Assembly (NCBI GenBank): GCA_040771865.1
Contig: JAXGZF010000004.1
Span: 289,916 to 353,915 of the forward strand
Reading direction: 5' to 3'
Source of the DNA: Desulfobacterales bacterium
Lineage (GTDB): Bacteria > Desulfobacterota > Desulfobacteria > Desulfobacterales > UBA2245
DNA length: 64,000 nucleotides
In this document: positions 1 to 64,000 of the stretch, piece by piece
Layout of the letters: the number at the start of each line of letters is the position of its first letter
How positions within the stretch are numbered: the first letter of the stretch is position 1
Notes under the pieces: model-generated
What the model was told of the DNA's origin: nothing
Seen by the model: only the letters and a program-made list of their open reading frames with translations
The model's database searches: none
Position numbers and translations under genes: made by a program

Positions 1-1
1 G

Positions 2-169
2 AGAATGCTTCATGATCTTGACAAAATCGCCTATGTCCGGTTTGCTTCGGTTTACAGGGAGTTCAAAGATGTCAACGACTTTGTATCCGAGGTCAGAAAG
101 CTTCCCTCTCATTCAGGGGCAAGCGGCGACTTGATTCAGAAGAATGAACCCGACGACTCAGGCAGATGA
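2..169 (+). CDS. nrdR: NrdR transcriptional repressor, C-terminal part (5' end outside window)
   Basis: Frame 2 is open from the window edge to TGA at 167-169. The translation ...[25 protein letters not shown]... looks like the conserved NrdR C-terminus. The gene sits directly upstream of ribD, as in many bacteria. Confidence 0.7.
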
Positions 170-1265
170 ATCCTTCATGGCCGTGGCCCTGGAGCTGGCG
201 GCTCGAGGCCGGGGCCGCACCTCTCCGAATCCCATGGTCGGTGCGGTGGTGGTCAGAAACGGAAAGATCGTGGGCCGGGGATTCCATGAGGCCGTTGGAA
301 AGCCCCATGCAGAGGTCAATGCCATAGAGGATGCCGGCGACCAGGCCTTGGGAGCCGACCTGTATGTAACCCTGGAGCCCTGCAATCATACGGGCAGAAC
401 CCCTCCCTGTACCGAAAAAATACTTCAGGCCGGCATTCGGCGGGTGGTGGCGGCCATGAAAGATCCGAACCCACGGGTTGCCGGCGGGGGGATGGACTAT
501 CTGAGCCGATCTGGTGTACAGACGGTTGTAGGGATTATGGAGACCGATGCTCAAAGGCTTAATGAAAGTTTTATCAAGTTTGTTCAGACCGGCAGACCCT
601 TTGTCATTCTGAAGTGCGCCGCCACTTTGGATGGACGCATCGCGACGCGAACCGGCGATTCAAAGTGGATCTCAAATGAACGGTCCCGGGCTTATGTCCA
701 TGAGTTGCGGAATGCTGTTGATGCGGTTCTGGTGGGCATCAATACCATCCGGTGCGATGACCCGCTTCTGACCGCGCGGCCTGAAACCGGAAAGGGAAAG
801 GATCCGGCGCGCATTGTTCTGGATACCGGGCTTTCCATCGATCCGCGGGCCAGTGTCCTTTCGGTTGAATCCGAGGCGCAAACCCTTGTCGTGTGCGGAT
901 GCCCTGCGAATGCTGGCAAGAAAGCCGCCATCGAAAATAAAGGAGCACGCATTTTAGAAGCGCCGGTCAAAGATTTTCATATCGATATTCAGGCTTTGAT
1001 GCCGCTTCTGGGACAGATGGAAATCACTTCCGTTCTCATTGAAGGCGGGGGGCACGTCAGCGCCGCCGCGATGGCGGCCGGCATCGTGGACAAGATCGTA
1101 TTTTTCTATGCGCCCAAAATTATGGGGGGAGACGATGGTGTTCCGATTTTTCGGGGCGTCGGGCCCCGCCTGATGAGTGAATGCATTCGCATCAGAGACA
1201 TTCGAACGCAGAGATTCGGGGATGATGTGATGATAGAGGGTTATGTCGATTCAAACGCTTTTTGA
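144..1265 (+). CDS. ribD: Bifunctional riboflavin biosynthesis protein RibD (pyrimidine deaminase / uracil reductase)
   Basis: 373-aa ORF with the zinc deaminase motifs HAEVNAI and [11 protein letters not shown]. The C-terminal reductase half contains [11 protein letters not shown]. It is the first gene of a rib operon. Confidence 0.93.
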
Positions 1266-1275
1266 CGGAAAGCCT

Positions 1276-1917
1276 ATGTTTACCGGCATTATTGAGGGAT
1301 TGGGAACCATCGTCGCCATGCGGTCTGCAGCCCAGGGAAAGCGGATCGCGCTGACGTCGGATTTTGATCTTGAGGGCGCCAAAATTGGCGACAGCATCGC
1401 GGTCAACGGGGCGTGTCTGACGGTGGTCGTCCTTCAGGGGAGCCGGTTTGAGGCGGATGTATCTCCGGAAACCCTTCAAAGAACCGCCTTTTCGCGATCC
1501 TTGGTCGGAGACCGGGTGAATCTCGAACGGGCTTTGCGTTTTTCGGACCGGCTGGACGGTCATCTGGTTTCCGGACATATTGACGGAATGGGGTTTCTTC
1601 GCGGCCGCCAGCCCCAGGGCAATTCGATCATTGTGACGATCGAGGCGCCGCGGTCCCTGACCCGCTATATTATCGAGAAAGGATCCGTTGCCGTGGATGG
1701 AATCAGTTTGACCGTCAATCGCGTGGAATCCGATCGTTTCCAGCTCAGCATCATTCCCCATACGGCAAAATTAACGACGATCGGCTTTAAAAAAATCGGC
1801 GACCCTGTTAACATTGAAACCGACCTGATCGGTAAATACGTTGAGCGGTTTGTTTCGACCCGATCCGATGGTTCATCCATTGACAGGGACTTTCTGGCAA
1901 GAAACGGATTTATCTGA
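1276..1917 (+). CDS. ribE: Riboflavin synthase alpha chain
   Basis: Canonical MFTGIIE start at the internal ATG 1276 of ORF 1243..1917. The lumazine-binding repeat is duplicated (GDSIAVNGACLTV / GSVAVDGISLTV). Confidence 0.92.
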   Translation: MFTGIIEGLGTIVAMRSAAQGKRIALTSDFDLEGAKIGDSIAVNGACLTVVVLQGSRFEADVSPETLQRTAFSRSLVGDRVNLERALRFSDRLDGHLVSGHIDGMGFLRGRQPQGNSIIVTIEAPRSLTRYIIEKGSVAVDGISLTVNRVESDRFQLSIIPHTAKLTTIGFKKIGDPVNIETDLIGKYVERFVSTRSDGSSIDRDFLARNGFI

Positions 1918-1957
1918 AATTCTTGCCCAAGATAATTATAGGAGATGAACGAAGAGT

Positions 1958-3211
1958 ATGGCGTTGATTACCATTGAACAGGCGCTTGAGGACATTCGGG
2001 CCGGCCGCATGGTTATTCTTGTGGATGACGAGGATCGTGAAAACGAGGGCGACCTGACGGTTGCCGCGGAAAAAGTAACGCCTGAGATTATCAATTTCAT
2101 GGCCAAATACGGCCGGGGGTTGATCTGCCTTTCAATGACGCGGGAGAAGATTGAATCTCTGGAGCTGCCGATGATGGTTGAAAACAACACCTCGCAGTTT
2201 CAGACGGGATTTACCGTTTCCATCGAGGCCAGAAAGGGCGTTTCGACCGGAATATCCGCCGCAGACAGGGCCACGACCATTCTGACGGCAATTGCGGATG
2301 ACGCCGAACCGCACGATCTGGTTCGCCCCGGTCACGTATTTCCCCTTCGCGCCCAGGATGGAGGCGTCATGGTTCGCACCGGTCAGACCGAAGGCTCCGT
2401 GGATCTGGCCAGGCTGGCGGGGCTGAAACCGGCGGGCGTGATCTGTGAGATCATGAACGAGGACGGCACCATGGCCCGCATGCCGAGCCTTCAGCGGTTC
2501 AGCGAAGAACACGGCATCGGAATCTGTACGATTGCGGATCTGATCGAATACCGCATGCACAGGGAAAGCTTTGTGCACAGGGCGGCCGAGACGGTTATTC
2601 CCACAAGCTTTGCCGGTGAATTCAAGGCGGTGGTGTATGAGAACGATGTGGACGATCTGCTCCACCTGGCCATGGTCAAGGGAAAGATTGATTCCGACAA
2701 GCCCGTCCTGGTTCGAGTTCACTCGGAATGCCTGACCGGCGATATTTTTGGTTCCCTGCGCTGCGATTGCGGAGATCAGCTTCACAAGGCCATGGAGATG
2801 ATGGATCAGGAAGGGTCCGGAATCCTGCTGTACATCCGTCAGGAAGGGCGGGGCATCGGACTGGTCAACAAACTCAGAGCCTATGCGCTGCAGGATCAGG
2901 GACGCGACACGGTCGAAGCCAACATAGAACTGGGATTCAAGCCGGATCTTCGAAATTACGGCCTGGGCGCTCAGATTCTCGTGGATCTTGGGGTCCGGAA
3001 AATGAGACTGCTGACCAACAATCCCAAGAAGATCATCGGTCTTCAGGGATATGGGCTGAGCATTGTGGAACAGGTTCCCATCGAGATTGCGCCCAATGAG
3101 TTCAATCGTTATTATTTGGAATGCAAGAAGAAGAAAATGGGGCACCTGCTGGAAATGAACGAAAATCAATCATGCTGTTCGCCGAATGCCAAAAAGCCGC
3201 CGGAGGAATAA
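1958..3211 (+). CDS. ribBA: Bifunctional 3,4-dihydroxy-2-butanone-4-phosphate synthase / GTP cyclohydrolase II
   Basis: 417-aa ORF. The DHBP synthase half has [11 protein letters not shown] and [11 protein letters not shown]. The GCH-II half has [18 protein letters not shown]. Confidence 0.95.
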
Positions 3212-3214
3212 ATC

Positions 3215-3688
3215 ATGCCGAAAATTGTTGAAGGAAAACTGCTGGCACAGAATAAGAAGTTTGGAATCGTGGTGAGTCGTTTCAATGATTTTATCACCGA
3301 GAAGCTGGTCGGCGGCGCCATAGACGCCCTGATGCGATGCGGGGCTGCCGATGCGGATATTGAGGTCGTCAAGGTTCCCGGCGCGTTTGAGATTCCTATG
3401 ATCGCAAGGAAGATGGCGGGCAAGAAGCAATATGATGCCATCATCTGTCTGGGCGCGGTGATCCGGGGGTCCACGCCGCATTTTGACTATGTGAGCGCCG
3501 AGGTTTCCAAGGGAGTCGCCCAGGTGGGCATGGAAGCCGGGGTACCGGTGATTTTTGGCATTCTGACCACGGACAATATTGAACAGGCGATTGAACGGGC
3601 AGGCTCCAAGGCGGGCAACAAGGGCTGGAGTGCAGCTGTTTCAGCCGTTGAGATGGCGAACCTGGTTTCGGAGCTGGATAAAAAATAA
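3215..3688 (+). CDS. ribH: 6,7-dimethyl-8-ribityllumazine synthase
   Basis: 157-aa ORF containing FGIVVSRFN and GAFEIP...[14 protein letters not shown], the typical RibH signatures. Confidence 0.95.
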
Positions 3689-3689
3689 C

Positions 3690-4166
3690 ATGGGCGTGCG
3701 TCGCAAATCCCGAGAGCTTGCCATGCAAGCTCTTTTTTATATGGACATGCAAAAAGACATTTCTTCAGAGATGCTGGCCGTTTTTTGCCGGAATTTCACT
3801 CCGGCAAAAAAGGTTTTTCCGTTTTTCAAAGAGTTAACCGAAGGGGTGATTGCCCATCGCCGGCAAATCGACCAGCTCATCGAACAGTTTTCCAGCAACT
3901 GGAAAATCAGCCGCATGTCCTGTGTGGATCGCAACATCATGCGCATGGCTGTTTACGAGCTTCTGTTCTGCACCGAAATTCCGCCGAAAGTATCGATCAA
4001 CGAGGCCATTGACGTCGGAAAACGTTTCGGCACGGAAGAATCCGGGGCCTTTATCAATGGCATTCTCGATACGATTCGAATAGCCATTGAAGAAGGCAAG
4101 ATTGTTCGAATGGCGGATCCCCACTCTGGCCACAATCCTGAAGGCGGGGTTCGCGAATATTCCTGA
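3690..4166 (+). CDS. nusB: Transcription antitermination factor NusB
   Basis: The internal ATG at 3690 gives MGVRRKSRELAMQALFYMD..., a typical NusB N-terminus. The gene follows ribH, as in many genomes. The longer ORF start at 3579 would overlap ribH. Confidence 0.9.
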   Translation: MGVRRKSRELAMQALFYMDMQKDISSEMLAVFCRNFTPAKKVFPFFKELTEGVIAHRRQIDQLIEQFSSNWKISRMSCVDRNIMRMAVYELLFCTEIPPKVSINEAIDVGKRFGTEESGAFINGILDTIRIAIEEGKIVRMADPHSGHNPEGGVREYS

Positions 4167-4186
4167 AGAAATCGCATTTAGAGGAG

Positions 4187-4822
4187 GTGTTTGCATTGAT
4201 CATCAAGGAAATGGCTGTCGGGCCGATCATGGCCAACTGTTTTATTCTCGGGTGCGAGACCAGCAAAGAGGCCGTTGTAATTGATCCGGGAGATGATGTT
4301 GACCGGATCCTGATTTCCCTCGCCGAGTCAAAGCTCACGGTCAAATATATCATCAATACGCACGGACATTTTGATCATACCGGCGGAAACCGGAAACTCA
4401 AGGCTGCCACGGGTGCGCAGCTTCTGATTCATGAGATGGATGTTCCCATGCTCAGCCAGATTGCTGCCAGTGCGGCGGCATGGGGCCTTTATGCGGAAGA
4501 TTCCCCGCCCCCGGACCGCACCCTGAAAGATGGGGATTCCATCACCTGTGGAACCATTCGCCTTCAGGTGCTTCATACGCCCGGACACAGCCCCGGCGGT
4601 ATTTCGCTTTATACCGACGACATGGTGTTTGTTGGAGACACCCTTTTTGCAGGGTCCATCGGCCGAACCGATTTGCCGGGCGGAAATTACGATACGCTGA
4701 TCGGCATGATACAAAAGAAGCTGTTCCCCCTGGGAGATAAGGTTGCGGTCTATGCCGGCCATGGACCGGCCACAACCATCGGCAGGGAGAGGCGGTATAA
4801 CCCTTTTGTGGGAGAACGTTGA
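4187..4822 (+). CDS. MBL-fold metallo-hydrolase (glyoxalase II-like)
   Basis: Contains the HxHxDH motif (NTHGHFDHTGG), HTPGHSPG, and the GDTLFAGSIGRTD pattern of the beta-lactamase fold family. The start is either GTG 4187 or TTG 4196; GAGGAGG at 4181-4187 favours 4196. Confidence 0.8.
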   Translation: MFALIIKEMAVGPIMANCFILGCETSKEAVVIDPGDDVDRILISLAESKLTVKYIINTHGHFDHTGGNRKLKAATGAQLLIHEMDVPMLSQIAASAAAWGLYAEDSPPPDRTLKDGDSITCGTIRLQVLHTPGHSPGGISLYTDDMVFVGDTLFAGSIGRTDLPGGNYDTLIGMIQKKLFPLGDKVAVYAGHGPATTIGRERRYNPFVGER

Positions 4823-4844
4823 AAGTTTCAACGTGCGGTGCAAA

Positions 4845-6218
4845 TCAGACGTCCGGAGAAGAATCGGGGATCTGAGTGACGTACTGGATGTCCTTGTGTT
4901 TGAGGACATCGTAATAAACCATGATCTGTTCGATATATTTGACCGCCTCGCTTCCCCGGCAGTATCCGTGACGAGCGTCCTTGTAGTAGGTTCTTTGCTC
5001 CAGCAGAGGAAGGACTTCGACCATGGAAGCCCACTTGTCTGGGGGCAACTTCAATTTCCGGGCGAGATTCCGTGCATCAAAAATGTGTCCCAGGCCGACG
5101 TTGTAGGCGGCAAGGGCCATGAACAGGCGGTCCTGTTCCGGAATTCCTGAGAAATAGTCGTAAAGCTTTTTGAGATACCGTGCTCCTGCGGAAATATTCT
5201 GCCAGGGATTCAGCACGTCCTTCACGTTAAACCTTTCGGCCGTGGAGGAAGTCAACTGCATCAGCCCGAAGGCTCCGGCCGGACTCTGGGCGTCGGGATC
5301 GAACTGGGATTCCTGGTACATCTGAGCCGTGATCAGCCGCCAGTCCAGGTTGTGTTTTTCGGCAGCCCGCTGAACGATTTTTTTGAACGGGGGGAACCGG
5401 GTTTTCAGCCGGAAGTGAAACATGCTTAAGTCCATGTAATCGATCGATTCCAGGTTTGCATAATATCGCTCGTAAATTTCGTCGAACACTCCGTTTTCCT
5501 GAATCGTCTCAAAAAAGGAATTGATCTGGTTCAAGAGCTTCCGGGAATTTTTTTTGACCGCCCAGCCAAGGAAGAATGTTGAACTGATGGGTTCTGAGAT
5601 CACCACCTGATGGTAGTGCCGGCGGGTACGAAGGGCGATGTTGGTGGCGGCGATGGTTGCTTCCAGTTTGCCTGCGGCGACCAGCCGAATGAACTCTTCG
5701 GGCGGAGTATTGGCATGCAGTTTGATTTTCAGATCGTATCCCTGACGCTTGAGTTCCCTCAAATGGTCGTGATATACGGAGCCGATGGATACATGGATCT
5801 TATTCCCGCCGAAATCGTCCAAACTGCCGGCCGATGAATTCTTTCGATGGGCGACAAGATGCTGTTGAATCGCCAGATAGCCGTTTGAAAACAAAATTTC
5901 CTTCGAGTTCCGATTGGTTATGGGGATATTGGCCGCAATAAATGCGGCTTTGTCTTTCTGCAAAGCGATCAGCATGGATTTCCATGTTTCGGCCGTGCGC
6001 ACTTTGAGCCGGACACCGAGGTATTCAGCAAAAGCCTCTGCCAGATCATATTCAAAGCCCATGGGCTGACCGCGGTAAGAATAATAACAATCCGCATCAT
6101 TGCGGGTGATCATGGTGATTTCACCGGCTTGAAGAATTTCATCCAGCAGGCAGCGCGGGTTTGCCCGTTCACAACTGGAGAAAAACACGGACGGCAATAT
6201 CACCAGGCACAAGAGCAT
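4845..6218 (-). CDS. Membrane-bound lytic murein transglycosylase F-like lipoprotein (solute-binding domain + SLT domain)
   Basis: The N-terminus MLLCLVILPSVFFSSC looks like a lipobox, using the internal start at 6218. A family-3 solute-binding-like domain follows. The C-terminal SLT catalytic motif is AQMYQESQFDPDAQSPAGAFGLMQL. Confidence 0.8.
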   Translation of the reverse strand: MLLCLVILPSVFFSSCERANPRCLLDEILQAGEITMITRNDADCYYSYRGQPMGFEYDLAEAFAEYLGVRLKVRTAETWKSMLIALQKDKAAFIAANIPITNRNSKEILFSNGYLAIQQHLVAHRKNSSAGSLDDFGGNKIHVSIGSVYHDHLRELKRQGYDLKIKLHANTPPEEFIRLVAAGKLEATIAATNIALRTRRHYHQVVISEPISSTFFLGWAVKKNSRKLLNQINSFFETIQENGVFDEIYERYYANLESIDYMDLSMFHFRLKTRFPPFKKIVQRAAEKHNLDWRLITAQMYQESQFDPDAQSPAGAFGLMQLTSSTAERFNVKDVLNPWQNISAGARYLKKLYDYFSGIPEQDRLFMALAAYNVGLGHIFDARNLARKLKLPPDKWASMVEVLPLLEQRTYYKDARHGYCRGSEAVKYIEQIMVYYDVLKHKDIQYVTQIPDSSPDV

Positions 6219-6280
6219 CTTGACCCAGCCTGGCAATGATTTGAAGTCCGGATAACCTTTTGGCGTCAACCGCAACAAAA

Positions 6281-6706
6281 TTAAAAGGCTCCCAACTGAC
6301 AAGGCCCGATTCTGATGCCGATCGATTCGCATACTCCGCTGACGGTCATCTTGGCCACCTTGAATTTTCGAGCGATATTCCATGCGGCACGACAGGGCAG
6401 GCGCTGTTCAACCAGAGCGGCCCGGATCGCATCTTCGAGGCCGTCAACCGGTGAATCCACCGGTTGAACGATCTTCTTACGGGCTCCGAATCCAAAAATT
6501 CCAAGCTGGCACCGCGCCAGCCGAACATTCATCAGATCCGCGGTCTTTCCCACCTCACCTGCGGACACATCAAGCGCCCTGGCGATTTTAAATGCCGAGG
6601 CGCACCACAGCTCATCATTTTGAAGGCGATTTTCGATCTGGTGACGGATCAGGGGGGACGGCACAACTCCCGGTCCGTGTTTTTCTGAAAAGACTTTTGA
6701 ACTCAT
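6281..6706 (-). CDS. Hypothetical protein built of two tandem ~55-aa repeats, each ending C-Q-L-G-x-F
   Basis: 141-aa ORF. Repeat 1 is LWCASAFKIARALDVSAGEVGKTADLMNVRLARCQLGIFG. Repeat 2 is LPCRAAWNIARKFKVAKMTVSGVCESIGIRIGPCQLGAF. I did not recognise a family. Confidence 0.5.
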   Translation of the reverse strand: MSSKVFSEKHGPGVVPSPLIRHQIENRLQNDELWCASAFKIARALDVSAGEVGKTADLMNVRLARCQLGIFGFGARKKIVQPVDSPVDGLEDAIRAALVEQRLPCRAAWNIARKFKVAKMTVSGVCESIGIRIGPCQLGAF

Positions 6707-7226
6707 TTTCCGAATCCTTTGAATAGGTGAATATTCTCTTCTTGAAAAACAGAGATACAGGCCTCCAATGAGGCTTCATGTGAATATGAAAAATTCCGCC
6801 TGACTTTAAATGCATACGCATCAATCATTTTATTCAACCCTGAATTCAGGCGGCATGAAAACCTTTAGCAAGCTGCCGTTTCAATCCGTTTCACTCCGGC
6901 TGTGTGCCGCCGCTATTTTTCTTGAACAAAGCCAACGGGTCTGATAGAGAAATAGCCGGTTGAACATTGACCTTGGCCGGTGAATCCTTTGCTGGCGAAG
7001 ATCTGCGGTCTGATGCCATGTTCATGTGCTCCTTGCCGGGCGCGTTGCCCAATGCGCCCTCCTGCTGCACATTCAATCAGTCGGGTTGTCAAATCACAGA
7101 GGTGTTTTGCCGATGCTTCGCGCCTTAACTGTTAACAGCCTTATAAATATGGGCTTTGGGTGGAATTTTGTCAACCCATTTCCGGCAAAAGACGGCGGCG
7201 TTCCGGTGTGAAGGAAAGCAGGATCA

Positions 7227-8312
7227 ATGGATTCAGGCATAATTCGAAGAGTTACCCGCGAGATCCGCGTTGGTCAGGTTGCTATCGGCGGAAATGCTCC
7301 TGTCAGCGTTCAGTCCATGACCAATACCTTCACCGAGGATGCTCAGGCGACGATTGATCAGATCCACCGTCTGGAAAACGCCGGATGCGAGATCGTTCGC
7401 CTTGCGATTCCCAATGAGGCGGCTGCTGAGGCCCTGTCTGTCGTCAAGTCCGGCGTTTCGATTCCCATCATCGCGGACATTCATTTTGATTACCGTCTCG
7501 CGATCGCTGCCGCCCGTTTTGGCGCTGACGCTTTGAGAATTAATCCCGGCAACATCGGCGGCCGGAGGCAAATTCAGGCCGTGGTCAACTGCGCCAGGGA
7601 TCATGGAATTCCGATTCGCATCGGGGTGAATTCGGGATCTCTGGAAAAAGATCTGATTGAAAAACATCGGGGGGCGACCGTGGATGCGATGGTGGAAAGC
7701 GCGATGCGTCATATCTCGGTGCTCGAATCGATGAATTTTGAAGCCATCAAGGTTTCCATCAAAACCTCGAATGTGGGGCGGACCGTTGCAGCCTACCGGC
7801 GTCTTTCCCAGCTTACGAATTATCCGCTGCATCTGGGTGTTACCGAAGCCGGAACCCTGTATTCCGGGATCGTGAAATCCGCTCTCGGCATCGGAATGCT
7901 GCTGTCCGAAGGCATCGGTGATACGCTTCGCGTGTCTCTGACCCGTGATCCGGTCGAAGAGGTGCGCGTGGGTTACGAGATTCTGAAGGCCCTGAATATT
8001 CGACGCCGCGGGCCGGAGATCATATCCTGCCCGACCTGCGGCCGTTGCCGGATCGATCTGTTCGGCATCGTCGAACAGGTGGAAAAAGCCCTGGAAAATT
8101 TCAAAGCGCCGATCAAGATCGCCATCATGGGGTGTGTGGTCAACGGACCCGGCGAGGCCAGGGAGGCCGATATCGGAATCGCCGGCGGGGACGGGATCGG
8201 CGTTTTGTTTAAAAAAGGCAGGGTGGTTGAAAAGTTTCCCCAGGAAAAACTGGTCCATGTACTGATGGAACATCTTGCGGACTACGAGGATTATGATAAC
8301 AATATTAATTGA
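7227..8312 (+). CDS. ispG: 4-hydroxy-3-methylbut-2-en-1-yl diphosphate synthase (flavodoxin)
   Basis: 361-aa ORF with the typical IspG/GcpE N-terminus (RRVTREIRVGQVAIGGNAPVSVQSMTNT) and the Fe-S Cys motif SCPTCGRC...GCVVNGPGE. Confidence 0.95.
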   Translation: MDSGIIRRVTREIRVGQVAIGGNAPVSVQSMTNTFTEDAQATIDQIHRLENAGCEIVRLAIPNEAAAEALSVVKSGVSIPIIADIHFDYRLAIAAARFGADALRINPGNIGGRRQIQAVVNCARDHGIPIRIGVNSGSLEKDLIEKHRGATVDAMVESAMRHISVLESMNFEAIKVSIKTSNVGRTVAAYRRLSQLTNYPLHLGVTEAGTLYSGIVKSALGIGMLLSEGIGDTLRVSLTRDPVEEVRVGYEILKALNIRRRGPEIISCPTCGRCRIDLFGIVEQVEKALENFKAPIKIAIMGCVVNGPGEAREADIGIAGGDGIGVLFKKGRVVEKFPQEKLVHVLMEHLADYEDYDNNIN

Positions 8313-8375
8313 ATCATCGGTTTTGAAAGACGGCATATATGCCGTCGGGCAAAGCTTTCATACGAGAGGGATCTT

Positions 8376-9896
8376 ATGACAAAACAGGCGAAAACGGCAA
8401 TATCTCCGACGCGGCAGGAGGATTATCCGGAATGGTACCAGCAGGTGGTCAAAGCTTCGGATATGGCCGAACGCTCTCCGGTTCGCGGGTGTATGGTGAT
8501 CAAGCCCTGGGGGTATGCCATCTGGGAAAGGATTGTTCGGGAACTCGACGACATGTTCAAGGCCACAGGGGTGAAGAATGCCTATTTCCCCCTCTTTATT
8601 CCCCTGAGTTTTCTTGAAAAGGAAGCCGAGCACGTCGAAGGATTTGCCAAGGAGTGCGCCGTTGTGACGCACCACCGTCTGGAAAAGTGCTCCGAAGGCG
8701 GTCTGGCGCCCGCCGGACCGCTTCAGGAACCTCTCGTGGTAAGGCCCACCAGCGAGACCATCATTGGAGATGCTTTTGCCCGATGGGTGACCAGTTACCG
8801 GGATCTTCCCGTTTTGATCAATCAGTGGGCCAACGTGGTCCGCTGGGAAATGCGCACCCGGATATTTCTGCGCACCAGTGAATTTCTCTGGCAGGAGGGA
8901 CATACGGCTCACGCCAGCCAGGCAGAGGCTGTCGAGCGTACCCGAATGATGCTCGATGTTTATGCCCGGCTGGCCGAGGAGATTCTGGCCATACCGGTGA
9001 TTCAGGGGAGAAAAACTCCGGCGGAACGCTTTCCCGGCGCGGTGGATACCCTGTGCATCGAAGCCATGATGCAGGATCGCAAGGCCCTTCAGGCCGGAAC
9101 CTCGCATTTTCTGGGCCAGAATTTTTCAAAAGCATCGGGCATTAAATTTCAAAACCCCGAGGAAAAAGAGGAATATGCCTGGACCACTTCATGGGGGGTT
9201 TCTACCCGGCTGATCGGAGGGCTGATCATGACCCATGCCGATGATGACGGTCTGGTTTTGCCTCCCAGAGTCGCCGCCGCCCATGTGGCGCTGATGCCCA
9301 TATTCCGCAGCGAGCAGGAAAAATCATCGGTTATGGAATACACGCAAAACCTGGCTCGCCAGCTTCAGGACGTTTCGTATCATAACCGCCCTCTGGTTGT
9401 GGAAATCGATGACCGTGAAATCGGCGGGGTCCGGGGCTGGGACTGGATCAGAAAGGGGATTCCAATCCGGGTGGAGATCGGTCCCCGGGACATGGCTGCC
9501 GAATCGGTGTTCATGGCCCGGCGGGATAGGCCCCACAAGGACAGAGTTTCGATCACCCGCAACGAATTTGTCGCCCGTATTCCCGAAATATTGGATGAGA
9601 TGCAGAAAAATCTTTTTGAACGGGCTCTGGCCTTTCAAAAGGAAAATACGGTCAAAATCGATGGAAAGGATGCGTTTTACGCATATTTTACACCCAAGAA
9701 CTCCGAGCAGCCGGAAATTCATGGAGGGTTTGCCCTCGCCCACTGGTGCTCCTCAAACGCATGCGAATCTAGAATCAAAGAAGATCTGAGCGTCACGATC
9801 CGAAGCATTCCTTTTGCCGCTGAATCCGAGACAGGACGCTGCGTTTGCTGCGGAAAACCGAGCAATGGGCGGGTGATTTTTGCCAAGTCCTATTGA
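8376..9896 (+). CDS. proS: Proline--tRNA ligase (short archaeal/eukaryote-like type)
   Basis: 506-aa ORF. The N-terminus ...DYPEWYQQVVKASDMAERSPVRGCMVIKPWGYAIWE and class II motifs (FRxE-like WEMRTRIFLRTSEFLWQEGH) are present. The C-terminal Zn-like CCG is typical of this ProRS type. Confidence 0.92.
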   Translation: MTKQAKTAISPTRQEDYPEWYQQVVKASDMAERSPVRGCMVIKPWGYAIWERIVRELDDMFKATGVKNAYFPLFIPLSFLEKEAEHVEGFAKECAVVTHHRLEKCSEGGLAPAGPLQEPLVVRPTSETIIGDAFARWVTSYRDLPVLINQWANVVRWEMRTRIFLRTSEFLWQEGHTAHASQAEAVERTRMMLDVYARLAEEILAIPVIQGRKTPAERFPGAVDTLCIEAMMQDRKALQAGTSHFLGQNFSKASGIKFQNPEEKEEYAWTTSWGVSTRLIGGLIMTHADDDGLVLPPRVAAAHVALMPIFRSEQEKSSVMEYTQNLARQLQDVSYHNRPLVVEIDDREIGGVRGWDWIRKGIPIRVEIGPRDMAAESVFMARRDRPHKDRVSITRNEFVARIPEILDEMQKNLFERALAFQKENTVKIDGKDAFYAYFTPKNSEQPEIHGGFALAHWCSSNACESRIKEDLSVTIRSIPFAAESETGRCVCCGKPSNGRVIFAKSY

Positions 9897-9962
9897 CGGT
9901 TATTCGTGCTGCATTCACCACTCTGAAATCAGGGCTGTTTTTATTTCAAATTCGAGCATTAT

Positions 9963-12107
9963 ATGATCCGCATCAACGACATTATCGATAAAATGCTTGA
10001 ATATACCTCCGAGGCTGATCTGGGTATCGTTGAACGGGCCTATATCTATTCCGCCCGCGTTCACGAGGGGCAGGTGCGGTTGTCCGGCGAGCCGTATCTC
10101 TCGCATCCGCTGGAGGTGGCCGGTATTCTTGCCGATATGAGACTCGATGCGGTCAGCGTTGCTTCGGCCCTGCTTCACGATGTGATCGAGGATACGCATA
10201 CCACCGAGGAAAATATCCGGGAGATGTTTGGTCCTGAAGTGGCGCACATTGTATCCGGGGTCACCAAGCTCAGCGCGCTGCCTTATGACAGTGCGCAGGC
10301 GCGGGAGGCTGAAAGCATTCGAAAGATGCTTCTGGCGATGGCGGACGACATACGGGTGGTTCTGATCAAACTCGCCGACCGTCTGCACAACATGCGGACA
10401 CTTCAGTTTCATAAAAGTGCCGGCAAACAGCGCAGGATCGCCCGGGAGACGCTTGACATCTATGCCTCCATCGCGGCTCGGCTCGGGATTTACTGGATCA
10501 AGAACGAGCTGGAGGATCTCTCTTTCAAATATATCCTTCCGGAAGATTATGAAAGAATCAAAAACCTGGTCAGCAAGGATCAGGTGGAACGCGAAGAGTT
10601 TGTCGAAACCGTCAAGCACTACATCAAGAAAAAGATGGATGAAAACCATCTGCAATGCGAAGTCCTGGGTAGATACAAACGCTATTACAGCATTTTTCAG
10701 AAGATGCAGAAGCAGAATCTTGCTTTTGAGGATGTCTATGACATCATTGCATTTCGAATCATTTTAAACACCATTTCACAATGCTATGAAGCCCTCGGCC
10801 TGCTGCATTCCCTCTGGAAGCCGGTTCCTCATAAATTCAAGGATTATATCGGCATGCCCAAGCCCAACATGTATCAATCCCTGCACACCACCGTCATCGG
10901 ACCGGCCGGCGAGCGAATCGAGATTCAGATTCGTACCCATGAAATGGACCGGGTGGCCAAGTCTGGAATTGCGGCTCACTGGAGTTATAAAGAAGGCGGG
11001 AAGGCCGATCAGGGTATGACAAAGACCTTTGCATGGCTTCAGACGCTGATCGAAAATCAGGAGAACATCAAGGACCCGAAGGAATTTCTCGAAAATGTCC
11101 GGATCGATCTGTTCCCCGATGAGGTTTATGTTTTTACCCCCCGGGGTGAGATCAGGTCGCTTCCCAGGGGCGCTACTCCGGTGGATTTTGCCTATATGAT
11201 TCATTCGGAAGTGGGCCATCAGTGCGTGGGGGCCAAGGTCAACAACCGTATGGTGCCTTTGCAGTACAAGCTTGGAACCGGCGATGTGATTGAGATTACG
11301 ACCGCCAAAGGTCATCGACCCAGCAAAGACTGGCTGAATTTTGTTAAAACCATCAAGGCGCGTTCCCGTATCCGCCAATGGATCAAGACCCAGGAAAAAG
11401 ACCGCAGCGTCAGCCTCGGCAGGGAGATGTGCGAGAAGGCGTTTCGTAAGCACAAGCTGAATTTCAATACGCTCTCGAAATCCGAACAGATGGATAGGGT
11501 GGTCGAGGAATTCGGTTTCAAGACGATGGACGACCTGATCGCCAGTGTAGGATACGGCAAGATTACACCGCTTCAGATCGTCCGAAAGTTCAGCCAGAAA
11601 CCCGATGCCGAACCGGAACCGTCTCCTGTTTCACGAATCATGGAGCGTGAAGACAGGAAAAAACACAGAACCGGGGTCGTCGTCAAAGGTGTGGATGATA
11701 TTCTGATCCGTTACGGGAAGTGCTGCCAGCCGGTTCCCGGAGATTCGATTATCGGGTACATCACACGGGGGCACGGAGTGACCGTGCACCGCACCTCATG
11801 CATAAATGCGCTGAAGATGAATCCGGAAAGGCAGATTGAGGTGGAATGGCCGGATGAGATTTCCGCGACGTATCCGGTGAAAATTCATATTCGAGCTTTT
11901 GACCGGGTCGGGCTGCTGGCGGATGTTGCCGCCAGTATCAGCAAGAGTGGCGCAAACATCATCAGCGTCGACACCGAAACCCGGTCAAAGGAAATGGCTT
12001 ATCTGAATTTCACCCTTTCGGTGAATGACACCGAGCATCTGAACAGTGTGATTTCGGCTGTCAAGGGGGTCAAATTCGTTCAGGAGGTCAGCCGTATCGA
12101 AGGCTAG
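9963..12107 (+). CDS. rel: Bifunctional (p)ppGpp synthetase/hydrolase (RelA/SpoT homolog)
   Basis: 714-aa ORF. The HD hydrolase domain has HPLEVA...LLHDVIEDT. The synthetase domain has [21 protein letters not shown] ([22 protein letters not shown]) and C-terminal ACT regions follow. Confidence 0.93.
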
Positions 12108-12298
12108 GCTGCTTTAATAACGCTTCCTGACTTGATGCAGTTGGTGCAAACGGTCATTTTTTTCACCTGCCCGTTTTTTTGAAGTACGCGGACATGCTGC
12201 AGATTCGGATTAAAACGCCGTTTGGTTACATTGTGGGCATGGCTGACGTTGCTGCCGACCATGGGCTTTTTGCCGCAGATTTCGCATATTTTAGACAT
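12104..12298 (-). CDS. rpmB: 50S ribosomal protein L28
   Basis: The internal ATG at 12298 gives [34 protein letters not shown]..., the canonical L28 sequence. Its stop overlaps the rel stop by 4 nt (convergent genes). Confidence 0.9.
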
Positions 12299-12413
12299 CG
12301 TTGATCTCTCTCCCGTTGGTTTCAATATTCAAACAGTGTGCGCTTGTACATCAAATTTCCGAAGGTGTAAAGAAACTTTTTAAATCAGACGGTTTTTCCG
12401 GACCGTCCCACCT

Positions 12414-13121
12414 TTATTGAACGCCGCTCAAACCTTCTTTGTTCTGGCCCTGCATTGTCACAACCGAGTCTGTCGGCGTGTCGGGCATCATTGCCTCGCA
12501 CCGGGCGATGTATCCCATGGCCTCTTTATGAATGCCCACATCCGGGTATTCGGTCAGCACGGTTTTGAAACGGCTCAGGGCTGCTTTGTAATGTTTTGAT
12601 TTAAAATAAAAGACCCCCACATAGAATTCGTGCCCGGCGAGGCTGCTGTTGCACTTGAAAATATTGGCCTCAGCCTTTAGGGCATACGGATCATTCGAAT
12701 AGGTTTTCTTCAGGCGCTGAAAGCTTTCCAGGGCCTTTCTGGCCGTGGTCTGATCCCGGTCCACCGTATCGATGCGCTCAAAATTGCACAGACCGATCTG
12801 GTAGACGACGTAGGGCATGGCATCATTCTTCGGGTGCAAATTTTCGAATTCTTCATAGGCGAAAATGGCATCCTCGTATTCCTTCAGATAATAATGGGAA
12901 TCGGCAATCTTGAGTTCAGCCAGAATGGCGAACTTGCTGAAAGGATACCAGTCTTTGAGCTTCTGAAAATGTTCGATGGCTTCCCGGTAATCGCCCTGGG
13001 AAAAGGCTTCCATGCCGAGGCTTGCCAGCTGGTCGGAGGATCTTTCGGTCTTGGAACCGAACCAGGCGCAACCCCAACCTGAAAGGCAAAACAAAAGACA
13101 AACGACAATGATCTTTTTCAT
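12414..13121 (-). CDS. bamD: Outer membrane protein assembly factor BamD-like TPR lipoprotein
   Basis: 235-aa ORF with a signal peptide ending ...LSGWGC. TPR-like repeats are visible (YREAIEHFQKL, YEDAIFAYEEF, YKAALSRFKTVL). Size and architecture fit BamD/YfiO. Confidence 0.65.
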   Translation of the reverse strand: MKKIIVVCLLFCLSGWGCAWFGSKTERSSDQLASLGMEAFSQGDYREAIEHFQKLKDWYPFSKFAILAELKIADSHYYLKEYEDAIFAYEEFENLHPKNDAMPYVVYQIGLCNFERIDTVDRDQTTARKALESFQRLKKTYSNDPYALKAEANIFKCNSSLAGHEFYVGVFYFKSKHYKAALSRFKTVLTEYPDVGIHKEAMGYIARCEAMMPDTPTDSVVTMQGQNKEGLSGVQ

Positions 13122-13124
13122 AAT

Positions 13125-14048
13125 TTATAAACTCTCAATGTAGTGGGCTGCCGAAGTGGCGGCAATGGCGCCGTCGCCGACAGCCGTCGCCACCTGGCGC
13201 AAAGGAGTGTTTCGAACGTCTCCGGCGGCAAAAACGCCCGGCGCCGAGGTTTCCATGCGGGCGTTGGCTACGATAAAACCGGAATCGTCAAGTTTCAGGG
13301 AATTTTCTAGAAATCCGGTGTTTGGCTGGATGCCGACCCAGATAAAGCATCCTTCGACGTCCAGTTGCCGCATCTCGCCGGTTTTTAAATTGTTAACGAA
13401 CACTTTTTCCAGGTTAAACAAGCCGTCAAATCCGGTAACCACCGAATTCCAGATAAATTCTATCTGGTTATTGGAAAAAGCGCGTTCCTGCAAGATCTTG
13501 GTGGCGCGGAGCTGATCCCTTCGATGAATCAGATAAACCTTCTTAACGAATTTGGTCAGATACAAACTTTCCTGAACGGCCGTATCTCCGCCGCCGACCG
13601 CCGCTACCACGGCATCCTTGAAAAACGGCGCATCACAGGTTGCACAGGTTGAAATTCCCCTGCCTAAAAAATTTTCTTCCTTATCGGCGCCGAGCTTTTT
13701 GGGTGAGGCTCCGGTTGCAATGATCACGGTGCGGGCGGTTATGGTTGTCTTTTCGAGCACTATTTTTTTGACCGGTCCGGAAAGGTCCAGGGAAGCCACC
13801 TCGCCGGTTTCAATCTTCAGACCAAGGCCTTTGGCCTGTTCAATGAATTTTTCGACGAGATCAGCGCCGGGCAGGCCTTTGGGGAATCCCGGGTAGTTTT
13901 CGATCCAGTCGGTCACGATGATCTGGCCGCCGGGAACGAGCTTTTCAAGCATCAGAACGTTGAGACGCGCGCGAGCGGCATAAATCCCGGCGGTCAGTCC
14001 GGCCGGACCGCCGCCGATGATGACCAGATCGTAGTCAGCGGTGTTCAT
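13125..14048 (-). CDS. trxB: Thioredoxin-disulfide reductase
   Basis: 307-aa ORF with the FAD motif IIGGGPAG, the redox-active CATCD, the NADPH motif GGGDTA and the C-terminal GDV...QVATAVGDG. Confidence 0.93.
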   Translation of the reverse strand: MNTADYDLVIIGGGPAGLTAGIYAARARLNVLMLEKLVPGGQIIVTDWIENYPGFPKGLPGADLVEKFIEQAKGLGLKIETGEVASLDLSGPVKKIVLEKTTITARTVIIATGASPKKLGADKEENFLGRGISTCATCDAPFFKDAVVAAVGGGDTAVQESLYLTKFVKKVYLIHRRDQLRATKILQERAFSNNQIEFIWNSVVTGFDGLFNLEKVFVNNLKTGEMRQLDVEGCFIWVGIQPNTGFLENSLKLDDSGFIVANARMETSAPGVFAAGDVRNTPLRQVATAVGDGAIAATSAAHYIESL

Positions 14049-14059
14049 CTTTTCAATTC

Positions 14060-14383
14060 CTAAACCAGCTTTTTCAGGGATTCTTCAATCTTGTCCTTTG
14101 GCACCATGCCCCGGACCTGGTCCACCAGGTCGCCACCCTTGAAGAAAAGCAGTGTGGGGATGGCCTTGATGCCGTATTTCCCGGGAGTTGCGGGATTTTC
14201 ATCCACATTGCATTTGGTGATTTTTATTCGGCCGCCGTATTCCGTCGCCAATTCCTCGATCGCCGGGGCAATGGCCTTGCAAGGCCCGCACCAGGGCGCC
14301 CAAAAGTCCACCAGAACCGGTTTGTCGGATTTCAGGACCTCGGTTTCGAAATTGCTGTCGTTGACTTCCTTTGCATTTGACAT
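14060..14383 (-). CDS. trxA: Thioredoxin
   Basis: 107-aa ORF with the WCGPC active site and a typical thioredoxin length. It lies immediately upstream of trxB in the same operon. Confidence 0.93.
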   Translation of the reverse strand: MSNAKEVNDSNFETEVLKSDKPVLVDFWAPWCGPCKAIAPAIEELATEYGGRIKITKCNVDENPATPGKYGIKAIPTLLFFKGGDLVDQVRGMVPKDKIEESLKKLV

Positions 14384-14855
14384 AACGATTCCTTTCTTTG
14401 GGCCGTTAAATTATGATCGGTTACGGGTTGCCGGCCAAGGCCGGATGTCTTCTGATTTCAACCGTCAACCGAAAATCTGAACTGAAAACGAGTTTGTCGC
14501 ATAATAGTGACGCGGATTGACTTTGTCAAAATGGATGTTCCTGAAGCAAAACGACATAAAATCCGGTTGAGCTCGATAAAAGACCATTGTGAAATACCAA
14601 TGGATTGCGTAATGGTTTATATAAAATGTCCGGGCGACTGTCAATGCTTTGTAAAAATGACCTTCGGTGATTACATGCAGATCAGAGTGGACGTTATTCA
14701 ACGTGAAGCATGATGCGGGCCATTGTTCTTAAAACGTCTTGCACAATGCCCTTTCAGCGGCTATTGTGCATCTGGCACCGCAGAGAATCAGGGCGCATCC
14801 GGCCGGTGTCCGATCCGCCGTCTTTTCGTGACCGGCATCCAATTTTTCCTGACGG

Positions 14856-16922
14856 GTGAATGATATGTCCAGAAATTTTCATTCGATTTATTCTCACGGT
14901 TTCCTGCGCGTGACGGTAGCCGTTCCGAATGTTCGCGTGGCGGACTGCGCCTACAACGTTGAGCGCGCTTTGCAACTGGCCCGCCGCGCTTCCGAGAGCC
15001 ACGCGGCGATCGCGCTTTTTCCGGAACTGTGCATTTCGGCCTATTCCAACGAGGACCTGTTTCATCAGGACGCACTTTTGGATGCCGTTCTGTCCGCACT
15101 GTCTTTTCTGATTCAGGAAAGCCGCACCCTTTCACCCGTGCTTCTCGTGGGCGCTCCGCTCAGATTCGAGGAAAAACTATTCAACTGCGCCCTCGTGATT
15201 TACCGGGGCCGAGTGCTTGGAATCGTTCCCAAGACCTATATTCCCAATTATCGGGAGTTTTACGAGAAGCGGCAGTTTACCTCGGGACGGGATGCCGTTG
15301 GAAAGGAAGTGCAATTCCTGGGAGAAACCGTTCCCTTCGGAAATGACCTGATTTTTCAGGCGTCCAACATGCCGGGTTTTGCCCTTCATGTGGAAATATG
15401 CGAGGACATCTGGACCCCGATTCCGCCGAGCACCTTTGGCGCGCTCGCCGGCGCAACGATTCTTGCCAATCTTTCGGCCAGCAATATTACTGTGGGAAAG
15501 ACGGACTACCGGAAAGTGCTGTGCGCCTCGCAGTCGGCCAAGTGTATTTCGGCCTATCTTTATTCCGCCGCCGGGCCGGGAGAATCCACCACGGATCTGG
15601 CCTGGGACGGATACGCCGTCATTTATGAAAACAACGACCGGCTGGCGGAATCTCAGCGGTTTGCCGGAGAGGAACAGCTGATTGCGGCGGACATCGATCT
15701 GGATCGACTGGTGCAGGAACGCATGCGCCTGACCAGTTTCAACGATTCGGCCGGCGAGCACCGCCGGCGGCTTGCCCGTATGCGGCGCGTTTTGTTTGAA
15801 TTTCAGATTCCAGAGTCAAGCGTGGGGTTGATGCGTCGCGTGCCCCGTTTTCCGTATGTGCCCAGCGAGGCCGCGGTGCTCGACGAGCGCTGCTTCGAGG
15901 TTTACAATATTCAGGTCCACAGCCTGATGAAACGCCTTTCCGCAGTTGGTTTAAAGCATCTGGTCATCGGCATTTCCGGCGGGCTGGATTCCACCCAGTC
16001 GCTGATCGTCGCCGCTAAAACCATGGACCGGCTGGGGCTTCCCCGGACGAATATTCTGGGATACACCTTGCCGGGATTCGCTACCAGCGCGATTACGAAC
16101 CAGAATGCCCACCGGCTGATGAACAGCCTTGGCGTTACGGCGGACGAAATCGACATCCGCCCTTCCTGCATGCAGATGTTCCGGGATATCGGACACCCCT
16201 ATGCCGAGGGCGAACCGGTCTACGATATTACCTTTGAAAACGTTCAGGCCGGGGAAAGAACCTCCCATCTGTTCCGCCTGGCGAACCTGAATCATGCCAT
16301 CGTGCTGGGCACCGGCGACCTGAGCGAACTGGCCCTGGGCTGGACAACCTACGGGGTAGGCGACCAGATGTCGCATTACAATGTCAACGCCTCTGTGCCT
16401 AAGACCCTGATTCAGCACCTGATTCGATGGATCATTCGAACCGGCCAGTTTGACGAGGATACCGGCAGGGTGCTTCAGTCCATTGTGGACACCGAGATAT
16501 CCCCCGAACTGATTCCGGATGAAAACGGCGCCTGCGACAGGCCGGCACAGCGGACGGAGTCGGTGATCGGGCCTTACGAGCTTCAGGATTTCAATCTGTA
16601 TTATATCCTTCGATTCGGGTTCAGGCCAAGCAAGGTGGCGTTTCTGGCGCAGCATGCGTGGGGTGATAAATCAATCGGTTCCTGGCCGGAATTTCTGCCC
16701 GCGGACAAGCGCAACGAATATGATCTGACAGCCATCAAGAAATGGCTTGAGGTTTTTCTCTATCGGTTTTTCAAGATCAGCCAGTTCAAACGAACGGCCA
16801 TGCCCAATGGCCCCAAGGTGGGATCGGGCGGCTCGCTTTCTCCGCGCAGCGACTGGCGTGCGCCAAGCGATTCCGAGGCTATTGTGTGGCTGGACGAATT
16901 ACGGAACAATGTGCCCGAATAG
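14856..16922 (+). CDS. nadE: Glutamine-dependent NAD+ synthetase (long form: CN-hydrolase domain + NAD synthetase domain)
   Basis: 688-aa ORF. The N-terminal nitrilase-like domain contains FPELCISAY and EICEDIW. The C-terminal ATP-PPase domain has the GISGGLDS P-loop. Confidence 0.9.
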
Positions 16923-17197
16923 TCGTTGAGGAGTTGATGGATATCATTTTTTCGGATAAAGTTGTAATTCGGCTCTCAGAGATGGACTGCTGTGTTTAAA
17001 CCGCTTCTTCAGTGCCCGGTTTCGGCGTTTTTTGAGAACCAATGCAAGCATGATGATCTCTTTAAAATTGAAAAACAAAATTTCAGACGTTTTAAATTAT
17101 CGATGCCCTCCACCACCGGAGCATATACTCGGGGTGGCGGAGAGCATGCGGGGAAGATCGGTTGCAGGGACTGAAATCATGGCAAAAAGCGAGCAGA

Positions 17198-17401
17198 TCA
17201 CTCCGCCTTTTCTTCTTTGCTGGTTTCAAGGTACATTACCTCGGCGCCGACCGCTTTGGCGATCTGCTCAATCTCCTGCTTCCGGATATGCTCGACGTAG
17301 AGTTTCAGATCTGCGCCGCAGACGCCGATCACCCGGAACCGGGGTTTTTTTTCACCCTTTTCAACCTTGCGACGTTCACGAACAAAAATTTTTGCACTCA
17401 T
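17198..17401 (-). CDS. Small conserved basic/acidic protein, paralog A (67 aa), function unknown
   Basis: MSAKIFVRERRKVEKGEKKPRF... aligns without gaps to the 71-aa ORF at 28500..28715, with 38 of the first 58 positions identical by manual count. Conservation of a paralog pair argues that it is a real gene. Confidence 0.55.
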   Translation of the reverse strand: MSAKIFVRERRKVEKGEKKPRFRVIGVCGADLKLYVEHIRKQEIEQIAKAVGAEVMYLETSKEEKAE

Positions 17402-17509
17402 GACGCTCTCCTTTCTTCAAAAATGGATTAAGATTACCGGCTTTTCAACGAAAGCCATTGGCCCGTGTTTCATCAATTGATCTGGATGAAACCAAATTTG
17501 TATATTTAT

Positions 17510-17534
17510 ACATATATCCTCCAAGGATATATGT
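17510..17534. promoter_or_regulatory. Perfect 10-bp inverted repeat with 5-bp spacer (ACATATATCC-TCCAA-GGATATATGT), candidate PadR operator
   Basis: Read directly from the sequence. It lies 8 nt upstream of the padR-like ATG (17542), in the divergent intergenic region shared with the small-protein gene. Confidence 0.45.
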
Positions 17535-17541
17535 CAACATT

Positions 17542-17931
17542 ATGAATCAAAAAAATACAAAAGATCCCGGCTCAGGCAAAAGGCAACGTTATATTCAGCC
17601 GTCAATTCTGATGAGTCTGAAATTAAAGTCTTCCTATGGGTACGAATTAATTCAGGAAATTCAAAAACTGGGGTTTGTGGAAGGTTCGGCGCCTCCGGGC
17701 ATGATCTACCGGCACCTTCGGCAGCTGGAGGAAGAAGGCATGGTCTGCTCCGAATGGCATACCGAAGGCGCAGGGCCGGCCAAGCGGATCTACCGCCTGA
17801 CTCCGGAAGGCGATGACCTGCTATATTCCTGGATTCAGTACATGGAGGATCAGGCCCGAAAACTTAAAGAATTTGCCGAAGTGTACTATCGTGTAGCGGG
17901 CCGGGAAGGTAAAGGCCACCCGACTGAATAG
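17542..17931 (+). CDS. PadR family transcriptional regulator
   Basis: The internal start at 17542 gives MNQKNTK...RYIQPSILMSLKLKSSYGYELIQEIQKLGF...PGMIYRHLRQLEEEGMV...KRIYRLTPEG, the typical PadR winged-helix pattern. The longer ORF start at 17458 would translate the palindrome. Confidence 0.8.
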   Translation: MNQKNTKDPGSGKRQRYIQPSILMSLKLKSSYGYELIQEIQKLGFVEGSAPPGMIYRHLRQLEEEGMVCSEWHTEGAGPAKRIYRLTPEGDDLLYSWIQYMEDQARKLKEFAEVYYRVAGREGKGHPTE

Positions 17932-18575
17932 GGGGGATGAAGACTGCAAGCAGGCTGTTTTCGAGACTGCATTTTAACACTCCCGTTATTTTTTCCTTCG
18001 GAGTCTGTTTTTTGAATCACCTTGCGTTCCCGCAGTGGGATGAAACAGCCTGTTTGAATGCCATTATGGTGCACATTGGCGATCACATTTTCAATGAAAA
18101 CCCAACCCCACCCTATTCATGCAAGCATGAAAAGCCCGTTTAACCCCACCCTTCCATTCGGAGAGTCGAAACATTTGTCCGCATCTGTCAGCATCGAATA
18201 CTGATGTATGCTTTCCTGCCGAATAGCATTCCAGAAATACCTTCCAACAACAGACACATCACCCATTCTTTCAAACGGTTCAGAAAAATTTCTGAGTATT
18301 CCGACTCTATTTGCCCAACAGTGAGCCTGATTTCACCGGAACATTCAATGGATGATAATTTCAAGTCATTATTGGTAATTTAGGGTATTTTTAAAACTTT
18401 GCATTGACACGGATGATCATATAAGTTTAAAAAAACACGAATATCGGCATGTATTGATGGCGTGTCCGCTGCTATAGCCTTTCAGCCGAATTGAAAAAAC
18501 AGGCGGCATGTCATCCGCGAATGGGTTTGAACCCGAGACATCTAAACCGAAGATTTTGGTTTGCGGGAGGGAAAA

Positions 18576-20585
18576 ATGAGATTTTCGTGCAAGACAGGGG
18601 TGGCTTTGATTCTCGGATGGTTCCTGGCGTTTCCGGTGCCGGGTTTTTCGAAAACAGCGGAGGAGCAGCCGGAAGCCTACACTTTGGGAGAGGTGGTGGT
18701 CACCGGAGAGCGGGAAGGCGTCGAGGCTGTGGGAACGGTCCGGGAAATTACGGCTGAGGATATTCAGCGCAATGGGGCCAGAACACTGGACGAGGCCCTT
18801 GACCTCCTGCCGGGAATTCAGGTCCGCACAGGCAATGACGGAGTTCCCCGCGTCGATATGAGGGGCTTCCGTTCCAGGCACGTACTCCTGCTGCTCGACG
18901 GCATTCCCTTCAACTCCACTTCCGACGGTCAGTTCGACCCGACGATGATTCCCACGGAAAATATCGCCAGGATCAAGATTTCATACGGAAACCATTCGGT
19001 GCTTTACGGAGAGGGCGGACTCGGCGGAGTCATCAACATCATCACCAAGAAGGGGACCGAAGGCATTCAGGGAAAGGTGTCGGGCGAAGCCTCCGAACGC
19101 AACAAATGGCTGGGCCGTTTCAACCTTTCCGGGGCAAAAGATTCGGTGGATTTCTTTCTCGGCGGCAGCCTGATGGAATCGGACGGGTACCGGCTGTCGG
19201 ATGATTTTGAAGAGACGCCCTATGAGGACGGGGGACTGAGGGAAAACAGCGACCGGAAATACGGAAATCTGTTTGCGAATTTAGGTTACAAGGCCACGGA
19301 CAGCCTGTCGCTGGGTCTTGTGTACAATTACCTGAAGGGCGAATATGGCAAGCCGCCGTCGACCATCGACAAGGCCATGGATCCGGTTTTTGCCAAGAAC
19401 CTCAAGTATGAGCGGGTGGATGACGTCGAAGGAAACAGCGGCCAAGTATCTTTCAACTGGGATAACGGATCGCCTTTGAGTCTGCGGGGTTGGGCATATG
19501 CCAACCAGCAGGACGAGGAAACCAACCGTTACGATGACGACCGGTACAACAGCCAGAAAGCCAAGGGCGCATTTCACGAGGAAGCCAGAACGACCATCTC
19601 CGGGGCGAACCTTCAGAGCGGATGGGACATGGGTTCGGCCGGAAGGCTGACGATGGGGCTCTCCCTGGCCGGTCAGGAATTTGAATCCTCCGGATATGAA
19701 ATTCTGGATAAAAAGGGAACCAAAGGGGTTTTGGCGCTGGATAAAGAGCTCGATACTTATTCCTTAGCTCTGGAATACGAGGTCAATCCGCTGGATTCGC
19801 TTGGAATCACGATCGGGTACGGGCATCACTGGCTCAACAAGGAGGAAGGCAACGACGACGATGACGGATCATTCCTGATCGGCGCCTACTATGATCTTTT
19901 GAAGGATACAAGGCTTCGGGCATCCGTTGCCAGAAAAATTCGTTTTCCGTCCATCAAGCAGCTTTACGATGCGCCCAACGGCGGCAACATCGATCTGACT
20001 ACGGAAAGGTCGATGAATTACGAACTGGGCATCGAGCAGAATCTGCCGATGAACAGCCGGCTGACGCTGACCGGATTCTGGATCGATGTGGATGATTATA
20101 TTGAAAAAAACATTTACGCATCGGATCTCTATGAGAACTACGAAGAATACCGCTTCAAGGGGTTTGAGCTGACGGCGGAAACCCGCTTCATCGAGAACCT
20201 CATGCTCAGGGCCGGATATACCTATATGGAGACGGAGGACCGTTCGGAAGGTACTTTAAAGGACGAACTTCAGTACCGCCCGGAACATAAGATCTCGCTG
20301 GAGGCAGGCTATGATTTTGATTTCGGTCTGTCGGTTTATGCGGCCCTGCTGTATGTGACCGACCAGTATTTTTATTCCGAGGAGGCTACAGTAACACCGC
20401 CGGATAACAAAAAGGCGCTCAACGACTATACCGTGGTGAACCTCAGGCTCAATCAGAAGCTGTCGAGCAGCGGTGTGAGCCTGTACGCGGGAGCGGACAA
20501 TCTGTTTGACGAAGACTACGAGGAAAGCTACGGGTCCCCTCGGGAAGGACGGACGATGTATGCCGGAATTGAATTCGAGTTCTGA
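18576..20585 (+). CDS. TonB-dependent outer membrane receptor
   Basis: Has a signal peptide and a TonB-box/plug region (YTLGEVVVTGERE...EDIQRNGARTLDEALDLLPGIQV...MRGF). A long beta-barrel ends in the aromatic terminus ...YAGIEFEF. The start at 18576 is preceded by GGGAGGG. Confidence 0.88.
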   Translation: MRFSCKTGVALILGWFLAFPVPGFSKTAEEQPEAYTLGEVVVTGEREGVEAVGTVREITAEDIQRNGARTLDEALDLLPGIQVRTGNDGVPRVDMRGFRSRHVLLLLDGIPFNSTSDGQFDPTMIPTENIARIKISYGNHSVLYGEGGLGGVINIITKKGTEGIQGKVSGEASERNKWLGRFNLSGAKDSVDFFLGGSLMESDGYRLSDDFEETPYEDGGLRENSDRKYGNLFANLGYKATDSLSLGLVYNYLKGEYGKPPSTIDKAMDPVFAKNLKYERVDDVEGNSGQVSFNWDNGSPLSLRGWAYANQQDEETNRYDDDRYNSQKAKGAFHEEARTTISGANLQSGWDMGSAGRLTMGLSLAGQEFESSGYEILDKKGTKGVLALDKELDTYSLALEYEVNPLDSLGITIGYGHHWLNKEEGNDDDDGSFLIGAYYDLLKDTRLRASVARKIRFPSIKQLYDAPNGGNIDLTTERSMNYELGIEQNLPMNSRLTLTGFWIDVDDYIEKNIYASDLYENYEEYRFKGFELTAETRFIENLMLRAGYTYMETEDRSEGTLKDELQYRPEHKISLEAGYDFDFGLSVYAALLYVTDQYFYSEEATVTPPDNKKALNDYTVVNLRLNQKLSSSGVSLYAGADNLFDEDYEESYGSPREGRTMYAGIEFEF

Positions 20586-20606
20586 AGATCAATTTTCCGG
20601 AGGTTT

Positions 20607-22019
20607 GTGTCCGTGAAACCGGTTCTGAATATGGACTGTGTCTCATTTACCTATCCCGGTTCATCCGTTCCCGCCCTCAGTGATCTGTCATTGTCCATGA
20701 CTGCGGGTGAATGCGTCTGCATCTCGGGGCCTACCGGATGCGGCAAAACCACGATGCTGATGGCGGTCCAGGGACTGTTGAAAGATGGCGACAGGCAGGG
20801 TTCGATTTCCATCCAACCGGTGCTGCCGGGGCTGGATTCCGGAATGGTGTTTCAAAATGCGGAAACCCAGATCCTGTGCAGCACGGTGGAGGATGAGGCG
20901 GCATTCTGGCCGGAAAATTGCGGAATGTCCGCAGACGATATCCGTTTCGCGGTCGAAGACGCCCTGGATGCGGTGGGGTTGGCGGGACTGCGAAATCGAA
21001 ATGTTGAAGCGCTTTCCGCCGGACAGAAACATCGGCTTACCATCGCGTCCGTCCTGTCGATGAAGCCGGGTTTGATTCTCATGGACGAACCCTGCGGACA
21101 GCTCGACGCCCCCGGAAAGCGGCGGCTCATCGAGATACTGGAGAATCTCAAACACAGGGGTCATTCCCTGCTGATCGCGGATCATGAACTGGAGCCCTAT
21201 CGATCGATTGCCGATCGATTCGTGCTGATGGAAAACGGCCGCATTCAACGGATTTCACGGGAGTTTCCTTCCGAGTACGAAATGTCCCGGGTTTTCGAAG
21301 GAATCAGCTCGGATCCGAACTCCCGGTCTTTCGGGCCTCCGGCCGTGGAGATCGGGAACCTTCAGGTGGCCGGGCCGGAAGGGAATCTACTGATCGATCA
21401 GCTGGATCTAACAGTCAGGCGCGGAGAGTTCGTTCATATTTACGGGATTAACGGATCCGGCAAGTCCACCTTTCTCAAGTGCGTCTGCGGATTTGTTCGT
21501 ACGGAATCCGGAATGATCCGGATTGCCGGAATCAATCGCCCCCGGCCCTGGCAGCTGGCAGGCAAGGCGGCCTTGCTGATGCAGAATCCGCAGCGCCAGC
21601 TCTTTGAAGACAGTGTGTTCGATGAGGTCGCCTTTGCGTTGAAAAGAACGGGAATGGGGGCGGATCAGGTTCGAGAGCGGGTCATGGAGACCCTGGAGGG
21701 TTGCGCCTTGAGTCATCTTGCCGATCGTTCTCCTCTGACTTTGAGCTTCGGCGAACAGCATCGCGTGGCGCTGGCATCCGTGATCGTTTCCGAACCGGAG
21801 GTGCTGCTGCTGGACGAGCCTTTTGCCGGTCTGGACGTCAACCGGCGACGTCAGACCATTCGGCAGATTGAAACGATTTGCCGGGACCGGAAAACGGCCG
21901 TGATAATGGCATCTCACAATCCCTTATACGCCGGGCATTGCGCAGATCAATCTCTGGTTCTGGAAAACGGCCGTTTCAGTCCGGTGGTTTTCAATAATCA
22001 GGATATGTCTCTTTCATGA
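20607..22019 (+). CDS. Duplicated ABC ATPase of the ECF/CbiO type (two fused nucleotide-binding domains)
   Basis: 470-aa ORF with two Walker A motifs (GPTGCGKTT, GINGSGKST), two signature motifs (LSAGQKHR, LSFGEQHR) and two Walker B motifs (LILMDEP, VLLLDEP). Confidence 0.85.
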   Translation: MSVKPVLNMDCVSFTYPGSSVPALSDLSLSMTAGECVCISGPTGCGKTTMLMAVQGLLKDGDRQGSISIQPVLPGLDSGMVFQNAETQILCSTVEDEAAFWPENCGMSADDIRFAVEDALDAVGLAGLRNRNVEALSAGQKHRLTIASVLSMKPGLILMDEPCGQLDAPGKRRLIEILENLKHRGHSLLIADHELEPYRSIADRFVLMENGRIQRISREFPSEYEMSRVFEGISSDPNSRSFGPPAVEIGNLQVAGPEGNLLIDQLDLTVRRGEFVHIYGINGSGKSTFLKCVCGFVRTESGMIRIAGINRPRPWQLAGKAALLMQNPQRQLFEDSVFDEVAFALKRTGMGADQVRERVMETLEGCALSHLADRSPLTLSFGEQHRVALASVIVSEPEVLLLDEPFAGLDVNRRRQTIRQIETICRDRKTAVIMASHNPLYAGHCADQSLVLENGRFSPVVFNNQDMSLS

Positions 22020-22705
22020 GTCTGAGTGCGTTTCAAGGAATCGGCTGGCAGTTCAGCGCCGTTGATTCCATGCTTCACCGAATCAGCGCGGGCTGGAAAA
22101 TGGCGGGCATGCTCGCGATGTGCTGCGCGGCTTTTATCGGGAAAAGCTTTCCAACCCTGCTGGCGCTGCTGGCTCTCAATGTTATCGGATACCGTATGGG
22201 ACGCGTGAAAGCCGTTGAGATGTGGAAGGACATGCGGTTTTTCATGATCCAGACGGTGATCGTGGTGGGGCTGTATGTTCTGCGGGATGGAATTTATGAG
22301 GGGGTGTTGCCCGGCCTGCGAACATCTCTACAGATCCTGCTGTTTTTCATGCCGGGCGCTCTTTTTCTTCGCGTGACCCCGTCTTCCCAGCTGATGAGAA
22401 GCCTGCGCCGCTGGCTGCCGGAGCGGATCGCGTTTTTCGTGTTCATCAGTTTTCGTTTTATCCCGTATTTTGCAAGGGAGATATCCGACATATCCATGGC
22501 GCAGCAGTTGCGGGGCGCCCGGATCGACAAGCGTTCCCTTGCCAATCCTAAAAACTGGCCGGGGCTGTTTCACTGTCTGATGGTTCCCCTCATGATACGG
22601 GTTATGAAAACCGCTGAGGATGTGGCGTTGTCTGCAGAGGCCAGAGGCTTTGGAAAAACCCGCCGTCCGCATTCCAGTTTTCCAGTTGCAAAGGAGTGTG
22701 AATGA
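22016..22705 (+). CDS. ECF-transporter T component / CbiQ-family transmembrane protein
   Basis: 229-aa polytopic membrane protein with the C-terminal coupling motifs ...AQQLRGAR... and ...ALSAEARGFG typical of CbiQ/EcfT. Its start overlaps the ATPase stop (ATGA). Confidence 0.72.
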   Translation: MSLSAFQGIGWQFSAVDSMLHRISAGWKMAGMLAMCCAAFIGKSFPTLLALLALNVIGYRMGRVKAVEMWKDMRFFMIQTVIVVGLYVLRDGIYEGVLPGLRTSLQILLFFMPGALFLRVTPSSQLMRSLRRWLPERIAFFVFISFRFIPYFAREISDISMAQQLRGARIDKRSLANPKNWPGLFHCLMVPLMIRVMKTAEDVALSAEARGFGKTRRPHSSFPVAKECE

Positions 22706-23271
22706 AACCATCCGACGATCATCTGCTGTGGGGAATGTTCAGCCTGCGGGAGGCCCTTTACCTGTCCTTCTGTGCGATTTTTATCGTTATCGCCAAGGCG
22801 GTTCTGCGGCTTCATCTGCATGTGACCGGCCACAGCATGGTGTTAACCATGTTTTTTATGATTCTTGCGCGGGGTTGCGTACAGCGCAAAGGCGCAGCGA
22901 CATTTGTCGGGCTGATCGCCGGCCTCATGTGTCTTGTGTTCGGAATGGGCGCAAAGTCCGGACCGCTGGTGGTTCTCAAGTTTCTTCTGCCGGGAATTGT
23001 GATCGATGTCGCTGCAATCCTGTACCCTCTGCTGGCCCAGCGCTATGTTGCCTGCATTATCGTCGGGGCGGTTGCGGCAGGCAGCCGGGTGGTCATACTC
23101 GGCCTGGTCGATTGGCTTGTCGGCATCGACCGGGAAATGATTTTGCAGCATATGGTCCTCTTGTCCGTTATGAATATCGCATTCGGTGCGATCGGAGGCG
23201 CCATGGTTCCGCCGGTGGCAAGACGTCTGGCCGCCCACGGCCTGATTCCATCCGCCGGGCCGAATCCATGA
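22702..23271 (+). CDS. Small polytopic membrane protein, candidate substrate-capture (S) component
   Basis: 189-aa ORF with about 5-6 hydrophobic helices. It is translationally coupled (ATGA overlap) to the T component. It lacks the CbiM/NikM N-terminal MHI motif. The assignment rests on context and topology only. Confidence 0.45.
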   Translation: MKPSDDHLLWGMFSLREALYLSFCAIFIVIAKAVLRLHLHVTGHSMVLTMFFMILARGCVQRKGAATFVGLIAGLMCLVFGMGAKSGPLVVLKFLLPGIVIDVAAILYPLLAQRYVACIIVGAVAAGSRVVILGLVDWLVGIDREMILQHMVLLSVMNIAFGAIGGAMVPPVARRLAAHGLIPSAGPNP

Positions 23272-23358
23272 TCGAGGAAAAGAATAAGAAAAGAGCATTT
23301 ATGATTGACCCGATATCGCCTTCGGCAATGTCGGAACGAATGATGAGGAGACAGTGGT

Positions 23359-24096
23359 ATGAGAGTATTTCTGGGATTTGACGACACCGACACGATTGAT
23401 GCGGACCGGGGAACCGGCAAGCTGTCCAGATGGTTCGGGTATGAACTGCCCGAAGAGGTCCGTCTATGGGCCGTGGTGCGCCAGCAGCTTCTGGTTCATG
23501 AGGATATACCCTACACTTCCCACAACAGTTCGGCCTGCGTGGTCATGGATACGCCCGATGGCTATCCTTCGGACCGCATCATCGACCGGGCGGTCCGCCA
23601 TCTCCAAGCTCATTATCTGGAGGGAAGCGATCCGGGGATCTGCATGGCATGCGAGGATGATCCGGGGCTATCGGAGCTGATGAATTTCGGGATTTCGTGC
23701 ACCCGGCACGTGGTTTCTCAGAAAGATGCTCTAAAGGCGGCTTCGGGCGGCCATATTCATTTGTCCGGCCATGGCGGCACCCATGACGGAATTATTGGAG
23801 CCGCCGCCGCCGTGGGCTTGACGGCATCCGGCTGGGCAGGACGCTTTATAGAATTCGGCAGGCTCCGTGAATTTCCGGATCCAGTGACCGTATCGGAACT
23901 GGAGCAAAAGCAAATCCGGGTCATGTCTCTTGAAAAAAATGCAAACCAGCCGTCTCCCGAAGATCGAGTGATGACCCATGGCTGGCTTCGTCCCCGCCTG
24001 ATCGGCGGATATCCGGTCGTGATGGTCAAACACATTCAAGAAGACCTGTGGGAAATCGTCAGCGGCAGATCCCACAAAAAGAAATCGGAGGAATGA
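23359..24096 (+). CDS. Soluble protein of unknown function; N-terminus reminiscent of the TiaS/DUF1743-type G-x-DDTD motif
   Basis: 245-aa ORF with a good RBS (GAGGAG). The N-terminus is MRVFLGFDDTDTIDADRGTGKL. It is the last gene of the receptor-ECF cluster. The similarity call comes from memory of the motif only. Confidence 0.4.
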   Translation: MRVFLGFDDTDTIDADRGTGKLSRWFGYELPEEVRLWAVVRQQLLVHEDIPYTSHNSSACVVMDTPDGYPSDRIIDRAVRHLQAHYLEGSDPGICMACEDDPGLSELMNFGISCTRHVVSQKDALKAASGGHIHLSGHGGTHDGIIGAAAAVGLTASGWAGRFIEFGRLREFPDPVTVSELEQKQIRVMSLEKNANQPSPEDRVMTHGWLRPRLIGGYPVVMVKHIQEDLWEIVSGRSHKKKSEE

Positions 24097-24360
24097 GAAG
24101 ATAAAGTTTTATCACTTCGCGGCTTTCCGTCGAACCGGCGGAGAGCCGCTCCTGGTTCTCCTTTACCGCTATGTATCTCATGACATAGTTATCTGTATGT
24201 CCGTCATCCGTAAAGGCAGCACCAATCGATCCTTCGCATTCTCGTTATAAATTATCGTTATTTGTCAGTATAAGCTATAATTAACAACTTTCTTGCAAAT
24301 TTTGAATGCCTGAGTATAGAATGTCTTGAAAATGCCTTAAAATAACAGGTGCGGTAGATC

Positions 24361-24600
24361 GTGTCAAAAACACGGATGAATACGCGGGAAGTCGCGGAAT
24401 ATTCGATGTCGCCGATAAACAAGGTCTATGTCCTAGTCAAATCCAAGCTGATTCCGGCCATGCGGATAACCGGAAAGCGGCTTTTCCCCAGAAATCTAAT
24501 TGACGAATATTCCCGGTCCGGTTTTTCCGAGGCGCGGCAGAGAAACCGGAATACGGTGCTGAATCAGAACACTTTTTTGAAAAGTCGGTGCAGGCCTTGA
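24361..24600 (+). CDS. Stand-alone excisionase/MerR-type (HTH_17-like) DNA-binding protein
   Basis: 79-aa ORF. MNTREVAEY...VYVLVKSKLIPAMRITGKRLFPRNLIDEY follows the helix-turn-helix plus wing pattern of excisionase-family HTH domains. The start is GTG 24361 or ATG 24376, and the RBS is weak. Confidence 0.5.
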   Translation: MSKTRMNTREVAEYSMSPINKVYVLVKSKLIPAMRITGKRLFPRNLIDEYSRSGFSEARQRNRNTVLNQNTFLKSRCRP

Positions 24601-24790
24601 TGGAGGTTTTCCATAACCCGGCTTTCCGTATGCGGGTCGGAGGAATGAGCGGCTACGACTTTTCCGATTCCGGACAGATTATTTGTTCTTCCACCTGAAA
24701 TCTTGGATGAAACCGGCGTGTGCCGTCAGCAAAAAGATAATGGGGGACGCATCCAGTTAAAAATTTAACGGAAGAAAGGAGAAGTATTCC

Positions 24791-25645
24791 ATGAAAAGGC
24801 TGCTTATTTGTCTGTTGATGTTTGTCGGGTTTGGGTTTCAAGAAGCGGCAAATGCCCTTGACGGCAGTCAGTTTATTCTTCTGTCCTCAACCATTGGCCC
24901 AATCGATTCCGGCATTGTCGAAGTTCTGGAAAACCAGTTTGAAAAGGAAACCGGCATTCGGGTGCGCCATGTCGGCGCCGGAACAGGGGCGGCGTTGAAT
25001 ATTGCCCGCAAAGGCAGTATCGACCTCGTGATGGTCCATGCCAAATCCCTGGAGGAAAAATTTATTCAGGAAGGGTTCGGAACCCAACGAATTCCTCTGA
25101 TGTACAACGATTTCGTTCTGGTCGGACCCGCCTCGGATCCTGCCGGCATTCGGGGAATGAAAACAGCCGCGGAAGCGCTTCGCCGGATTTCAGAGAAAGG
25201 CGTCGCCTTTATCAGCCGGGGAGACAAGTCGGGAACGAACGTGGCCGAACTGGAACTCTGGGAAAAGGCGGGGCTCAAGCCCTCTGCCCCTTGGTACGCA
25301 ATCTATGAAAAGGGGTCCGAAGGCAATTCCGCGACGTTGAAGTATGCCAGCCAGCAGGAGGCTTATACGGTTATTGACAGGGCCACCTTTCTCGCTCTAA
25401 AGGATCAGATTCAACTGGTTATCCTCGTCGAAGGCGATGAAGCCATGCTGAACTACATCAGCCTTATCCCAGTCGATCAGAAAAAATTCAAAACGGTCAA
25501 CGCGACCGACACGATGCGTTTTGTAACCTGGCTGACCGACCCGAAAAAGGGACAGGCCGTCATTCGGGACTTCGGAAAAGAAAAATACGGAGCTCCGCTG
25601 TTCTTTCCCAATTCGGAAGACTGGCAAAAGTCTAAAGGAAAATAA
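24791..25645 (+). CDS. Periplasmic tungstate/molybdate-binding protein paralog (TupA-like, divergent anion-binding motif)
   Basis: 284-aa ORF with a signal peptide, collinear with the TupA at 25767. Both share the VRHVGAGTGAAL / IAVGSGQAM block, the VHA(K)S/VHSPAAE block, DFVLVGPASDPAGI and FISRGDKSGT. The N-terminal TTTSTQDSG is replaced by SSTIGPIDSG. Confidence 0.75.
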   Translation: MKRLLICLLMFVGFGFQEAANALDGSQFILLSSTIGPIDSGIVEVLENQFEKETGIRVRHVGAGTGAALNIARKGSIDLVMVHAKSLEEKFIQEGFGTQRIPLMYNDFVLVGPASDPAGIRGMKTAAEALRRISEKGVAFISRGDKSGTNVAELELWEKAGLKPSAPWYAIYEKGSEGNSATLKYASQQEAYTVIDRATFLALKDQIQLVILVEGDEAMLNYISLIPVDQKKFKTVNATDTMRFVTWLTDPKKGQAVIRDFGKEKYGAPLFFPNSEDWQKSKGK

Positions 25646-25766
25646 CGGATTCAATTCATCATATTCAAACCTGCGCCAAAAAGGTGCGAACAAACTTGTC
25701 CATTTTGATGTATTACTTGATCAATTTAATTGAACGGATCACAAAAATTTATTAAGGAGGATGAAA

Positions 25767-26654
25767 ATGAAGCTTAAAAAGCGTACAATCTGTTACCGTT
25801 ATCTGGGATTTATTGCACTCCTGTGTCTGATCACGGGTCTGGCAAGCGTCACATCTGCTTTTGCGGCTGAACCGGCGCAGAAAAACATTATTCTGGCCAC
25901 TACGACCAGCACTCAGGATTCCGGTCTTCTGGACGCCCTGATTCCGATTTTCGAAAAGGAAACCGGTTATTTTGTCAAGACGATCGCCGTCGGTTCCGGT
26001 CAGGCCATGGCCATGGGAGAGAAGGGTGAAGCAGATGTCCTGCTGGTCCATTCACCTGCAGCGGAAAAAAAATTTATGGAAGCGCAAAACGGAATCAACC
26101 GCCGCCTCGTCATGCACAATGACTTCGTGATCGTGGGTCCGCCCGCCGATCCTGCCGGCATCAAAGGCTCCAAGACTTCTCCGGAAGCTTTTACGAAGAT
26201 TGCCGGCACCAGTTCCCTGTTTATTTCCCGGGGCGACAACTCAGGAACGCATTCCAAGGAAAAGGGGATCTGGAAAGCCGCGGGGCTTAATCCGGAAGAG
26301 CAGCCTTCGAAATGGTATCAGCAGACCGGACAGGGCATGGGCCATACCCTCAATGTCGCGGCCGAGAAACTGGGTTATACGCTCACTGACAGGGGAACCT
26401 GGCTTTCTCTGCAGAAAAACCTCGGGCTTCCCGTTCTCATGGAGGGCGACCCGATCCTGCTGAACGTCTATCACGTCATCGAGGTCAATCCGGCCAAGTG
26501 GCCGAAAGTCAACGCACCCGGCGCCCGTGCTTTCTCCGACTTCATGGTTTCGCCCGCGACCCAGAGTATCATCAAAACTTTCGGCGTGGACAAGTATGGA
26601 TCTCCTCTGTTTTTCCCGGATGCGGGCAAGAAAGTGGAGGATCTCGGGAAATAA
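25767..26654 (+). CDS. tupA: Tungstate ABC transporter substrate-binding protein
   Basis: Has a signal peptide and ILATTTSTQDSGLLDALIPIFEKETGY, the Thr-rich motif typical of TupA. Also contains FISRGDNSGTH. It is followed by a permease and an ATPase. ATG 25767 has better RBS spacing than 25761. Confidence 0.85.
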   Translation: MKLKKRTICYRYLGFIALLCLITGLASVTSAFAAEPAQKNIILATTTSTQDSGLLDALIPIFEKETGYFVKTIAVGSGQAMAMGEKGEADVLLVHSPAAEKKFMEAQNGINRRLVMHNDFVIVGPPADPAGIKGSKTSPEAFTKIAGTSSLFISRGDNSGTHSKEKGIWKAAGLNPEEQPSKWYQQTGQGMGHTLNVAAEKLGYTLTDRGTWLSLQKNLGLPVLMEGDPILLNVYHVIEVNPAKWPKVNAPGARAFSDFMVSPATQSIIKTFGVDKYGSPLFFPDAGKKVEDLGK

Positions 26655-27353
26655 ATGGATCTGATTCTTGAAGGCATCCTGAAGGCCGTAGCGCTGCTTG
26701 TTTCCCTGGATCCGGAAGTCCTGGGAATCACCGCGCTATCATTGAAAATTTCAGGAACAGCCACCCTGATCAGTCTTTTTCTTGGCGTTTCAACGGGAAC
26801 CGTGGTGGCCCTCACCCGGTTCCCGGGCCGCAAGATTGTCGTCAGTCTGATCAATACCGGCATGGGGTTGCCGCCGGTGGTTGTGGGTCTCTTTGTCACG
26901 ATCTTCCTCTGGCGAAACGGGCCGTTGGGCTTTCTGCAAATCCTCTACACGCCCACGGCGATTATTCTTGCCCAGGCGATCATTGCTACCCCCATCATCA
27001 GCGGAATCAGCCTGGCCGCGATGCAGAACCTTCCCGCCAACCTCCGTCTTCAGATCCTGGCGCTCGGGGCCACCAGACTGCAGATGCTCTGGCTTCTCAT
27101 ACGGGAAGCCCGCCTGCCCCTGCTGGCCGCCGTCATGGCCGGATTCGGCGGCATCATTTCCGAGGTGGGGGCTTCCATCATGGTGGGCGGCAACATCAAG
27201 GGCTATTCACGGGTTCTCACCACAGCCACGGTCATGGAAACGGGTCGGGGAAACTTTGACGTGGCCATTGCGCTGAGCGCTATTCTCTTGCTGCTGGCCT
27301 TTCTGATCAACTACCTGCTGACACGGATTCAGCAACGGGAGCGTCCCCGATGA
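26655..27353 (+). CDS. tupB: Tungstate ABC transporter permease
   Basis: 232-aa polytopic membrane protein with an EAA-like loop (ALGATRLQMLWLLIREARLPL), located between tupA and tupC. Confidence 0.85.
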   Translation: MDLILEGILKAVALLVSLDPEVLGITALSLKISGTATLISLFLGVSTGTVVALTRFPGRKIVVSLINTGMGLPPVVVGLFVTIFLWRNGPLGFLQILYTPTAIILAQAIIATPIISGISLAAMQNLPANLRLQILALGATRLQMLWLLIREARLPLLAAVMAGFGGIISEVGASIMVGGNIKGYSRVLTTATVMETGRGNFDVAIALSAILLLLAFLINYLLTRIQQRERPR

Positions 27354-28450
27354 CGGCCGCCAGTCCCCTTCTTCAGGTCAAAAATATTGTGGTCAAGCGG
27401 GGCGGAATTACTGTTCTGGATATCCCCGACTTTACGCTCAAGCAGGGGGAGGTTCTGTCCCTGCTCGGGCCGAACGGCTCCGGGAAATCCACGCTGCTTC
27501 TGACCTTGTCCAGCCTTTTGAAGCTGCACCAGGGCAAACTGATCTTCAAGGGCCGGGAGATTGACAGCCGCCGGAATGCGCTGGACTATCGACGGCAGAT
27601 CGCCGTCGTATTTCAGGACCCGCTTCTTTTGGATACGACGGTGCTGGACAATGTGGCTTCCGGCCTGAAAATCCGGGGAGTAGAGAATATGAAACGTTTG
27701 CGGATCGCGGAAGAATACCTGGAACGCCTGGGAATTGCCCATCTGGCCAAACGATCCGCATCCAAACTCTCCGGAGGAGAAGCCCAGAGAACCAGTATCG
27801 CCCGGGCCTTTGCGACTCGCCCCACCATCCTTTTTCTCGATGAACCCTTTTCCGCTCTGGATCCGCCCACGCGCGAAGCTTTGATCTCGGATCTCACCCG
27901 CATTCTTCGGGAAACGGACACCACGGCGGTGATTGCCACGCATGATCAGATGGAGGCCCTGCGCCTTTCCAGCCGCATGGCCATTATTCAGCAAGGAAAG
28001 ATCGCTCAGACGGGCTCTGCAGAAGAGGTGATGAATCATCCGGTTAATGAATTTGTCGCCTCCTTTGTCGGAATGGACACGGTCCTGGCCGGCAGGGTCC
28101 GGGAAAACCACGACAAGAACAGAATGATGATTGCCGTCGGCGATCGGGAGATCGAGGCCGTGGGGAATTTCCCTCCGGGAGAGCAGCTCATCTGTTGCAT
28201 TCGTCCCGAGAACGTAACTCTCTCCACGGATTCACCCGAAGAACAGAGCAGCGCTCGAAACAATTTTTCGGGCCGGATTGTGCGCATCGCACCCCACGGA
28301 CTTTTTTACCGCGTTGATCTGGACTGCGGTTTTGAGCTCACTTCTTACATCACCCGTACATCACTGGACAGCCTGGCGCTTCGGGAAGGTATGAAGGTCA
28401 AGGCCTCCTTCAAGGCCACCGCCGTTCATGTGATCCGGAAAACGACATGA
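27350..28450 (+). CDS. tupC: Tungstate ABC transporter ATP-binding protein with C-terminal TOBE-like domain
   Basis: 366-aa ORF with Walker A GPNGSGKST, signature LSGGEAQR and Walker B ILFLDEP. A C-terminal extension of about 120 aa ends ...GMKVKASFKATAVHVI, which is TOBE-like. Confidence 0.85.
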   Translation: MTAASPLLQVKNIVVKRGGITVLDIPDFTLKQGEVLSLLGPNGSGKSTLLLTLSSLLKLHQGKLIFKGREIDSRRNALDYRRQIAVVFQDPLLLDTTVLDNVASGLKIRGVENMKRLRIAEEYLERLGIAHLAKRSASKLSGGEAQRTSIARAFATRPTILFLDEPFSALDPPTREALISDLTRILRETDTTAVIATHDQMEALRLSSRMAIIQQGKIAQTGSAEEVMNHPVNEFVASFVGMDTVLAGRVRENHDKNRMMIAVGDREIEAVGNFPPGEQLICCIRPENVTLSTDSPEEQSSARNNFSGRIVRIAPHGLFYRVDLDCGFELTSYITRTSLDSLALREGMKVKASFKATAVHVIRKTT

Positions 28451-28499
28451 AGCGCTTTTAACGGACTAAATTTGAATTTAACATTAAGGAGGCACGGCC

Positions 28500-28715
28500 A
28501 TGGCAGGCAAAATTTTTTATCGGGAACGCCGGAAAGTCGCCGAAGGGGAAAAGAAGCCGCGGTTTACTCTCGTCGCCGTCACGGGTCTTGATCTCACCTT
28601 GTATCCGAAACACATGCGCAAACAGGAACTGGAACAGATTGCCGAAGCGGTCGGCGCGGAATTGATTCTGCTGAAAGACGTCGAAAAAGGCGAGGAAGTG
28701 GAAGTTAAGGCATAA
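28500..28715 (+). CDS. Small conserved protein, paralog B (71 aa), function unknown
   Basis: MAGKIFYRERRKVAEGEKKPRF... is a paralog of 17198..17401. It sits 49 nt after tupC and 15 nt before the Mos-like gene. AAGGAGG lies upstream. Confidence 0.55.
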   Translation: MAGKIFYRERRKVAEGEKKPRFTLVAVTGLDLTLYPKHMRKQELEQIAEAVGAELILLKDVEKGEEVEVKA

Positions 28716-28730
28716 ACGGAGGGGATTATC

Positions 28731-29561
28731 ATGGGGCTTTGGCGCGAAAGAGACGGTCGACGTCTGCATGTTAAGAGTAAACTGATGGGGGAAAGCCTGA
28801 TCAGCAAATCGTTCATAAAAAGTCTCACCGTTGCTCCGCAGCGGAGGCTTTTCCCGGATGTGAATATTATCAAGATCGGAGGCCAGTCCATCTGCGACCG
28901 GGGCGTCAAGGCCCTTCCCCCGATAATTGAAGAAATTGTGGCGAACAAGAAAGCGCACAAGATGCTCATTACGACAGGGGGCGGGACCCGCAGCCGGCAT
29001 ATTTATTCCATCGGCCTCGAGCTGGGTATGCCGACGGGCATCATTGCCAAATTCGGCAGTTCCATCTCGGAACAGAACGCATTGCTGGTGTCCACACTGC
29101 TGTCCTCCTGGGGCGGAATCAAGATCGGACATGATGAGGTCATCAAACTGTCAACCTACTTCGCTCAGGGCTGCATCCCCGTCATGCACGGGATGCCCCC
29201 CTATGATTATTTCGCTTTGCCGGCAAAAGGATGGCGCATCCCCATTCACCGAACGGATGTGGGCACCCTGATTCTGGCGGATCTGATCGGCGCACGCAGC
29301 TGCATCTACGTAAAGGATGAAGAGGGTCTCTATACGGATGACCCCAAAAAGAATTCCGACGCTAAATTTATCTCCAAAATCAGCGCGTCGGAACTTCTGG
29401 CACATGACTTTGACGATTTGATCATTGAACGGCCCTGCCTTGAGATTCTGCAGAACAGCGAGGTCATAAACAGCATTCAGGTTATCAATGGTCAGAATGC
29501 AGGCAACATCACCCGGGCATTGAAGGGTGAACATGTGGGAACCATCATTCATAAAGGATAG
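28731..29561 (+). CDS. Molybdenum storage protein subunit homolog (MosA/MosB-like, amino-acid-kinase/UMP-kinase fold)
   Basis: 276-aa ORF. IIKIGGQSICDRG, TTGGGTRSRHIYS, GMPPYDYF, HRTDVG, YVKDEEGLYTDDPKKN and GNITRALKGEHVGTIIH match my recollection of the conserved blocks of Azotobacter MosA/MosB. The length also matches. Confidence 0.75.
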   Translation: MGLWRERDGRRLHVKSKLMGESLISKSFIKSLTVAPQRRLFPDVNIIKIGGQSICDRGVKALPPIIEEIVANKKAHKMLITTGGGTRSRHIYSIGLELGMPTGIIAKFGSSISEQNALLVSTLLSSWGGIKIGHDEVIKLSTYFAQGCIPVMHGMPPYDYFALPAKGWRIPIHRTDVGTLILADLIGARSCIYVKDEEGLYTDDPKKNSDAKFISKISASELLAHDFDDLIIERPCLEILQNSEVINSIQVINGQNAGNITRALKGEHVGTIIHKG

Positions 29562-29932
29562 CGTATTCCGCTGGAAATAAATTCAGAACACCCGATATTT
29601 TCTCTGAAACCAACTCTGCGACATCTGTGGCGATCAAGCGGTCAGATGGAAAACTCATTCGTGTAACATGCAAACTGATGGGGAAAAAAAGTCTATCAGT
29701 TCATGGAAAGGCGCTGACGTACCGAACATCGAGATTGCCGTTTTGATAATTGCTAATAAGCTGTTGCATTGTAAACCAATTCATACCCCTTGATTGCGCT
29801 CAATTCCACAAATCCAGTTGACAAACAGATTCGAAGCGCAACCGGCTCAGCCGGTACTTTCACGGCTGACGGCATGTGCGTCAGCAATGGCGGTGTAACC
29901 GCCGCAATCGAAGTGCGACCCTGGTTGCCGAA

Positions 29933-31051
29933 TTAGAGCTCGGCGACGATTTTGCCCGTGACGGCGGCTTCGTAGCCGGGAATCGCGTCGATCTCTCTGC
30001 GCAGCGCTGCGGACTGGAGAACGTCCAGAAGGATCTTGACCGTGGGGTGGCCGATCAAGTCGCCGGGAATGACCAGATCGCATCTGACGGCTGTAATGGA
30101 CACAAAATCCAGGCCAAAGGCTTCGGCAATGGCCCTTAATCCCAGGGCGGCATCGGCTACGTTGCAGGCAACGCGGTAGGCGCCTTCTCGGTGGGAGGTC
30201 ACCTCGTTCCGATATCCATTGATGGCGTGTGCATTCACACCGGCGCGCTGCAGACAGTCGTCCAGCAGAATCCGCAGGGCCGCGCCCGGCTCTCGGTTGA
30301 CAAAGCGAACCACGGGCCTGGCGAGATCTGCTGCGGAATGAATGCCCAGGGGGTTGCCCCTGGCCACCATCAGGCCCTCTTCCAGAAGAGAAAATCCCAG
30401 AATGCTTCCGCGCACTCCAGCCAGTTTCTGGCCGGCCAGGACCACATTGGACTCTGTTTTACCCGTGTTGTGCAGGTGGATTCCCGCCACGTGAGTCAAG
30501 CCTTCGGCCAGAGCGTTGAGGGCGCGATGAGTTGAGGCGAACCGGCAGTGTACGCGCGCATCGGGCGCCATACGGGAAACGTAATGGGCGAGGATCTCAA
30601 AGGCCGGATCGCAGCCCATCAGAATGAGGGTTTTATCGAGACAGTTCGCAGGTGAAAAAATCTGAGCGCTTTTTCCGTCCCGGGTCAACACGCCGTCCGC
30701 CGGGCGCAGTCCGAATCCAACGGACTCGGGGCCCTGCAGAGAAATACCCACCAGTCGATCACGGACCATCCCCAAAGCCAGCCGGGATGATGGCGCCTTT
30801 TGACCGTTGATTATATGGACGGGCCGTGTGTCCGGCGGTTCCTGCTCGGCGAACAGGTCTTCCACCCGGCAGTTGAAAATGCGGGCCAGCCGAAGCGCGA
30901 TGGCGGTATTGGGCAGATAGCGCCCGGATTCAATGTCGTAAACCGCCTGGCGCCGGACGTTGATTTCCTCGGCCAGCTTTTCCTGAGACCATCCCCTGGC
31001 CAGTCGGTACTGCTTGACCTTGCACGTAATGGTATTGTTTTGTCGGGTCAT
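29933..31051 (-). CDS. Transcriptional regulator: N-terminal XRE-type HTH + C-terminal periplasmic-binding-protein-like (molybdate/tungstate-type) sensor domain
   Basis: The HTH is VKQYRLARGWSQEKLAEEINVRRQAVYDIESGR. The C-terminal domain of about 270 aa resembles PBP-like domains fused to HTHs near Mo/W genes (assigned from memory of the PF12727-type architecture). The start is ATG 31051 (alternative 31078). Confidence 0.72.
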   Translation of the reverse strand: MTRQNNTITCKVKQYRLARGWSQEKLAEEINVRRQAVYDIESGRYLPNTAIALRLARIFNCRVEDLFAEQEPPDTRPVHIINGQKAPSSRLALGMVRDRLVGISLQGPESVGFGLRPADGVLTRDGKSAQIFSPANCLDKTLILMGCDPAFEILAHYVSRMAPDARVHCRFASTHRALNALAEGLTHVAGIHLHNTGKTESNVVLAGQKLAGVRGSILGFSLLEEGLMVARGNPLGIHSAADLARPVVRFVNREPGAALRILLDDCLQRAGVNAHAINGYRNEVTSHREGAYRVACNVADAALGLRAIAEAFGLDFVSITAVRCDLVIPGDLIGHPTVKILLDVLQSAALRREIDAIPGYEAAVTGKIVAEL

Positions 31052-31315
31052 AGGCCCTTTCTGTTCAAGTTTTCTCATCTATCTGATGAAATCTTATAAA
31101 ATTGTATTGACCAATTTCTTTTCGTATGCAATGAGTTTGTGTCAAATGACAATTAAAAACGTCATAATTGCTTAAATTATACTTTAAACATTGTATAACG
31201 TTATTTGGATACATATTGCAACAGCGGTTTTCAAGCGGTCAGCCCGAATGGCATCGAATATCGCAACAGATGCCGCATGTCATTCAGACTGTCTCAATGT
31301 AGAAATTCACAGGAA

Positions 31316-32041
31316 ATGAACGATATTTACAATGAATTGAGGCAAAGAGCGGTAAATGTTCTGGCGGCCCATCATCTGCTCGGAGACAAGGTGACCGTCA
31401 AAGCCCACGCACTGAGTCCGACGGAGGCCATCGGTAATCCGGAGGCAGATGATTTTCCGATTCAGAAAGGCAAGGAGCGATTGATGCAGGCGGATATTCG
31501 GGGCTCTTTGGGCCAGGCGTTCACCGATCAGTTTGGTGATTTCGAGGGAACTCTGGAGGAGATTCTGGCCGCTGCACTGAACAGCAATTACCGCCGGGCG
31601 ATTTTTGTGGCCGCTTTGAACGCCGCTTTGCGGCATCTCAAGCTGATCGACGGCACCATTCACTGCCGCGACGAAGAACCCACAAAGTGCGCCAAAGCAG
31701 TGGCGGACCATATTCAAAAACATCATGGGAACGTAAAAATTGTTCAGATCGGCTTTCAGCCGCGAATGGTGGAGTCTCTGGCTTCCCGATTCACGATTCG
31801 GGTTCTGGATATGGACCAGGACAATATCGGCGCCCGCAAGTACGGCGCAGTTATCGAATCTCCCGAGGCCGCTGATACGGCCGTGGATTGGGCTGACCTG
31901 CTGCTGGTGACCGGAACGACCCTTGTCAACGGCACGCTTCCGGCCTATTTGGGCTCAAGGCCGGTTGTCTTTTACGGAACAACCATTGCCGGAGCGGCTC
32001 ATTTGATGGGGTGGGAGCGTTTCTGCCCGCACAGCGTCTGA
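31316..32041 (+). CDS. DUF364/DUF4213-like Rossmann protein (putative heavy-metal chelation domain family)
   Basis: The start at 31316 has the RBS AGGAA. The architecture is an N-terminal alpha/beta region followed by IVQIGFQP...VLDMD...ADLLLVTGTTLVNGTL. This fits my memory of the family, with moderate certainty. Confidence 0.55.
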   Translation: MNDIYNELRQRAVNVLAAHHLLGDKVTVKAHALSPTEAIGNPEADDFPIQKGKERLMQADIRGSLGQAFTDQFGDFEGTLEEILAAALNSNYRRAIFVAALNAALRHLKLIDGTIHCRDEEPTKCAKAVADHIQKHHGNVKIVQIGFQPRMVESLASRFTIRVLDMDQDNIGARKYGAVIESPEAADTAVDWADLLLVTGTTLVNGTLPAYLGSRPVVFYGTTIAGAAHLMGWERFCPHSV

Positions 32042-32199
32042 GGGCAAAAATACCGAATAAATATCGGCATTATTCGAAATGATCGTCTGACGAATTACCC
32101 GAATTTTCCGGATATCAACCATGGACTACCTGTTATTGGTAATCAGAAGTTGAATGCCAAGAATCGGCAAAATTTAATTTCACAGAAGAGGTTGAAAAA

Positions 32200-33000
32200 A
32201 TGAAATCAAAAAAGTGGGCGTTATATTTTTTGGCAGTGGTATTGCTGGCGCTGACCGTCATAGGGCTGGGCAATTTTGCAGGAAGCAGTGCTGCTGCGGA
32301 AACCGAGCTGCTCGTATTTGCCGCTGCTTCCACCACCGATGCCATCACTGAAATCGGAGACCTGTATGCAGCCCGGAATATAGGTCGCATCAAACCCTCA
32401 TTTGCTTCATCATCCACGCTGGCCAAGCAGATTGCCAGCGGAGCGCCGGCCGATGTATTTCTTTCGGCCAATCCAAAGTGGATGGACTTTCTTGAAGAAA
32501 AAAATTTACTGTTCAAAGAGACTCGATTCGATCTCTTGGGCAACCGGATTGTCCTGATTGCACCCTTGGACAGCATGATGGGCCAGATCGATGTGAAGCC
32601 CGGATTTTCACTGTCTGCATTGCTGGGCAAGGATGGCCGTTTATCCGTGGGTGATCCGGACCATGTGCCGGCCGGCATGTACGGGAAAGAAGCCCTGCAA
32701 AACCTCGGCGTCTGGGATCAGGTCAAGGATCGTCTGGCGCCGATGAAGGATGTTCGAGCGGCCCTGGTGCTGGTGGAACGCGGAGAAGCGCCCCTGGGAC
32801 AGGTTTATGCCACCGATGCCGCTGTTTCCAAGAAAGTGCGCGTGGTGGGCACTTTTCCGGCCGACTGCCACGCACCCATAGTCTATCCTGTGGCTGCGGT
32901 GTCCGGCGGAAAGACTTCAGAGGTAAAACAGTTTATGGATTTTCTGAAATCACCGGAGGCCCGGGCGGTCTTTGAAAAACATGGTTTTGAAGTGCGTTGA
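32200..33000 (+). CDS. modA: Molybdate ABC transporter substrate-binding protein
   Basis: 266-aa ORF with a signal peptide. LLVFAAASTTDAITEI, FASSSTLAKQIASGAPADVFLSAN, VGDPDHVPAGMYGKEAL and YATDA are typical ModA blocks. Confidence 0.9.
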   Translation: MKSKKWALYFLAVVLLALTVIGLGNFAGSSAAAETELLVFAAASTTDAITEIGDLYAARNIGRIKPSFASSSTLAKQIASGAPADVFLSANPKWMDFLEEKNLLFKETRFDLLGNRIVLIAPLDSMMGQIDVKPGFSLSALLGKDGRLSVGDPDHVPAGMYGKEALQNLGVWDQVKDRLAPMKDVRAALVLVERGEAPLGQVYATDAAVSKKVRVVGTFPADCHAPIVYPVAAVSGGKTSEVKQFMDFLKSPEARAVFEKHGFEVR

Positions 33001-33698
33001 TGGATTTTTTTCACCTGACAGAGGTGGAACTGGAAGCCCTGAGGTTGAGCCTGTGGGTGTCCGGGTGGGCCGTGGCCGCCAGTCTGCCCTTTGGCATACT
33101 GGCGGCCTGGGTTCTGGCCCGCCTGCACTTTCCAGGGAAAAGCCTTCTGGACGGTTTGGTGCATCTGCCGCTGGTATTGCCTCCGGTTGTGACTGGATAT
33201 CTGCTGTTGGTGATGCTCGGCCGCAACGGAATCATCGGCGCGCTGCTGTACAAGTATCTGGGCGTTGTTTTGGCTTTTAACTGGAAAGGGGCCGCGTTGG
33301 CCGCCGCCGTCATGTCTTTCCCTCTGATGGTCCGCGCGGTTCGACTATCTCTGGAAAGTGTGGACCCTGGGTTGGAAGCCGCGGCCCGCACGCTTGGGGC
33401 CGGTCCGGTGCGTGTATTTTTTACGGTTACGCTTCCCCTGATGGCGCCGGGAATTATAACCGGCATTATTCTTGCTTTTGCGCGCAGTCTGGGAGAATTC
33501 GGTGCCACCATCACCTTTGCATCCAACATCCGTGGACAGACCCAGACCCTGCCGCTGGCCCTTTACACGCTGACCCAGGTTCCGGACGGCGAGATGGGGG
33601 CCATGCGGCTGTGCATTCTGTCGGTTTTGATCGCCATAGCCGCGCTGATATGCTCTGAAATATTGGCCCGGCGCTTTGACGCCCGAATGAAAGGATGA
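32997..33698 (+). CDS. modB: Molybdate ABC transporter permease
   Basis: 233-aa polytopic protein with the EAA loop LEAAARTLGAGPVRVFFTVTLPL. Its start overlaps the modA stop. Confidence 0.9.
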   Translation: MMDFFHLTEVELEALRLSLWVSGWAVAASLPFGILAAWVLARLHFPGKSLLDGLVHLPLVLPPVVTGYLLLVMLGRNGIIGALLYKYLGVVLAFNWKGAALAAAVMSFPLMVRAVRLSLESVDPGLEAAARTLGAGPVRVFFTVTLPLMAPGIITGIILAFARSLGEFGATITFASNIRGQTQTLPLALYTLTQVPDGEMGAMRLCILSVLIAIAALICSEILARRFDARMKG

Positions 33699-33704
33699 TT
33701 CGCT

Positions 33705-34820
33705 TTGGAGATCAGCGTGAGGCGCAAACAGGGCGTTTTCAGTATAGACGCCTCTTTTCGGGGGGCCGGATCCGGAGTTACGGCTCTGTTCGGGCCCTCG
33801 GGCTCGGGAAAAACCTCGATCGTCAACATGGTGGCCGGATTGATGCGACCCGATGCCGGCCGCATCGCCATCAACGGTCTTTGCCTGTTTGATTCATCCC
33901 GGGGCATCGATCTGCCGCCGGAAAAGCGTCGCATCGGCTATATTTTTCAGGACGGCCGTCTGCTCCCCCATCTTTCGGTGCGTTCCAACCTGACCTACGG
34001 AATGCACCAGACCCCTATCGGCCGGCGTTTAGTGAATTTTGACCAGGTGGTGGATCTTCTCGGCATCGGTCACCTGCTCCATCGAAGACCGGCCAAGCTT
34101 TCCGGCGGTGAGAAACAGCGCGTGGCCATCGGCCGCGCCCTTTTGACCAGCCCGGCCATGCTGCTCATGGATGAACCGCTGGCCTCCCTGGATGGAGCGC
34201 GCAAGGCAGAGGTGCTGCCCTTTATCATGCGGTTGGGCCGCGAGTTCGCCATTCCCATTCTCTACGTCAGTCATGCTCTGGATGAAATACTCAATCTGGC
34301 GACGCACATGGCGATAATGGAAGAAGGCCGCGTTCTGGCTTGCGGAAACATCGAGGATCTTTTGTCCCGCTCGGACCTGCATACCTTTTTCGGAAGAACG
34401 GAAATCGGAACGGTTATTTCAACAGTGGCCGAAAATCCGAAAGATTCCTTCGGCCTGGCCCATCTGCGTTTTGGCGGCAAGATCCTTAAAGTTCAGGGCA
34501 TTCAGGCAGCCCCGGGCGCCCTGGTACGGGTGCGCATTCCGGCCAGTCATGTAGCCATTGCGCTGGAAGCGCCCGAACATACCAGCCTGCAGAACATATT
34601 CCCCGGAACAATTTGCGAGATACTGGATCAGGGCGAACATTTTGTGGAAGTGCGTCTAGATATCGGATGCTCCCTGTGGGCCCGAATCACCCGGCAATCC
34701 TGTGTGAATCTGGATCTGAAGCCCGGTCTGCCCGTTTTTGCATTGATCAAGAGCGTTGCGGTTTCTCTGGGCGCATCCACCAGAATCGGAACACCGGACT
34801 TCCTGACATCCTGTTTATAG
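33705..34820 (+). CDS. modC: Molybdate ABC transporter ATP-binding protein (with C-terminal TOBE/Mop-like domain)
   Basis: 371-aa ORF with a TTG start. Walker A is GPSGSGKTS, the signature is LSGGEKQR and Walker B is MLLMDEP. The C-terminal ...LVRVRIPASHVAIAL... region is TOBE-like. Confidence 0.88.
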   Translation: MEISVRRKQGVFSIDASFRGAGSGVTALFGPSGSGKTSIVNMVAGLMRPDAGRIAINGLCLFDSSRGIDLPPEKRRIGYIFQDGRLLPHLSVRSNLTYGMHQTPIGRRLVNFDQVVDLLGIGHLLHRRPAKLSGGEKQRVAIGRALLTSPAMLLMDEPLASLDGARKAEVLPFIMRLGREFAIPILYVSHALDEILNLATHMAIMEEGRVLACGNIEDLLSRSDLHTFFGRTEIGTVISTVAENPKDSFGLAHLRFGGKILKVQGIQAAPGALVRVRIPASHVAIALEAPEHTSLQNIFPGTICEILDQGEHFVEVRLDIGCSLWARITRQSCVNLDLKPGLPVFALIKSVAVSLGASTRIGTPDFLTSCL

Positions 34821-35111
34821 CCGGGCGTTTGAGAAATATTAAGATTCAAACCTTTCTCGGACGCAATTTGCATTGGATGCAATGCATCCGAATGTATTGA
34901 TCTTCAGCTATCCCTCTCCAATCGATTCCTGATTTCTCGATCCATTTTTTATTATGTTTTTTATTGACATCGAGGGATTGTATGATATTTAACTGTGCCT
35001 TAAATGACATATATCAGGATCGGCATATCATGACTTCATTCAGGCCGCAAATTTGGTTTTGCACCCTGATGAAATGAATCGGCAATAAATGTGTTGCAAA
35101 AGGAGTTTCCA

Positions 35112-36785
35112 ATGTTTAACGGCAATACCCGCATAATTTCGGAAAATCATCAAATCGGTTCGTATTCCTTTGAAGAGTATATGGATCTGGTCAAGTCATT
35201 TCACGGGTATGCTGCACCCGGCGTTATCATTGGAGGCTTCATGGTCGATCTGGCGCTGAAAAATCTTCCGGACGGAGAGTTTTTCGATGCCGTCTGCGAA
35301 ACAACCGCATGCCTGCCGGACGCTATTCAGCTGCTGACGCCCTGCACGTTCGGCAACGGCTGGCTCAAGGTTCTCGACTTCAACCGGTATGCGCTGACGA
35401 TGTACAACAAGGAGAACGGAAAGGGCGTGAGAGTTGCCCTGAGCACTTCGGCGGTTCGCGCCTGGCCCGATATCAACAATTGGTTTTTCAAGCTTAAAAC
35501 CAAGAAGGAACAGGACCCGCAGCGACTGAACGAGGCGATCAAGAATGCAGGCCATAGCATATGCAAGATGGAACAGGTCGAGGTGAATTCCGAGGTTCTG
35601 AAGCGCAAATCCAGAGGAAACGTCGCCGTTTGCGCCATATGTGGGGAATCCTTTCGAACGAACGGGGGAACCGTCTGCCGTGCCTGTCACGGGGAGATAT
35701 ATTACCGTATTTTCAGCGGCGCCGACCAGACCCAGGCGCCGCTCGAAATGCCCGCGCTCAAATCCACACCCGTTGAACAGGCCGTGGGGCTCGCCGCACT
35801 TCATGACATGACGGAAATCATTCCCGGCAAGTTGAAGAAACCGGCTTTTAAACGGGGACAGGAGCTTTCCATCGGAGACGTCTGCCACCTGCAGCGGATG
35901 GGGAAAAATCATGTTTATCTGAGTCAGGAAAATCCGGTCGGAGATGAATGGGTCAACGAGGATCAGGCGGCAATAGCCTTTGCCGCGGCCATGACAGGGC
36001 CTGGCGTTGCCGTCGGCGGCAAGCCCAGCGAAGGCAAGGTGAATCTGGAAGCGACCTTGGACGGGCTTCTGGCGGTTGAGGTCGAGCAGTTGAAACGGTT
36101 TAATCTGGTTCCGGAAGTCATTTGCGGATGCCTGAAAAACTTTACTCAGGTCTCCCGGGGCCAGAAATTTGCGGCCACCCGGGCCATTCCTTTGTTCATG
36201 CGGCGGGAAAATTATACCCGGGCTATAGACGTTCTGGCTGAAAAGCCGTTGTTTAAAGTCCTTCCAATGCGCAAGGCGTCCGTCGGCCTGCTGGTGACCG
36301 GCGAGGAAGTGGCCAAGGGGCTGATTGAAGACAGATTCATTCCGATTCTGGAAAAGAAGCTCAAACGGTATGACTGCCGGATTGTCGGAAAGGAAATCGT
36401 ACCTGACGATCGCGGAAAAATTTCATCCGCCGTAACTCGCATGATTCAGTCCGGTGCCGATATGGTGATCGCAACAGCGGGTATGTCGGTGGATCCGGAT
36501 GATTGCACGCGTCAGGGAATTATCGATGCCGGCGCCACCCAGATTCTCTACGGCGCTCCGATTATTCCCGGCGCCATGATTATGCTGGCTCAGATCAACT
36601 CGGTTCAGGTTTTTGGCGTTCCGGCATGCGCCCTGTATTTCGATGTCACCAGCTTCGATCTCCTGTTGCCCCGGCTTCTGGCGGGCGTTCCTGTCACAAG
36701 GGAGGATCTGGCGCAGATGGGACACGGGTCTTTCTGCCAGGAATGCAAGGTCTGCGTCTTTCCCCGTTGTCCGGTCGGCAGATAA
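35112..36785 (+). CDS. Fusion protein: FmdE-like domain with zinc ribbon + MoeA/MoCF-type molybdopterin-binding domain
   Basis: The N-terminal FHGYAAPGVIIGGFMVDLAL...CLPDAIQLLTPCTFGNGWL is FmdE-like. It is followed by CAICGESF...CRAC. The C-terminal LLVTGEEV...IVPDD...IATAGMSVDPDD is the MoCF-biosynthesis fold signature. The start at 35112 has an AAGGAG RBS. Confidence 0.68.
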   Translation: MFNGNTRIISENHQIGSYSFEEYMDLVKSFHGYAAPGVIIGGFMVDLALKNLPDGEFFDAVCETTACLPDAIQLLTPCTFGNGWLKVLDFNRYALTMYNKENGKGVRVALSTSAVRAWPDINNWFFKLKTKKEQDPQRLNEAIKNAGHSICKMEQVEVNSEVLKRKSRGNVAVCAICGESFRTNGGTVCRACHGEIYYRIFSGADQTQAPLEMPALKSTPVEQAVGLAALHDMTEIIPGKLKKPAFKRGQELSIGDVCHLQRMGKNHVYLSQENPVGDEWVNEDQAAIAFAAAMTGPGVAVGGKPSEGKVNLEATLDGLLAVEVEQLKRFNLVPEVICGCLKNFTQVSRGQKFAATRAIPLFMRRENYTRAIDVLAEKPLFKVLPMRKASVGLLVTGEEVAKGLIEDRFIPILEKKLKRYDCRIVGKEIVPDDRGKISSAVTRMIQSGADMVIATAGMSVDPDDCTRQGIIDAGATQILYGAPIIPGAMIMLAQINSVQVFGVPACALYFDVTSFDLLLPRLLAGVPVTREDLAQMGHGSFCQECKVCVFPRCPVGR

Positions 36786-36875
36786 CCGGTGGCCGGGTTG
36801 CGTTTGGTTTTATTGGCATGGAAGAAAATGTTCAGGCTATATTTGTGCCTGAGCGGTTATTAAGGAGTGAATTTA

Positions 36876-37295
36876 ATGCAATCGATCAGGCCTGTTTTAC
36901 GGCTGCACCTGTGGCTGGAAACCGATGACGGACTGGTGTTTGGTTTCGGCCGCGCCAAGCTGTTGCAGAATGTTGAGGAATGCGGTTCCCTGAAAAAAGC
37001 TGCCGAGGCCCTGGGGATGTCCTACCGGGCGGCCTGGGGAAAGATAAAACAGTCCGAGGCGGTTCTGGGAAGCCAGTTAATTCAAAAGACCGGGAGCAAC
37101 CGCAGCGGGTATGAGCTGACGCCTTTTGGCAAGGGCATCACTGAAAAATTCATGTCCTGGTTTGACAGGGTTGAAAAGAATGCACTGCAGGAAGCGGCCG
37201 CTATTTTCCCTTGGATGTCCGAACCCTATCAGGAAGAGCGTGTTTCGGAAGAAAGCGCCGCGGCTTCAGGCGGTGATGAAAAGTTTTCCGACTGA
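36876..37295 (+). CDS. ModE N-terminal-domain-only winged-helix regulator (no Mop/TOBE sensor domain), paralog 1
   Basis: LRLHLWLETDDGLVFGFGRAKLLQNVEECGSLKKAAEALGMSYRAAWGKIKQSE follows the ModE/LysR-type HTH pattern (GSI..AA..LGMSYR.AW). The ORF ends after about 140 aa, with no di-Mop domain. Confidence 0.7.
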   Translation: MQSIRPVLRLHLWLETDDGLVFGFGRAKLLQNVEECGSLKKAAEALGMSYRAAWGKIKQSEAVLGSQLIQKTGSNRSGYELTPFGKGITEKFMSWFDRVEKNALQEAAAIFPWMSEPYQEERVSEESAAASGGDEKFSD

Positions 37296-37424
37296 TTATT
37301 TCGCGTCGGCGCAGAAGGCCGGTAGGACTCCGTTCCTTCTGCCCGCGCGCGGATCTGTTATTAAAAACCAACCTCTATGCCGCTTTAAGATCCGGCCGGA
37401 GGATGAATCGGTACTTTCGGGCAT
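37296..37424 (-). pseudogene. 5' remnant of fdhE left downstream of fdhB copy 1
   Basis: The minus-strand ATG at 37424 gives MPESTDSSSGRILKR..., versus MPESTESSSGRILKG... at the start of the intact fdhE (42734). Similarity then disappears and the frame stops after 42 codons. The flanking DNA is near-identical to 42700-42820. Confidence 0.55.
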
Positions 37425-37453
37425 AAAACACTCCAATCTCGTGGATGCATGTG

Positions 37454-37487
37454 AAAAAGGGAGGGAGATTCACATCTCCCTCCCTTT
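37454..37487 (-). terminator. Rho-independent terminator-like hairpin after fdhB copy 1
   Basis: GGGAGGGAGAT-(4 nt loop)-ATCTCCCTCCC forms a perfect 11-bp GC-rich stem at 37459-37484. On the minus strand it is followed by TTTTT. Confidence 0.7.
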
Positions 37488-37508
37488 CTGATGATGGATC
37501 CTATCGGG

Positions 37509-38252
37509 TTATCCCAACAGGTTTCTGACAGTCCGCTTCAGGGGCGCCGTCATCTTGGAGATGGCGGCCATTCGAGAGATGCCCGCCGGACCCTGAGCTA
37601 CCAGATTCTTGTGATAGAATTCCGGTTTGTCCGTGATCAGGTAAATGACCCGGACCTCTTCCGCGTCGATCAACTGGGCTTCGGGAAATTCTTTCTTTAC
37701 AATGGCGAGCCGTTTTTGCGCCTCTTCAAGCATCTTCTCCCGGTCTCCAAAAAGGATCGCCCTGGTGATGCAGACCTTTGCGCACATGGGAATAAGCCCG
37801 GCAGCCACCCGCTCGAAGCACATGTCGCATTTGTTAATGACTCCGGTGGCGTCGTCGCGTCTCGGAATATCATAGGGGCATGCGCTTTTCATCTCGTCGA
37901 AGGCTTCCTTGGGCAATTCCTTGATCTTTTCGGTATAAACCACCGCGCCTGTGGCTTCGTCGATGATGACAGCGCCCTGCACATATTGGTTGGCAATATC
38001 CTTGCAAGGCGGCTGGAGGCAGTGGCGGCACTGGTCGCTCAAGAAATTCCACGTGACGCGATCGCCGATTTTATGCTCCTGAAAACGAACGATCTTGTAG
38101 TTCCTGGGATTCAGATCGGGCGGATTCTGATGGCTTCCCCAACCCAGCTGTGTTGTTTTGTTAGCCTGGAAGCCCTGCCATTCCTTACAGGCGACCTGGC
38201 ATCCACGGCACGCCGTGCACCGGGTTACATCAATGAAAAATGATTTTGACAT
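37509..38252 (-). CDS. fdhB: Formate dehydrogenase iron-sulfur (beta) subunit, copy 1
   Basis: 247-aa ORF with multiple ferredoxin-type Cys clusters (CTACRGCQVACKEW, CRHCLQPPC, CPYDIP, CDMCFERV...PMCAKVC). It lies immediately downstream of fdhA. Confidence 0.9.
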   Translation of the reverse strand: MSKSFFIDVTRCTACRGCQVACKEWQGFQANKTTQLGWGSHQNPPDLNPRNYKIVRFQEHKIGDRVTWNFLSDQCRHCLQPPCKDIANQYVQGAVIIDEATGAVVYTEKIKELPKEAFDEMKSACPYDIPRRDDATGVINKCDMCFERVAAGLIPMCAKVCITRAILFGDREKMLEEAQKRLAIVKKEFPEAQLIDAEEVRVIYLITDKPEFYHKNLVAQGPAGISRMAAISKMTAPLKRTVRNLLG

Positions 38253-38312
38253 ATTGTTCCTCCCTTTTTAATAAGCGGGCGAGCATGGGTCCGTCCGCCC
38301 GCTTTTTCATTT

Positions 38313-41300
38313 TTATGACAGTTCGGTCACCTTGTCCGCCTTCCGGATATTGACGAGGCAGGCCTTTGATTCTTGAATGGTGGTATTCGGATCGCCCGCC
38401 GAGATACACAGACGGTTGGTTGAATCGCCACACCCCGGAGTTGTCCAGCCGAAGCAGAACGGCATTCCGATCAGGTGGACGGTCTTGCCCTGAATCTTGA
38501 ACGGAGTGATGCGCATGGTGACCATGGCCGCAGCTTCAACCCGGCCTCTCGCGCTTTCGATAATCACGCCGTCGCCGTTCTTGATCCCCTTTTCCTTGGC
38601 CAGCTCCTCGCTCATCTCCACATAAAGCATGGGCTCGGCTTCAAGCAGGGGGGGAGTGTTTCTCGTTTCACTGCCGCTGCACCAGTGCTCTGTCAGGCTG
38701 TAGGTGGTCAGAACAATCGGATACTTGGGATCTCCCGGAACGGCAAGCTTGTCCATATCGCTTTGGATGACCTTTGCGCACGGGTTGTTCAGTTGATTTG
38801 AGAACAGATGCTTCTTAACAGGGGTTTCAATCGGCTCATAATGCTCCGGAAACGGACCGTCAACAAGTCCGGGGCCGAAAAGGCGTCCAAATCCCTCCGT
38901 CTGCATGATAAACGGATGTGTGCTTTTTCCTGATGAGACCGGCGGCGCTCCGCCATCGGGGACATCGCCGATCCATTTGCTTCCGTCCCATTCGATAACG
39001 GCACGAGAAGGGTCCCACGGTTTCCCGTTTAAATCAACCGATGCCCGGTTGTACAGAATTCTGCGGTTGACCGGCCAGCACCATGAAAATTTTGGAAAGA
39101 GTCCCAATTTGGCTTCCCTCTCGTTCTGCGTCAGATCGCGGTTTTTCGTCTGGTTGCCCTGTTCCGTAAAACTGCCGGCATATATCCAGTTTGGACAAGC
39201 CGTTGAACCGTCATCTGCGAATTCGGTAAAACTGGACACCTGGGTTCCCTTTTTGGGGCCGCTTACATAATAGCCGTTGCATTTTTTCGCAATTAATTCA
39301 GCATCGTATCTGTCATAAAAATCCATGTTCACAATAGGTCCAGGGAATGCACCGCCCTTTTCCTTGTACAGTCTCTTCACTTCGTTCATAATATCGATCA
39401 TGGTCTGTCCCATGGCTCTCGAGTCGCCCCTGGGTTTCGTGGCCTGATAGTGCCACATTATCCATCTTCCGCTGTTGGCGACAGAGCCTTCTTTCTCAAC
39501 GCGGTGGCTTGACGGGAAAAGGAAAACCTCTGTTTTGATATCTTTCGGATTAATGCCCGGACCATGCCAGAAATCCGTTGTTTCGTTGTGAAAGATGTCC
39601 GCAATAAACACCCAGTCGAGATTCCCCATGGCTTTCCTTATCTTGTGGATGTTTGGAAGGGACTGCGCGGGATTGGAGCCGAAAATTGAACCACCTTTCA
39701 TCCCGCCTTTATACATTCTGTCAAAATAAAACATAAAGGAATTGTCGCCCGCGTCCCAGCTTGCAGCCGCATCGAGTTTCGGAAGCCAGCTGTATCTAAA
39801 ATCGTTTTCCCTGGTTGCCGCGTCGCCGTACCAGGCTTTCAGCAGGCTGACCACGTATTTCGGGCGGTTCTGCCACCAGTTGACGCTTGCAGGATCTTTG
39901 GAGATCGGAGTAAACTTTTTATTGTAATCCGCAAGCGTAGGAAGATCGGCACGGGGCATCGGGTGATAGCCCGGAAGCTTATCGTACAGTATGGCATAGT
40001 CTGTTGCTCCCTGCACGTTGGGTTCGCCTCTCATGGCGTTGACGCCGCCGCCGGCGATGCCGATGTTGCCGAGCAGAAGCTGGACGATGCCGCCCGTGCG
40101 GATGTACTGAACGCCTACGGTATGCTGGGTCCAGCCAAGGGCATACAGGATGGTTCCGGCTTTGTCGGGTTTTCCAGTTGCTGTGTATAATTCATAGACT
40201 TTATTAATTTTTTCAACAGGTACGCCTGTAACCTCGGATACCTTTTTGATGTCGTATCTGGAATAATGCTTCTTCAGCAGCTGGAAAACACATCGGGGAT
40301 CCTGAAGGGTTTTATCCTTTTTCGGAATGCCGTTGGCGTCGTACTCGAATTTCCAGCTCGATTTGTCATACAGTTTCTTCTTTGCATCATATCCCGAGAA
40401 CAATCCGTCGTTGAATTTAAATTTATCGCTGACGATAAATGCCGCGTTCGTATAATTGACTACATAATCTTTAAAGTATTTGCCGTTGTCGATTATATAT
40501 TTGATCATGCCACCCACAAAAGCAATGTCGGTGCCCGAACGAATCGGCACATGGAGGTCCGCTCTCGCAGAGGTCCTTGAAAATTTGGGGTCGACGTGAA
40601 TGATTTTTGCGCCTCTTTCTTCCTTTGCCCGCATTATCCATCGAAAAACCATGGGATGATGCTCGGCCGCGTTGCTGCCGATGATTAAACAGCAATCCGT
40701 ATTCTTTACATCAATATAGTGATTTGTCATCGCACCGCGGCCGAAACATTGCGCAAGTGCCGGGACGGTTGAACTGTGGCACACGCGCGCCTGATGGTCC
40801 ATATTTACAATGCCAAGACAAGCCACCGCCTGACGTGTAACGGATAGTTCTTCATTGGTCATTTGCGATGAACCCATGTGGAACATTTCATCCACGCGGT
40901 TTACGACCTGACCTGCCGCATTCTTTTCTTTAAAATATTTGTCTCTTGTATCTTTAATGCGCCTGGCGACTTCCTTAACCATCCAGTCGTAATCCCTCTC
41001 CACCCATTGGTCGCTGTTCGGCGCGCGGTACAAAGGCTTGAGCAATCTGTTATCGCTGTTGATCTGGGACAGCATTGCCGCGCCTTTTGCGCACAGGGCG
41101 CCTTCGCTGACCGGATAGTCGGCGTCGCCTTCCGTACTGACAACCTTGCCGTTTCTGACATGGGCTATATACTGGCAAATGACCGAACAATAAGGACAGC
41201 TTGTGAGGACTTCCGTAGCGCCCCTGATCTTCAGCTCCTTTGCATAGGCTGTCGCGGGCCCCAGACCGAAACCCACCTGGCTCAGGGCGATTGCTGCCGC

Positions 41301-41345
41301 CCCGGCGCCCGTTACCTTCATAAAACCCCGCCGTGTAACTTCCAT
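38313..41345 (-). CDS. fdhA: Periplasmic formate dehydrogenase catalytic (alpha) subunit, Cys-type, copy 1
   Basis: Has a Tat signal (MEVTRRGFMKVTGAGAAAIAL) and an N-terminal 4Fe-4S motif (CPYCSVIC...LCAKG). The bis-MGD family blocks are present. The active-site stretch is HQARVCHSSTV, with TGC (Cys) where copy 2 has TGA. The start at 41345 is preceded by GAAGGAGG. Confidence 0.92.
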   Translation of the reverse strand: MEVTRRGFMKVTGAGAAAIALSQVGFGLGPATAYAKELKIRGATEVLTSCPYCSVICQYIAHVRNGKVVSTEGDADYPVSEGALCAKGAAMLSQINSDNRLLKPLYRAPNSDQWVERDYDWMVKEVARRIKDTRDKYFKEKNAAGQVVNRVDEMFHMGSSQMTNEELSVTRQAVACLGIVNMDHQARVCHSSTVPALAQCFGRGAMTNHYIDVKNTDCCLIIGSNAAEHHPMVFRWIMRAKEERGAKIIHVDPKFSRTSARADLHVPIRSGTDIAFVGGMIKYIIDNGKYFKDYVVNYTNAAFIVSDKFKFNDGLFSGYDAKKKLYDKSSWKFEYDANGIPKKDKTLQDPRCVFQLLKKHYSRYDIKKVSEVTGVPVEKINKVYELYTATGKPDKAGTILYALGWTQHTVGVQYIRTGGIVQLLLGNIGIAGGGVNAMRGEPNVQGATDYAILYDKLPGYHPMPRADLPTLADYNKKFTPISKDPASVNWWQNRPKYVVSLLKAWYGDAATRENDFRYSWLPKLDAAASWDAGDNSFMFYFDRMYKGGMKGGSIFGSNPAQSLPNIHKIRKAMGNLDWVFIADIFHNETTDFWHGPGINPKDIKTEVFLFPSSHRVEKEGSVANSGRWIMWHYQATKPRGDSRAMGQTMIDIMNEVKRLYKEKGGAFPGPIVNMDFYDRYDAELIAKKCNGYYVSGPKKGTQVSSFTEFADDGSTACPNWIYAGSFTEQGNQTKNRDLTQNEREAKLGLFPKFSWCWPVNRRILYNRASVDLNGKPWDPSRAVIEWDGSKWIGDVPDGGAPPVSSGKSTHPFIMQTEGFGRLFGPGLVDGPFPEHYEPIETPVKKHLFSNQLNNPCAKVIQSDMDKLAVPGDPKYPIVLTTYSLTEHWCSGSETRNTPPLLEAEPMLYVEMSEELAKEKGIKNGDGVIIESARGRVEAAAMVTMRITPFKIQGKTVHLIGMPFCFGWTTPGCGDSTNRLCISAGDPNTTIQESKACLVNIRKADKVTELS

Positions 41346-41574
41346 TTGTTGCCTCCTTCGATTTGTTTTCATGATTTATTGCCTGCAACCTTTTCAGCGC
41401 TTGTTCGGAGATCACGTTGCCGCTTCCATTCGATGCCGGCTGAAATTTCCTCGCAAGCCCTGATATGTAAATTTCGTCGAGCCATTTATATAATCAATTA
41501 TTCAAATTGAAGGAATAAATGACATAATGCAGTACGGTTGTCAATAGATTTTATAGAAAAATGCTATAATATTA

Positions 41575-41594
41575 ATATGTTATGGCAAACATAT
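41575..41594. promoter_or_regulatory. Near-palindrome ATATGTTA-N4-AAACATAT upstream of fdhA copy 1 (candidate operator)
   Basis: Read from the sequence. It occupies the same position and has the same 8-4-8 architecture as the perfect palindrome upstream of fdhA copy 2. It lies within an otherwise partly diverged leader/promoter region. Confidence 0.35.
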
Positions 41595-41757
41595 AAAAAA
41601 GGGCATCCGGCGTGGTGGGAAAAATATTACGCGGAAATTTCCCGGCGAACAGGAAACGATCCTTGCGGGGGTTTTACAGAAGAAAGCGGTTTATTGAAAA
41701 TAGGGCGAAGATTGTTGTTGGTGAGATCGCTCTTTTACGGCCGCTTGCCGCAAAATT

Positions 41758-41786
41758 ATAAGCTCGCCTTTGAACGGCGAGCTTAT
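41758..41786 (-). terminator. Hairpin downstream of fdhE (possible terminator)
   Basis: ATAAGCTCGCC-(7 nt)-GGCGAGCTTAT forms a perfect 11-bp stem about 70 nt after the fdhE stop. On the minus strand it is followed by AATTTTG, a weak U-tract. Confidence 0.4.
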
Positions 41787-41855
41787 GAAATTCAAATCGA
41801 ATGGGGTGGGTTGATCCGGCTCTTACAGAAGATCCGATCCGGTTCGTATTTGGTA

Positions 41856-42734
41856 TTAAAACCCAACCTCTATACCGCTTTTAAATCCGGTTTCCGCTGC
41901 CTTGATATCCAGATGCGGAGTGGAAATATATTCCAGGGGCGGATAAATTTCCCGGTCTGTTTTCCGGGTGTCCACGGTCTTGATGTATTTTCCGCACTTG
42001 TCGCAGACGTCCAGACGGTGCTCTTCCTCGCTCTCAATTTCGAAATAGTGAAGGGCGTTGTGGTCCGTATTGTCGCAGAAGGGGCAGAATATTCTTTTCG
42101 TGGCCCATTTGTGCCAGCAGAAGCTGCAGCAGAAGAACCGCTTCCCGTTTTCCTCGAATATCGAAATCGCCGGGAGCGACCCGCAGATCGGGCAGTATCC
42201 CTTTTCCCAGGGCTGGTTCTTGTCCAGATAACTTGAAAGCTGCTTTGCGCACCGGGCCAGCGAGGGTTTCACGCTGCTGTAGACAATGAAGCCCAGCGTT
42301 TTTTTATCGATTTTAAGCTCGTCTGAGACTTTTTGAAAAAAAGTTTCGTCCGATTTCAGAAACGCGGCAAAAAGCGCGTTTAAATCCAGTTTCCCGGCTT
42401 CCACGGCTTCGGCAATCTTTTTGGCGGATTCAGACATTGCTCCGGACGCCTGCTGAACGATTTCGCACAGATTTTTGAACAGCGCCGCGGCTGCCCTGGA
42501 ATCGATTGCAAACTGCGAAATGTCGATGAGCGGAAATCCTTCTTTTACTTTTAGAGCCAGGGCGTCTGCGGAAATTTCCAAGGGTTCGATACGGGTCTGA
42601 TTTGCCGAATCCTCCTGAGCGATAAAAATCTTTTCATAGAAATCGATCAGGTCGGAATAATTCGGCTTCAGCTTTCGGATTTCTTCCAGCCCCTTTAAGA
42701 TACGGCCGGAGGATGACTCTGTGCTTTCGGGCAT
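41856..42734 (-). CDS. fdhE: Formate dehydrogenase accessory protein FdhE
   Basis: Has four CxxC pairs in the FdhE arrangement (CPICGS, CSFCWHKW, CPFCDN, CDKCGKY). The start at 42734 (MPESTESSSG) has the RBS GGAG. Confidence 0.88.
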   Translation of the reverse strand: MPESTESSSGRILKGLEEIRKLKPNYSDLIDFYEKIFIAQEDSANQTRIEPLEISADALALKVKEGFPLIDISQFAIDSRAAAALFKNLCEIVQQASGAMSESAKKIAEAVEAGKLDLNALFAAFLKSDETFFQKVSDELKIDKKTLGFIVYSSVKPSLARCAKQLSSYLDKNQPWEKGYCPICGSLPAISIFEENGKRFFCCSFCWHKWATKRIFCPFCDNTDHNALHYFEIESEEEHRLDVCDKCGKYIKTVDTRKTDREIYPPLEYISTPHLDIKAAETGFKSGIEVGF

Positions 42735-42763
42735 AAAACACTCCAATCTCGTTGATGCATGTG

Positions 42764-42797
42764 AAAAAGGGAGGGAGATTCACATCTCCCTCCCTTT
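42764..42797 (-). terminator. Terminator-like hairpin after fdhB copy 2, identical to the copy-1 hairpin, only ~30 nt upstream of the fdhE start
   Basis: The same GGGAGGGAGAT-TCAC-ATCTCCCTCCC stem occurs at 42769-42794, with TTTTT on the minus strand. Confidence 0.6.
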
Positions 42798-42818
42798 CTG
42801 ATGACTGAGCCTATCGGG

Positions 42819-43562
42819 TTATCCCAATAGATTTCTGACGGACCGCTTCAGGGGTGCCGTCAGTTTGGCGATGGCGGCCATCCGTGAGATGCCCGCCGGC
42901 CCCTGCGCTACCAGATTCTTGTGATAGAATTCCGGTTTGTCCGTGATCAGGTAAATGACCCGGACCTCTTCCGCGTCGATCAACTGGGCTTCGGGATAGT
43001 CTTTCTTGACAACGGCGAGCCGTTTCTTCGCCTCATCCATCATCTTCTCCCGGTCTCCAAAGGTGATCGCCGAGGTGGGGCAGGACTTTGCACACATGGG
43101 AATGAGTCCGGCGGCCACCCGCTCGTAGCACATGTCGCATTTGTTAATGACTCCGGTGGCGTCGTCGCGTCTCGGAATATCATAGGGGCATGCGCTTCTC
43201 ATCTCGTCGAACGCTTCCTTGGGCAGCTGCTTGGCTTTGTCGGTATAAATTACCGCACCCGTGGCATCGTCGAAGACGACGGCGCCCTGCATATAGCCGT
43301 CGGCCATGTCCTTGCAGGGCGGCTGGAGGCAGTGGCGGCACTGGTCGCTCATGAAGTTCCACGTAACCTTGTCGCCGATTTTATGCTCCTGAAAACGAAC
43401 GATCTTAAAGTTTTTGGGATTCAGATCGGGCGGATTCTGATGGCTTCCCCAGCCGATCTGCGTGGTCTTGTTTGCAGCGAATCCCTGCCATTCCTTGCAG
43501 GCGACCTGGCATCCCCGGCACGCCGTGCATCGTGTTACATCGATCAAAAATGTCTTTGACAT
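42819..43562 (-). CDS. fdhB: Formate dehydrogenase iron-sulfur (beta) subunit, copy 2
   Basis: 247-aa ORF, collinear with copy 1 and identical to it at most positions. The same Cys clusters are present. Confidence 0.9.
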   Translation of the reverse strand: MSKTFLIDVTRCTACRGCQVACKEWQGFAANKTTQIGWGSHQNPPDLNPKNFKIVRFQEHKIGDKVTWNFMSDQCRHCLQPPCKDMADGYMQGAVVFDDATGAVIYTDKAKQLPKEAFDEMRSACPYDIPRRDDATGVINKCDMCYERVAAGLIPMCAKSCPTSAITFGDREKMMDEAKKRLAVVKKDYPEAQLIDAEEVRVIYLITDKPEFYHKNLVAQGPAGISRMAAIAKLTAPLKRSVRNLLG

Positions 43563-43621
43563 GTCGTTTCTCCCTTTTTAATAAACGGGCGGACAGGAAT
43601 CGCCCGCCCGTTTTTCGCATC

Positions 43622-46600
43622 TTATGACAGTTCGGTCAACTTGTCCGCCTTTTTGATGTTGACAAGGCAGGCTTTGTATTCAGGAATGGAGGTGTTCGGA
43701 TCGCCCGCCGAGACGCACAGACGGTTGGTGGCGTCGCCCACTCCGGGAGTAGTCCAGCCAAAGGCAAAGGGCATTCCGATTTCATGAACGGTCTTGCCCT
43801 GAATCTTGAACGGGGTCATGCGCATAGTGACCATGGCCACGGCCTCGACCCTTCCTCTGGCGCTTTCGACAATCACGCCGTCGCCGTTCTTGATTCCCTT
43901 TTCCTTGGCCAGTTCCTCGCTCATCTCTACGTAAAGCTGGGGTTCGGCTTCCAGCAAAGAGGGCACGTTTCTCGTCTCCCCGCCGCCGCACCAGTGTTCC
44001 GTCAGGCTGTAGGTGGTTAGAACGATGGGATACTTCGAATCGCCCGGGACTGCCCGCTTGTCGAGTTCGCTTTCAATCACCTTGGCGCAGGGGTTGTTGA
44101 GCTGTTTGGAGAAGGGGTGCTTCTTGACCGGGGTTTCGATCGGTTCGTAATGCTCGGAGAACGGCCCTTCCTCGCGTCCGGGGCCGTAAAGCGCGCCGTG
44201 CCCTTCCTTCTGCATGATGAAGGGGTATTTGCCCTGTCCGGTTGCCATCGGAGGCCAGCCGCCGTCAGGCACGTCGCCGATCCACTTGTTGCCATCCCAC
44301 TCGATGACAACTCGGGTCGGATCCCAGGGCTTGCCGTTCAGGTCGACCGAAGCCCGGTTGTACAGGACTCTCCGGTTGACCGGCCAGCACCACGAATAGC
44401 CTGGGAAGAGGCCGATTTTGGCCTGCAGGTCGGTCTGGGACAGGCCGCGATTCTTCATCTTGTTGCCCGCCTCTTCAGTATAGCTTCCGGTGTAGAGCCA
44501 GTTCCGGGAGCTGGTCGATCCGTCGTCGGCCAGATTGGCGAAGCTGGGCACAAGGGACCCTGCCTTGTATGTCTTGTCTTTAATGGTGGTGTCTTTGAGG
44601 AAGAAACCGTTGCATTCTTTCGCGATTTGTTCCGCATCGAAATGGGAGGGCCAGTTCAGGTTCACAATCGGTTCCGGAAATACGCCGCCTTCTTCCCTGT
44701 AAAGCTTTCGCACCGCGTTCATGATTTCCACCATGGTCTCGCCCATGGATTTGGATTCGCCTGCCGGTTCGGCGGCCTTGTAATGCCACAATACCCAGCG
44801 TCCGCTGTTGCTGATGCTGCCTTCCTTTTCCACGCGGTGGCAGGCTGGGAACAGGAACACTTCGGTTTTGATGTCCTTGGGGTTGACCCCGGGCCGGTGC
44901 CAGAAATCGGTGGTCTCATTTTGATGGATTTCGGAGATGTACAGCCAGTCCAGGTTGTCCATCGCTTTCCGGACCTTGGTTGTGTTGGGTATGCTCTGGG
45001 CCGGGTTGTGCGCCCAGACCGAGCCGCCCTTGATTTTCCCCTTGTACATCCGGTCGAATATATGCAGGTGTGAATAGTCGCCCTGCACGAGACCTTTTGG
45101 CGTATCGCCCTTCGGAACCCAGCTATAGGCGAAATCGTTTTCCTTTGTCGCTGCGTCGCCGAACCAGGATTTCAGCAGGCTGACCACGTATTTCGGGCGG
45201 TTCTGCCACCAGTTGGCGCTCAGGGGATCCTTGGTGACCGGTGTGTTGGCCTTGTTGTAATCGGCCAGGGTGGGCCAGTGTGACCGGGGTACCGAATGAT
45301 AGCCGGGCAGGATATGATAGAGAATGCAGTGGTCGGTGGAACCCTGAACGTTGGGCTCGCCGCGCAGCGCGTTGATGCCGCCGCCGGCAACGCCGATGTT
45401 GCCCAGCAGCAGCTGAACGATCGCGCTGGTCCGGATGTTCTGAACGCCGACCGTATGCTGGGTCCATCCCAGGGCGTACATGACCGTTCCGGCCTTGTTC
45501 TTTTGTCCGGTCGCGGCATACGTTTCATACACCTTGAGCAGATTTTTTTCTGAAACGCCGGTGATCGCCGAAACATTCTTTAAATCGTACCGGGAGTAGT
45601 GTTTCTTCAGAAGCTGGAAAACGCATCTTTTATTCTTGAGAGTCTTGTCTCTTTTCGGAACTCCGTTGGCGTCCACATCAAACGCCCAGGCTTTTTTGTC
45701 GTAGGTGCTCAAATTCTTGTCAAAGCCGGAAAACAGGCCGTCTTTGAAACCGAATTTTTCGCCGACGATAAACGATGCGTTGGTGTATTCCGTTACGTAT
45801 TCCTTGAAGTATTTTTCTTTGTCGATAATGTACTTGATCATGCCGCCCAGAAACGCGATATCCGTTCCGGAGCGAAGGGGCACGTGAAAATCGGCCCGTG
45901 CCGAGGTTCTGGAGAATTTGGGGTCCACATGGATGATGGTCGCGCCTCTTTCCTCCCTGGCCTTCATAACCCATTTGAAACAGATGGGGTGATGCTCGGC
46001 GGCATTGCTGCCCATAATCAAGGCACAGTCCGTGTTTTTAATATCAATCCAGTGATTGGTCATCGCGCCGCGTCCGAACGACTCTCCCAGAGCCGCAACA
46101 GTTGCGCTGTGTCAGATACGGGCCTGATGATCCATGTGGACGACGCCCATGGCTCGCAGCGCCTGATGAACGATGGCGCATTCCTCGTTGCTCATCTGGG
46201 AGGAGCCCAGGTGAAAAATTTCCTCCACCCGGTTGACGACCTGTCCGCTTTCATTGGTGGCTTTAAAGTTTTTGTCGCGGGTGTCCTTGATCCGCCGCGC
46301 CAAATTTTCCAGCATCCACTCCCAGCTCTTTTCTTCCCACTTGTCGCTGTACGGAGCGCGGTACTTGGGCTTCAGGACTCTGTGGTGGCTGTTGATCATG
46401 GAATTCATGGTCGCGCCTTTTGCGCACAGGGCGCCTTCGCTGACCGGATAGCCCGGATCGCCTTCGGTGCTCACAACCTTGCCGTCCCTCACATGCGCAA
46501 TGTAATGGCAGCAGACTGAACAGAACGGGCAGATCGAGATGACTTCCTTGGCGCCCTTGATCTTCAGCTCCTTTGCATAGGCTTTCGCGGGTCCCAGACC

Positions 46601-46678
46601 GAAACCCAGCTGGCTCAGGGCGATTGTCGCCGCCCCGGCGCCGGTTACCTTCATAAAAACTCGCCGTGTTACATCCAT
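43622..46678 (-). CDS. fdhA: Periplasmic formate dehydrogenase catalytic (alpha) subunit, selenocysteine-type, copy 2 (in-frame UGA at 46114..46112)
   Basis: Track ORFs 46112..46678 and 43622..46063 are in the same frame, separated only by TGA. Reading through gives ...HMDHQARI-U-HSATVAALGESFGRGAMTNHW. This aligns with HQARVCHSSTV...GRGAMTNHY of copy 1 and with the known Sec position of FDH-type enzymes. A Tat signal (MDVTRRVFMKV) is present and the RBS is AAGGAGG. Confidence 0.9.
46078..46111 (-). promoter_or_regulatory. Candidate bacterial SECIS hairpin immediately 3' of the UGA codon
   Basis: The mRNA after the UGA reads CACAGCGCAACUGUUGCGGCUCUGGGAGAGUCGUUCGG. GCGGCUCU-GGG-AGAGUCGU can form a stem of about 8 bp (including G-U pairs) with a G-rich apical loop, starting 15 nt after the UGA. 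I folded this by eye only, and an alternative smaller hairpin (CGCAA-CUG-UUGCG) exists. Confidence 0.4.
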
Positions 46679-46925
46679 TAGTTGCCTCCTTCGATTGTCT
46701 TACTGATGATTTGTAACCTGCAACCTTTTCAGCGCTTTTACCAGGATCACGCAGCTTCCGTTTGTTGCCGGAGAAGGTTTTCCTCCTGAATAGACTTGCC
46801 GCAAGCTCTGATATTAAAAAGCGTCGAGTTATAATTTACGGAATCGATCATTCCAGTTTCTATCTTATTTGATATAGAGGGATCGAATTGTCAAGGCTTT
46901 TTGAAATAAAAATGTAATAATTTTA

Positions 46926-46945
46926 ATATGTTACGAATAACATAT
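46926..46945. promoter_or_regulatory. Perfect palindrome ATATGTTA-CGAA-TAACATAT upstream of fdhA copy 2 (candidate operator)
   Basis: Read from the sequence; the 8-bp arms are perfectly complementary. It lies about 250 nt upstream of the fdhA2 start, and a counterpart sits at 41575-41594. Confidence 0.35.
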
Positions 46946-47099
46946 ATCGGGGCGGCTGGCAGAACAATATGTGCTTTCGGAAAATAATTTGACATCAGTT
47001 AAGCAATATGTCATTTATGACATAAATAAAAAACAACTTCCGCTCTTGGAAAGCTGAATATCGAAATGAAGGACCCGCATCTTCAGAAAGGAGGCGACG

Positions 47100-47438
47100 A
47101 TGCATATGATCCGGCAGGACAAAATAAGAGCGACGGACATCGGAGTCGCGGCGTCTATTATAGGGCGTCTGGGTTTTGATATGAAGCCGGCCGCGGCTTA
47201 TGCATCGAGCCTTAAATTCCAGGGTGTCCGGGAGATGAGCTGCATCTGCCCGCTTTGCTCCGCTGGCTGTCGCTGTATTGCCCACGTGCAAGGCGGTGAG
47301 GTTGTCCGAACCGAAGGCGCCGGTGATCTGGTCAGAAACGGTGATCCGGTCAGAAACAGCGAATGCGCTCTGCGCTCAAAAGGCGCCGCCATGCTGCCGG
47401 TGATCGCGGCGGAACTGAACATCCTTGACGGGAAATAA
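47100..47438 (+). pseudogene. Degenerate N-terminal fragment of a third fdhA (Tat-signal and 4Fe-4S domain region only)
   Basis: The 112-aa ORF aligns with the first ~95 residues of FdhA. LGFDMKPAAAYASSLKFQGVREMSCICPLCSAGCRCIAHVQGGEVVRTEG matches LGFGLGPAKAYAKELKIKGAKEVISICPFCSVCCHYIAHVRDGKVVSTEG. The twin-arginine motif is lost (IRQDKIRA). The LCAKG Cys position is Arg. An 18-bp tandem duplication is present and the frame ends soon after. A strong RBS (AAAGGAGG) is retained. Confidence 0.55.
47322..47357 (+). repeat. 18-bp tandem direct repeat inside the fdhA fragment
   Basis: GGTGATCTGGTCAGAAAC / GGTGATCCGGTCAGAAAC differ at one position and encode GDLVRN-GDPVRN. The intact paralogs have a single unit at this place. 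Confidence 0.9.
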
Positions 47439-47800
47439 GTTCCGGTCCGAAAATGATCATGAGAACAGGTCGGCCTTGAAAATGCAAGAATCCGTGCAGT
47501 GGAGCCCGCCCGTATTATGATAAAAAATTTCGGAACGTCCACAGGAATGACTCCCCGCCAGCTGCTTTCGATCTGTCAAGATTTCAGAACGTCCCTCTCT
47601 TGCGACCTCATAGAGTTTGAAAAACATTTTTGTTTATGCTAATTTGAACATAATTTTATTCGCTGCCTTTTTGAACTCAGGTTGAGCGCGGCATTCAAGA
47701 AAACAGCCAGGCTTTGGCCGGCGCTCGACAGCGGGCATGTTTGAATTGCCGAATTTATGTGCTCGATTAATCGAATGATTCCGTTAACAGAGGGCCGTAA

Positions 47801-48181
47801 ATGAAAAATATCGATACTACGATGCGGATCCGTTTGTGGTTTGAGACCGACAGGCAGATGCTGTTCGGCCTGGGCCGGGTTCTGCTGTTGAAAAAGGTCG
47901 ATGAGTGCGGATCGCTTTACAGGGCGGCAAAGGAAATGGGGATGTCCTACCGGGCCGCCTGGGGAAAAATCAAGGCCACCGAAAACGAACTCGGCGTCGA
48001 ACTGCTCACGAAAGCTCCAGGTGAAAAGCGGTACCGCCTGTCCGAAAACGGCCAGCTGCTGCTCGATAGTTTTGATCGGTGGTGCCGCGACATCGAGGAG
48101 ATGGCGCTTCAAAAGGCCCGGAATATCTTCCCCTGGCAAATCCGAAAGTATGACGCAAAGGAAATCAATAACGCCCCCTGA
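47801..48181 (+). CDS. ModE N-terminal-domain-only winged-helix regulator, paralog 2
   Basis: MRIRLWFETDRQMLFGLGRVLLLKKVDECGSLYRAAKEMGMSYRAAWGKIKATE is clearly paralogous to 36876..37295. The 126-aa ORF has no Mop/TOBE domain. Confidence 0.7.
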   Translation: MKNIDTTMRIRLWFETDRQMLFGLGRVLLLKKVDECGSLYRAAKEMGMSYRAAWGKIKATENELGVELLTKAPGEKRYRLSENGQLLLDSFDRWCRDIEEMALQKARNIFPWQIRKYDAKEINNAP

Positions 48182-48501
48182 GAAGCCGCGTGTGCGAACT
48201 TTCCACTTTTATATGGGCAAAGTCGGCCCTAGCATTGAGGGTGGTTGAGGTTCCGGGATAAAGCGCAAACCATCGATGCCTGTGGTTTTATACCGTAAAT
48301 TTGTTTGTTCTGCTTGAAGTGCCCGCCAGAAATCCGGAAACCCTTACCGGTTCATCCTCTGTATGGTGGTTTGAAAAAAATCTGGCCTTCTGAAGACGGC
48401 AACGTTATTCTGAAAGCATCGAACCATATCCTGATTTTCATCCTGTCCATTCCAGACGCTTTTGATTGATTGACGCTCTTTTTCCGCGAAGGAGCCGTTT
48501 G

Positions 48502-49236
48502 ATGAAAAAAGCTCCATTTTTTGTCTTTGCGCTTCTTTTGATCGGGCTTCCTGTGCCTTACGCGTCGGACGACGAAGCCGGATACCTGAAAGCCAGAGAG
48601 AATATGGTCCGGATCCAGATCGAGGCCCGGGGAATTTCCGACGCCAGGGTGCTCAAAGCCATGCGGGAGGTACCCCGTCATCTCTTTGTGCCGGCTCAAC
48701 TCAGGGGCAGGGCCTATTCCGACTCCCCGCTTCCCATCGGAGGCGGTCAGACGATCTCCCAGCCCTATATCGTGGCCCTGATGACGGAAAGCCTCGGTCT
48801 GAAAGGCGATGAACGGGTTCTTGAAATCGGAACCGGTTCAGGCTACCAGGCCGCGGTTCTCGCTCGAATCGTAAAAGCGGTTTATTCCATCGAGATTCGA
48901 AAAGACCTTTACGAAAACGCTTCGCAAACCCTTGAGTCCCTGAATTTCACAGGCATCCAGACCCGCCATGGGGACGGCTACTTCGGCTGGAAGGAGGCGG
49001 CCCCGTATGACGCCATCATGATCACGGCGGCCGTGGATCACATTCCCCCGCCGCTTTTGGGCCAGCTCAAGGAAAACGGAAAGCTGATTCTGCCGCTGGG
49101 AAATCCCTTCAGCTATCAGAACCTTGCTCTGGTCACCCGGAAGGGAGAGAACTATTCGATTCGGCAGATCACCGGCGTGCTGTTTGTGCCAATGACCGGG
49201 CGCGCATCTGATCCGGACGCGGGCAGGAAGCGATGA
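48502..49236 (+). CDS. pcm: Protein-L-isoaspartate O-methyltransferase with N-terminal signal/anchor sequence
   Basis: The start at 48502 (RBS AAGGAG) gives [24 protein letters not shown]. The PIMT blocks [23 protein letters not shown] and the SAM motif [15 protein letters not shown] follow. Confidence 0.85.
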
Positions 49237-51650
49237 TTCTGGCGGCCGTATTTCTCCTGTCCGCATCCTCCCTCGCGTTCGAGGTTCTGCTGACCCGGAT
49301 ATTTTCCATTTCCCAGTGGAATCATCTTTCCTTCATGGTCATCAGCATCGCCCTGTTCGGATTTGCTGCAAGCGGAACCTTTCTCGGCATTCTGAATGCG
49401 CGGAAACAAGGATGGGAAAAACACCTTTCCTCGGATCATTCGCACAAGATCCTGTCGCTGCTTTACAGCCTGACGGCGATCCTTTCCTATATCGTCCTGA
49501 ACCGGATGCCGCTGGACTATTTCCGCCTTGCCCTTGAACCCGTTCAGGCGCTGTATCTTCTTTCCGCCTATCTGATTCTGTGTCTTCCTTTTTTTCTGGC
49601 CGGCCTGATCGTATCTCTGGCCTATGTTCTGATGCCGGATAAAACCGGCCGCACATATCTTGCCACCATGACCGGTTCGGCCGTCGGCGCATTTGCGCCA
49701 TTTATCCTGGTTCCTTTTTGCGGAGAAGGGCCTTTGATGGTTCTGGTTTCCCTGATTCCCCTGGTGATTCTGCCGTTTTCCGGCCGGGGCTTGAAATTCC
49801 GCCCTCCCCATAATCGTCATTTCGGAAAACCGTATTTCATGATGCTGCTGGTCGGAATCGGATGGACGCTGACGGCGGTTTTCTTCATGTTTCACGACAA
49901 CGGCGCGATGATTCACGTCCGGCCCTCGGCTTACAAGTCCCTGAGCCAGATGCTGAAGTATCCCGATACGCACATTACCGAAACAGCCTTCAGCCTGAAG
50001 GGGAGAATCGACCAGGTGACAAGCCCGTATGTGCGTTTTGCGCCCGGGTTGAGCCTCAAATACACCGAAAAGCTGCCCGATCAGTGGGTCGCTTTCAAGG
50101 ACGCCGATGATCCGTTCGTCTTTTTCGATTCAGATCAGGTCCGGAAAACCCGTTTCGTCGCCGGTACGCTTTCCTTTGCCGGCTATCATCTGATGCCGAA
50201 TGCCGAAAAGACGCTGATCATTCAAAGCGGCGGCGGATCGGCGATTGCCTGCGCCATCGCCTCCGGCGTGCGGAACATCCAGGTGGTCGAAAACAATCCC
50301 CATATTGCCGAGCTGATCCGCCGTCATTACGGACTTGCGGTGATCGACGGGAATTCAAAAACCTTTTTCAGGCATACGGACAAGAAATTCGACGTGATTC
50401 ATATTGAAAACTGGGGCCCGTCCATTCCTGGAACCGCGGCACTGAACCAGAACCATCTCTTTACCGTCGGCTCCCTCAAATCCTGCCTGGAACATCTTTC
50501 TTCCCAAGGGGTTCTGATTGTATCCCGAAAGCTGCTGCTGCCGCCGGCGGACAGCCTGCGTCTGTGGAGTAGTGCATATGAAAGCCTGAAGATGATGAAT
50601 GCCGCAAATCCCGGCCAGCACATCGCCATGCTGAGAAACTGGGATACCTTTACCCTGATCGTTTCCCTGTTTCCACTGGGCCCGCGTGCTGAAAAATTAG
50701 AGGATTTTGCGCGGCAATGGAATTTTGACCTGGTTTATCTGCCCGTTCTTTCCGAAGCATTGGCAAACCGGTACAGCATGTTCGACCAGCCGTTTCATTT
50801 CCTTGAAATCAACCGGCTTGCCAGGGCCTATGAAACCGGAGAACAGAATGGGTATTTCACCGAATACTTTCTGGACGTGAAACCGCAGACCGACGACCGG
50901 CCCTTTCCCAGCCGGTTTTTGAAATGGTCCGGATTTAAAAAAAGCTACCAGGTTTCCGGAAGCAGGTTCTACCCGCTGTTTTTGTCCGGCGAGATCGTGG
51001 TCTGGGTCGTCTTTATCGAGGCCCTTGTCGTCTCCGCCGTGCTGATGTTGCTGCCGCTTCTGGCGATACCCGCCAAAGAACGAAGCCTTCCTGCTAGCAG
51101 TTCGATCTTTTTTCTGTCCGTGGGCGCGGGCTTCATGTTTGTCGAAATGTTTTTCATCAAGGTCTATACTCTGCTTTTCGCTGATCCCGTGATCAGCTTT
51201 ACGATCGTCATCACGGGCGTTCTGGTCTATTCCGGCGTGGGCGGCTATTTTTCAGAACGCATCGATATGCCTCGCCTGCGCTATGGGCTGGCGGGACTGA
51301 TTGCCTGCCTGGTTATCGGGTATTTTTCGGTTTACGCCTTTGTGGACAGGCTTTTTGCGCTTTCCCTGGCGGCGCAGTATGCATGGGCTTTTGTTATGCT
51401 GATTCCCCCGGGCCTGTTGATGGGCCTGCCCTTTCCCGTCGCCATGCGGCGCGGTCTGAAGACCCCTTTTCAGCGGGCTTATGCGTGGGCGGCCAACGGG
51501 TGCGCCTCGGTGCTGGCCTCGATTGTCTCGGTTCAGATCGCCCTGAATTTTGGAATATTGACCATCATGCTGGCCGCGGCATGTTCCTATGCGATTTCCT
51601 GGATCAGCGCAAAAGGACCGGTCAAGGCAACCGGCCGAAAGGACGAATGA
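49233..51650 (+). CDS. Large polytopic membrane protein with central spermidine-synthase/class-I-methyltransferase-like domain
   Basis: 805-aa ORF with many hydrophobic helices at both ends. The central soluble region contains [19 protein letters not shown]...VVENNP...FDVIHIENW, a Rossmann SAM-fold-like pattern. Its start overlaps the pcm stop (ATGA). Confidence 0.55.
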
Positions 51651-51857
51651 CCCGTAAAGGGCTGATTTTGTCCGGTCCTGCATATGATGTTGGCAATGCC
51701 GCAGGGTTTATGATATTGGGCGGCGAGCGGCTGAGTAATTCGGAATGTTTCCCGCAGGCAACAGCATTGCCGAATGCGCCGGTTAAGACCGACGGAAGAA
51801 CCTTTGCCGCGGCATGCCTGAATTGAACGGATGCTTGAAACGAAAGGCGGTTTCACC

Positions 51858-54356
51858 ATGTTTTTAAGGCGTCATGAAAAGACGGCCATCATCTGGAAAG
51901 ATCAACGTATCAGCTATGATGAGCTTCTGGGGCGTATTGATTTTTTTGCCGATGCGTTTTCCTCGAAAAATTACCGGAAGGCGGCGATTTTTTCCGAAAA
52001 CAGGCCGGAGTGGGCCTATGCGTTTTATGCGGCATGGCGCAACGGCTGCATTGCGGTGCCTGTTGATTTCATGAGCACGGCGGAGGATCTGGCCTATATT
52101 CTCGAAGACTGCCGGCCGGAACTGATCTTCTGCTCTAGCGGAACCCGCCCCGTGCTGGAAGCGGTCTGCGGTAAAATTCCATATGATATCGATATCCGCG
52201 TTTTTGAGGACATGAAGCAACCCGCTGAAATACAATCAGGAAACACGTTTCCGGAATTCGACTCGAAGGAAACCGCCGCGATCATCTATACCTCCGGCAC
52301 CACGGGAAGCCCCAAGGGCGTGATGCTCTCTTATGACAACCTGCTTGCCAATATTGAATCCGTATCCGAGGAGGTCAGGATATTCACTCCCGGCGACAGG
52401 GTCATGGTCCTGCTGCCGCTGAACCATATTTTCCCCCTGCTCGGCTCCCTGATTCTGCCCCTGTATGTGGGGGGAACCTCCGTGTTCTGTCCTTCCATGG
52501 CTTCCGAAGACCTGATGGATACTCTGCAGCGGCACGGCATCACGATTATCATCGGCGTGCCCAGGCTCTACAACCTCATTCGAAAATCCATCAAGGGCAA
52601 GATTCAGGCAAGCCTTTTGGCAAGGGGGCTGTTCGCCCTCGCCGGAGCAATCGGATCTTTTCGTTTTTCAAGAATTCTGTTTAAAAAGGTTCACGAGAAA
52701 CTGGGCGGACAGATCCGGTTTCTGGTCAGCGGTGGTGCGAAACTCGACGAGGAGGTGGGCCGGGATCTGAAAACGCTGGGTTTTGAAGTGCTCGAAGGGT
52801 TCGGCATGACCGAGGCGGCGCCCATGATCTCCTTTACCCGTCCCGGAGAGGTTCTGGTCGGTTCTGCGGGAAGGCCCATGACGTGCAACGAGGTGAAAAT
52901 CGCGGACGGGGAGATACTGGCAAAGGGCCGCAACATCATGCAGGGCTATTACAACCGGCCTGAAGAGACCCTTGCGGTTGTAAAAGACGGATGGCTTCAC
53001 ACCGGAGACCTGGGCTATCTGGACGGTATGGGGTTGATTCATATTACCGGAAGAAAAAAAGAGATCATCGTGCTTCCCAACGGTAAAAACATCAATCCCG
53101 TGGAGATCGAAGGCAGAATAGTGGCCATGTCCGAGTGCATCGCCGAGGTTGGCGTGTATTTCAGCGATAATATGCTTCAGGCCGTGGTGCTGCCGGATTT
53201 CAGAAAGGTCAGGGAACTGGGGATTTCGAACCTGAATGAAACCCTGAGACAGGAGGTGTTTGATCCCTACAACCGGTCCGAGGCGCCCTACCGGCGGATC
53301 ATGCGGTATCATGTTCTGACCGGGGATCTTCCGAAAACCCGGCTGGGCAAGATCAAGCGCTTCATGCTGTCGTCTCTGGCCGGCGATGCTTCCCGCGGCA
53401 GGGATAAGGGAAAGGAACCGGATTTCGAGGAATACGCCGCAATTCGGGATTTCCTTCGGGAACAGACGGAAAAGGACATATTCCCCGAAGACCATTTCGA
53501 AATCGATCTGGGGCTGGATTCTCTCGATCGGGTCGGCCTACAGGCCTTTCTTCAGGCCAGTTTCGGCATCGAGGTGGGGGAGGAGGACCTTCTGAATCAC
53601 CCGACCGTAAAGAAGCTCTCGCTCTACATTCGGGAAAAGAAGAAAAAGATCAGCGTTTCGGTGGTTCAATGGGCCGAGATATTCCGGGAAAATGCGGATG
53701 TCATTCTTCCCCGAAGCTGGCCAGCGCACAATTTCATCAAAAATTTTGCACGATACGTACTGGGGTCATACTTCAGACTCAGGGTCAAAGGCCTTGAAAA
53801 ACTGCCCAAAGAACCCTTTATCGTTGCGTCGAACCACCAGAGTTTTCTGGACGGGTTGTTTGTAATTTCGTTTCTCAAGAACAGCCTGAACAAAAACACT
53901 TATTTCTATGCCAAACAAAGGCACGTTCAGAAAAACTGGCTAAAGTTTCTGGCGAACCGGAACAACGTGATCGTAATGGACATCAACAAGGACCTGAAGG
54001 CCTCTCTGCAGAAGCTTGCCGAGGTGCTCAGGCAGGGCAAGAACATGATCATATTTCCCGAGGGAACCCGGACGAGAGACGGCCGGATTGGCAGTTTTAA
54101 AAAAACCTTTGCCATTCTGAGCCGCGAGCTCAAGGTCCCGGTGATTCCTGTGGCGATACAGGGCGCCTTTGAGGCGCTTCCGGCCGGCAGCGTTTTTCCG
54201 AGACCGTTTCGGAAGATTCAGGTCAGCTTTCTGGATGCGATCTATCCGGATGGCCATACCTATGATTCGCTCAATGAACAGGTGTTTCAGAAAATTTCGT
54301 CGGAACTGGCGTCACTGGCCGGTCAATCCATAGCCGCGACGCCGCAACATCATTGA
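51858..54356 (+). CDS. Tri-domain acyl-activating enzyme: AMP-dependent ligase + phosphopantetheine carrier domain + lysophospholipid (PlsC-type) acyltransferase
   Basis: The AMP-binding motifs are YTSGTTGSPKGV, GDLGYLD..GRKKEIIV and KIKRF. The carrier motif is LGLDSLDRV. The acyltransferase motifs are NHQSFLDG (HX4D) and FPEGTRT. Confidence 0.8.
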   Translation: MFLRRHEKTAIIWKDQRISYDELLGRIDFFADAFSSKNYRKAAIFSENRPEWAYAFYAAWRNGCIAVPVDFMSTAEDLAYILEDCRPELIFCSSGTRPVLEAVCGKIPYDIDIRVFEDMKQPAEIQSGNTFPEFDSKETAAIIYTSGTTGSPKGVMLSYDNLLANIESVSEEVRIFTPGDRVMVLLPLNHIFPLLGSLILPLYVGGTSVFCPSMASEDLMDTLQRHGITIIIGVPRLYNLIRKSIKGKIQASLLARGLFALAGAIGSFRFSRILFKKVHEKLGGQIRFLVSGGAKLDEEVGRDLKTLGFEVLEGFGMTEAAPMISFTRPGEVLVGSAGRPMTCNEVKIADGEILAKGRNIMQGYYNRPEETLAVVKDGWLHTGDLGYLDGMGLIHITGRKKEIIVLPNGKNINPVEIEGRIVAMSECIAEVGVYFSDNMLQAVVLPDFRKVRELGISNLNETLRQEVFDPYNRSEAPYRRIMRYHVLTGDLPKTRLGKIKRFMLSSLAGDASRGRDKGKEPDFEEYAAIRDFLREQTEKDIFPEDHFEIDLGLDSLDRVGLQAFLQASFGIEVGEEDLLNHPTVKKLSLYIREKKKKISVSVVQWAEIFRENADVILPRSWPAHNFIKNFARYVLGSYFRLRVKGLEKLPKEPFIVASNHQSFLDGLFVISFLKNSLNKNTYFYAKQRHVQKNWLKFLANRNNVIVMDINKDLKASLQKLAEVLRQGKNMIIFPEGTRTRDGRIGSFKKTFAILSRELKVPVIPVAIQGAFEALPAGSVFPRPFRKIQVSFLDAIYPDGHTYDSLNEQVFQKISSELASLAGQSIAATPQHH

Positions 54357-54493
54357 CAATTTGCGGCGGCTGCCTTAAAAACCGATTGTCGGGTGGCGGT
54401 CAGACCGCTTCGGACGGCGCTCAAAGGTTGTCCGCCGGTGAAAAGACATATAAAAGCCGTTCATCCGGATTTGAATCAGAAAGGAGACCGATT

Positions 54494-54994
54494 TTGGTAA
54501 GATTAGAAACCAGCATGGGTGAAATTTTTCTAGAGCTTTACGAGGACAAGGCCCCCAAAACCGTGGCCAACTTTCTGGACTACGTGAATCAGGGCCATTA
54601 CGACGGTACGATTTTTCACCGGGTCATCGACGGATTCATGATTCAGGGCGGCGGGCATACCGCCGACATGAAGGAGAAACCCACCGGAAGCTCCATTGAA
54701 AACGAGGCGGACAACGGACTTAAAAACGAGGCCTATACCGTGGCCATGGCCCGCACCATGGCCCCTCACAGCGCAACGGCCCAGTTTTTCATCAATGTGA
54801 AGAACAACGCCTTTCTCAATCACACCGCAAAAACCGACAAGGGCTGGGGGTATGCGGTTTTCGGCAAGGTGGTCAAGGGACACGGCGTGGTGAACAAGAT
54901 CAAGGGCGTGCCTACCGGAAAGTCGGGAATGATGGCCGACGTGCCCAGGGAACCTGTCGTGATTATCAAGGCCGAGGTGGTGGCGGAACCCTAG
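54494..54994 (+). CDS. ppiB: Peptidyl-prolyl cis-trans isomerase (cyclophilin type)
   Basis: The TTG start at 54494 lies 7 nt after AAGGAG. (M)VRLETSMGEIFLELYEDKAPKTVANFLDY...FHRVIDGFMIQGGG is canonical cyclophilin sequence. The longer ORF from 54353 has no support. Confidence 0.88.
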   Translation: MVRLETSMGEIFLELYEDKAPKTVANFLDYVNQGHYDGTIFHRVIDGFMIQGGGHTADMKEKPTGSSIENEADNGLKNEAYTVAMARTMAPHSATAQFFINVKNNAFLNHTAKTDKGWGYAVFGKVVKGHGVVNKIKGVPTGKSGMMADVPREPVVIIKAEVVAEP

Positions 54995-55009
54995 CGCCTT
55001 TTATTTTTT

Positions 55010-55039
55010 GCCGTCCGTATTTTCTGAAATGCGGACGGC
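55010..55039. terminator. Hairpin between convergent ppiB and the Fe-S protein gene
   Basis: GCCGTCCG-(14 nt)-CGGACGGC forms an 8-bp stem. A T-run lies on the 5' side and GGTTCTTTC on the 3' side, so terminator features are weak. Confidence 0.35.
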
Positions 55040-55068
55040 GGTTCTTTCGGAAACCGGTCCGGTTTCCA

Positions 55069-55824
55069 TTAATCCGTCGCGCCTTCGTCCGACACAACCC
55101 TTCCCCTTGCGCTGATCCTTATCTCCCGCATGGGAATCCGGGTTTCGGCCAGGGCCATCGCCTTTTTCAGAATAACCGGAAGGCCCGAACAGCAGGGGAC
55201 TTCCATGAAAACTGCCGTGATGCTTCTAATGCCGGCGGTCTTGAAGATTTCGGCGAACTTTACAATGTAATCCTGGGCCGAATCAAACTTGGGGCATCCC
55301 ATCAGAACGGCCCTGCCAGGAAGCAGATCCCGGTGAAGATGGGCGTAAGCCACCGCGCTGCAGTCCGCCAGAACCAGAAGATCCGCTCCCTTTAAAAACA
55401 AAGCGCCGGCAGGCGCCAGCCGAATTTGAATCGGCCAGTGGGAAAGTGCGGATTCTTCTTGCGCATTTGAAAGGTTTCGGGCCACGCTGGCCGAGCGGCA
55501 GGCGTTCGGCCCGTCAAAAATTTGAATGTGCGTCGAAGGGCATCCGCAGGCCATGGTTTTTTCAGCGGGTATCTCGGATTTCGGAGCAAGATGAAGTTTT
55601 ACGGCTTCTTCGTCAAATGCTTCGACCTCTCTATTCACGACCCGGAGCGCGCCGGTGGGGCAGTGGCCGATGCAAGCGCCCAGTCCGTCGCAGTATCGCT
55701 CGGAAACCAGACGGGCCTTTCCGTCGATGATTTTCAGGGCGTCCTCCTTGCATCCGGGAACGCACTGGCCGCATCCATCACACAGATTTTCATCGATTTC
55801 GATGATTTTTCGCAAAACTTTCAT
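55069..55824 (-). CDS. 4Fe-4S dicluster domain protein (FrdX-like ferredoxin-type protein)
   Basis: 251-aa ORF. The N-terminal CDGCGQCVPGC...CDGLGACIGHCP contains two ferredoxin-type clusters. The C-terminal domain has further Cys residues (CPKF..., VPCCSG). The gene is divergent from a CRP/FNR regulator. Confidence 0.7.
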   Translation of the reverse strand: MKVLRKIIEIDENLCDGCGQCVPGCKEDALKIIDGKARLVSERYCDGLGACIGHCPTGALRVVNREVEAFDEEAVKLHLAPKSEIPAEKTMACGCPSTHIQIFDGPNACRSASVARNLSNAQEESALSHWPIQIRLAPAGALFLKGADLLVLADCSAVAYAHLHRDLLPGRAVLMGCPKFDSAQDYIVKFAEIFKTAGIRSITAVFMEVPCCSGLPVILKKAMALAETRIPMREIRISARGRVVSDEGATD

Positions 55825-55903
55825 GATGCCTCCTTTATATTAATACGGGCCGATGGTATTTTGAGTCTTGATTCATATCTACTGCATTCAAATCGTTGTT
55901 GCC

Positions 55904-55917
55904 TTGACTTATGTCAA
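55904..55917. promoter_or_regulatory. Perfect FNR/CRP-family box TTGAC-TTAT-GTCAA
   Basis: Read directly from the sequence. It is centred in the divergent intergenic region between the Fe-S protein gene (start 55824) and the CRP/FNR regulator gene (start 55970). Confidence 0.6.
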
Positions 55918-55969
55918 GTGCGGGTGATAATTTTTGGCGATTTTGCGTATTTGAAACCGGAGAAGGATC

Positions 55970-56659
55970 ATGCCTGAAATCCTCAAAATGCTGAAACAGA
56001 GCCAGTTGTTCGGCGGTCTGGATGCATCCGGTCTTCGCTGCATTCGAGAGATAGCGACGGACCAGGATTTCAGCAAGGGCGGAATAATTTTTTCGGACGG
56101 CGAACCGGGCCGGGGATTCTATCTGGTTGCCGGAGGCCGGGTGAAGATTTACAAGATGTCGGCCGAGGGGAAGGAGCAGATTCTTCACGTTGTCGGGCCT
56201 GGCGAGGCGATCGGCGCGGTGGCGGTTTTTTCCGGGAAATCCTATCCGGCCAATGCCCAGGCGATTATAGATAGCCGCCTGCTGTTTTTCCCCAGATCCC
56301 GCTTTGTGGCGCTTCTGGCTGAAAACCCCGAGCTGACCATGAATCTTCTGGCAATCTTCGCAAAACGCCTTCGGGAATTCACACTGCAGATCGAAAGCCT
56401 TTCCTTGAAGGAAATTCCCGGACGCCTTGCATCCTATCTGCTGGATCAGTCCGAAAAACAGAAAACGCCGGACGCCGTTTGCCTGGAGGTTTCCAGATCT
56501 CAGCTGGCCGATATTCTCGGGGCGGCACCCGAGTCTCTGTCCAGAGCCTTTGCCGGCTTGACCCGATGGGGGCTCATCGATGCGAGGGGCGATCAGATCC
56601 AATTTCTGGACCCTTGCGGGCTTCAGGATCTTGCGGAATATGGAAAGGGGCCGAGGTAA
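55970..56659 (+). CDS. CRP/FNR family transcriptional regulator (HcpR-like)
   Basis: 229-aa ORF. The cNMP-binding-like beta-barrel has FSDGEPGRGFYLVAGGRVKIYK...GPGEAIG. The C-terminal HTH is SRSQLADILGAAPESLSRAFAGL. Confidence 0.8.
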   Translation: MPEILKMLKQSQLFGGLDASGLRCIREIATDQDFSKGGIIFSDGEPGRGFYLVAGGRVKIYKMSAEGKEQILHVVGPGEAIGAVAVFSGKSYPANAQAIIDSRLLFFPRSRFVALLAENPELTMNLLAIFAKRLREFTLQIESLSLKEIPGRLASYLLDQSEKQKTPDAVCLEVSRSQLADILGAAPESLSRAFAGLTRWGLIDARGDQIQFLDPCGLQDLAEYGKGPR

Positions 56660-56787
56660 TTTTTCAGTTTGATCATAAAATTTACACGCAAAGAAGTCTA
56701 TTCCAATTACGCAACAATTGCGGTATTAAAAATTTTTATTGGTGCGGGCTGTCGCCAAGCGCAAAGAATTTTCAAGGAGAGTGAATC

Positions 56788-57171
56788 ATGCTGGAACCTT
56801 TAACCAAAGCCGGTCCGGATGCGGTGCGCGTCGGGGTGCTGGAGGTCATTGATTATCAATATGCCGGACGCCGGGATATCGACATTACAATCTCTCAGCC
56901 CGAATTCACCTCGGTATGTCCGAAGACCGGGCTGCCGGATTTCGGAACTCTCATCATCCAGTATCGACCCAACGATAAAATCATCGAGCTCAAATCCTTG
57001 AAGTATTACCTGCTTCAGTACCGGAATGTCGGAATTTTTTATGAGCATGTGGTCAACCGGATTCTCGATGATCTTGTCTCCGTTGTTCACCCGAGATGGA
57101 TGAAACTCACCGGTGAATTTACCGCGCGGGGAGGCATTGCAACCCGGGTCGTAGCTGCATACGAGGAATAA
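56788..57171 (+). CDS. queF: NADPH-dependent 7-cyano-7-deazaguanine (preQ0) reductase, type I
   Basis: 127-aa ORF containing [21 protein letters not shown], which includes the catalytic Cys. The QueF motif ELKSLKYYL is also present. Confidence 0.9.
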
Positions 57172-57172
57172 T

Positions 57173-58099
57173 ATGAAAACCAACCGCCTGCGAGTCTTTT
57201 TTCAATTTGTCGTTCTTTTTATCATGGTCAGCGCCATCATCGGGTGCGGCGTGTTTTCCGGAATCAAGAAAACGACCGGCAGAATCGCCCGTGATATCAC
57301 CGGGTCCAACTCCGGATTAAAAAAGAAGGTGGCCATGGGGTGGGTTCAGGATGCCACAAGGTTTTCCGGAACGGACCTTGGAACTTATTTCGGCATGCGT
57401 CTGACCGAGAATGTGGGCAGGGCCTGTCCAGACATTCTGCTGGCCGGCGCCGGAGAATCGGAGGGTCTGAAGGTATTTTTTGCCAGGACTTCCAGCCGCC
57501 CGGAACCGGTCGAGCTGGCCGATGCCGGAAGAGCCATGGGCCTTAATGCCGTTTTGTCCGCCCGTATTCTCGAGATCGGTTCATTTATCAAGCCTGCGGG
57601 ATGGCTCTGGTTCAAAGGAAATGAAACCTGGTTGCGGATGATTTTTAATATCGAGGTTTATGATACGGAAACCGGCGCCAAGCTGATGGCCGAAAATCTG
57701 GTCCATGAAATGGAGCTTGAAGGCGAACAGTCTCAGCCTGTCGACGGAAAAAAGCCGGAGGCCGTGCCTTTTCTCAAATCGGCCATGGACGAGCCCCTGT
57801 CCGATCTGGCTGAAAAAATCTGCGACGCGCTTCACGCCGAACCATGGAAAGCTTATGTTGCCTCGGTTTCCGGAGATGCGGTCGTGCTGTCCGCGGGGAA
57901 GAATTCGGGTTTGATTCCGGGCGACGTCCTGGTCGTTTATCAAAGTCATAGGGTGATCACCGGTGTGGAAGGCCGGTATTATCTGCCCGGCGTCAAGATC
58001 GGCGAGATTCGAATCACCAGCGTGCATGCAAATCGGTCCGAAGCCCTCAGGGTGTCCGGCGAGGCGGGAGCTGTCGGAGATATGGTCAAAAAACGCTGA
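57173..58099 (+). CDS. Putative lipoprotein, function unknown
   Basis: 308-aa ORF with a signal peptide and lipobox (VSAIIGC). It starts 2 nt after the queF stop. I did not recognise a family. Confidence 0.55.
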   Translation: MKTNRLRVFFQFVVLFIMVSAIIGCGVFSGIKKTTGRIARDITGSNSGLKKKVAMGWVQDATRFSGTDLGTYFGMRLTENVGRACPDILLAGAGESEGLKVFFARTSSRPEPVELADAGRAMGLNAVLSARILEIGSFIKPAGWLWFKGNETWLRMIFNIEVYDTETGAKLMAENLVHEMELEGEQSQPVDGKKPEAVPFLKSAMDEPLSDLAEKICDALHAEPWKAYVASVSGDAVVLSAGKNSGLIPGDVLVVYQSHRVITGVEGRYYLPGVKIGEIRITSVHANRSEALRVSGEAGAVGDMVKKR

Positions 58100-58176
58100 A
58101 TTCTTTCCTCCGGCTCAGCAACAGGATTTGCATTTCCGGCAGGGGACTCGAGCAACGAGTTCCTGCCGGAATTTTT

Positions 58177-59178
58177 TTATAAGCGCTCCCGGCTGTTTTC
58201 CATTGATTCAAGCGTCTTCCGGTAGCAATCGATCAGTTCAATGGCCTGGTCCCTGGAGAAGATCCGGCTGATGGCCTGGCGGAACCGGCTGCTGCCGGGC
58301 AAGCCCTTGGCAAACCAGCTCAGACGGCTGCGCATCATCCGGCATGCACGGCTTTCCCCGAAATACTCCACCGACATGCCGAGAAAATCGATCATGGTTT
58401 GAAATCTCAATTCCATGTTTGCTTCAAATTCGGGTTCGGCATTGAGTTGTCGACGGATCTGCTCGAAAATCCATGGGTTGACGATGGCGCTTCGGCCGAT
58501 CATGACCCCGTCGCAGCCGGTCTGCTCCATCATGTCAACGGCGTCCCGGGCGCTTTGAACATCGCCGTTTCCGATGACCGGAATCCGCAGTCGGTTTTTC
58601 AAGGCGCCGATCAGCGGATGGAAGGCTTTCCCGGAAAACCCCTGAGTCGCGGTGCGCGGATGGATGGCAACCGCGTCCACGCCGCAGTCCTGAGCGATTT
58701 GGGCGATGCGGATCGCCTGATCTCCGGAGGGATTCCATCCGGTCCGGATTTTAATGGTCAGGGGAATGGAAACCGACTTGCGGACGGCTTTCATGATGGC
58801 TTCCGCCTTCTCAGGGATTTTCATCAGAGCGGCGCCGGCGCCGGATTTAAGAATTTTTCTGACGGAACAGCCGAAATTGATGTCCAGAATATCTGCGCCC
58901 GAGTCCTGAACCATGACGGCGGCCTCGGCCATGATGGCCGGATCGGCCCCGAAGATCTGGACGGACACAGGTTTTTCTTCGGGGCGGCTGATCAAAAGCG
59001 AACGGGTTTTTTCAGAGCCGTATACCAGGCCGTTTGAACTGATCATTTCAGAGCAGACCAGTCCGCAGCCGAATGTCCTGACCAGAAGCCGAAAGGGAAG
59101 ATCGGTAATTCCGGCCATCGGCGCCATGACTGTCGGCGGATTTACGATCAGGGGGCCGATTTTAAGCAAGGGTTCCAT
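58177..59178 (-). CDS. dusB: tRNA-dihydrouridine synthase
   Basis: MAPMAGITDLPFRLL, FGADP, DINFGC and the TIM-barrel blocks typical of Dus enzymes are present. The start is taken at ATG 59178 (MEPLLKIGPL...), with 59211 as an alternative. Confidence 0.85.
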   Translation of the reverse strand: MEPLLKIGPLIVNPPTVMAPMAGITDLPFRLLVRTFGCGLVCSEMISSNGLVYGSEKTRSLLISRPEEKPVSVQIFGADPAIMAEAAVMVQDSGADILDINFGCSVRKILKSGAGAALMKIPEKAEAIMKAVRKSVSIPLTIKIRTGWNPSGDQAIRIAQIAQDCGVDAVAIHPRTATQGFSGKAFHPLIGALKNRLRIPVIGNGDVQSARDAVDMMEQTGCDGVMIGRSAIVNPWIFEQIRRQLNAEPEFEANMELRFQTMIDFLGMSVEYFGESRACRMMRSRLSWFAKGLPGSSRFRQAISRIFSRDQAIELIDCYRKTLESMENSRERL

Positions 59179-60082
59179 CGCTTTGAAAATGTTCGTGATT
59201 TGCGCCGGCATTCATGGCCGGGCTGGCGTAACAGTACAGACAGCCGTGACGGCAGGGTTGATGACGGTAGGATCCGATATCTCTGGACCAGGTGCATTGG
59301 CAGCCAGCCGCAACGCGCTGTCCGGCGTCTTTTTTCAGGCAGGGCGAGCCCCCGAAAAGTTCCGCCAGCAATGACCCGGAAATGCAGGAGCTCGGGCCGG
59401 CATTGGCATTTCGTCCCAATTGCGCCAGCACCTGGGGTTCGCAGCATGCCTCCAGCGTCATTCCGCGGTCTTCTAAAATTTTTCCGAGTTTCGTCAGAAT
59501 CTCCATTTTGGTTTCAAGGGGCGGGTCAACCAGTTTTACTTCTGAATTCAGACGGTTTCTTTGGCGAATCTTGGGGTAATGGTCCATGAAGCTGGTGATG
59601 CAGCGTCTGACGCCCAAATGGGCAGCTGTATCGGCGATCTGCGTAAAATCATGCAGATTGTTCTTCGGTTCGTTGTCCCGGTTCCGGTAGAAACAGATCG
59701 GATCGAATCTCCAGGCAACGGTTGCCGGGTTGAAATGCCGGCAAATATATTCAAGCTGTTCAAGCCGCTGCTGCAGAGGCGGAATGCCGGGTTCCAGCAG
59801 CGGGGTCCGCGAATTGACGGTGAACTGAAAGTAGAGGCGATAGCCCTGGCGGGTCAGTTTTTCTCCGGCTTCGGATTGAACGAATGGGCCGAAATTCTTG
59901 GACCAGAATACGATGGAATGGACCTTGTCGGAAGTGGCCTGAATTCTGTAAATTCTGCCGTTGTACGGATTGGGCGTTTCAAAGAAACCCAGACGGATCC
60001 GTTCCATGAACCAGTCCATGTAGAAGGCGGGAATATCGGTCCGCCGGGAGGCTGAGATTACGATTTTTTTATAAGAGCTCAT
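59162..60082 (-). CDS. DUF1848-like protein with C-terminal CX3CX2C cysteine cluster
   Basis: 306-aa ORF. The N-terminus IVISASRRTDIPAFYMDWF matches my memory of DUF1848. The C-terminus is ...CQC...PCRHGCLYCYA. Confidence 0.55.
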   Translation of the reverse strand: MSSYKKIVISASRRTDIPAFYMDWFMERIRLGFFETPNPYNGRIYRIQATSDKVHSIVFWSKNFGPFVQSEAGEKLTRQGYRLYFQFTVNSRTPLLEPGIPPLQQRLEQLEYICRHFNPATVAWRFDPICFYRNRDNEPKNNLHDFTQIADTAAHLGVRRCITSFMDHYPKIRQRNRLNSEVKLVDPPLETKMEILTKLGKILEDRGMTLEACCEPQVLAQLGRNANAGPSSCISGSLLAELFGGSPCLKKDAGQRVAAGCQCTWSRDIGSYRHQPCRHGCLYCYASPAMNAGANHEHFQSDGTLA

Positions 60083-60091
60083 GGTGCGCTG

Positions 60092-60424
60092 CTACTGTTT
60101 TTTAAGATCCGCCAGAGAGATGATTTTTGCCTGCGGCTTTTTATTGGAATTTGTATCGGCATCGGCGCCGGAAATGCGCGGCTGAGGCGATTCGGGGCTT
60201 TCGACTTTTTCCAGGCGCATCTTTCGCCCGCCCATGGTGAATTCCTCGCCGTTGATATAGGTATCCTTCAGTATCCACGAGACGGTTTGCAGGGGAACCC
60301 GAAGCATCAGAAGTTTGACATGGTACCAGTTGGCTTTTTTATCCGCGGCAATATCCTCAATTCTTGCAAAAACCAAGGGCTTGCCTTCGAAGTAAATCAG
60401 TACGAGATCGTTGATCGTGGACAT
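60092..60424 (-). CDS. Hypothetical protein (110 aa)
   Basis: It is the first ORF of the minus-strand operon 60424->58177, 9 nt upstream of the DUF1848-like gene. I did not recognise a family. Confidence 0.4.
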   Translation of the reverse strand: MSTINDLVLIYFEGKPLVFARIEDIAADKKANWYHVKLLMLRVPLQTVSWILKDTYINGEEFTMGGRKMRLEKVESPESPQPRISGADADTNSNKKPQAKIISLADLKKQ

Positions 60425-60848
60425 GCGGACGGTGCGCTATGCCTTTCTTTTTGTTATATATCCGGAAAGCTACTATGACACAGGAGAAATTTTCTGTAAA
60501 GCGCTTCACACAGTTCGAGGACCCCGCAGAATATTTGTCACAGCAGAATAAACCTCTTGACAAAAAATTATGGGCCGATTTAACTGTTAAATAGTATTCA
60601 ATATTTAATGATCAAATAGATACATGCCTGAACGGAGCCGGTTGATTTGCCTTGATTTCAGCACTTCCGGCGCCTTCCGAAAAAGTTCCGCGTTTTGACC
60701 TGACAACATATTGCTCATCTGAGCTTCGTTCAGAGTTCGTTGAGGCAGTGGCTGCTCCATCCTGTCTGAAAGATAAATTTTCGGCGTATATCCCCGTCTC
60801 AAAGGGCGGGCGCGACAACATTGACGATGATAAAAGAAAGGAGGAGTT

Positions 60849-61382
60849 ATGATCAACAAGGAAATACTGTCAAAAATGAAAATCTTTTCAGGCGTTCAAA
60901 GCGAAAAACTTTTAGAAATCGCCTCAAACTGCAGCCTGATGGAGACAAAGGTCAATGATGTCATTTTCAGGCAGGGCGATGAGGCCAGGGATTTTTATGG
61001 TCTGATTGAAGGGGAGGTGGAACTGAGCCTGGTTTTCAAGGAAGAATTTCTCAGGCTGGATATTCGATACGAAGAATCCATTGTTGCCAAACGTGAAATC
61101 ATTGAAAAGCCGATCGTGGTGGAAACCATTCATCCGGGCGAGATATTCGGATGGTCTTCGGTTGTCACCGACGGAATATGGACCGCCGGTGCCCGTTGTT
61201 CCAGGGCAGGACGGATTTTTGCGGTTCCGGCCAAGATTTTTAAATCAATTCTGGATAAAGATCGCGTTCTCGGGTATGCGGTGATGCAAAACCTGAACGA
61301 GGTTGTCTCCAACCGCCTGCAGCATCGAACGGACAAGTTGATAGAGGCTTGGGGAGAGGCCTTTGGCTTGAACAAAATATAG
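60849..61382 (+). CDS. Stand-alone cyclic-nucleotide-binding domain protein
   Basis: 177-aa ORF with a strong RBS (AAAGGAGGAG). IFRQGDEARDFYGLIEGEVELS...GEIFGWSS fits the cNMP-binding beta-barrel pattern. No output domain is present. Confidence 0.72.
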   Translation: MINKEILSKMKIFSGVQSEKLLEIASNCSLMETKVNDVIFRQGDEARDFYGLIEGEVELSLVFKEEFLRLDIRYEESIVAKREIIEKPIVVETIHPGEIFGWSSVVTDGIWTAGARCSRAGRIFAVPAKIFKSILDKDRVLGYAVMQNLNEVVSNRLQHRTDKLIEAWGEAFGLNKI

Positions 61383-61502
61383 TCGCAAGGCCTGAACCAA
61401 CGCTTTACTCAATGCCGTAATCCGTCAGCCGCCGTCATGATGCATCGATTTCAGGGCCTCATATCCAACATAAATGGGGCCCTGTGTTTTAAGGAGAATT
61501 TT

Positions 61503-62234
61503 ATGTATGCAAATTCCACAGATCCCCTGGGAGATGCACTGAAAGGCTATATACAAGGAGACCTTTTGTCCAAGGTCGTGGTTTACCGGGATGACGGTCT
61601 TTCCGAGGACCTGATGATGAGCCGTTTTTTCCAGGAGCCCTCCAAGTTCACACTGGTGGAAAAAACAGCTCTGGGAAACTGCCGGGGTATGGTTCTGGAT
61701 ATCGGCGGCGGCGCGGGGCGTTACAGTCTGGCGTTGCAGAGCAGAGGCCTTCGTGTATGTGCCATCGACATCAGTCCGGTTGCCGTTGAAATTATGAAAC
61801 GCCGGGGCGTAAGGGATGTGCGGGTTGCCGATATTTTTAAATTTGAACCTGCCCAGGCTTTCGATACCCTGCTGATGATGATGCATGGAATCGGTATTGT
61901 GGAAAATCTGGCCGGGCTGGAGAATTTTTTAAAGCACGCGTCCACCTTGATCAAATTCGGCGGCCAGATTATACTGGATTCTATTGATGTCCGGTGTACC
62001 CGCAATGTCATGCATCATGCCTATCAGGAGGTCTGCCGCCGGCTCGGAAGATACTTTGGAGAAACCCGGCTCCAGTTCGAATACCTCGGCAGAAAAGGGC
62101 CCTCCTTCGGGTGGCTGCAGATTGATCCGAAAACTCTGGCCGATTATGCACACAGGGCCGGATGGGCAAGCGAGGTTCTGTACTGGGACGCCGGCGGCGA
62201 CTATCTGGCCAGACTGACCCGGCTGGAAGGCTGA
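61503..62234 (+). CDS. Class I SAM-dependent methyltransferase
   Basis: The start at 61503 follows AAGGAG. Motif I is VLDIGGGAGRYSLAL, post-I is VCAIDISP, and a LLMMMHG block is present. Confidence 0.75.
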   Translation: MYANSTDPLGDALKGYIQGDLLSKVVVYRDDGLSEDLMMSRFFQEPSKFTLVEKTALGNCRGMVLDIGGGAGRYSLALQSRGLRVCAIDISPVAVEIMKRRGVRDVRVADIFKFEPAQAFDTLLMMMHGIGIVENLAGLENFLKHASTLIKFGGQIILDSIDVRCTRNVMHHAYQEVCRRLGRYFGETRLQFEYLGRKGPSFGWLQIDPKTLADYAHRAGWASEVLYWDAGGDYLARLTRLEG

Positions 62235-62339
62235 GAAAGCCGGACTTCCTGAGACCATTGTTCGGCGAATCGATATGTGACGAGGGTTTTCTTTTCAGCC
62301 CGATGACTTGAAAGCCTGCCAGATGCCGGAAAGACTTGA

Positions 62340-63110
62340 ATGAAGATCGCCAGTTTCAATGCCAACGGAATTCGGGCAAGAATGCCGGTTATTTTACGGT
62401 GGCTTCAGGAACAGGTTCCGGATGTGCTGTGCATTCAGGAAACCAAGGTCCAGGATTTTCAGTTTCCGGTCCGGGCCTTTGAAGATGCCGGCTATTACGC
62501 GGTTTTCAGAGGCCAGAAATCCTACAACGGCGTGGCAATAATCAGTAAAAGCCGTCCGGCGTCTGCAAGCTTTGGCTTCCAGCCGGATGATGATGAGCAG
62601 GTTCGGCTGGCCCGCATCGACTTTGACCGTTACACCGTGGTCAACACCTATGTCCCGCAGGGGCAAAGCCCCGATTCCGAGAAATTCCAGTACAAGCTTG
62701 ACTGGCTGTCCCGACTTCGAAGTTATTTTGAGACCGGGTTCGGCGCATCGGATTTCCTGATATGGGCGGGCGATTTCAATATCGCTCCCCAGCCCATCGA
62801 TGTCTATGATCCAAAGGCGCTGGCAGGCAGCGTATGCTTTCATCCCCTGGAGCACCGGGCACTGGATGCAATTCGCGGACTCGGGTTTACGGATGTATAC
62901 CGCAGGCACAAACCCGATGATCCGGGCTTTTCATTCTGGGATTACCGCATTCCCCATGCCTTTAAGCGCAAGCTGGGGTGGCGGATCGATCATATCTGGG
63001 CCACGGCTTCCGCAGCGGATAAATCCCGCAGCGCCTGGATTGACCCGGAACCCAGAACATGGGAGAAACCTTCGGATCATACCTTTATTGTAGCGGTTTT
63101 TGATCTTTAA
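62340..63110 (+). CDS. xthA: Exodeoxyribonuclease III
   Basis: 256-aa ORF. MKIASFNANGIRAR...DVLCIQETK, AGDFNIAP and the C-terminal SDHTFIV are the AP endonuclease family 1 signatures. Confidence 0.92.
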   Translation: MKIASFNANGIRARMPVILRWLQEQVPDVLCIQETKVQDFQFPVRAFEDAGYYAVFRGQKSYNGVAIISKSRPASASFGFQPDDDEQVRLARIDFDRYTVVNTYVPQGQSPDSEKFQYKLDWLSRLRSYFETGFGASDFLIWAGDFNIAPQPIDVYDPKALAGSVCFHPLEHRALDAIRGLGFTDVYRRHKPDDPGFSFWDYRIPHAFKRKLGWRIDHIWATASAADKSRSAWIDPEPRTWEKPSDHTFIVAVFDL

Positions 63111-63141
63111 ACGGCTGTCATCAACTTTTTAGGAGCGGAAT

Positions 63142-64000
63142 ATGTCCCAGGATCTTCGAGCATTTTTTTACCCGAGGCATGTGGCGGTTATCGGCGCCTC
63201 GGAAAACCCCCGGAAAATCGGCCATGAGATTTTGAAAAACATTCAGGCCGGGGGATTTTCCGGAAATATTTATCCCATCAATCCAACGAGTTCTCAGATT
63301 CTTGGAATCCCCTGTTATTCCGGCATCGACAGAGTTCCGGGACCGGTGGATCTGGCCGTTGTGGTGATTCCGGCAAAATGGGTTCCCCAAGCGATTGCCG
63401 AATGCGGGAAAAAAGGGGTGGTGGCCGCGGTAATCATTACCGGCGGATTCAGCGAGGCTGGCGCTCAGGGAGAGGCGCTTCAGAAACAGACGGTCGAGGC
63501 CGCCAAACGTTACGGCGTCCGGCTGATCGGCCCCAATTGCCAGGGGCTCAACAATCCGCACGCGTCTCTTTGCGCCTCATGGCCTCTGCTGACCCTCAGG
63601 GGCAAGGTGGCGGTGATCAGCCAGAGCGGTACCGTGGGAGCGGCGATGATGGACTGGTTTTCCATTGAAGGCCTGGGAGTTTCCAGCTTCGTGAGCATGG
63701 GAAACCGTGCGGATGTGGATGAATCGGATCTGATTGCCTGGTTTCAGAATGATCCCGGCGCCGAGGTGATCGCCCTTTACCTGGAAGGAATCAAGGATGT
63801 GGGACGTTTTCAGCGCGCCGTGGCGAACATGACAAAGCCGCTGGTGGTCCTCAAATCGGGGCGAACCGCAGGCGGAAAGGTGGCCGCGGAATCGCACACA
63901 CGCTCTCTGGCCGGCGCCGATGCGGTCTACGATGCGCTTTTCAGGCAAAGCGGGATCTGCCGGGCGCAAACCATCGATGAATTCTACGATTTTTCAAAGG
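63142..64000 (+). CDS. ADP-forming acetyl/acyl-CoA synthetase family protein, N-terminal CoA-binding part (3' end outside window)
   Basis: ATG 63142 follows AGGAG and the frame stays open to the window end, so it is absent from the ORF track. The translation is MSQDLRAFFYPRHVAVIGASENPRKIGHEILKNI...AVVVIP...IGPNCQGL...VISQSGT...VSMGN. This is the typical succinyl-CoA-synthetase-like CoA-binding/ligase-CoA pattern. Confidence 0.8.
   Translation, partial: MSQDLRAFFYPRHVAVIGASENPRKIGHEILKNIQAGGFSGNIYPINPTSSQILGIPCYSGIDRVPGPVDLAVVVIPAKWVPQAIAECGKKGVVAAVIITGGFSEAGAQGEALQKQTVEAAKRYGVRLIGPNCQGLNNPHASLCASWPLLTLRGKVAVISQSGTVGAAMMDWFSIEGLGVSSFVSMGNRADVDESDLIAWFQNDPGAEVIALYLEGIKDVGRFQRAVANMTKPLVVLKSGRTAGGKVAAESHTRSLAGADAVYDALFRQSGICRAQTIDEFYDFSK

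Follow-up and report, generated by a model that had tools for sequence, protein, structure and literature searches.

The locus analysed here raises the question of why a protein of fewer than 75 residues should be encoded twice in one 64 kb stretch of DNA (the window), once opposite a PadR-family regulator and once in front of a gene for a molybdenum storage (MoSto)-like protein, and which of these neighbours, if either, reveals its role. The two copies and the translation signal of the first are as follows.

17198..17401, minus strand: small protein paralogue A, 67 aa with an ATG start, from the listing of open reading frames (ORFs)
17407..17415, minus strand: Shine-Dalgarno sequence AAAGGAGAG of paralogue A, 5 nt upstream of the ATG, read directly from the DNA
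28500..28715, plus strand: small protein paralogue B, 71 aa, from tblastn and the ORF listing

A tblastn search of the window with ORF A retrieved a single paralogue, at 28500..28673. The ungapped alignment contains 38 identities in 58 positions (65.5% over 58 aa, E=1e-22), which reproduces the count given in an earlier, sequence-only reading of this DNA, where A and B had been described as paralogues with B preceding a Mos-like gene. ORF B indeed follows tungstate/molybdate ABC transporter genes in the same operon, and 15 nt separate its end from the Mos-like gene (28731..29561). A recent duplication, which would have explained the likeness trivially, was rejected: the similarity between the two copies at the DNA level is limited to the coding sequence, with none in the flanks, and synonymous sites are saturated (pS 0.85, compared to pN of 0.22). 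Paralogue A carries the motif KIFVRERRKVEKGEKKPRFRV..G.DL..Y..H.RK.E and divides into a basic N-terminal half (pI 10.4) and an acidic C-terminal half; its AlphaFold2 (AF2) model (pLDDT 79.5) consists of three main strands and one helix.

Homologues of the small protein group into 676 clusters when the identity cut-off is 90%, and into 166 representative clusters when it is 50%. The family is represented at 259 genome loci, mostly of Desulfobacterota, and at the protein level extends to distant phyla. We delimit it by a length of about 60–90 aa and by the core motif IF.RER.K....G...PRF..V...G.DL.....H.RK.EL..IA...GAE.V.L., which is present in both A and B; 17 residues are invariant among 35 members. 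The family is under strong purifying selection, with a median pS of 0.81 versus pN of 0.17 and with the differences concentrated at third codon positions. ATG starts were found in 130 of the 132 family genes and a GGAG/AGGA Shine-Dalgarno motif in 127. The earlier claim that ORF A is a real, selected small protein is borne out by these data, as is the statement that it could not be placed in any family. Searches of Pfam, NCBIfam, PADLOC and PHROGs produced no match; in Pfam, neither paralogue had a hit at E<=0.1 and 76 diverse family members had none at E<=10, the TOBE domains (PF03459/PF08402) included. The only hit in a PDB profile search was a 21-residue beta-alpha-beta motif of thermosomes (E 0.075), and a Foldseek comparison of the small-protein model with the PDB gave nothing significant. 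There were no informative natural fusions, the longer members (up to 215 aa) having frameshift-like or low-complexity extensions, and full-text literature searches turned up no account of the small protein, of a PadR with ties to molybdenum or tungsten (Mo/W), or of MoSto homologues from anaerobes. ORF A is, then, a member of an unannotated family whose proteins have about 65–75 aa.

The gene neighbourhood in the window includes the following genes.

23359..24096, plus strand: TiaS-kinase-domain-like protein, 245 aa (AF2 pLDDT 86.8; Foldseek matches to TiaS)
24791..28450, plus strand: Mo/W uptake genes, namely two TupA-like binding proteins, a permease and an ABC ATPase with TOBE (Pfam PBP_like_2, ABC_tran + TOBE)
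28731..29561, plus strand: MoSto-beta-like protein with the AA_kinase fold, 276 aa, partner of paralogue B (PDB and Pfam matches)

The product of 28731..29561 matches the MoSto beta and alpha subunits in the PDB (E-values of 1.6e-68 and 8.5e-47, respectively), is 45% identical to Azotobacter MosB in a gap-free alignment of 256 aa, and belongs to the Pfam family AA_kinase, so that both the fold and the similarity to MosA/MosB are those of MoSto. A second MosB-like gene that could complete an alpha/beta pair was sought in the window and not found, and both MosB clades in the surveyed loci are beta-like. Homologues of MosB are numerous, forming thousands of sequence clusters.

Well beyond the source genome, the constant neighbour of the small gene is a MosB-like gene, which adjoins it in 77 of the 80 genome loci. 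When sampling was reversed to start from MosB, using metagenome loci with enough flank, a small gene of B type was found directly upstream in all 77 loci. Paralogues of the two genes are matched as well: A-type small genes accompany A-type MosB genes in 72 loci and B-type accompanies B-type in 80 (152 matched in total), with only 5 mismatched pairs. Even distant members of the family adjoin AA_kinase or TiaS-like genes. Other genes in these loci encode ABC systems of the TupA/ModA type, MOT1, TOBE proteins, TunR-like regulators combining HTH and PBP domains, and MoeA-like proteins. The loci fall into two architectures, both of which are represented in the window. In type B, the small and MosB genes would be co-transcribed, following the TiaS-like gene elsewhere and tupABC here. 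In type A, the MosB gene is convergent to the small gene and is therefore not co-transcribed with it. Copy B in the window conforms to this pattern of MosB adjacency and copy A does not: its convergent neighbour is NadE and no MosB remnant was found beside it. Copy A likewise has no adjacent MosB in the close relative L001, and it must therefore act on a distant MosB or on something else. Taken over all loci, it is the MosB-like protein, and not PadR, that stays constant beside the small protein, in most cases accompanied by the TiaS-like one; PadR would serve as regulator in just one of the two architectures. Judged by this genomic company, the small protein most likely serves a MosB-type store of Mo/W, either as a partner subunit or as its regulator.

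In a Foldseek search of the PDB, the AF2 model of 23359..24096 matched TiaS entries 5xob and 3amt at E 4e-9 to 1e-8 and, with 3u02 included, at E 4e-9 to 2e-6, all with a probability of 1.0. The alignment covers ~165 columns of the N-terminal part of TiaS at 24% identity; Pfam has no match for this protein and the resemblance to TiaS_TCKD is only faint. The N-terminal TCKD kinase fold is present together with DDTD (D8, D9, T10, D11), and both this motif and GTGK are invariant. The OB-fold and zinc-ribbon tRNA-binding domains were not found in the 245-aa protein, which, compared to the ~420 aa of TiaS, has no room for them. The TiaS-like protein often completes the module as its third member, being encoded in 45 of the 66 A-type loci of at least 6 kb and, in 43 of 45 B-type loci, directly upstream of the small–MosB pair.

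That last arrangement, the retention of the TiaS kinase fold with its invariant motifs, and the exceptionally conserved charged residues and His38 of the small protein would all fit a scheme in which the small protein is the substrate or carrier of the TiaS-like kinase and relays a modification (e.g. phosphorylation of His38) or the energy of ATP to the MosB-like protein. It would then be a reaction intermediate and not a structural subunit. We regard this as unlikely. The TiaS-like gene is missing from roughly one in three of the longer A-type loci and in the window adjoins neither small copy, His38 is conserved but not invariant across the wider family, and we know of no TiaS-type enzyme that modifies a protein.

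The control region that copy A shares with the PadR gene has the features listed next, together with that gene itself.

17477..17506, plus strand: candidate padR promoter TTGATC-18-TATATT, weakly supported, from a consensus scan
17509..17537, minus strand: small-gene promoter with -35 TTGACA (17537..17532), a 17-nt spacer and -10 TATGTA (17514..17509)
17510..17534, no strand: perfect 10-5-10 palindrome ACATATATCCTCCAAGGATATATGT, i.e. ACATATATCC-N5-GGATATATGT, the putative PadR operator, 7 nt before the PadR ATG at 17542
17542..17931, plus strand: PadR-family winged-helix regulator, 129 aa, divergent from the small gene (Pfam PF03551)

Membership of the regulator in the PadR family is clear from its PF03551 match over residues 22–93 (E 1.5e-16; 60.6 bits versus the cut-off of 27); its best resemblance in NCBIfam, below the cut-off, is to PhaQ. 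A PadR gene is adjacent to and divergent from the small gene in 74 of the 80 A-type loci, the regulators showing a median identity of 63%. All 74 of these loci retain the palindrome, with one site per locus and six invariant positions. The position matrix built from them reads TTGACA (69–73 of 74), N17 and then TATAT, and the palindrome fills the spacer between the -35 and -10 elements of the small-gene promoter. In the window, the palindrome core with 3 mismatches allowed occurs once in 64 kb versus 0.11 occurrences expected from shuffled sequences. Given its conservation in every locus with a divergent PadR and its position in the promoter spacer, the palindrome is very probably the PadR operator, in agreement with the earlier suggestion. 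The same reading had tentatively extended the PadR regulon to the downstream TonB-receptor cluster, and this part was not supported: a matrix scan of the window and the 80 loci found no further PadR sites, save one weak match in L022, and a TonB receptor is adjacent in only 3 of the 80 loci, in varying orientation. The start site of the candidate padR promoter would lie inside the palindrome and gives a weak indication of autoregulation.

The fact that the small gene alone carries the PadR operator in its promoter, together with the frequent divergent pairing of the two genes, could also mean that the small protein is a co-repressor or anti-repressor of PadR in a feedback loop, with MosB as only a downstream beneficiary. 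This seems quite improbable, however, as all 77 B-type loci keep the small gene with no PadR within 3 kb, the loci of Syntrophomonadaceae contain the small and MosB genes and no PadR, and the small paralogues track the MosB paralogues.

Nor do we expect the small protein to use its basic beta-hairpin for binding nucleic acid and to act in post-transcriptional control of the convergent or downstream MosB gene, a scheme that we consider very unlikely. The basic N-terminal half would suit such a role, the stop codons of the convergent small and MosB genes are only 2–95 nt apart, and the best Foldseek match of the small protein, although not significant (E 0.2, TM 0.31), is the ribosomal protein S16. 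The S16 likeness, which is centred on the N-terminal hairpin (KKRPFY vs KKPRFR), was nevertheless rejected, as hhalign against Escherichia coli S16 gave a probability of 0.5% over 12 columns. Furthermore, the 5' UTRs of the small genes and the stop-to-stop regions contain no conserved RNA or DNA element, and searches of Rfam, at the gathering threshold for the whole window and at E<=1 for 16900–18700, found nothing. Terminator or antisense logic between the convergent genes was considered separately and rejected, the hairpins being inconsistent across loci. Finally, the view that the ORF is not a functional protein and that the conserved feature is an RNA element or a leader peptide, which has nothing but the small size of the ORF in its favour, is effectively refuted by pN/pS of about 0.2 with saturated synonymous sites and a dominance of third-codon differences, the conserved ATG start and Shine-Dalgarno sequence, and protein-level homologues in distant phyla.

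On balance, and with some reservation, we therefore favour the view that the small protein is a core component of a Mo/W module of anaerobes, switched by PadR in type A, and that it controls the loading or release of Mo/W via a MosB-like hexamer. The module would consist of the small protein, the MoSto-beta-like protein with the AA-kinase fold and, usually, the TiaS-kinase-like protein. In type A, the small gene would be expressed alone from its sigma-70 promoter (TTGACA-N17-TATnnn, the palindrome serving as the spacer), and we infer that binding of the divergently encoded PadR dimer to the palindrome represses it. As the predicted padR start site is in or next to the operator, padR would also repress itself. 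A signal related to Mo/W status may lift the repression; against this part of the model, PadR ligands are typically organic molecules and not oxyanions. Once made, the small protein would bind its cognate MosB-like hexamer, and its invariant basic beta-hairpin loop (R8-E-R-R-K...G-E-x-K-P-R21) could contact the anionic metal-oxide/ATP site or an acidic surface, thereby controlling the loading or release of stored Mo/W. Against this, the presence of invariant acidic and Gly/Pro residues in the loop suggests a specific contact with protein or nucleic acid over simple polyanion binding.

Mo/W enzymes, including formate dehydrogenases, aldehyde oxidoreductases and class II benzoyl-CoA reductase, are central to the metabolism of sulfate reducers, syntrophs and degraders of aromatic compounds. 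To our knowledge, very little has been learned about how these organisms buffer the two metals, and the MosA/MosB hexamer of Azotobacter is the only cage-type store that has been characterized. According to a 2019 paper, no homologues of it were known (PMC6448029). The present analysis couples MosB homologues, across hundreds of anaerobic bacteria, with a TiaS-like kinase and a small protein that had no annotation, and in one of the two architectures a sharply defined putative PadR operator would control only the small protein. What emerges is a defined system of three proteins, already equipped with a genetic switch and open to direct testing, and two large families of 'hypothetical' proteins gain names and contexts. 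A bolder reading, which we offer as a tentative possibility, is that the beta-only MoSto homologues function solely as a three-part machine, with the ~70-aa basic protein as an obligatory gate or adaptor on the MosB-like cage, the TiaS-like protein providing ATP-dependent activation and, in Desulfobacterota, a release arm switched by PadR. If true, this would be a previously unrecognized and very widespread system of W/Mo storage and release.

Among known systems, the closest is MoSto of Azotobacter vinelandii, which stores >100 Mo atoms, or W, as polyoxometalate and needs ATP hydrolysis for loading (PMC6448029). The window partner shares with MosB the AA_kinase/UMP-kinase fold at 45% identity, and its gene sits among genes for Mo/W uptake and cofactor functions. 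In MoSto, however, the products of two homologous genes assemble into an (alpha-beta)3 hexamer, for which we know of no described small subunit. Here, both MosB clades are beta-like with no alpha-type gene adjacent, the storage role is a prediction from similarity, and each MosB-like gene has as its companion a gene for a ~70-aa basic protein and, in most cases, one for a TiaS-like protein. The latter matches in its predicted fold the N-terminal kinase and ferredoxin-like domains of TiaS, but it is much shorter, it is a bacterial protein, and its links are with Mo/W genes and not with tRNA modification. The regulator resembles autoregulated PadR repressors, such as PadR/padC of Bacillus subtilis, LmrR/lmrCD of Lactococcus lactis and PhaQ of Bacillus megaterium, in its winged-helix PadR domain and in the inverted repeat that lies over the target promoter, beside the start codon of the regulator itself. 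Its putative operator, ATATATCC-N5-GGATATAT, is unlike the ATGT-N8-ACAT dyad reported for phenolic-acid PadRs, and its predicted target is neither a detoxifying enzyme nor a pump but the small protein of a Mo/W module. The last comparison is with molbindins and other TOBE storage proteins (Mop, Tub), of which Tub of Eubacterium limosum is a TOBE protein dedicated to Mo/W homeostasis (PMC11980592). Like the small protein, they are of ~7 kDa and encoded beside Mo/W transport genes, but the small protein, which has no TOBE match, is unrelated to them in sequence and predicted fold, their OB-like TOBE barrel contrasting with the three main strands and one helix modelled here.

The two small-protein genes of the window and their neighbours are as follows.

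17198-17401, minus strand: ORF A, small protein (small A), 67 aa, ATG start
17477-17506, plus strand: candidate padR promoter TTGATC-18-TATATT, predicted transcription start inside the palindrome
17510-17534: palindrome ACATATATCC-N5-GGATATATGT, 7 nt upstream of the padR ATG
17514-17509, minus strand: putative -10 element TATGTA of small A (window sequence against the 74-locus consensus)
17537-17532, minus strand: putative -35 element TTGACA of small A (same comparison)
17542 (ATG), plus strand: PadR-family protein, 129 aa, Pfam score 60.6 bits (cut-off 27)
18561-20585: TonB receptor, 630 nt downstream of padR, with its own promoter-like site
23359-24096, plus strand: TiaS-like protein, 245 aa, no Pfam match
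28500-28715, plus strand: ORF B, paralogue of the small protein (small B), 71 aa, stops 15 nt before the AA_kinase-family gene
28731-29561, plus strand, as small B upstream: MosB-like gene of the AA_kinase family (Pfam), 276 aa

The sequence-only reading had aligned ORFs A and B with 38 identities in 58 positions, and tblastn agreed, with 65.5% identity over 58 ungapped residues and exactly one paralogue of ORF A in the window (28500-28673, E 1e-22). The similarity does not stem from a recent duplication: it is limited at the DNA level to the coding region, no flanks of A and B align, and synonymous sites are saturated (pS 0.85, pN 0.22). Clustered at 90% identity, the homologues of ORF A in the protein collection make up 676 clusters, almost all of them 66-75 aa long and labelled 'hypothetical', and an exhaustive profile search yielded 166 at 50% identity. 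With one genome scanned per species, 259 loci came to light, mainly in Desulfobacterota (Desulfobacterales, Desulfatiglandales, Syntrophobacterales and Syntrophales), with further hosts among some Syntrophomonadaceae and SAR324. The closest genome, Desulfobacteraceae bacterium UBA2245 (locus L001), has 94% identity and the same synteny.

The strongest evidence on the small protein comes from its genomic context. The MosB-like protein of the window matches the beta subunit of the molybdenum storage protein MoSto (1.6e-68) better than alpha (8.5e-47), with 45% identity to MosB over 256 gap-free residues; the one A-type MosB tested is likewise beta-like, and MosB homologues make up more than 7,900 clusters. 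Neighbourhood profiling, which the sequence-only reading had proposed, covered 80 genome loci in which ORFs were called and clustered and then checked by tblastn: a MosB-like gene adjoins the small gene in 77 of them and PadR is adjacent and divergent in 74, the canonical type A order being TiaS-like (+), PadR (-), small (+), MosB-like (-). In the reverse test, which started from the MosB genes of 80 metagenome loci (identity to the window copy 78-94%), a B-type small gene lies directly upstream of MosB on the same strand at all 77 loci with enough flank. The TiaS-like gene precedes the small gene in 43 of the 45 metagenome loci with at least 1.3 kb upstream, so the canonical type B operon is TiaS-like, small, MosB. 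The small-protein paralogues follow those of MosB: small A accompanies an A-type MosB in 72 loci and small B a B-type MosB in 80, with 5 mismatches. Distant family members likewise adjoin AA_kinase or TiaS-like genes, and all three genes are present at the distant locus L081. Since the paralogue pairs co-diversify and adjacency is near-absolute from both directions, which is our main argument, the small protein is probably engaged in a specific, probably physical, partnership with MosB.

Both architectures stand side by side in one Desulfobacterales MAG (L012, 5999-9149): tupABC, small B and MosB B come first, followed by PadR, small A and, convergent with it, MosB A. The MosB proteins of the two clades are both beta-like and may conceivably combine into a mixed hexamer, as alpha and beta do in MoSto. 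At three Syntrophomonadaceae loci (L019, L021, L028) and at L060, which is counted among the Firmicutes loci but may be mis-binned, a small gene nearer type A is co-directional with a MosB nearer type B, and PadR is absent; this Firmicutes arrangement may represent the ancestral two-gene form of the module.

In the present window the module is scattered: PadR and small A lie at 17.2-17.9 kb, the TiaS-like gene follows at 23.4 kb, and tupAABC, small B and MosB occupy 24.8-29.6 kb. A convergent MosB-like gene follows copy A in about 70 other loci; here its place is taken by NadE (NAD synthetase, 14856-16922), no MosB remnant is detectable beside small A (16923-17197), and L001 is arranged in the same way, with MosB likewise missing beside copy A. 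Small A is thus an 'orphan' under putative PadR control, and if the partnership model is right it would have to work in trans, either on the only MosB here or on one encoded outside the window.

The bacterial family of the TiaS-like protein is large (2,825 clusters) and unannotated, and in some sources members are mislabelled as TiaS or DUF1743. The AlphaFold2 model of the window's protein (pLDDT 86.8) matches the kinase and ferredoxin-like N-terminal part of archaeal TiaS in Foldseek (5xob, E 4e-9; 3amt, 1e-8; about 165 columns, 24% identity), and D8-D9-T10-D11 and G18-T19-G20-K21 are invariant; TiaS has a tRNA-binding half, whereas the TiaS-like protein lacks it. That the small protein is a substrate or carrier for this kinase, with which it and MosB share an operon in most B-type loci, we consider unlikely. 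The TiaS-like gene is found in 19 of 21 B-type and 45 of 66 A-type loci of at least 6 kb.

The perfect 10-5-10 palindrome reported before the divergent PadR gene is indeed present. With up to three mismatches its core occurs once in the 64 kb (0.11 expected), and TTGACATATATCCTT-n-AAGGATATAT recurs in the intergenic region of all 74 loci with a divergent PadR, where T7, A8, T11, A21, T24 and A25 never vary, every other arm position is conserved to 85% or more and the centre varies freely. The consensus -35 element TTGACA is kept at 63 to 73 of the 74 loci, depending on position, and is followed after exactly 17 nt by a good -10 element, TATAT(a/t); therefore the palindrome appears to fill the spacer of a sigma-70 promoter directed toward the small gene, whose ATG follows TTGACA at a median distance of 87 nt. 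This conservation and placement bear out the palindrome as a putative operator inside the promoter. It is well supported by these comparisons that PadR, by occupying the spacer palindrome, would repress both the small-gene promoter and its own. A position-matrix scan found one operator site per locus and no second one in the window, so the regulon appears to comprise the small gene plus padR. The single regulon envisaged for the small protein, PadR and possibly the receptor cluster therefore appears to hold for the first two; for including the TonB receptor, near the module in only 3 of the 80 loci and in differing orientations, we found no support. The 630-nt gap between padR and the receptor (17932-18560) holds no convincing gene, has no Rfam match even at E<=1, and carries a promoter-like site at 18332-18359. 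A role of the small protein as PadR co-regulator is quite unlikely: the two genes are paired in type A, but PadR is absent within 3 kb at all 77 metagenome loci with enough flank.

The small protein, which the sequence-only reading could not place, falls outside any known family or fold. Neither copy has a match in Pfam, NCBIfam, PADLOC or PHROGs, 76 diverse members yielded no recurring Pfam family at E<=10, and the sole match of the profile among PDB sequences was a 21-residue beta-alpha-beta motif of thermosomes (E 0.075). The AlphaFold2 model (pLDDT 79.5, pTM 0.65) has a long beta-hairpin (strands 3-9 and 21-28) with the invariant RRKVEKGEKKPR segment as its low-confidence loop, a helix (41-51) and a last strand (53-58). 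Foldseek found nothing significant in PDB; the top match was ribosomal S16 (E 0.2, TM 0.31), a likeness to which hhalign against the E. coli protein gave 0.5% probability. No informative fusions were found among the longer family members. The known small Mo/W proteins Mop and Tub are TOBE folds, to which the small protein is unrelated. It is bipolar, with a pI of 10.4 for residues 1-41 and about 4.3 for the rest. That it is a nucleic-acid binder we hold to be very unlikely.

Seventeen positions are invariant in 35 members (I5, F6, R8, E9, R10, R11, K12, G16, E17, K19, P20, R21, G29, D31, H38, R40 and E43), and R8, R10, P20, R40 and E43 form the core in 76 diverse ones. Among 78 genes the median pS is 0.81 and the median pN 0.17, and most differences are at third codon positions (98,171; first 37,050, second 18,799). 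Of 132 genes, 127 have a Shine-Dalgarno motif upstream and 130 use ATG as start codon. Judged from these patterns, the small protein is translated and under strong purifying selection, in line with the claim that it is real and selected, and the notion that ORF A is a non-coding element can be dismissed.

The neighbourhood of the module is, by gene content, one of Mo/W homeostasis throughout, with TupA/ModA-type ABC systems, the molybdate transporter MOT1, TOBE proteins, TunR-like HTH+PBP regulators and MoeA-like proteins across the loci, and FmdE-MoeA, a ModA-type binding protein and two molybdopterin oxidoreductases as extras in the window. At 35091-36785 (+), FmdE is fused to a treble-clef zinc finger plus a MoeA-like MoCF_biosynth domain in one protein of 564 aa; related MoCF_biosynth proteins (cluster 12) are found repeatedly close to the module elsewhere. 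TunR-like proteins flank the tup-small-MosB operon at 24361-24600 and 29933-31078 (-), one an HTH_17 fragment and the other 381 aa long with HTH_3 and PBP_like domains; they likely control the uptake genes in response to oxyanions, as regulators distinct from PadR. At 43622-46678 (-), ORFs of 188 aa (Fe4S4 domain) and 813 aa (molybdopterin domains) constitute one gene split by an in-frame TGA within HQARI*HSATVAALGESFGRGAMTNHW, the classical selenocysteine site of a formate dehydrogenase catalytic subunit.

In Azotobacter, the MoSto cage stores Mo (more than 100 atoms) or W in polyoxometalate form, and loading requires ATP hydrolysis (PMC6448029). The small protein would bind its cognate MosB-like hexamer and modulate ATP-dependent loading or release of Mo/W, to which the TiaS-like enzyme may add a further ATP-dependent step. 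A full-text literature search found nothing on the small protein, nothing linking a PadR with Mo/W and nothing about homologues of MoSto from anaerobes. The module can be described as a MoSto-type system of putative function, set apart from MoSto by subunits that are all beta-like, by two partners, the new small protein and the TiaS-like one, and by its dedicated PadR switch.

Follow-up and report, generated by a model that had tools for sequence, protein, structure and literature searches.

Syntrophic and other strict anaerobes depend on formate dehydrogenases, aldehyde oxidoreductases and benzoyl-CoA reductases that require tungsten. The uptake of this metal is at present attributed to one ultra-high-affinity receptor, TupA. 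In the window analyzed here, a 64,000-nucleotide stretch of contig JAXGZF010000004.1, two TupA-like proteins, designated A1 and A2, are encoded ahead of one permease/ATPase set, and a small open reading frame (ORF) of the HTH_17 type precedes them. This arrangement raises the question of what a second binding protein does beside a single transporter, and whether the small ORF is a working regulator.

Layout of the locus

The features of the locus are given below in the order of their coordinates.

23359..24096, plus strand: 245-aa protein, TiaS-N / methanogenesis-marker-11-like (profile match)
24293..24322, plus strand: promoter-like site (TTGCAA-18-TAGAAT) before the taoR relic (consensus scan)
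24361..24600, plus strand: 79-aa HTH_17 ORF with a GTG start, the 5' relic of a TaoR-family gene (Pfam and tblastn), made of TaoR-type codons 1-67 and then out-of-frame read-through to the stop
24553..24558, plus strand: deletion junction in the taoR relic (comparison with intact genes)
24573..24578, plus strand: T6 run (T7 in in-frame relatives), a -1 frameshift (alignment)
24573..24698, plus strand: 3' taoR relic, residues 265-305 and the stop codon, in a frame that differs from that of the 79-aa ORF (tblastn)
24791..25645, plus strand: A1, TIGP-type TupA-like periplasmic binding protein, 284 aa, with a putative Sec signal peptide
24884..24913, plus strand: lobe-A anion-site motif of A1, SSTIGPIDSG, residues 32-41 (BLASTP against A2)
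25761..26654, plus strand: A2, canonical TupA, 297 aa, with the TTTSTQDSG motif (profile matches and tree position)
25896..25925, plus strand: motif of A2, ATTTSTQDSG, residues 46-55
26655..27353, plus strand: TupB permease (NF038017, 1.5e-78; TupB profile NF041773, 8.1e-46)
27350..28450, plus strand: TupC ATPase with a C-terminal TOBE domain (ABC_tran and TOBE)
28500..29561, plus strand: 71-aa ORF, then a MosB-like protein of 276 aa, homologous to molybdenum-storage-protein subunit beta (PDB 2OGX_B, 1.6e-68)
29933..31078, minus strand: XRE(HTH_3)-PBP_like (PF12727) regulator (Pfam match)

The two TupA-like proteins with one permease/ATPase set, which an earlier sequence-only reading had described, were recovered by the profile searches. 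Both A1 and A2 match PBP_like_2 (A1 against PF12849, 1.6e-33) and the TupA profile NF041772 (1.4e-49 for A1 and 1.1e-71 for A2), and the permease and the ATPase were identified as TupB and TupC. The NF041772 scores of A1 (168.8 bits) and A2 (241.3 bits) are both under the curated NCBIfam equivalog cut-off of 400 bits; since the canonical A2 also falls under it, the cut-off cannot separate A1 from A2 in this lineage. About 4 kb further downstream there is a complete modABC, which the sequence-only reading had not noted, so a molybdate importer is already present. The 245-aa, 71-aa and MosB-like genes form a conserved trio. In other Syntrophus genomes the 245-aa gene is located between tupC and the 71-aa gene; in the window it has moved upstream, and the pair of the 71-aa and MosB-like genes is kept downstream of tupC in Syntrophus loci.

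The promoter-like site at 24293..24322 is the likely candidate promoter for the whole operon, and other Syntrophus loci conserve its -35 element, CTTGCAA, in front of their taoR-type genes. The spacers between taoR and tupA1 in most Syntrophales are only 10-60 nt, which implies a single transcript. The gap between A1 and A2 was scanned and contained no plus-strand terminator. An internal promoter between the two genes was rejected, as the sole promoter-like match (25761-25789) lies over the beginning of the A2 ORF. A known RNA such as a riboswitch in the leader (24100-24790) was ruled out: Rfam matched nothing anywhere in the window at gathering thresholds, and nothing between 24000 and 25000 at E values up to 5. 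A candidate TaoR operator was considered in Smithella-type loci, where conserved GTAAT/GGAAT repeats abut the -35 element; these repeats are not clearly common to Syntrophus-type promoters, including that of the window.

A1 as a second type of TupA-like protein

A1 was compared with the characterized TupA proteins of Desulfovibrio alaskensis G20 (5MY5), Geobacter sulfurreducens (3LR1), Eubacterium acidaminophilum and Campylobacter jejuni (Cj1540), to which it is 37-42% identical; its match to 3LR1 is at 5.6e-58. The AF2 model of A1 (pLDDT 84) has TupA 5MY5 as its best structural match, with a TM score of 0.89 and an rmsd of 2.3, and the predicted fold of A1 is that of TupA, a class II periplasmic-binding-protein fold of the PBP_like_2 / COG2998-type family. 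The N-terminus, MKRLLICLLMFVGFGFQEAANA/LD, resembles a Sec signal peptide as judged from the sequence. Like the known TupA proteins, A1 appears to be exported and is encoded in a tupBC operon, where tupB and tupC come after A2.

The anion site was then compared residue by residue. The motifs SSTIGPIDSG of A1 and ATTTSTQDSG of A2, and the SRGD-SGT block of both (SRGDKSGT and SRGDNSGT), are present as the sequence-only reading had them. The A1 motif had been taken to be one residue longer; in fact the two are equally long, with 10 residues each, and BLASTP needs no gap to align them. A1 keeps the lobe-B residues (SRGD-SGT and D-R-x-T) and the histidine. In the alignment, H83, R143, T149 and D196 of A1 correspond to H59, R118, T124 and D170 of D. 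alaskensis G20 TupA, and these positions are invariant in both the A1 and the A2 groups. The difference lies in lobe A. The TTTS motif, the hallmark of the family, directs a serine into the oxyanion site of TupA (PMC5517513). A1 was tested for this motif and lacks it; nearly the whole A1 family has S-T-I-G aligned there, followed by proline. On the sequence, two hydroxyl donors are gone from the A1 site, and the lobe-A side is probably less polar and roomier.

The variant motif is conserved. A signal peptide together with STIGP[IV]D[SA]G was found in all 120 of the 120 best-matching database homologs. Of the 88 locus copies of A1, 87 carry the motif and one has TTIGP. The omega value of A1 is 0.16, and the members of the A1 group are as similar to one another (mean pairwise identity 0.76) as those of the A2 group are (0.77). 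Between the groups, 42 positions are fixed differently and are concentrated around the motif. The family is kept across Syntrophales and its members come from anoxic digesters, sediments and wetlands. These data indicate, at the level of sequence, that A1 is a functional exported protein, and they uphold the earlier proposal of an upstream paralog in which the anion-site motif is altered.

A1 and A2 are 39% identical. In a rough neighbor-joining tree of the TupA family, built without support values, the TIGP clade stands apart from the TTTS clade, and A2 nests within the [TS]TTS clade. The separation of A1 from all [TS]TTS proteins, the co-encoded A2 included, indicates that A1 is not a recent duplicate of A2 and that the two come from different old clades, contrary to the view of the pair as a local back-to-back duplication. 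The sister of the exported TIGP clade is a group of ModE-type regulators (HTH_1 of Pfam joined to a TupA-like PBP domain: P0136, P0137, P0141, P0146, P0147 and P0167) of the kind found upstream of tup operons.

Several gene orders were seen around A1 (R-1-2-B-C, 2-B-C-1 and 2-1-2). A canonical TupA adjoins A1 in 61 of 64 Syntrophales genome loci and in 19 of 28 metagenome loci, and A1 is hardly ever the sole binding protein beside TupBC. Most copies lie inside a tup operon, tens of bases from the neighboring genes. The linkage of A1 to tupABC is therefore independent of gene order, and A1 is usually added to canonical TupA rather than substituted for it. A few TIGP-type genes are orphans (L074, L144, L146, L147 and L163), and one adjoins a Peripla_BP_2-FecCD transporter that has its own binding protein; these cases fit a role independent of TupBC. 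By its sequence and linkage, the A1 type is a conserved, uncharacterized second type of TupA-like protein, usually beside an ordinary tungstate transporter in anaerobic syntrophs. A literature search for a second TupA type, for the A1 of S. aciditrophicus (Q2LPG8/ABC76044) or for Syntrophus tungstate uptake returned nothing relevant, and a search for binding, transport or expression results on TIGP-type proteins found none in the searchable literature.

Possible roles of A1 in tungsten uptake

The ligand of A1 was considered through its closest non-exported relatives, the ModE-N-PBP regulators, which are 41-47% identical to A1. They share with A1 the pocket motif T-[IM]-[GAE]-P and the linkage to tup genes. 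Unlike the exported and free-standing A1, they lack a signal peptide, are cytoplasmic and carry a fused DNA-binding domain. In three of five contexts, regulators with the T[IM][GAE]P motif are directly upstream of TupA-TupB-TupC or TupB-TupC; the contexts of P0147 and P0136 were uninformative. Since cytoplasmic regulators with the A1 type of pocket precede tup operons, we infer that A1 still binds tungstate.

The reading that we moderately favor combines the taoR relic described below with A1 as an accessory tungstate binder, of weaker or shifted binding, that serves TupBC. A1 retains one half of the tungstate pocket (Arg, Thr, Asp and His), and on the other lobe it has Ser-Thr-Ile-Gly-Pro in place of Thr-Thr-Thr-Ser. 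Compared with TupA, a picomolar binder selective for W over Mo, such a site would hold tungstate more weakly, more reversibly or with a shifted selectivity. A1 would then act beside A2 and pass its ligand to the single TupBC, which would widen the concentration range or the chemical range of uptake. Docking of A1 to TupBC is suggested by gene linkage alone. ABC importers with several binding proteins are known, such as HisJ and ArgT sharing HisQMP, or those with multiple PstS or OppA paralogs. A1 and A2 resemble these systems as two paralogous exported binders with one permease/ATPase set; in those systems, however, the paralogs are usually close duplicates, whereas A1 and A2 are about 40% identical and come from different old clades, and their sharing of TupBC is presumed.

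A different ligand for A1, with TupBC importing two chemically different substrates, is unlikely. The candidates are molybdate, thiotungstate or thiomolybdate (larger and softer anions of sulfidic anoxic habitats), vanadate or another tetrahedral anion. The changes coincide precisely with the lobe-A side of the pocket, where two hydroxyl donors are exchanged for Ile and Gly-Pro, and small pocket changes in TupA R118 mutants switch the selectivity between tungstate and molybdate. The anoxic sources of the family are also consistent with this explanation. Molybdate import, however, is already covered by the complete modABC 4 kb away, and the cytoplasmic regulators with the same pocket before tup operons indicate that the pocket recognizes the Tup substrate itself.

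It is similarly improbable that A1 delivers nothing to TupBC and instead is an accessory protein of the periplasm, which either buffers or scavenges tungstate and loads it onto TupA or, as a protein of the sensor type, signals the periplasmic tungstate status. The sensor-like role had been raised by the sequence-only reading and has some merit, as the nearest non-exported relatives of A1 are sensor domains of ModE-type transcription factors beside tup genes. The rarity of A1 as the only partner of TupBC, the orphans L074 and L144 and the copy beside the unrelated FecCD-type transporter point in the same direction. Against it, no membrane sensor (histidine kinase or chemoreceptor) is adjacent to A1, in the window or in the inspected loci, and the usual place of A1 within tup operons, tens of bases from its neighbors, is the standard one where additional binding proteins work with a shared permease. 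The idea of a redundant, decaying tandem TupA duplicate without a function of its own draws on the degenerate look of the TTTS motif and on the identical names of A1 and A2 in automated pipelines, and it can hardly be maintained against the low omega, the matching group conservation, a variant motif that itself hardly changes within an order-level group and outside it, and the different old clades of A1 and A2.

Returning to A1 as a tungstate binder, we tentatively put forward the possibility that the TIGP type is a widespread, unrecognized second class of binding module of tungsten systems with a different pocket chemistry, either a lower-affinity reversible tungstate site or a site for another species such as thiotungstate. 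The lower-affinity version would suit sensing, as in the ModE-N fusions, periplasmic buffering and hand-over to TupA/TupBC. If true, a second and equally conserved receptor that travels with tupABC would add a step of selectivity or affinity to tungsten uptake, and the reuse of its pocket type by regulators before tup operons would likewise add to the picture. Tungsten uptake in syntrophs and other anaerobes would then be a two-receptor system and not the work of TupA alone, and the TIGP type would offer a naturally tuned, ready-made scaffold for tungstate sensors. Annotation is affected as well: pipelines call both A1 and A2 "tungstate-binding protein", and gene callers report the relic upstream of A1 as a gene.

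Origin of the 79-aa HTH_17 ORF

The excisionase-type HTH ORF noted earlier upstream of A1 is a real ORF. It matches Pfam HTH_17 with an E value of 4.6e-6 and 27.2 bits (cut-off 27), and also TIGR01764 'excise'. The combination of HTH_17 with a PBP-like Mo/W sensor, which had been correctly given as the usual setting of this HTH type, is the architecture of TaoR (PMC11980592). According to PMC11980592 and PMC10102598, which cite Rajeev et al. 2019, the type member of the TaoR/'TupR' family is D. vulgaris DVU3193, and the family regulates tungstoenzymes and Mo/W transport. The name TunR for the HTH_17-PBP_like regulator was dropped, as the literature assigns the architecture to TaoR; no literature pairing TunR with tungstate was found.

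The ORF had been regarded as a stand-alone HTH gene. It is instead the first 67 codons of a TaoR-type gene whose tail is at 24573-24695 in another frame. Residues 1-67 of the S. buswellii TaoR-like protein match the 24361-24600 region with 57% identity in tblastn, and the tail (residues 265-305) matches with 71% identity over 41 residues. The two matches are in different frames and nothing was found between them. An intact TaoR-family gene encodes HTH_17 and PBP_like in about 305 aa. In about 50 of 80 Syntrophales loci such a gene immediately precedes tupA1, which is exactly the position of the relic. The relic was tested for the C-terminal PBP_like domain (PF12727). The entire sensor is missing (codons ~70-259, roughly 190 codons) and only the final 41 residues survive, out of frame. 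The relic thus differs from the TaoR family in the lost sensor, the broken frame and the loss of conserved HTH residues.

The events behind this loss were traced by comparison with intact genes, which read '..CGG AAA ATG G/GA..' at one end of the missing segment and '..GAC ATG G/TG CTG GAT CAG' at the other. The window reads '..CGG AAT ACG GTG CTG AAT CAG' at the junction, which indicates a deletion at an ATGG microhomology. The ancestral layout would have been an operon taoR-tupA1-tupA2-tupB-tupC, in a single tungsten uptake/homeostasis locus of a Syntrophus-like bacterium. A 570-nt in-frame deletion between two ATGG repeats took out the TaoR sensor; afterwards, one T was lost from the T7 run and the frame was broken. 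In the alignment, T6 is present in the window and in loci L006-L008, and T7 in L005 and L009, where it yields a 116-aa ORF. In S. aciditrophicus, a taoR tail without a head is found upstream of tupA1 (L002:5780-5902).

The relic was next compared with its counterpart in L006, from which it differs by 13 non-synonymous and 2 synonymous changes. The probability of two or fewer synonymous changes is 2.5e-5 at the omega of the neighboring genes (0.16) and 0.24 under neutrality (binomial). Omega is 0.7-2.2 for the relic and 0.04-0.09 for intact taoR copies, with 0.04-0.06 for the intact taoR HTH domains. The differences are distributed 9/5/1 over the codon positions. An overlapping gene in another frame or strand was ruled out as the cause of this skew, as all alternative frames are filled with stops. 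Among about 26 strongly conserved HTH positions (at least 95% conserved among 50 intact HTH domains), 7-9 are changed in the relic, including both conserved Trp (W40R and W50Y) and the helix segment L15-Q21.

It is very unlikely that the 79-aa ORF, or its 116-aa allele, is a working small HTH_17 protein, that is, a sensor-less, constitutive regulator of the operon derived from TaoR. The ORF retains a start codon and a Shine-Dalgarno-like AGGTG, it scores at the HTH_17 threshold, and free-standing excisionase-type HTH proteins of about this size exist. An omega of about 1-2, the placement of 14 of the 15 differences in the first two codon positions, and the loss of W40, W50 and the helix segment speak against a working protein. 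So do the variation of the T6/T7 frame state between strains about 99.6% identical in the adjacent gene (L006 and L009) and the complete loss of the head in S. aciditrophicus, with the tail alone left. The relic region diverged by 7%, compared with 11-20% for other intergenic DNA, but the locus of the compared strains is a recombination mosaic, which weakens this comparison in either direction. The lower divergence is kept as a weak hint of DNA-level constraint, and given it the relic might still matter as DNA or RNA, or even as protein.

By its sequence, the 79-aa ORF is a dead remnant of a TaoR-family regulator gene, produced by deletion and frameshift, and not the noteworthy regulator that it had been thought to be. 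The relic itself is ordinary gene decay. It has no protein-level constraint and is most likely a transcribed leader behind the old operon promoter. An intact taoR could lie elsewhere in the genome, beyond the window. Control of the operon would probably have passed to the paralogous XRE-PBP_like regulator a few kb downstream. The sensor domain of this regulator is 34% identical to the PBP_like domain of the TaoR-like protein, and the regulator was found only in the five relic-bearing loci, the window and L006-L009. It is a probable functional replacement of the lost TaoR-type regulator, and with this hand-over the relic locus would be a clean case of a regulator displaced by a paralog that has the same sensor domain and another DNA-binding head.

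Layout and binding site of the two TupA-like proteins

The tup cluster contains the following genes, with their family assignments:

24361-24600, + strand: 79-aa ORF with a GTG start, HTH_17 / 'excise' (Pfam, NCBIfam)
24791-25645, + strand: A1 (tupA1), 284-aa binding protein, PBP_like_2, TupA
25761-26654, + strand: A2 (tupA2), 297-aa binding protein, PBP_like_2, TupA
26655-27353, + strand: permease, TupB
27350-28450, + strand: ATPase with a TOBE domain, TupC

The HTH_17 match, at 27.2 bits, barely reaches the cut-off of 27. A1 and A2 are 39% identical, and both are named 'tungstate transport system substrate-binding protein' by automated pipelines. A1 shares 82% identity with its counterpart in S. 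aciditrophicus and 75% with the one in S. buswellii, and the source organism is related to Syntrophus. Among representative genomes, the nearest is a MAG with the label 'Desulfobacteraceae bacterium UBA2245'. The pocket motif quoted for each binding protein in the sequence-only reading is present. The A1 motif had also been called one residue longer, which was an error: both motifs have ten residues and align without a gap in BLASTP.

All 120 closest database homologs of A1 carry a signal sequence at the N terminus together with the motif S-T-I-G-P-[IV]-D-[SA]-G. The same motif is found in 87 of the 88 A1 locus copies, and the remaining copy has TTIGP. The A2 orthologs are equally uniform ([AST]-T-T-T-S-T-Q-D-[ST]-G). 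Mean pairwise identity is 0.76 within the A1 group, 0.77 within the A2 group and 0.42 between them, and the omega of A1 is 0.16. The AF2 model of A1 has the TupA fold (pLDDT 84, TM 0.89 to 5MY5).

The site residues highlighted in D. alaskensis TupA are T9-T11, S12, H59, R118, T124 and D170 (PMC5517513). The equivalents of the His, Arg, Thr and Asp in A1 are H83, R143, T149 and D196, which are invariant in both groups. The TTTS of canonical TupA is replaced by S-T-I-G in A1, where Gly replaces the site-pointing Ser, Ile the third Thr, and Pro the residue that follows. Judged by alignment, one half of the tungstate site is intact in A1 and the other half is systematically altered.

Linkage, ancestry and proposed role of A1

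Canonical TupA directly adjoins A1 in 61 of the 64 Syntrophales genome loci with enough flanking sequence, usually in the order regulator-A1-A2-B-C or A1-A2-B-C. The metagenome loci were enriched for TIGP proteins further removed from A1 (48-57% identity); canonical TupA is adjacent in 19 of 28 of them, and the additional orders A2-B-C-A1 (L095, L097, L136) and A2-A1-A2 (L135, L143, L161) appear. The linkage of A1 to the Tup system is independent of gene order. A TIGP protein is almost never the sole binding protein beside TupBC. Orphan copies adjoin an aldehyde:ferredoxin oxidoreductase gene (L074) or unrelated genes (L144). At L089:436-1644, the TIGP-type binding protein carries, as a fusion, a copper-amine-oxidase N-terminal domain of the kind typical in Firmicute cell-envelope proteins. 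This fusion lies 5' of a Peripla_BP_2-FecCD-ABC transporter followed by TrmO-like and radical-SAM genes (to 6472), with no canonical TupA nearby. These data show that A1 is exported, under strong constraint, of TupA fold and linked genetically to tupABC. A1 is a functional member of a distinct subfamily.

Homologs were surveyed exhaustively across 1.84 billion representative proteins. In a rough neighbour-joining tree of the results, the T-[IML]-[GEAC]-P proteins form a clade separate from the [TS]-T-T-S proteins, and A2 lies deep within the latter group. By this sequence comparison, A1 is no recent duplicate of A2. One part of the TIGP clade consists of exported A1-type proteins, including the Firmicute-style Cu_amine_oxidN1 fusion and a lipoprotein-like form. 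The second part consists of cytoplasmic proteins, 346-432 aa long, in which the PBP domain, with the pocket motif T-[IM]-[GAE]-P, is joined to a winged-helix HTH of the ModE/LysR type (Pfam HTH_1). These ModE-N-PBP regulators lie immediately 5' of tup genes in three of the five retrieved contexts:

L176:112-1221, followed by TupA (TTTS, 62% identical to A2), TupB, TupC and an XRE-PBP_like gene
L177:6001-7089, followed by TupA (TTTS)
L175:2149-3231, followed by TupB and TupC

Further proteins with HTH_1 and a TupA-like PBP domain are the database homologs P0136, P0146 and P0147. A third pocket variant, A-T-G-S-P-[YG]-E-L-G (P0128, P0139, P0256), forms its own clade of TupA-like domains, and one such protein (P0128, 827 aa) carries three tandem binding-protein domains.

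The tup-linked regulators are the best available evidence on the ligand, and they suggest that the TIGP-type pocket recognises the Tup substrate. A1 would still bind tungstate, because the regulators of tup operons share its pocket type and a separate modABC covers molybdate. With two hydroxyl donors lost, binding would be weaker, more reversible or shifted in selectivity relative to the picomolar TupA, and A1 would feed the single TupBC alongside A2. The main rivals to tungstate delivery by A1 are that it binds a different ligand (molybdate, thiometalates or others), or that it acts outside transport, as a buffer or sensor in the periplasm. In the open-access literature, no description was found of a second, non-TTTS TupA type or of ModE-N-PBP regulators; the latter architecture is apparently undescribed, and its members are candidate tungstate-responsive regulators.

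Decay of the TaoR-type regulator gene

The 79-aa HTH ORF is the remnant of a TaoR-type regulator gene. It resembles five database proteins and no others; three of these are longer (101-116 aa), and their C-terminal tail lies in a different frame in the window. In S. buswellii, the gene immediately 5' of the tandem binding-protein genes encodes a 305-aa HTH_17 and PBP_like (PF12727) protein. This domain architecture is that of TaoR (PMC11980592), and PMC10102598 names DVU3193 as the tungstate uptake regulator; both papers cite Rajeev et al. 2019. When the S. buswellii protein was compared with 24301-24800 by tblastn, residues 1-67 matched in one frame (57% identity) and residues 265-305 in another (71%), with no match between residues 67 and 265. 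Intact TaoR-type genes read '..AAA ATG G|GA..' at codon 69 and '..GAC ATG G|TG CTG GAT CAG' at codon 258, and the junction in the window reads '..AAT ACG GTG CTG AAT CAG'. About 190 codons, the entire sensor domain, were lost in frame at the ATGG microhomology.

A T run has seven residues in L005 and L009 and six in the window and L006-L008; this change shifts the frame and gives the 79-aa or 95-aa ORFs. In A1, only 3 of 855 nt distinguish L006 from L009, yet their T runs differ in length, which indicates that the relic frame is not maintained. S. aciditrophicus has only a 41-codon tail left 5' of A1 (L002:5780-5902, CP000252.1) and an intact copy 3' of the operon and of the MosB-like gene (L002:11977-12855). 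The same decay, with relocation, seems to have reached a further stage here or to have taken place independently.

Against L006, the stump has 13 non-synonymous and 2 synonymous differences (omega 2.2), and other pairs give omega 0.7-2.1, compared with 0.05-0.20 for neighbouring genes and 0.04-0.06 for intact taoR HTH domains. The probability of at most 2 synonymous among 15 differences is 2.5e-5 at omega 0.16 and 0.24 under neutrality. Of the roughly 26 HTH positions at least 95% conserved across 50 intact Syntrophales copies, 7-9 are altered in the relics, including W40R, W50Y/H and the segment L15-Q21. The HTH gene singled out earlier as notable reduces to ordinary gene decay, with the sensor deleted, the frame shifted and no protein-level constraint.

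Relic differences in 24361-24573 against L005, L006 and L009 fall 9/5/1 on old-frame codon positions 1/2/3, opposite to what a coding sequence would show. The relic has no open alternative frame, and the skew may be chance, given 15 sites. L006 and L009 are 0-0.5% apart across A1 and 3.5-13% in the relic, tupA2-tupC and the regulator; the locus (23171-30700) is a recombination mosaic relative to them. Upstream of p245, the gene of a 245-aa protein, L006 has entirely different genes and L009 the same genes as the window.

Proposed transcription unit, probable replacement regulator and neighbouring Mo/W genes

In most Syntrophales loci, spacers of 10-60 nt separate the TaoR-type gene from A1, room for little more than a ribosome-binding site. 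Such spacers argue that the regulator and tupA1-A2-B-C form one transcription unit with its promoter upstream of the regulator. A promoter-like TTGCAA-18-TAGAAT is retained at 24293-24322, and its -35 is common to other Syntrophus loci. Given this candidate promoter and a single unit, the relic would most simply now be a transcribed leader of ~470 nt. In Smithella-type loci (e.g. L028, L036, L051, L067, L080), conserved AT-rich repeats ..GTAAT..AAGT..GGAAT(A/T)TGGAATAATATT occur 5' of the taoR-type genes; they abut a CTTGA(T/A)A -35 element, ~60 nt before it. These repeats are a candidate operator of the TaoR-type regulator and are not clearly present at Syntrophus-type promoters, the window included.

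An XRE(HTH_3)-PBP_like protein is encoded at 29933-31078 (-); its sensor domain and that of the TaoR-like protein are 34% identical. Its gene is confined to the five relic-bearing loci and points away from a DUF364 gene and a complete modABC. The lost regulator was probably displaced by this protein; an intact taoR may persist elsewhere in the genome. The genes on this side are:

31205-32041: DUF364 ('putative heavy-metal chelation') gene, divergent from the XRE-PBP_like gene
32200-34820: complete modABC, after the DUF364 gene
35091-36785: MoeA-domain fusion protein, after modABC

Together with the tup cluster, these genes form a ~17-kb Mo/W island.

The gene for a single homolog of molybdenum-storage-protein subunit beta (MosB-like, 28731-29561) lies 3' of tupC (PDB 2OGX_B, 1.6e-68; alpha subunit, 8.5e-47). 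It is preceded by a 71-aa ORF (s71, 28500-28715), of which a second copy, 66% identical, is at 17228-17401 (-). In other Syntrophus genomes, a ~240-aa TiaS-N / methanogenesis-marker-11-like protein also precedes the MosB-like gene; the window copy is relocated upstream, to 23359-24096 (p245). The p245-s71-MosB-like trio, a possible tungsten storage module, recurs in several orientations beside tup operons. Directly 5' of p245 and the tup cluster, 18561-23271 encodes a TonB-dependent receptor, then a double-ATPase, a T-component-like protein and a small membrane protein. This ABC arrangement, of ECF or cobalt type, is likewise present in L009.

Follow-up and report, generated by a model that had tools for sequence, protein, structure and literature searches.

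Formate dehydrogenase island

The window, i.e. the whole 64-kb stretch of DNA analysed here, carries a formate dehydrogenase (FDH) island with a gene for a small regulator at each outer edge of the FDH region, M1 and M2 (Table 1). The edge positions agree with a sequence-only reading of this DNA, which also had both genes reading towards the FDH genes. That orientation holds for M1, which is convergent with fdhB1, but M2 is divergent from fdhA2, reads away from the FDH genes and has its own palindromic box upstream. M1 is the last gene in a co-directional run modABC - FmdE/MoCF - M1. The longest M1 open reading frame starts at GTG 36867. The FmdE/MoCF gene is situated 90 bp upstream of M1, no terminator is found in the 90-bp gap, and a terminator-like hairpin is present 3′ of M1 at 37338-37353. 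FmdE/MoCF and M1 are probably co-transcribed.

The 1.1 kb between M2 and fdhA2 contains the fdhA-remnant open reading frame, which retains the CxxCxxxC motif and shows a degenerate Tat motif. fdhA1B1 is a recent 4.46-kb addition; the close relative L001 lacks it and still has both regulators. The long conserved fdhA leaders yield no Rfam match to a Moco riboswitch or other RNA sensor at the gathering threshold. An RNA sensor was dropped as a candidate, the sole Rfam match being a sub-threshold SECIS_3 at 46059-46117, over the fdhA2 TGA. The island also carries a TaoR/TupR-like HTH_3+PF12727 gene at 29933-31078, a second Mo/W-type regulator.

Table 1. Genes and candidate regulatory sites of the FDH island in the 64-kb window
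Feature	Position	Strand	Description
FmdE/MoCF protein	35091..36785	+	FmdE - treble-clef zinc finger - MoCF_biosynth fusion, 564 aa; candidate sensor partner
M1	36876..37295	+	ModE-type winged helix, stand-alone regulator, 139 aa from ATG, FDH-linked clade
fdhB1	37509..38252	-	FDH iron-sulfur subunit
fdhA1	38313..41372	-	Periplasmic (Tat) FDH alpha subunit, Cys variant, TGC aligned to Sec; predicted target
fdhE	41856..42746	-	FDH accessory protein
fdhB2	42819..43562	-	FDH iron-sulfur subunit
fdhA2	43622..46678	-	FDH alpha subunit, selenocysteine variant, in-frame TGA 46112-46114; predicted target
fdhA-remnant ORF	47100..47438	+	112 aa, FdhA N-terminus remnant; box 3 upstream
M2	47801..48181	+	Second stand-alone ModE-type winged-helix regulator, 126 aa, separate clade from M1
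Candidate degenerate boxes/half-sites	34991..35030		..TGACATA..GGCATA.., upstream of FmdE/MoCF-M1 operon; borderline
Box 1	41576..41593		TATGTTATGGCAAACATA; 204 nt upstream of fdhA1 ATG; PWM 21.5 bits
Box 2	46927..46944		TATGTTACGAATAACATA; perfect 8-N4-8 palindrome; 249 nt upstream of fdhA2 ATG; 25.2 bits
Box 3	47007..47024		TATGTCATTTATGACATA; 76 nt upstream of fdhA-remnant ORF; 29.4 bits
Box 4	47635..47652		TATGCTAATTTGAACATA; 149 nt upstream of M2 ATG; 23.4 bits

M1 and M2 are short ModE-type proteins

M1 and M2 share a 44% identity over 124 aa (E-value = 2e-37). The motif ECGSL..AA...GMSYRAAWGKIK is common to both, with an identical recognition helix, GMSYRAAWGKIK; the C-terminal end of M1 reads ...SEESAAASGGDEKFSD. 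The only Pfam domain found is HTH_1 (E-value = 5e-12 for M1 and 5e-11 for M2), with scores of 45.9 and 42.8 bits that pass the Pfam cutoff of 26.6. NCBIfam ranks the ModE N-domain model TIGR00637 first for both proteins, with scores of 47 and 50 bits that stay under its cutoff of 98.5 bits. Pfam and NCBIfam searches show no TOBE/Mop domain in either protein. The alignment with E. coli ModE (1b9m) covers ModE residues 8-101 and M1 and M2 stop at about ModE position 120; thus they end where ModE runs on into its Mop domains. The initial description of the pair as paralogues that consist of a ModE N-domain only and carry no Mop/TOBE domain is therefore upheld: both open reading frames are present and each encodes a single winged helix.

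The N-terminal HTH_1 is a feature of LysR-type regulators (LTTR), and its presence gives homologues of M1 and M2 the NCBI name 'LysR family transcriptional regulator'. In a search of the PDB with the family profile, the best sequence match is the short A. tumefaciens ModE, 2ijl (E-value = 7e-12), and E. coli ModE 1b9m gives E-value = 5.5e-10, while the best LysR regulator reaches only 3e-5. LTTR matches of M1 and M2 are confined to the HTH and far weaker than the ModE matches, and Pfam finds no LysR substrate-binding (PBP type 2) effector domain in these proteins of 126-139 aa. The AF2 model of M2 (pLDDT 91.9) displays a compact wHTH followed by a long C-terminal helix. Its top Foldseek match is the ModE N-domain of 1b9m, with an rmsd of 1.6 A over 87 columns, and 2ijl gives a TM of 0.74. 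Profile E-values and fold match both put ModE first, which supports the earlier assignment of M1 and M2 as ModE-type rather than generic LysR-type regulators.

M1 and M2 are members of a large, conserved family of short proteins and are not gene fragments. The close homologues (n = 73) are 77-186 aa in length, every one short. At E<=1e-10 the family comprises 2,416 cluster representatives, with lengths of 95-221 aa in 146 of the best 150, and GTDB species genomes show 539 loci with an M1/M2-type regulator. A gene remnant or pseudogene is ruled out by the family size, the uniform short length and the confident fold. In M1 and in M2 the DNA-binding domain makes up the whole protein, which defines a short ModE. 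Both clades, with one paralogue each, are found in at least five further assemblies; the M1 clade includes Nitratidesulfovibrio loci (L071, L074, L075, L079).

Palindromic boxes at FDH genes

An 18-bp ModE-box-like palindrome, TATGYY-N6-RRCATA, is present four times in the window vs. 0 expected, and all four copies lie inside the FDH island. A PWM derived from other genomes gives 21-29 bits for these sites against a null maximum of 16.4. Box 3 is the closest window match to the cross-genome consensus and is kept in L001. Box 4 is a probable autoregulation site of M2.

The candidate sites at 34991-35030 score 14.2 and 13.1 bits, inside the null range, and are overlapped by a promoter-like element at 35004-35031; FmdE/MoCF genes in three other loci (L008, L022, L035) have analogous sites upstream. 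The modA (32200) and tupA genes of the window have no upstream box above the null maximum of 16.4 bits by PWM, and the best sub-null candidates are the borderline sites at 24167 and 34991-35030. Some tupA or modA genes of related genomes do carry the box.

In related loci the same box is found 55 times in 1.10 Mb vs. 0.5 expected, in a test that is independent of the window but uses the same degenerate pattern, which was taken from the window sites. Intergenic positions account for 43 of 59 sites, where the intergenic share of the sequence is 14%. Targets elsewhere (52 sites) include fdhA (17 sites upstream), the regulator gene (14), tupA (4) and FmdE/MoCF (2). Density is 0.22 boxes per kb at 500 bp or less from the regulator gene and falls to about 0.02 per kb at distances above 1.5 kb, and only 29 of 79 related loci carry a strict box within +/-8 kb of the regulator. 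TATGTTA half-sites are enriched in fdhA-proximal boxes and TATGTCA half-sites in the boxes of other targets.

M1 and M2 are very probably regulators that act on FDH promoters, a prediction based on the boxes that precede fdhA1, fdhA2 and M2 and on their conservation in other genomes. Dimers of M1 and M2 would recognise the 18-bp palindromes. With boxes at fdhA1, fdhA2, the fdhA remnant and M2, the two proteins are predicted to control formate dehydrogenase genes and to autoregulate.

A TTGACA hexamer resembling a -35 element is situated 31 nt downstream of box 1 (41539-41544, minus strand) and 32 nt downstream of box 2 (46889-46894, minus strand). In nine promoters, i.e. the two of the window and those of L001, L006, L010, L028, L043, L055 and L080, the box precedes TTGAC(A) by 20-21 or 31-32 nt, with -35 assignments that are consensus matches alone; in Syntrophobacter-type promoters TTGACA is not obvious. 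A box at a fixed distance upstream of the -35-like element, or one helical turn further away, is more consistent with activation than with occlusion of the promoter. The box centre would fall near -65 or -75 at fdhA promoters, and M1 and M2 are probably activators of the FDH genes.

The palindromes could also be operators of a different regulator, e.g. the HTH_3+PF12727 protein, with M1 and M2 acting elsewhere or binding DNA constitutively with no metal input. This is very unlikely. The island, like L028, L043 and L080, does encode a second Mo/W-type regulator, and it is sequence evidence that links M1 and M2 to the boxes. However, HTH_3-PBP genes occur in only 3/80 loci, the box has ModE-box geometry, and boxes are densest at 500 bp or less from ModE-N genes, including at loci that have no FDH or HTH_3-PBP genes.

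The FmdE/MoCF neighbour and the proposed sensing of metal status

M1 and M2 have no oxyanion-binding domain. The sequence-only reading had offered a separate Mop/TOBE partner, heterodimers of the two paralogues or the C-terminal tails as means of sensing, within a split regulatory system. Tails are not supported as sensors: family members differ in both the length and the sequence of the tail, and M2 is predicted to end in disordered residues.

A Mop or molbindin protein encoded elsewhere could dock on M1 and M2 and provide molybdate or tungstate sensing. Small Mop-only open reading frames are indeed found a few kb from ModE-N genes in 3/80 loci (L028, L080, L078), and one family member, P0189, consists of an HTH plus 2xTOBE. 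But a six-frame TOBE HMM scan shows no stand-alone TOBE/Mop open reading frame in the 64-kb window, where TOBE is found only in two ABC-transporter ATPases (ModC-/TupC-like, 27350-28450 and 33705-34820), and Mop neighbours in 3/80 loci compare with an adjacent FmdE/MoCF gene in 20/80. Mop is thus no conserved partner, and of the explanations considered here this is the least probable. The split regulator as such is plausible; Mop as its missing half is not supported, and FmdE/MoCF is favoured in that place.

The MoCF_biosynth module of the FmdE/MoCF protein is MoeA domain III / MogA-like and of molybdopterin-binding type (Pfam). Against the PDB the protein matches FwdE 3d00 (E-value = 1e-64), and residues 375-529 match MoeA/MogA. 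The M1 clade shows a conserved cluster, FmdE/MoCF – ModE-N – fdhD – fdhA – fdhB – fdhE, and in the 20 loci FmdE/MoCF adjoins ModE-N directly in either gene order. Nitrospirota have the FmdE module joined to ModE-N in one protein, with the MoCF module encoded by a gene of its own next to the fusion gene. The FmdE+HTH_1 fusion is present in 120/120 of the best matches to P0208. These fusion genes are flanked by an FDH or molybdopterin-oxidoreductase operon and by the MoCF gene, which has a 41% identity (E-value = 2e-98) with the C-terminal portion of the FmdE/MoCF protein in the window. A MobA-ModE-N fusion is also found but is rarer than the FmdE fusion. At the Nitrospirota fusion loci neither the TATGYY-N6-RRCATA box nor a clear alternative palindrome was found. 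The AF2 model of the FmdE-ModE-N fusion (pTM 0.53) displays a disordered linker at 190-213 and no confident inter-domain packing.

Gene fusion and neighbourhood thus suggest the FmdE-zinc finger-MoCF protein as the partner. The input to M1 and M2 most likely comes from an FmdE/molybdopterin-binding partner or from cofactor status, with the state of the Mo/W cofactor most likely relayed by the FmdE-zinc finger-MoCF protein. Taken as a whole, we give slightly better than even chances to M1 and M2 being short Mop-less ModE proteins that control FDH genes with a cofactor input relayed through FmdE/MoCF.

FmdE/MoCF could instead be a mere co-regulated cofactor-maturation enzyme. M1 and M2 would then bind the boxes and sense Moco/Wco or an intermediate directly or via general proteins of the Moco pathway, with FmdE/MoCF as a co-regulated gene for FDH cofactor maturation. 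Box and synteny evidence applies equally to such an arrangement, and the homology of FmdE/MoCF to MoeA/MogA-like cofactor biosynthesis speaks for it. Most M2-clade genes have no adjacent FmdE gene. Elsewhere M2-clade genes adjoin neither FDH nor FmdE genes, and only housekeeping-type neighbours are seen by sequence inspection (pnp/rpsO, a MATE-like membrane transporter), in neighbourhoods from crude ORF calling, which gives noisy results where GC content is high. A precedent is the short A. tumefaciens ModE, which, as Hoffmann et al. reportedly showed in 2016, requires Moco-biosynthesis genes to repress modA. It is reported to depend on Moco biosynthesis rather than to bind molybdate directly, and the gene upstream of it and co-transcribed with it is reported to be dispensable for its activity. 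What this arrangement leaves unexplained is the covalent fusion of FmdE to ModE-N in a large Nitrospirota family, and the fact that the three modules stay together though partitioned differently. We regard it as rather unlikely.

Under the favoured reading, with FmdE/MoCF as relay, a broader proposal can be made tentatively, at less than even chances: FmdE may be a detachable sensor in a three-part Mo/W-cofactor switch, together with a ModE-type DNA-binding domain and a MoCF molybdopterin-binding domain. The sensor (FmdE-MoCF) would be separate from the DNA-binding M1 and M2 here, and FmdE would be fused to the DNA-binding domain in Nitrospirota. Such a switch would couple FDH transcription to the molybdopterin cofactor, or to an oxyanion at the FmdE anion/metal site. 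If true, this would answer how ModE proteins can sense metal status with no Mop domain, and would give the FmdE domain a role.

FDH isoenzymes

The formate dehydrogenases that sulfate reducers and syntrophs produce hold a central place in interspecies formate transfer and in biotechnology for CO2 reduction, and their expression responds to Mo, W and Se. A choice of FDH isoenzyme by Mo vs. W had been proposed for this island, and heterodimers of M1 and M2, or competition between them, could make such a choice. The identical recognition helix, the five or more other assemblies with one paralogue per clade, and the TATGTTA half-sites of fdhA-proximal boxes vs. TATGTCA at other targets are all compatible with it. 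But the choice is unsupported because both fdhA promoters share nearly the same box, in upstream regions that are 75% identical, and because the enzymes differ as Cys vs. Sec variants, which indicates selenium and not Mo/W. L001, moreover, has both regulators and lacks the recent fdhA1B1 addition. Selection of the isoenzyme by M1 and M2 is thus highly improbable.

Comparison with known systems

The Mop-less short ModE class is already known, since sensor-less ModE proteins in sulfate reducers were noted in 2004 and the Agrobacterium structure 2ijl represents the class. New here are the 18-bp box at the FDH island, its recurrence in other genomes, the M1-clade cluster and the Nitrospirota FmdE-ModE-N fusion. 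A concrete operator sequence is now proposed for Mop-less ModE proteins, with a predicted regulon of fdhA and the regulator gene, joined by FmdE/MoCF and tupA in some genomes. Gene fusion and conserved neighbourhood add a specific candidate for the sensor partner, and operator, regulon and partner together make the sensing question directly approachable by experiment.

E. coli ModE (1b9m, 1o7l) has the N-terminal winged-helix fold in common with M1 and M2, as well as a link to genes for Mo enzymes and Mo transport. The E. coli ModE box, TATATA-N6-TATATA (PMC545781), shows the same 6-N6-6 geometry as the predicted M1/M2 operator, but the box core here is TATGYY in place of TATATA, and no strong box is found at modA in the window. 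E. coli ModE has a di-Mop/TOBE molybdate-binding domain that M1 and M2 lack, and the identity is about 28%. The recognition helix is SYRAAWGKIK in M1 and M2 and SYKSAWDAIN in E. coli ModE.

The short A. tumefaciens ModE (Atu2564, 'ModE(S)', 2ijl; Hoffmann et al. 2016, Mol Microbiol 101:809) consists of a DNA-binding domain only, of about 135 aa, as do M1 and M2. However, it belongs to a distant subfamily, about 25% identical, and represses modABC, whereas the M1/M2 boxes are found at FDH genes and the regulator gene. The conserved FmdE/MoCF neighbour and the FmdE fusions are a feature of the M1/M2 family.

TunR and TaoR/TupR are tungstate regulators of Desulfovibrio that keep Mo/W levels in balance in the same organisms (Kazakov 2013; Rajeev 2019). 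Their DNA-binding domains, XerC/D-like and XRE-type, are unrelated to M1 and M2 and, unlike M1 and M2, they have oxyanion-sensing domains of their own. The motif CGGTCACG-N14-CGTGACCG was reportedly credited to TunR at a later date. It had been tentatively assigned at mod operons to genes for single ModE DNA-binding domains in Desulfovibrio and Desulfotalea, whose sensing mechanism was described as 'not clear' (Rodionov et al. 2004, PMC545781). These genes are from the same phylum and represent the same observation as M1 and M2, but that report has neither a TATGYY-N6-RRCATA box at fdhA nor a link to FmdE (PMC545781).

ModE of Methanosarcina acetivorans has an experimentally shown box, RTTATGT-N8-RCATAAY, and its DNA binding in vitro is insensitive to molybdate (PMC12327845). 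This regulator differs from M1 and M2 in that it is archaeal, has kept a single Mop domain and acts on genes for nitrogenase and transporters, but its box displays the same TATG-N10-CATA spacing as the boxes found here (PMC12327845).

Two short ModE-type regulators

M1 and M2, two short winged-helix proteins encoded in the window, are present as the sequence-only reading described them and are paralogues with 44% identity over 124 aa (E = 2e-37), sharing the motif ECGSL..AA..GMSYRAAWGKIK. HTH_1 is the sole Pfam domain in each, and no TOBE/Mop domain is found in either protein by Pfam or NCBIfam. The top NCBIfam model is TIGR00637 (ModE N-terminal domain), which scores 47–50 bits, below its curated cutoff of 98.5. 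A profile built from 28 family members reaches E = 7e-12 with 2ijl, the structure of a short A. tumefaciens 'ModE', and E = 5.5e-10 with E. coli ModE, versus no better than 3e-5 for the top LysR-type regulator. The AlphaFold2 model of M2 is confident (pLDDT 91.9); among known structures it most closely resembles the E. coli ModE N-domain (rmsd 1.6 Å, 87 columns) and 2ijl (TM 0.74). The profile ranking and these fold matches speak against a generic LysR head.

All 73 of 73 close homologues are 77–186 aa long and carry HTH_1 only. An exhaustive profile search gave 2,416 cluster representatives at E ≤ 1e-10, with lengths of 95–221 aa in 146 of the best 150. Relatives are encoded at 539 loci in GTDB species genomes, where Desulfovibrionales, Syntrophobacterales and Desulfobacterales predominate. 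The uniformly short homologues and the family size exclude gene remnants as an explanation of M1 and M2.

In work by Hoffmann et al. of 2016, the short A. tumefaciens ModE, whose solved structure is 2ijl, reportedly requires Moco-biosynthesis genes for modA repression. Rodionov et al. termed Mo sensing by such ModE DNA-binding domains 'not clear' (PMC545781). Thus a class of Mop-less ModE regulators is already known, and M1 and M2 are members of it.

In a neighbour-joining tree M1 and M2 fall into separate clades. The M1 clade is FDH-linked, with the usual order FmdE/MoCF - ModE-N - fdhD - box - fdhA - fdhB - fdhE, FmdE/MoCF lying about 100 bp upstream of ModE-N. The M2 clade adjoins housekeeping-type genes in other genomes. 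One member of each clade is likewise present in at least five other assemblies, so a two-paralogue arrangement is common in this phylum.

The Mo/W island and FDH genes

The island has the order tupA-tupA-tupB-tupC, a regulator gene, a DUF364 gene, modABC, FmdE/MoCF and M1, followed by fdhB1-fdhA1, fdhE and fdhB2-fdhA2 (all minus strand), an FdhA-remnant ORF and M2. Both regulators had been read as facing the FDH genes; this holds for M1, which is convergent with fdhB1, but M2 diverges from fdhA2 and points away from the FDH genes.

Features of the Mo/W island (window positions)
Feature	Position	Strand	Remarks
tupA-tupA-tupB-tupC	24791-28450		two tupA paralogues
Tandem TupA-like tungstate-binding proteins	24791-25645 and 25761-26654	+	NCBIfam TupA 169 and 241 bits, under cutoff 400
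TupC-like ATPase	27350-28450		TOBE HMM match
HTH_3 + PF12727 (PBP_like) regulator	29933-31078	-	adjoins tupA-tupA-tupB-tupC
modABC	32200-34820
ModC-like ATPase	33705-34820		TOBE HMM match
FmdE/MoCF	35091-36785	+	FmdE - zinc finger - MoCF_biosynth fusion, 564 aa
M1	36876-37295	+	139 aa counted from ATG
fdhA1	38313-41372	-	Cys (TGC) at position of FdhA2 Sec
Box 1	41576		204 nt upstream of fdhA1
fdhA2	43622-46678	-	Sec, TGA at 46112-46114
Box 2	46927		249 nt upstream of fdhA2
Box 3	47007		76 nt upstream of FdhA-remnant ORF
FdhA N-terminal remnant ORF	47100-47438	+	112 aa; Tat motif degenerate, Fe-S Cys motif retained
Box 4	47635		149 nt upstream of M2
M2	47801-48181	+	126 aa

The two tandem TupA-like genes precede a single permease and a single ATPase. 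HTH_3 with PF12727 is the domain architecture of the TaoR/TupR tungstate regulators of Desulfovibrio, and the regulator with these domains is probably the island's direct oxyanion sensor. Similar genes are situated directly upstream of ModE-N in three related loci (L028, L043, L080).

FdhA1 and FdhA2 share 71% identity. Compared with the nearest relative, Desulfobacteraceae bacterium UBA2245 (locus L001, ~91% nucleotide identity), the fdhB1-fdhA1 block (37394-41853) is a 4.46-kb insertion that shares 76% identity with the block of fdhB2-fdhA2. The order FmdE/MoCF - M1 - [fdhE fdhB fdhA(Sec)] - remnant - M2 is therefore the ancestral one. The insertion brings a duplicated promoter and box, and this Cys copy looks like a selenium-independent backup FDH. 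The remnant ORF, which is conserved in L001, displays an RBS and has the highest-scoring box of the window upstream; it may encode a small expressed protein or be a pseudogene fragment.

Operator palindromes

The sequences upstream of fdhA1 and fdhA2 are 75% identical, and both contain the palindrome ATATGTT-N6-AACATAT. The pattern TATGYY-N6-RRCATA is found at four sites in the window versus 0 expected (boxes 1–4). Because the pattern was derived from these sites themselves, it was tested on 80 related loci (1.10 Mb), which show 55 occurrences versus 0.5 expected from local shuffles. Intergenic sites make up 43 of 59, although the intergenic share of the sequence is 14%. The consensus across genomes is TATGTCA-N4-TGACATA, and a PWM trained without the window and L001 gives the four window boxes 21–29 bits versus a null maximum of 16.4. 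In other genomes boxes lie upstream of fdhA (17, at 53–213 nt), the regulator gene (14), tupA (4), FmdE/MoCF (2) and modA (1), and their density within 500 bp of the regulator gene is about ten-fold that beyond 1.5 kb. The 6-N6-6 geometry equals that of the E. coli ModE consensus TATATA-N6-TATATA (PMC545781), and that of RTTATGT-N8-RCATAAY, the ModE box of M. acetivorans, which has been verified by experiment (PMC12327845). Co-occurrence lends good support to the inference that the boxes are bound by M1 and M2, which would act as dimers and would control fdhA1, fdhA2 and M2; the FmdE/MoCF-M1 operon is possibly a further target, via degenerate sites at 34991-35030.

Nine fdhA promoters from divergent genomes display a TTGAC(A) hexamer 20–21 or 31–32 nt downstream of the box end. 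Both window promoters have the 31–32-nt gap, which equals 20–21 nt plus one helical turn. These gaps place the box centre near −65 or −75, an activator-like position given a TTGAC(A) assignment by consensus matches only, and M1 and M2 would probably be activators at the fdhA promoters. A Mo/W-dependent choice of FDH isoenzyme through M1 and M2, as had been proposed, finds no support, since the boxes of the two fdhA promoters are essentially alike, the Cys copy is recent with a duplicated promoter, and the enzymes themselves differ as Cys versus Sec.

A ATTGAAATCATTGA-like stretch is found directly promoter-proximal of the fdhA box in L006, L028, L043, L055, L080, L020, L035 and L061; it may extend the operator, form a second site or serve as a UP-like element. 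Between box/promoter and start codon, the fdhA1 and fdhA2 5′ regions (41373-41575, 46679-46926) are long (~200–250 nt) and conserved, with an invariant block GCGCTGAAAAGGTTGCAGG close to the RBS. They match no Rfam family and could be an uncharacterised leader element.

FmdE/MoCF as candidate partner

The sequence-only reading is confirmed in its observation and partly supported in its interpretation. A separate Mop/TOBE partner was one of its options, but the window has no stand-alone Mop/TOBE gene, a six-frame TOBE HMM scan matching only the ModC-like and TupC-like ABC-transporter ATPases, and of 80 loci only 3 have small Mop ORFs close to the regulator. Sensing by the C-terminal tails is not borne out either, as the tails show no conservation across the family. 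No Moco riboswitch was found in the fdhA leaders with Rfam. In L053 a 440-aa ORF (10518-11837, minus strand), which lies close to modABC and a ModE-N gene and has two C-terminal TOBE domains, may be TunR-like, a type that combines a recombinase-like DNA-binding domain with di-Mop.

The metal or cofactor signal would instead reach M1 and M2 in trans, from the FmdE-zinc finger-MoCF protein or more generally as Mo/W-cofactor status. Two long family members join the domains in single chains: P0208 consists of FmdE, zinc finger and ModE-N, and P0214 of MobA and ModE-N. The FmdE fusion has many members: all of the best 120 matches to P0208 (58–100% identity, about 320–340 aa) carry PF02663+PF00126, and their hosts are for the most part Nitrospirota and Thermodesulfovibrionales. 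The fusion genes directly follow either an fdhA(Sec)-fdhB-cytb-fdhE operon or another molybdopterin oxidoreductase operon, and a MoCF_biosynth gene overlaps or abuts them on the downstream side. This MoCF protein shares 41% identity (E = 2e-98) with residues 224–564 of the window FmdE/MoCF, and the FmdE parts match at E = 2e-12. With FmdE-zinc finger as A, ModE-N as B and MoCF as C, the window has A-C plus B and Nitrospirota A-B plus C; the modules are kept together beside FDH-type operons, partitioned differently. The Rosetta-stone and neighbourhood evidence suggests that the three act together. The AF2 model of the FmdE-ModE-N fusion shows two folded modules, a disordered 24-residue linker and no interface (pTM 0.53), which is compatible with modules able to function when split.

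Within the Mop-less class the FDH-linked subfamily seems to form a new variant, because it has a conserved operator and a candidate partner, FmdE/MoCF, that is fused in another phylum; no description of it was found in the part of the literature covered. The rarer MobA fusion (three clusters; P0214, P0341 and P0342 are metagenomic proteins) is a second link of ModE-N to Moco-handling proteins, MobA being the Moco guanylyltransferase.

FmdE proteins are intertwined dimers that have a cleft and a metal site (FHGHxC); a role in regulation or metal sensing was put forward as speculation in the structure paper, which mentions an FmdE-PF00994 architecture but no HTH fusion (PMC2954224). The window FmdE/MoCF has FHGYAAPG at the place of FHGHxC. 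Its best PDB match is 3d00 (E = 1e-64), which shows this variant and has an occupied anion site in place of the Zn site (PMC2954224). The window protein also carries a Cys-rich C-terminal tail, CQECKVCVFPRCP, which is found as well in a stand-alone Nitrospirota MoCF protein.
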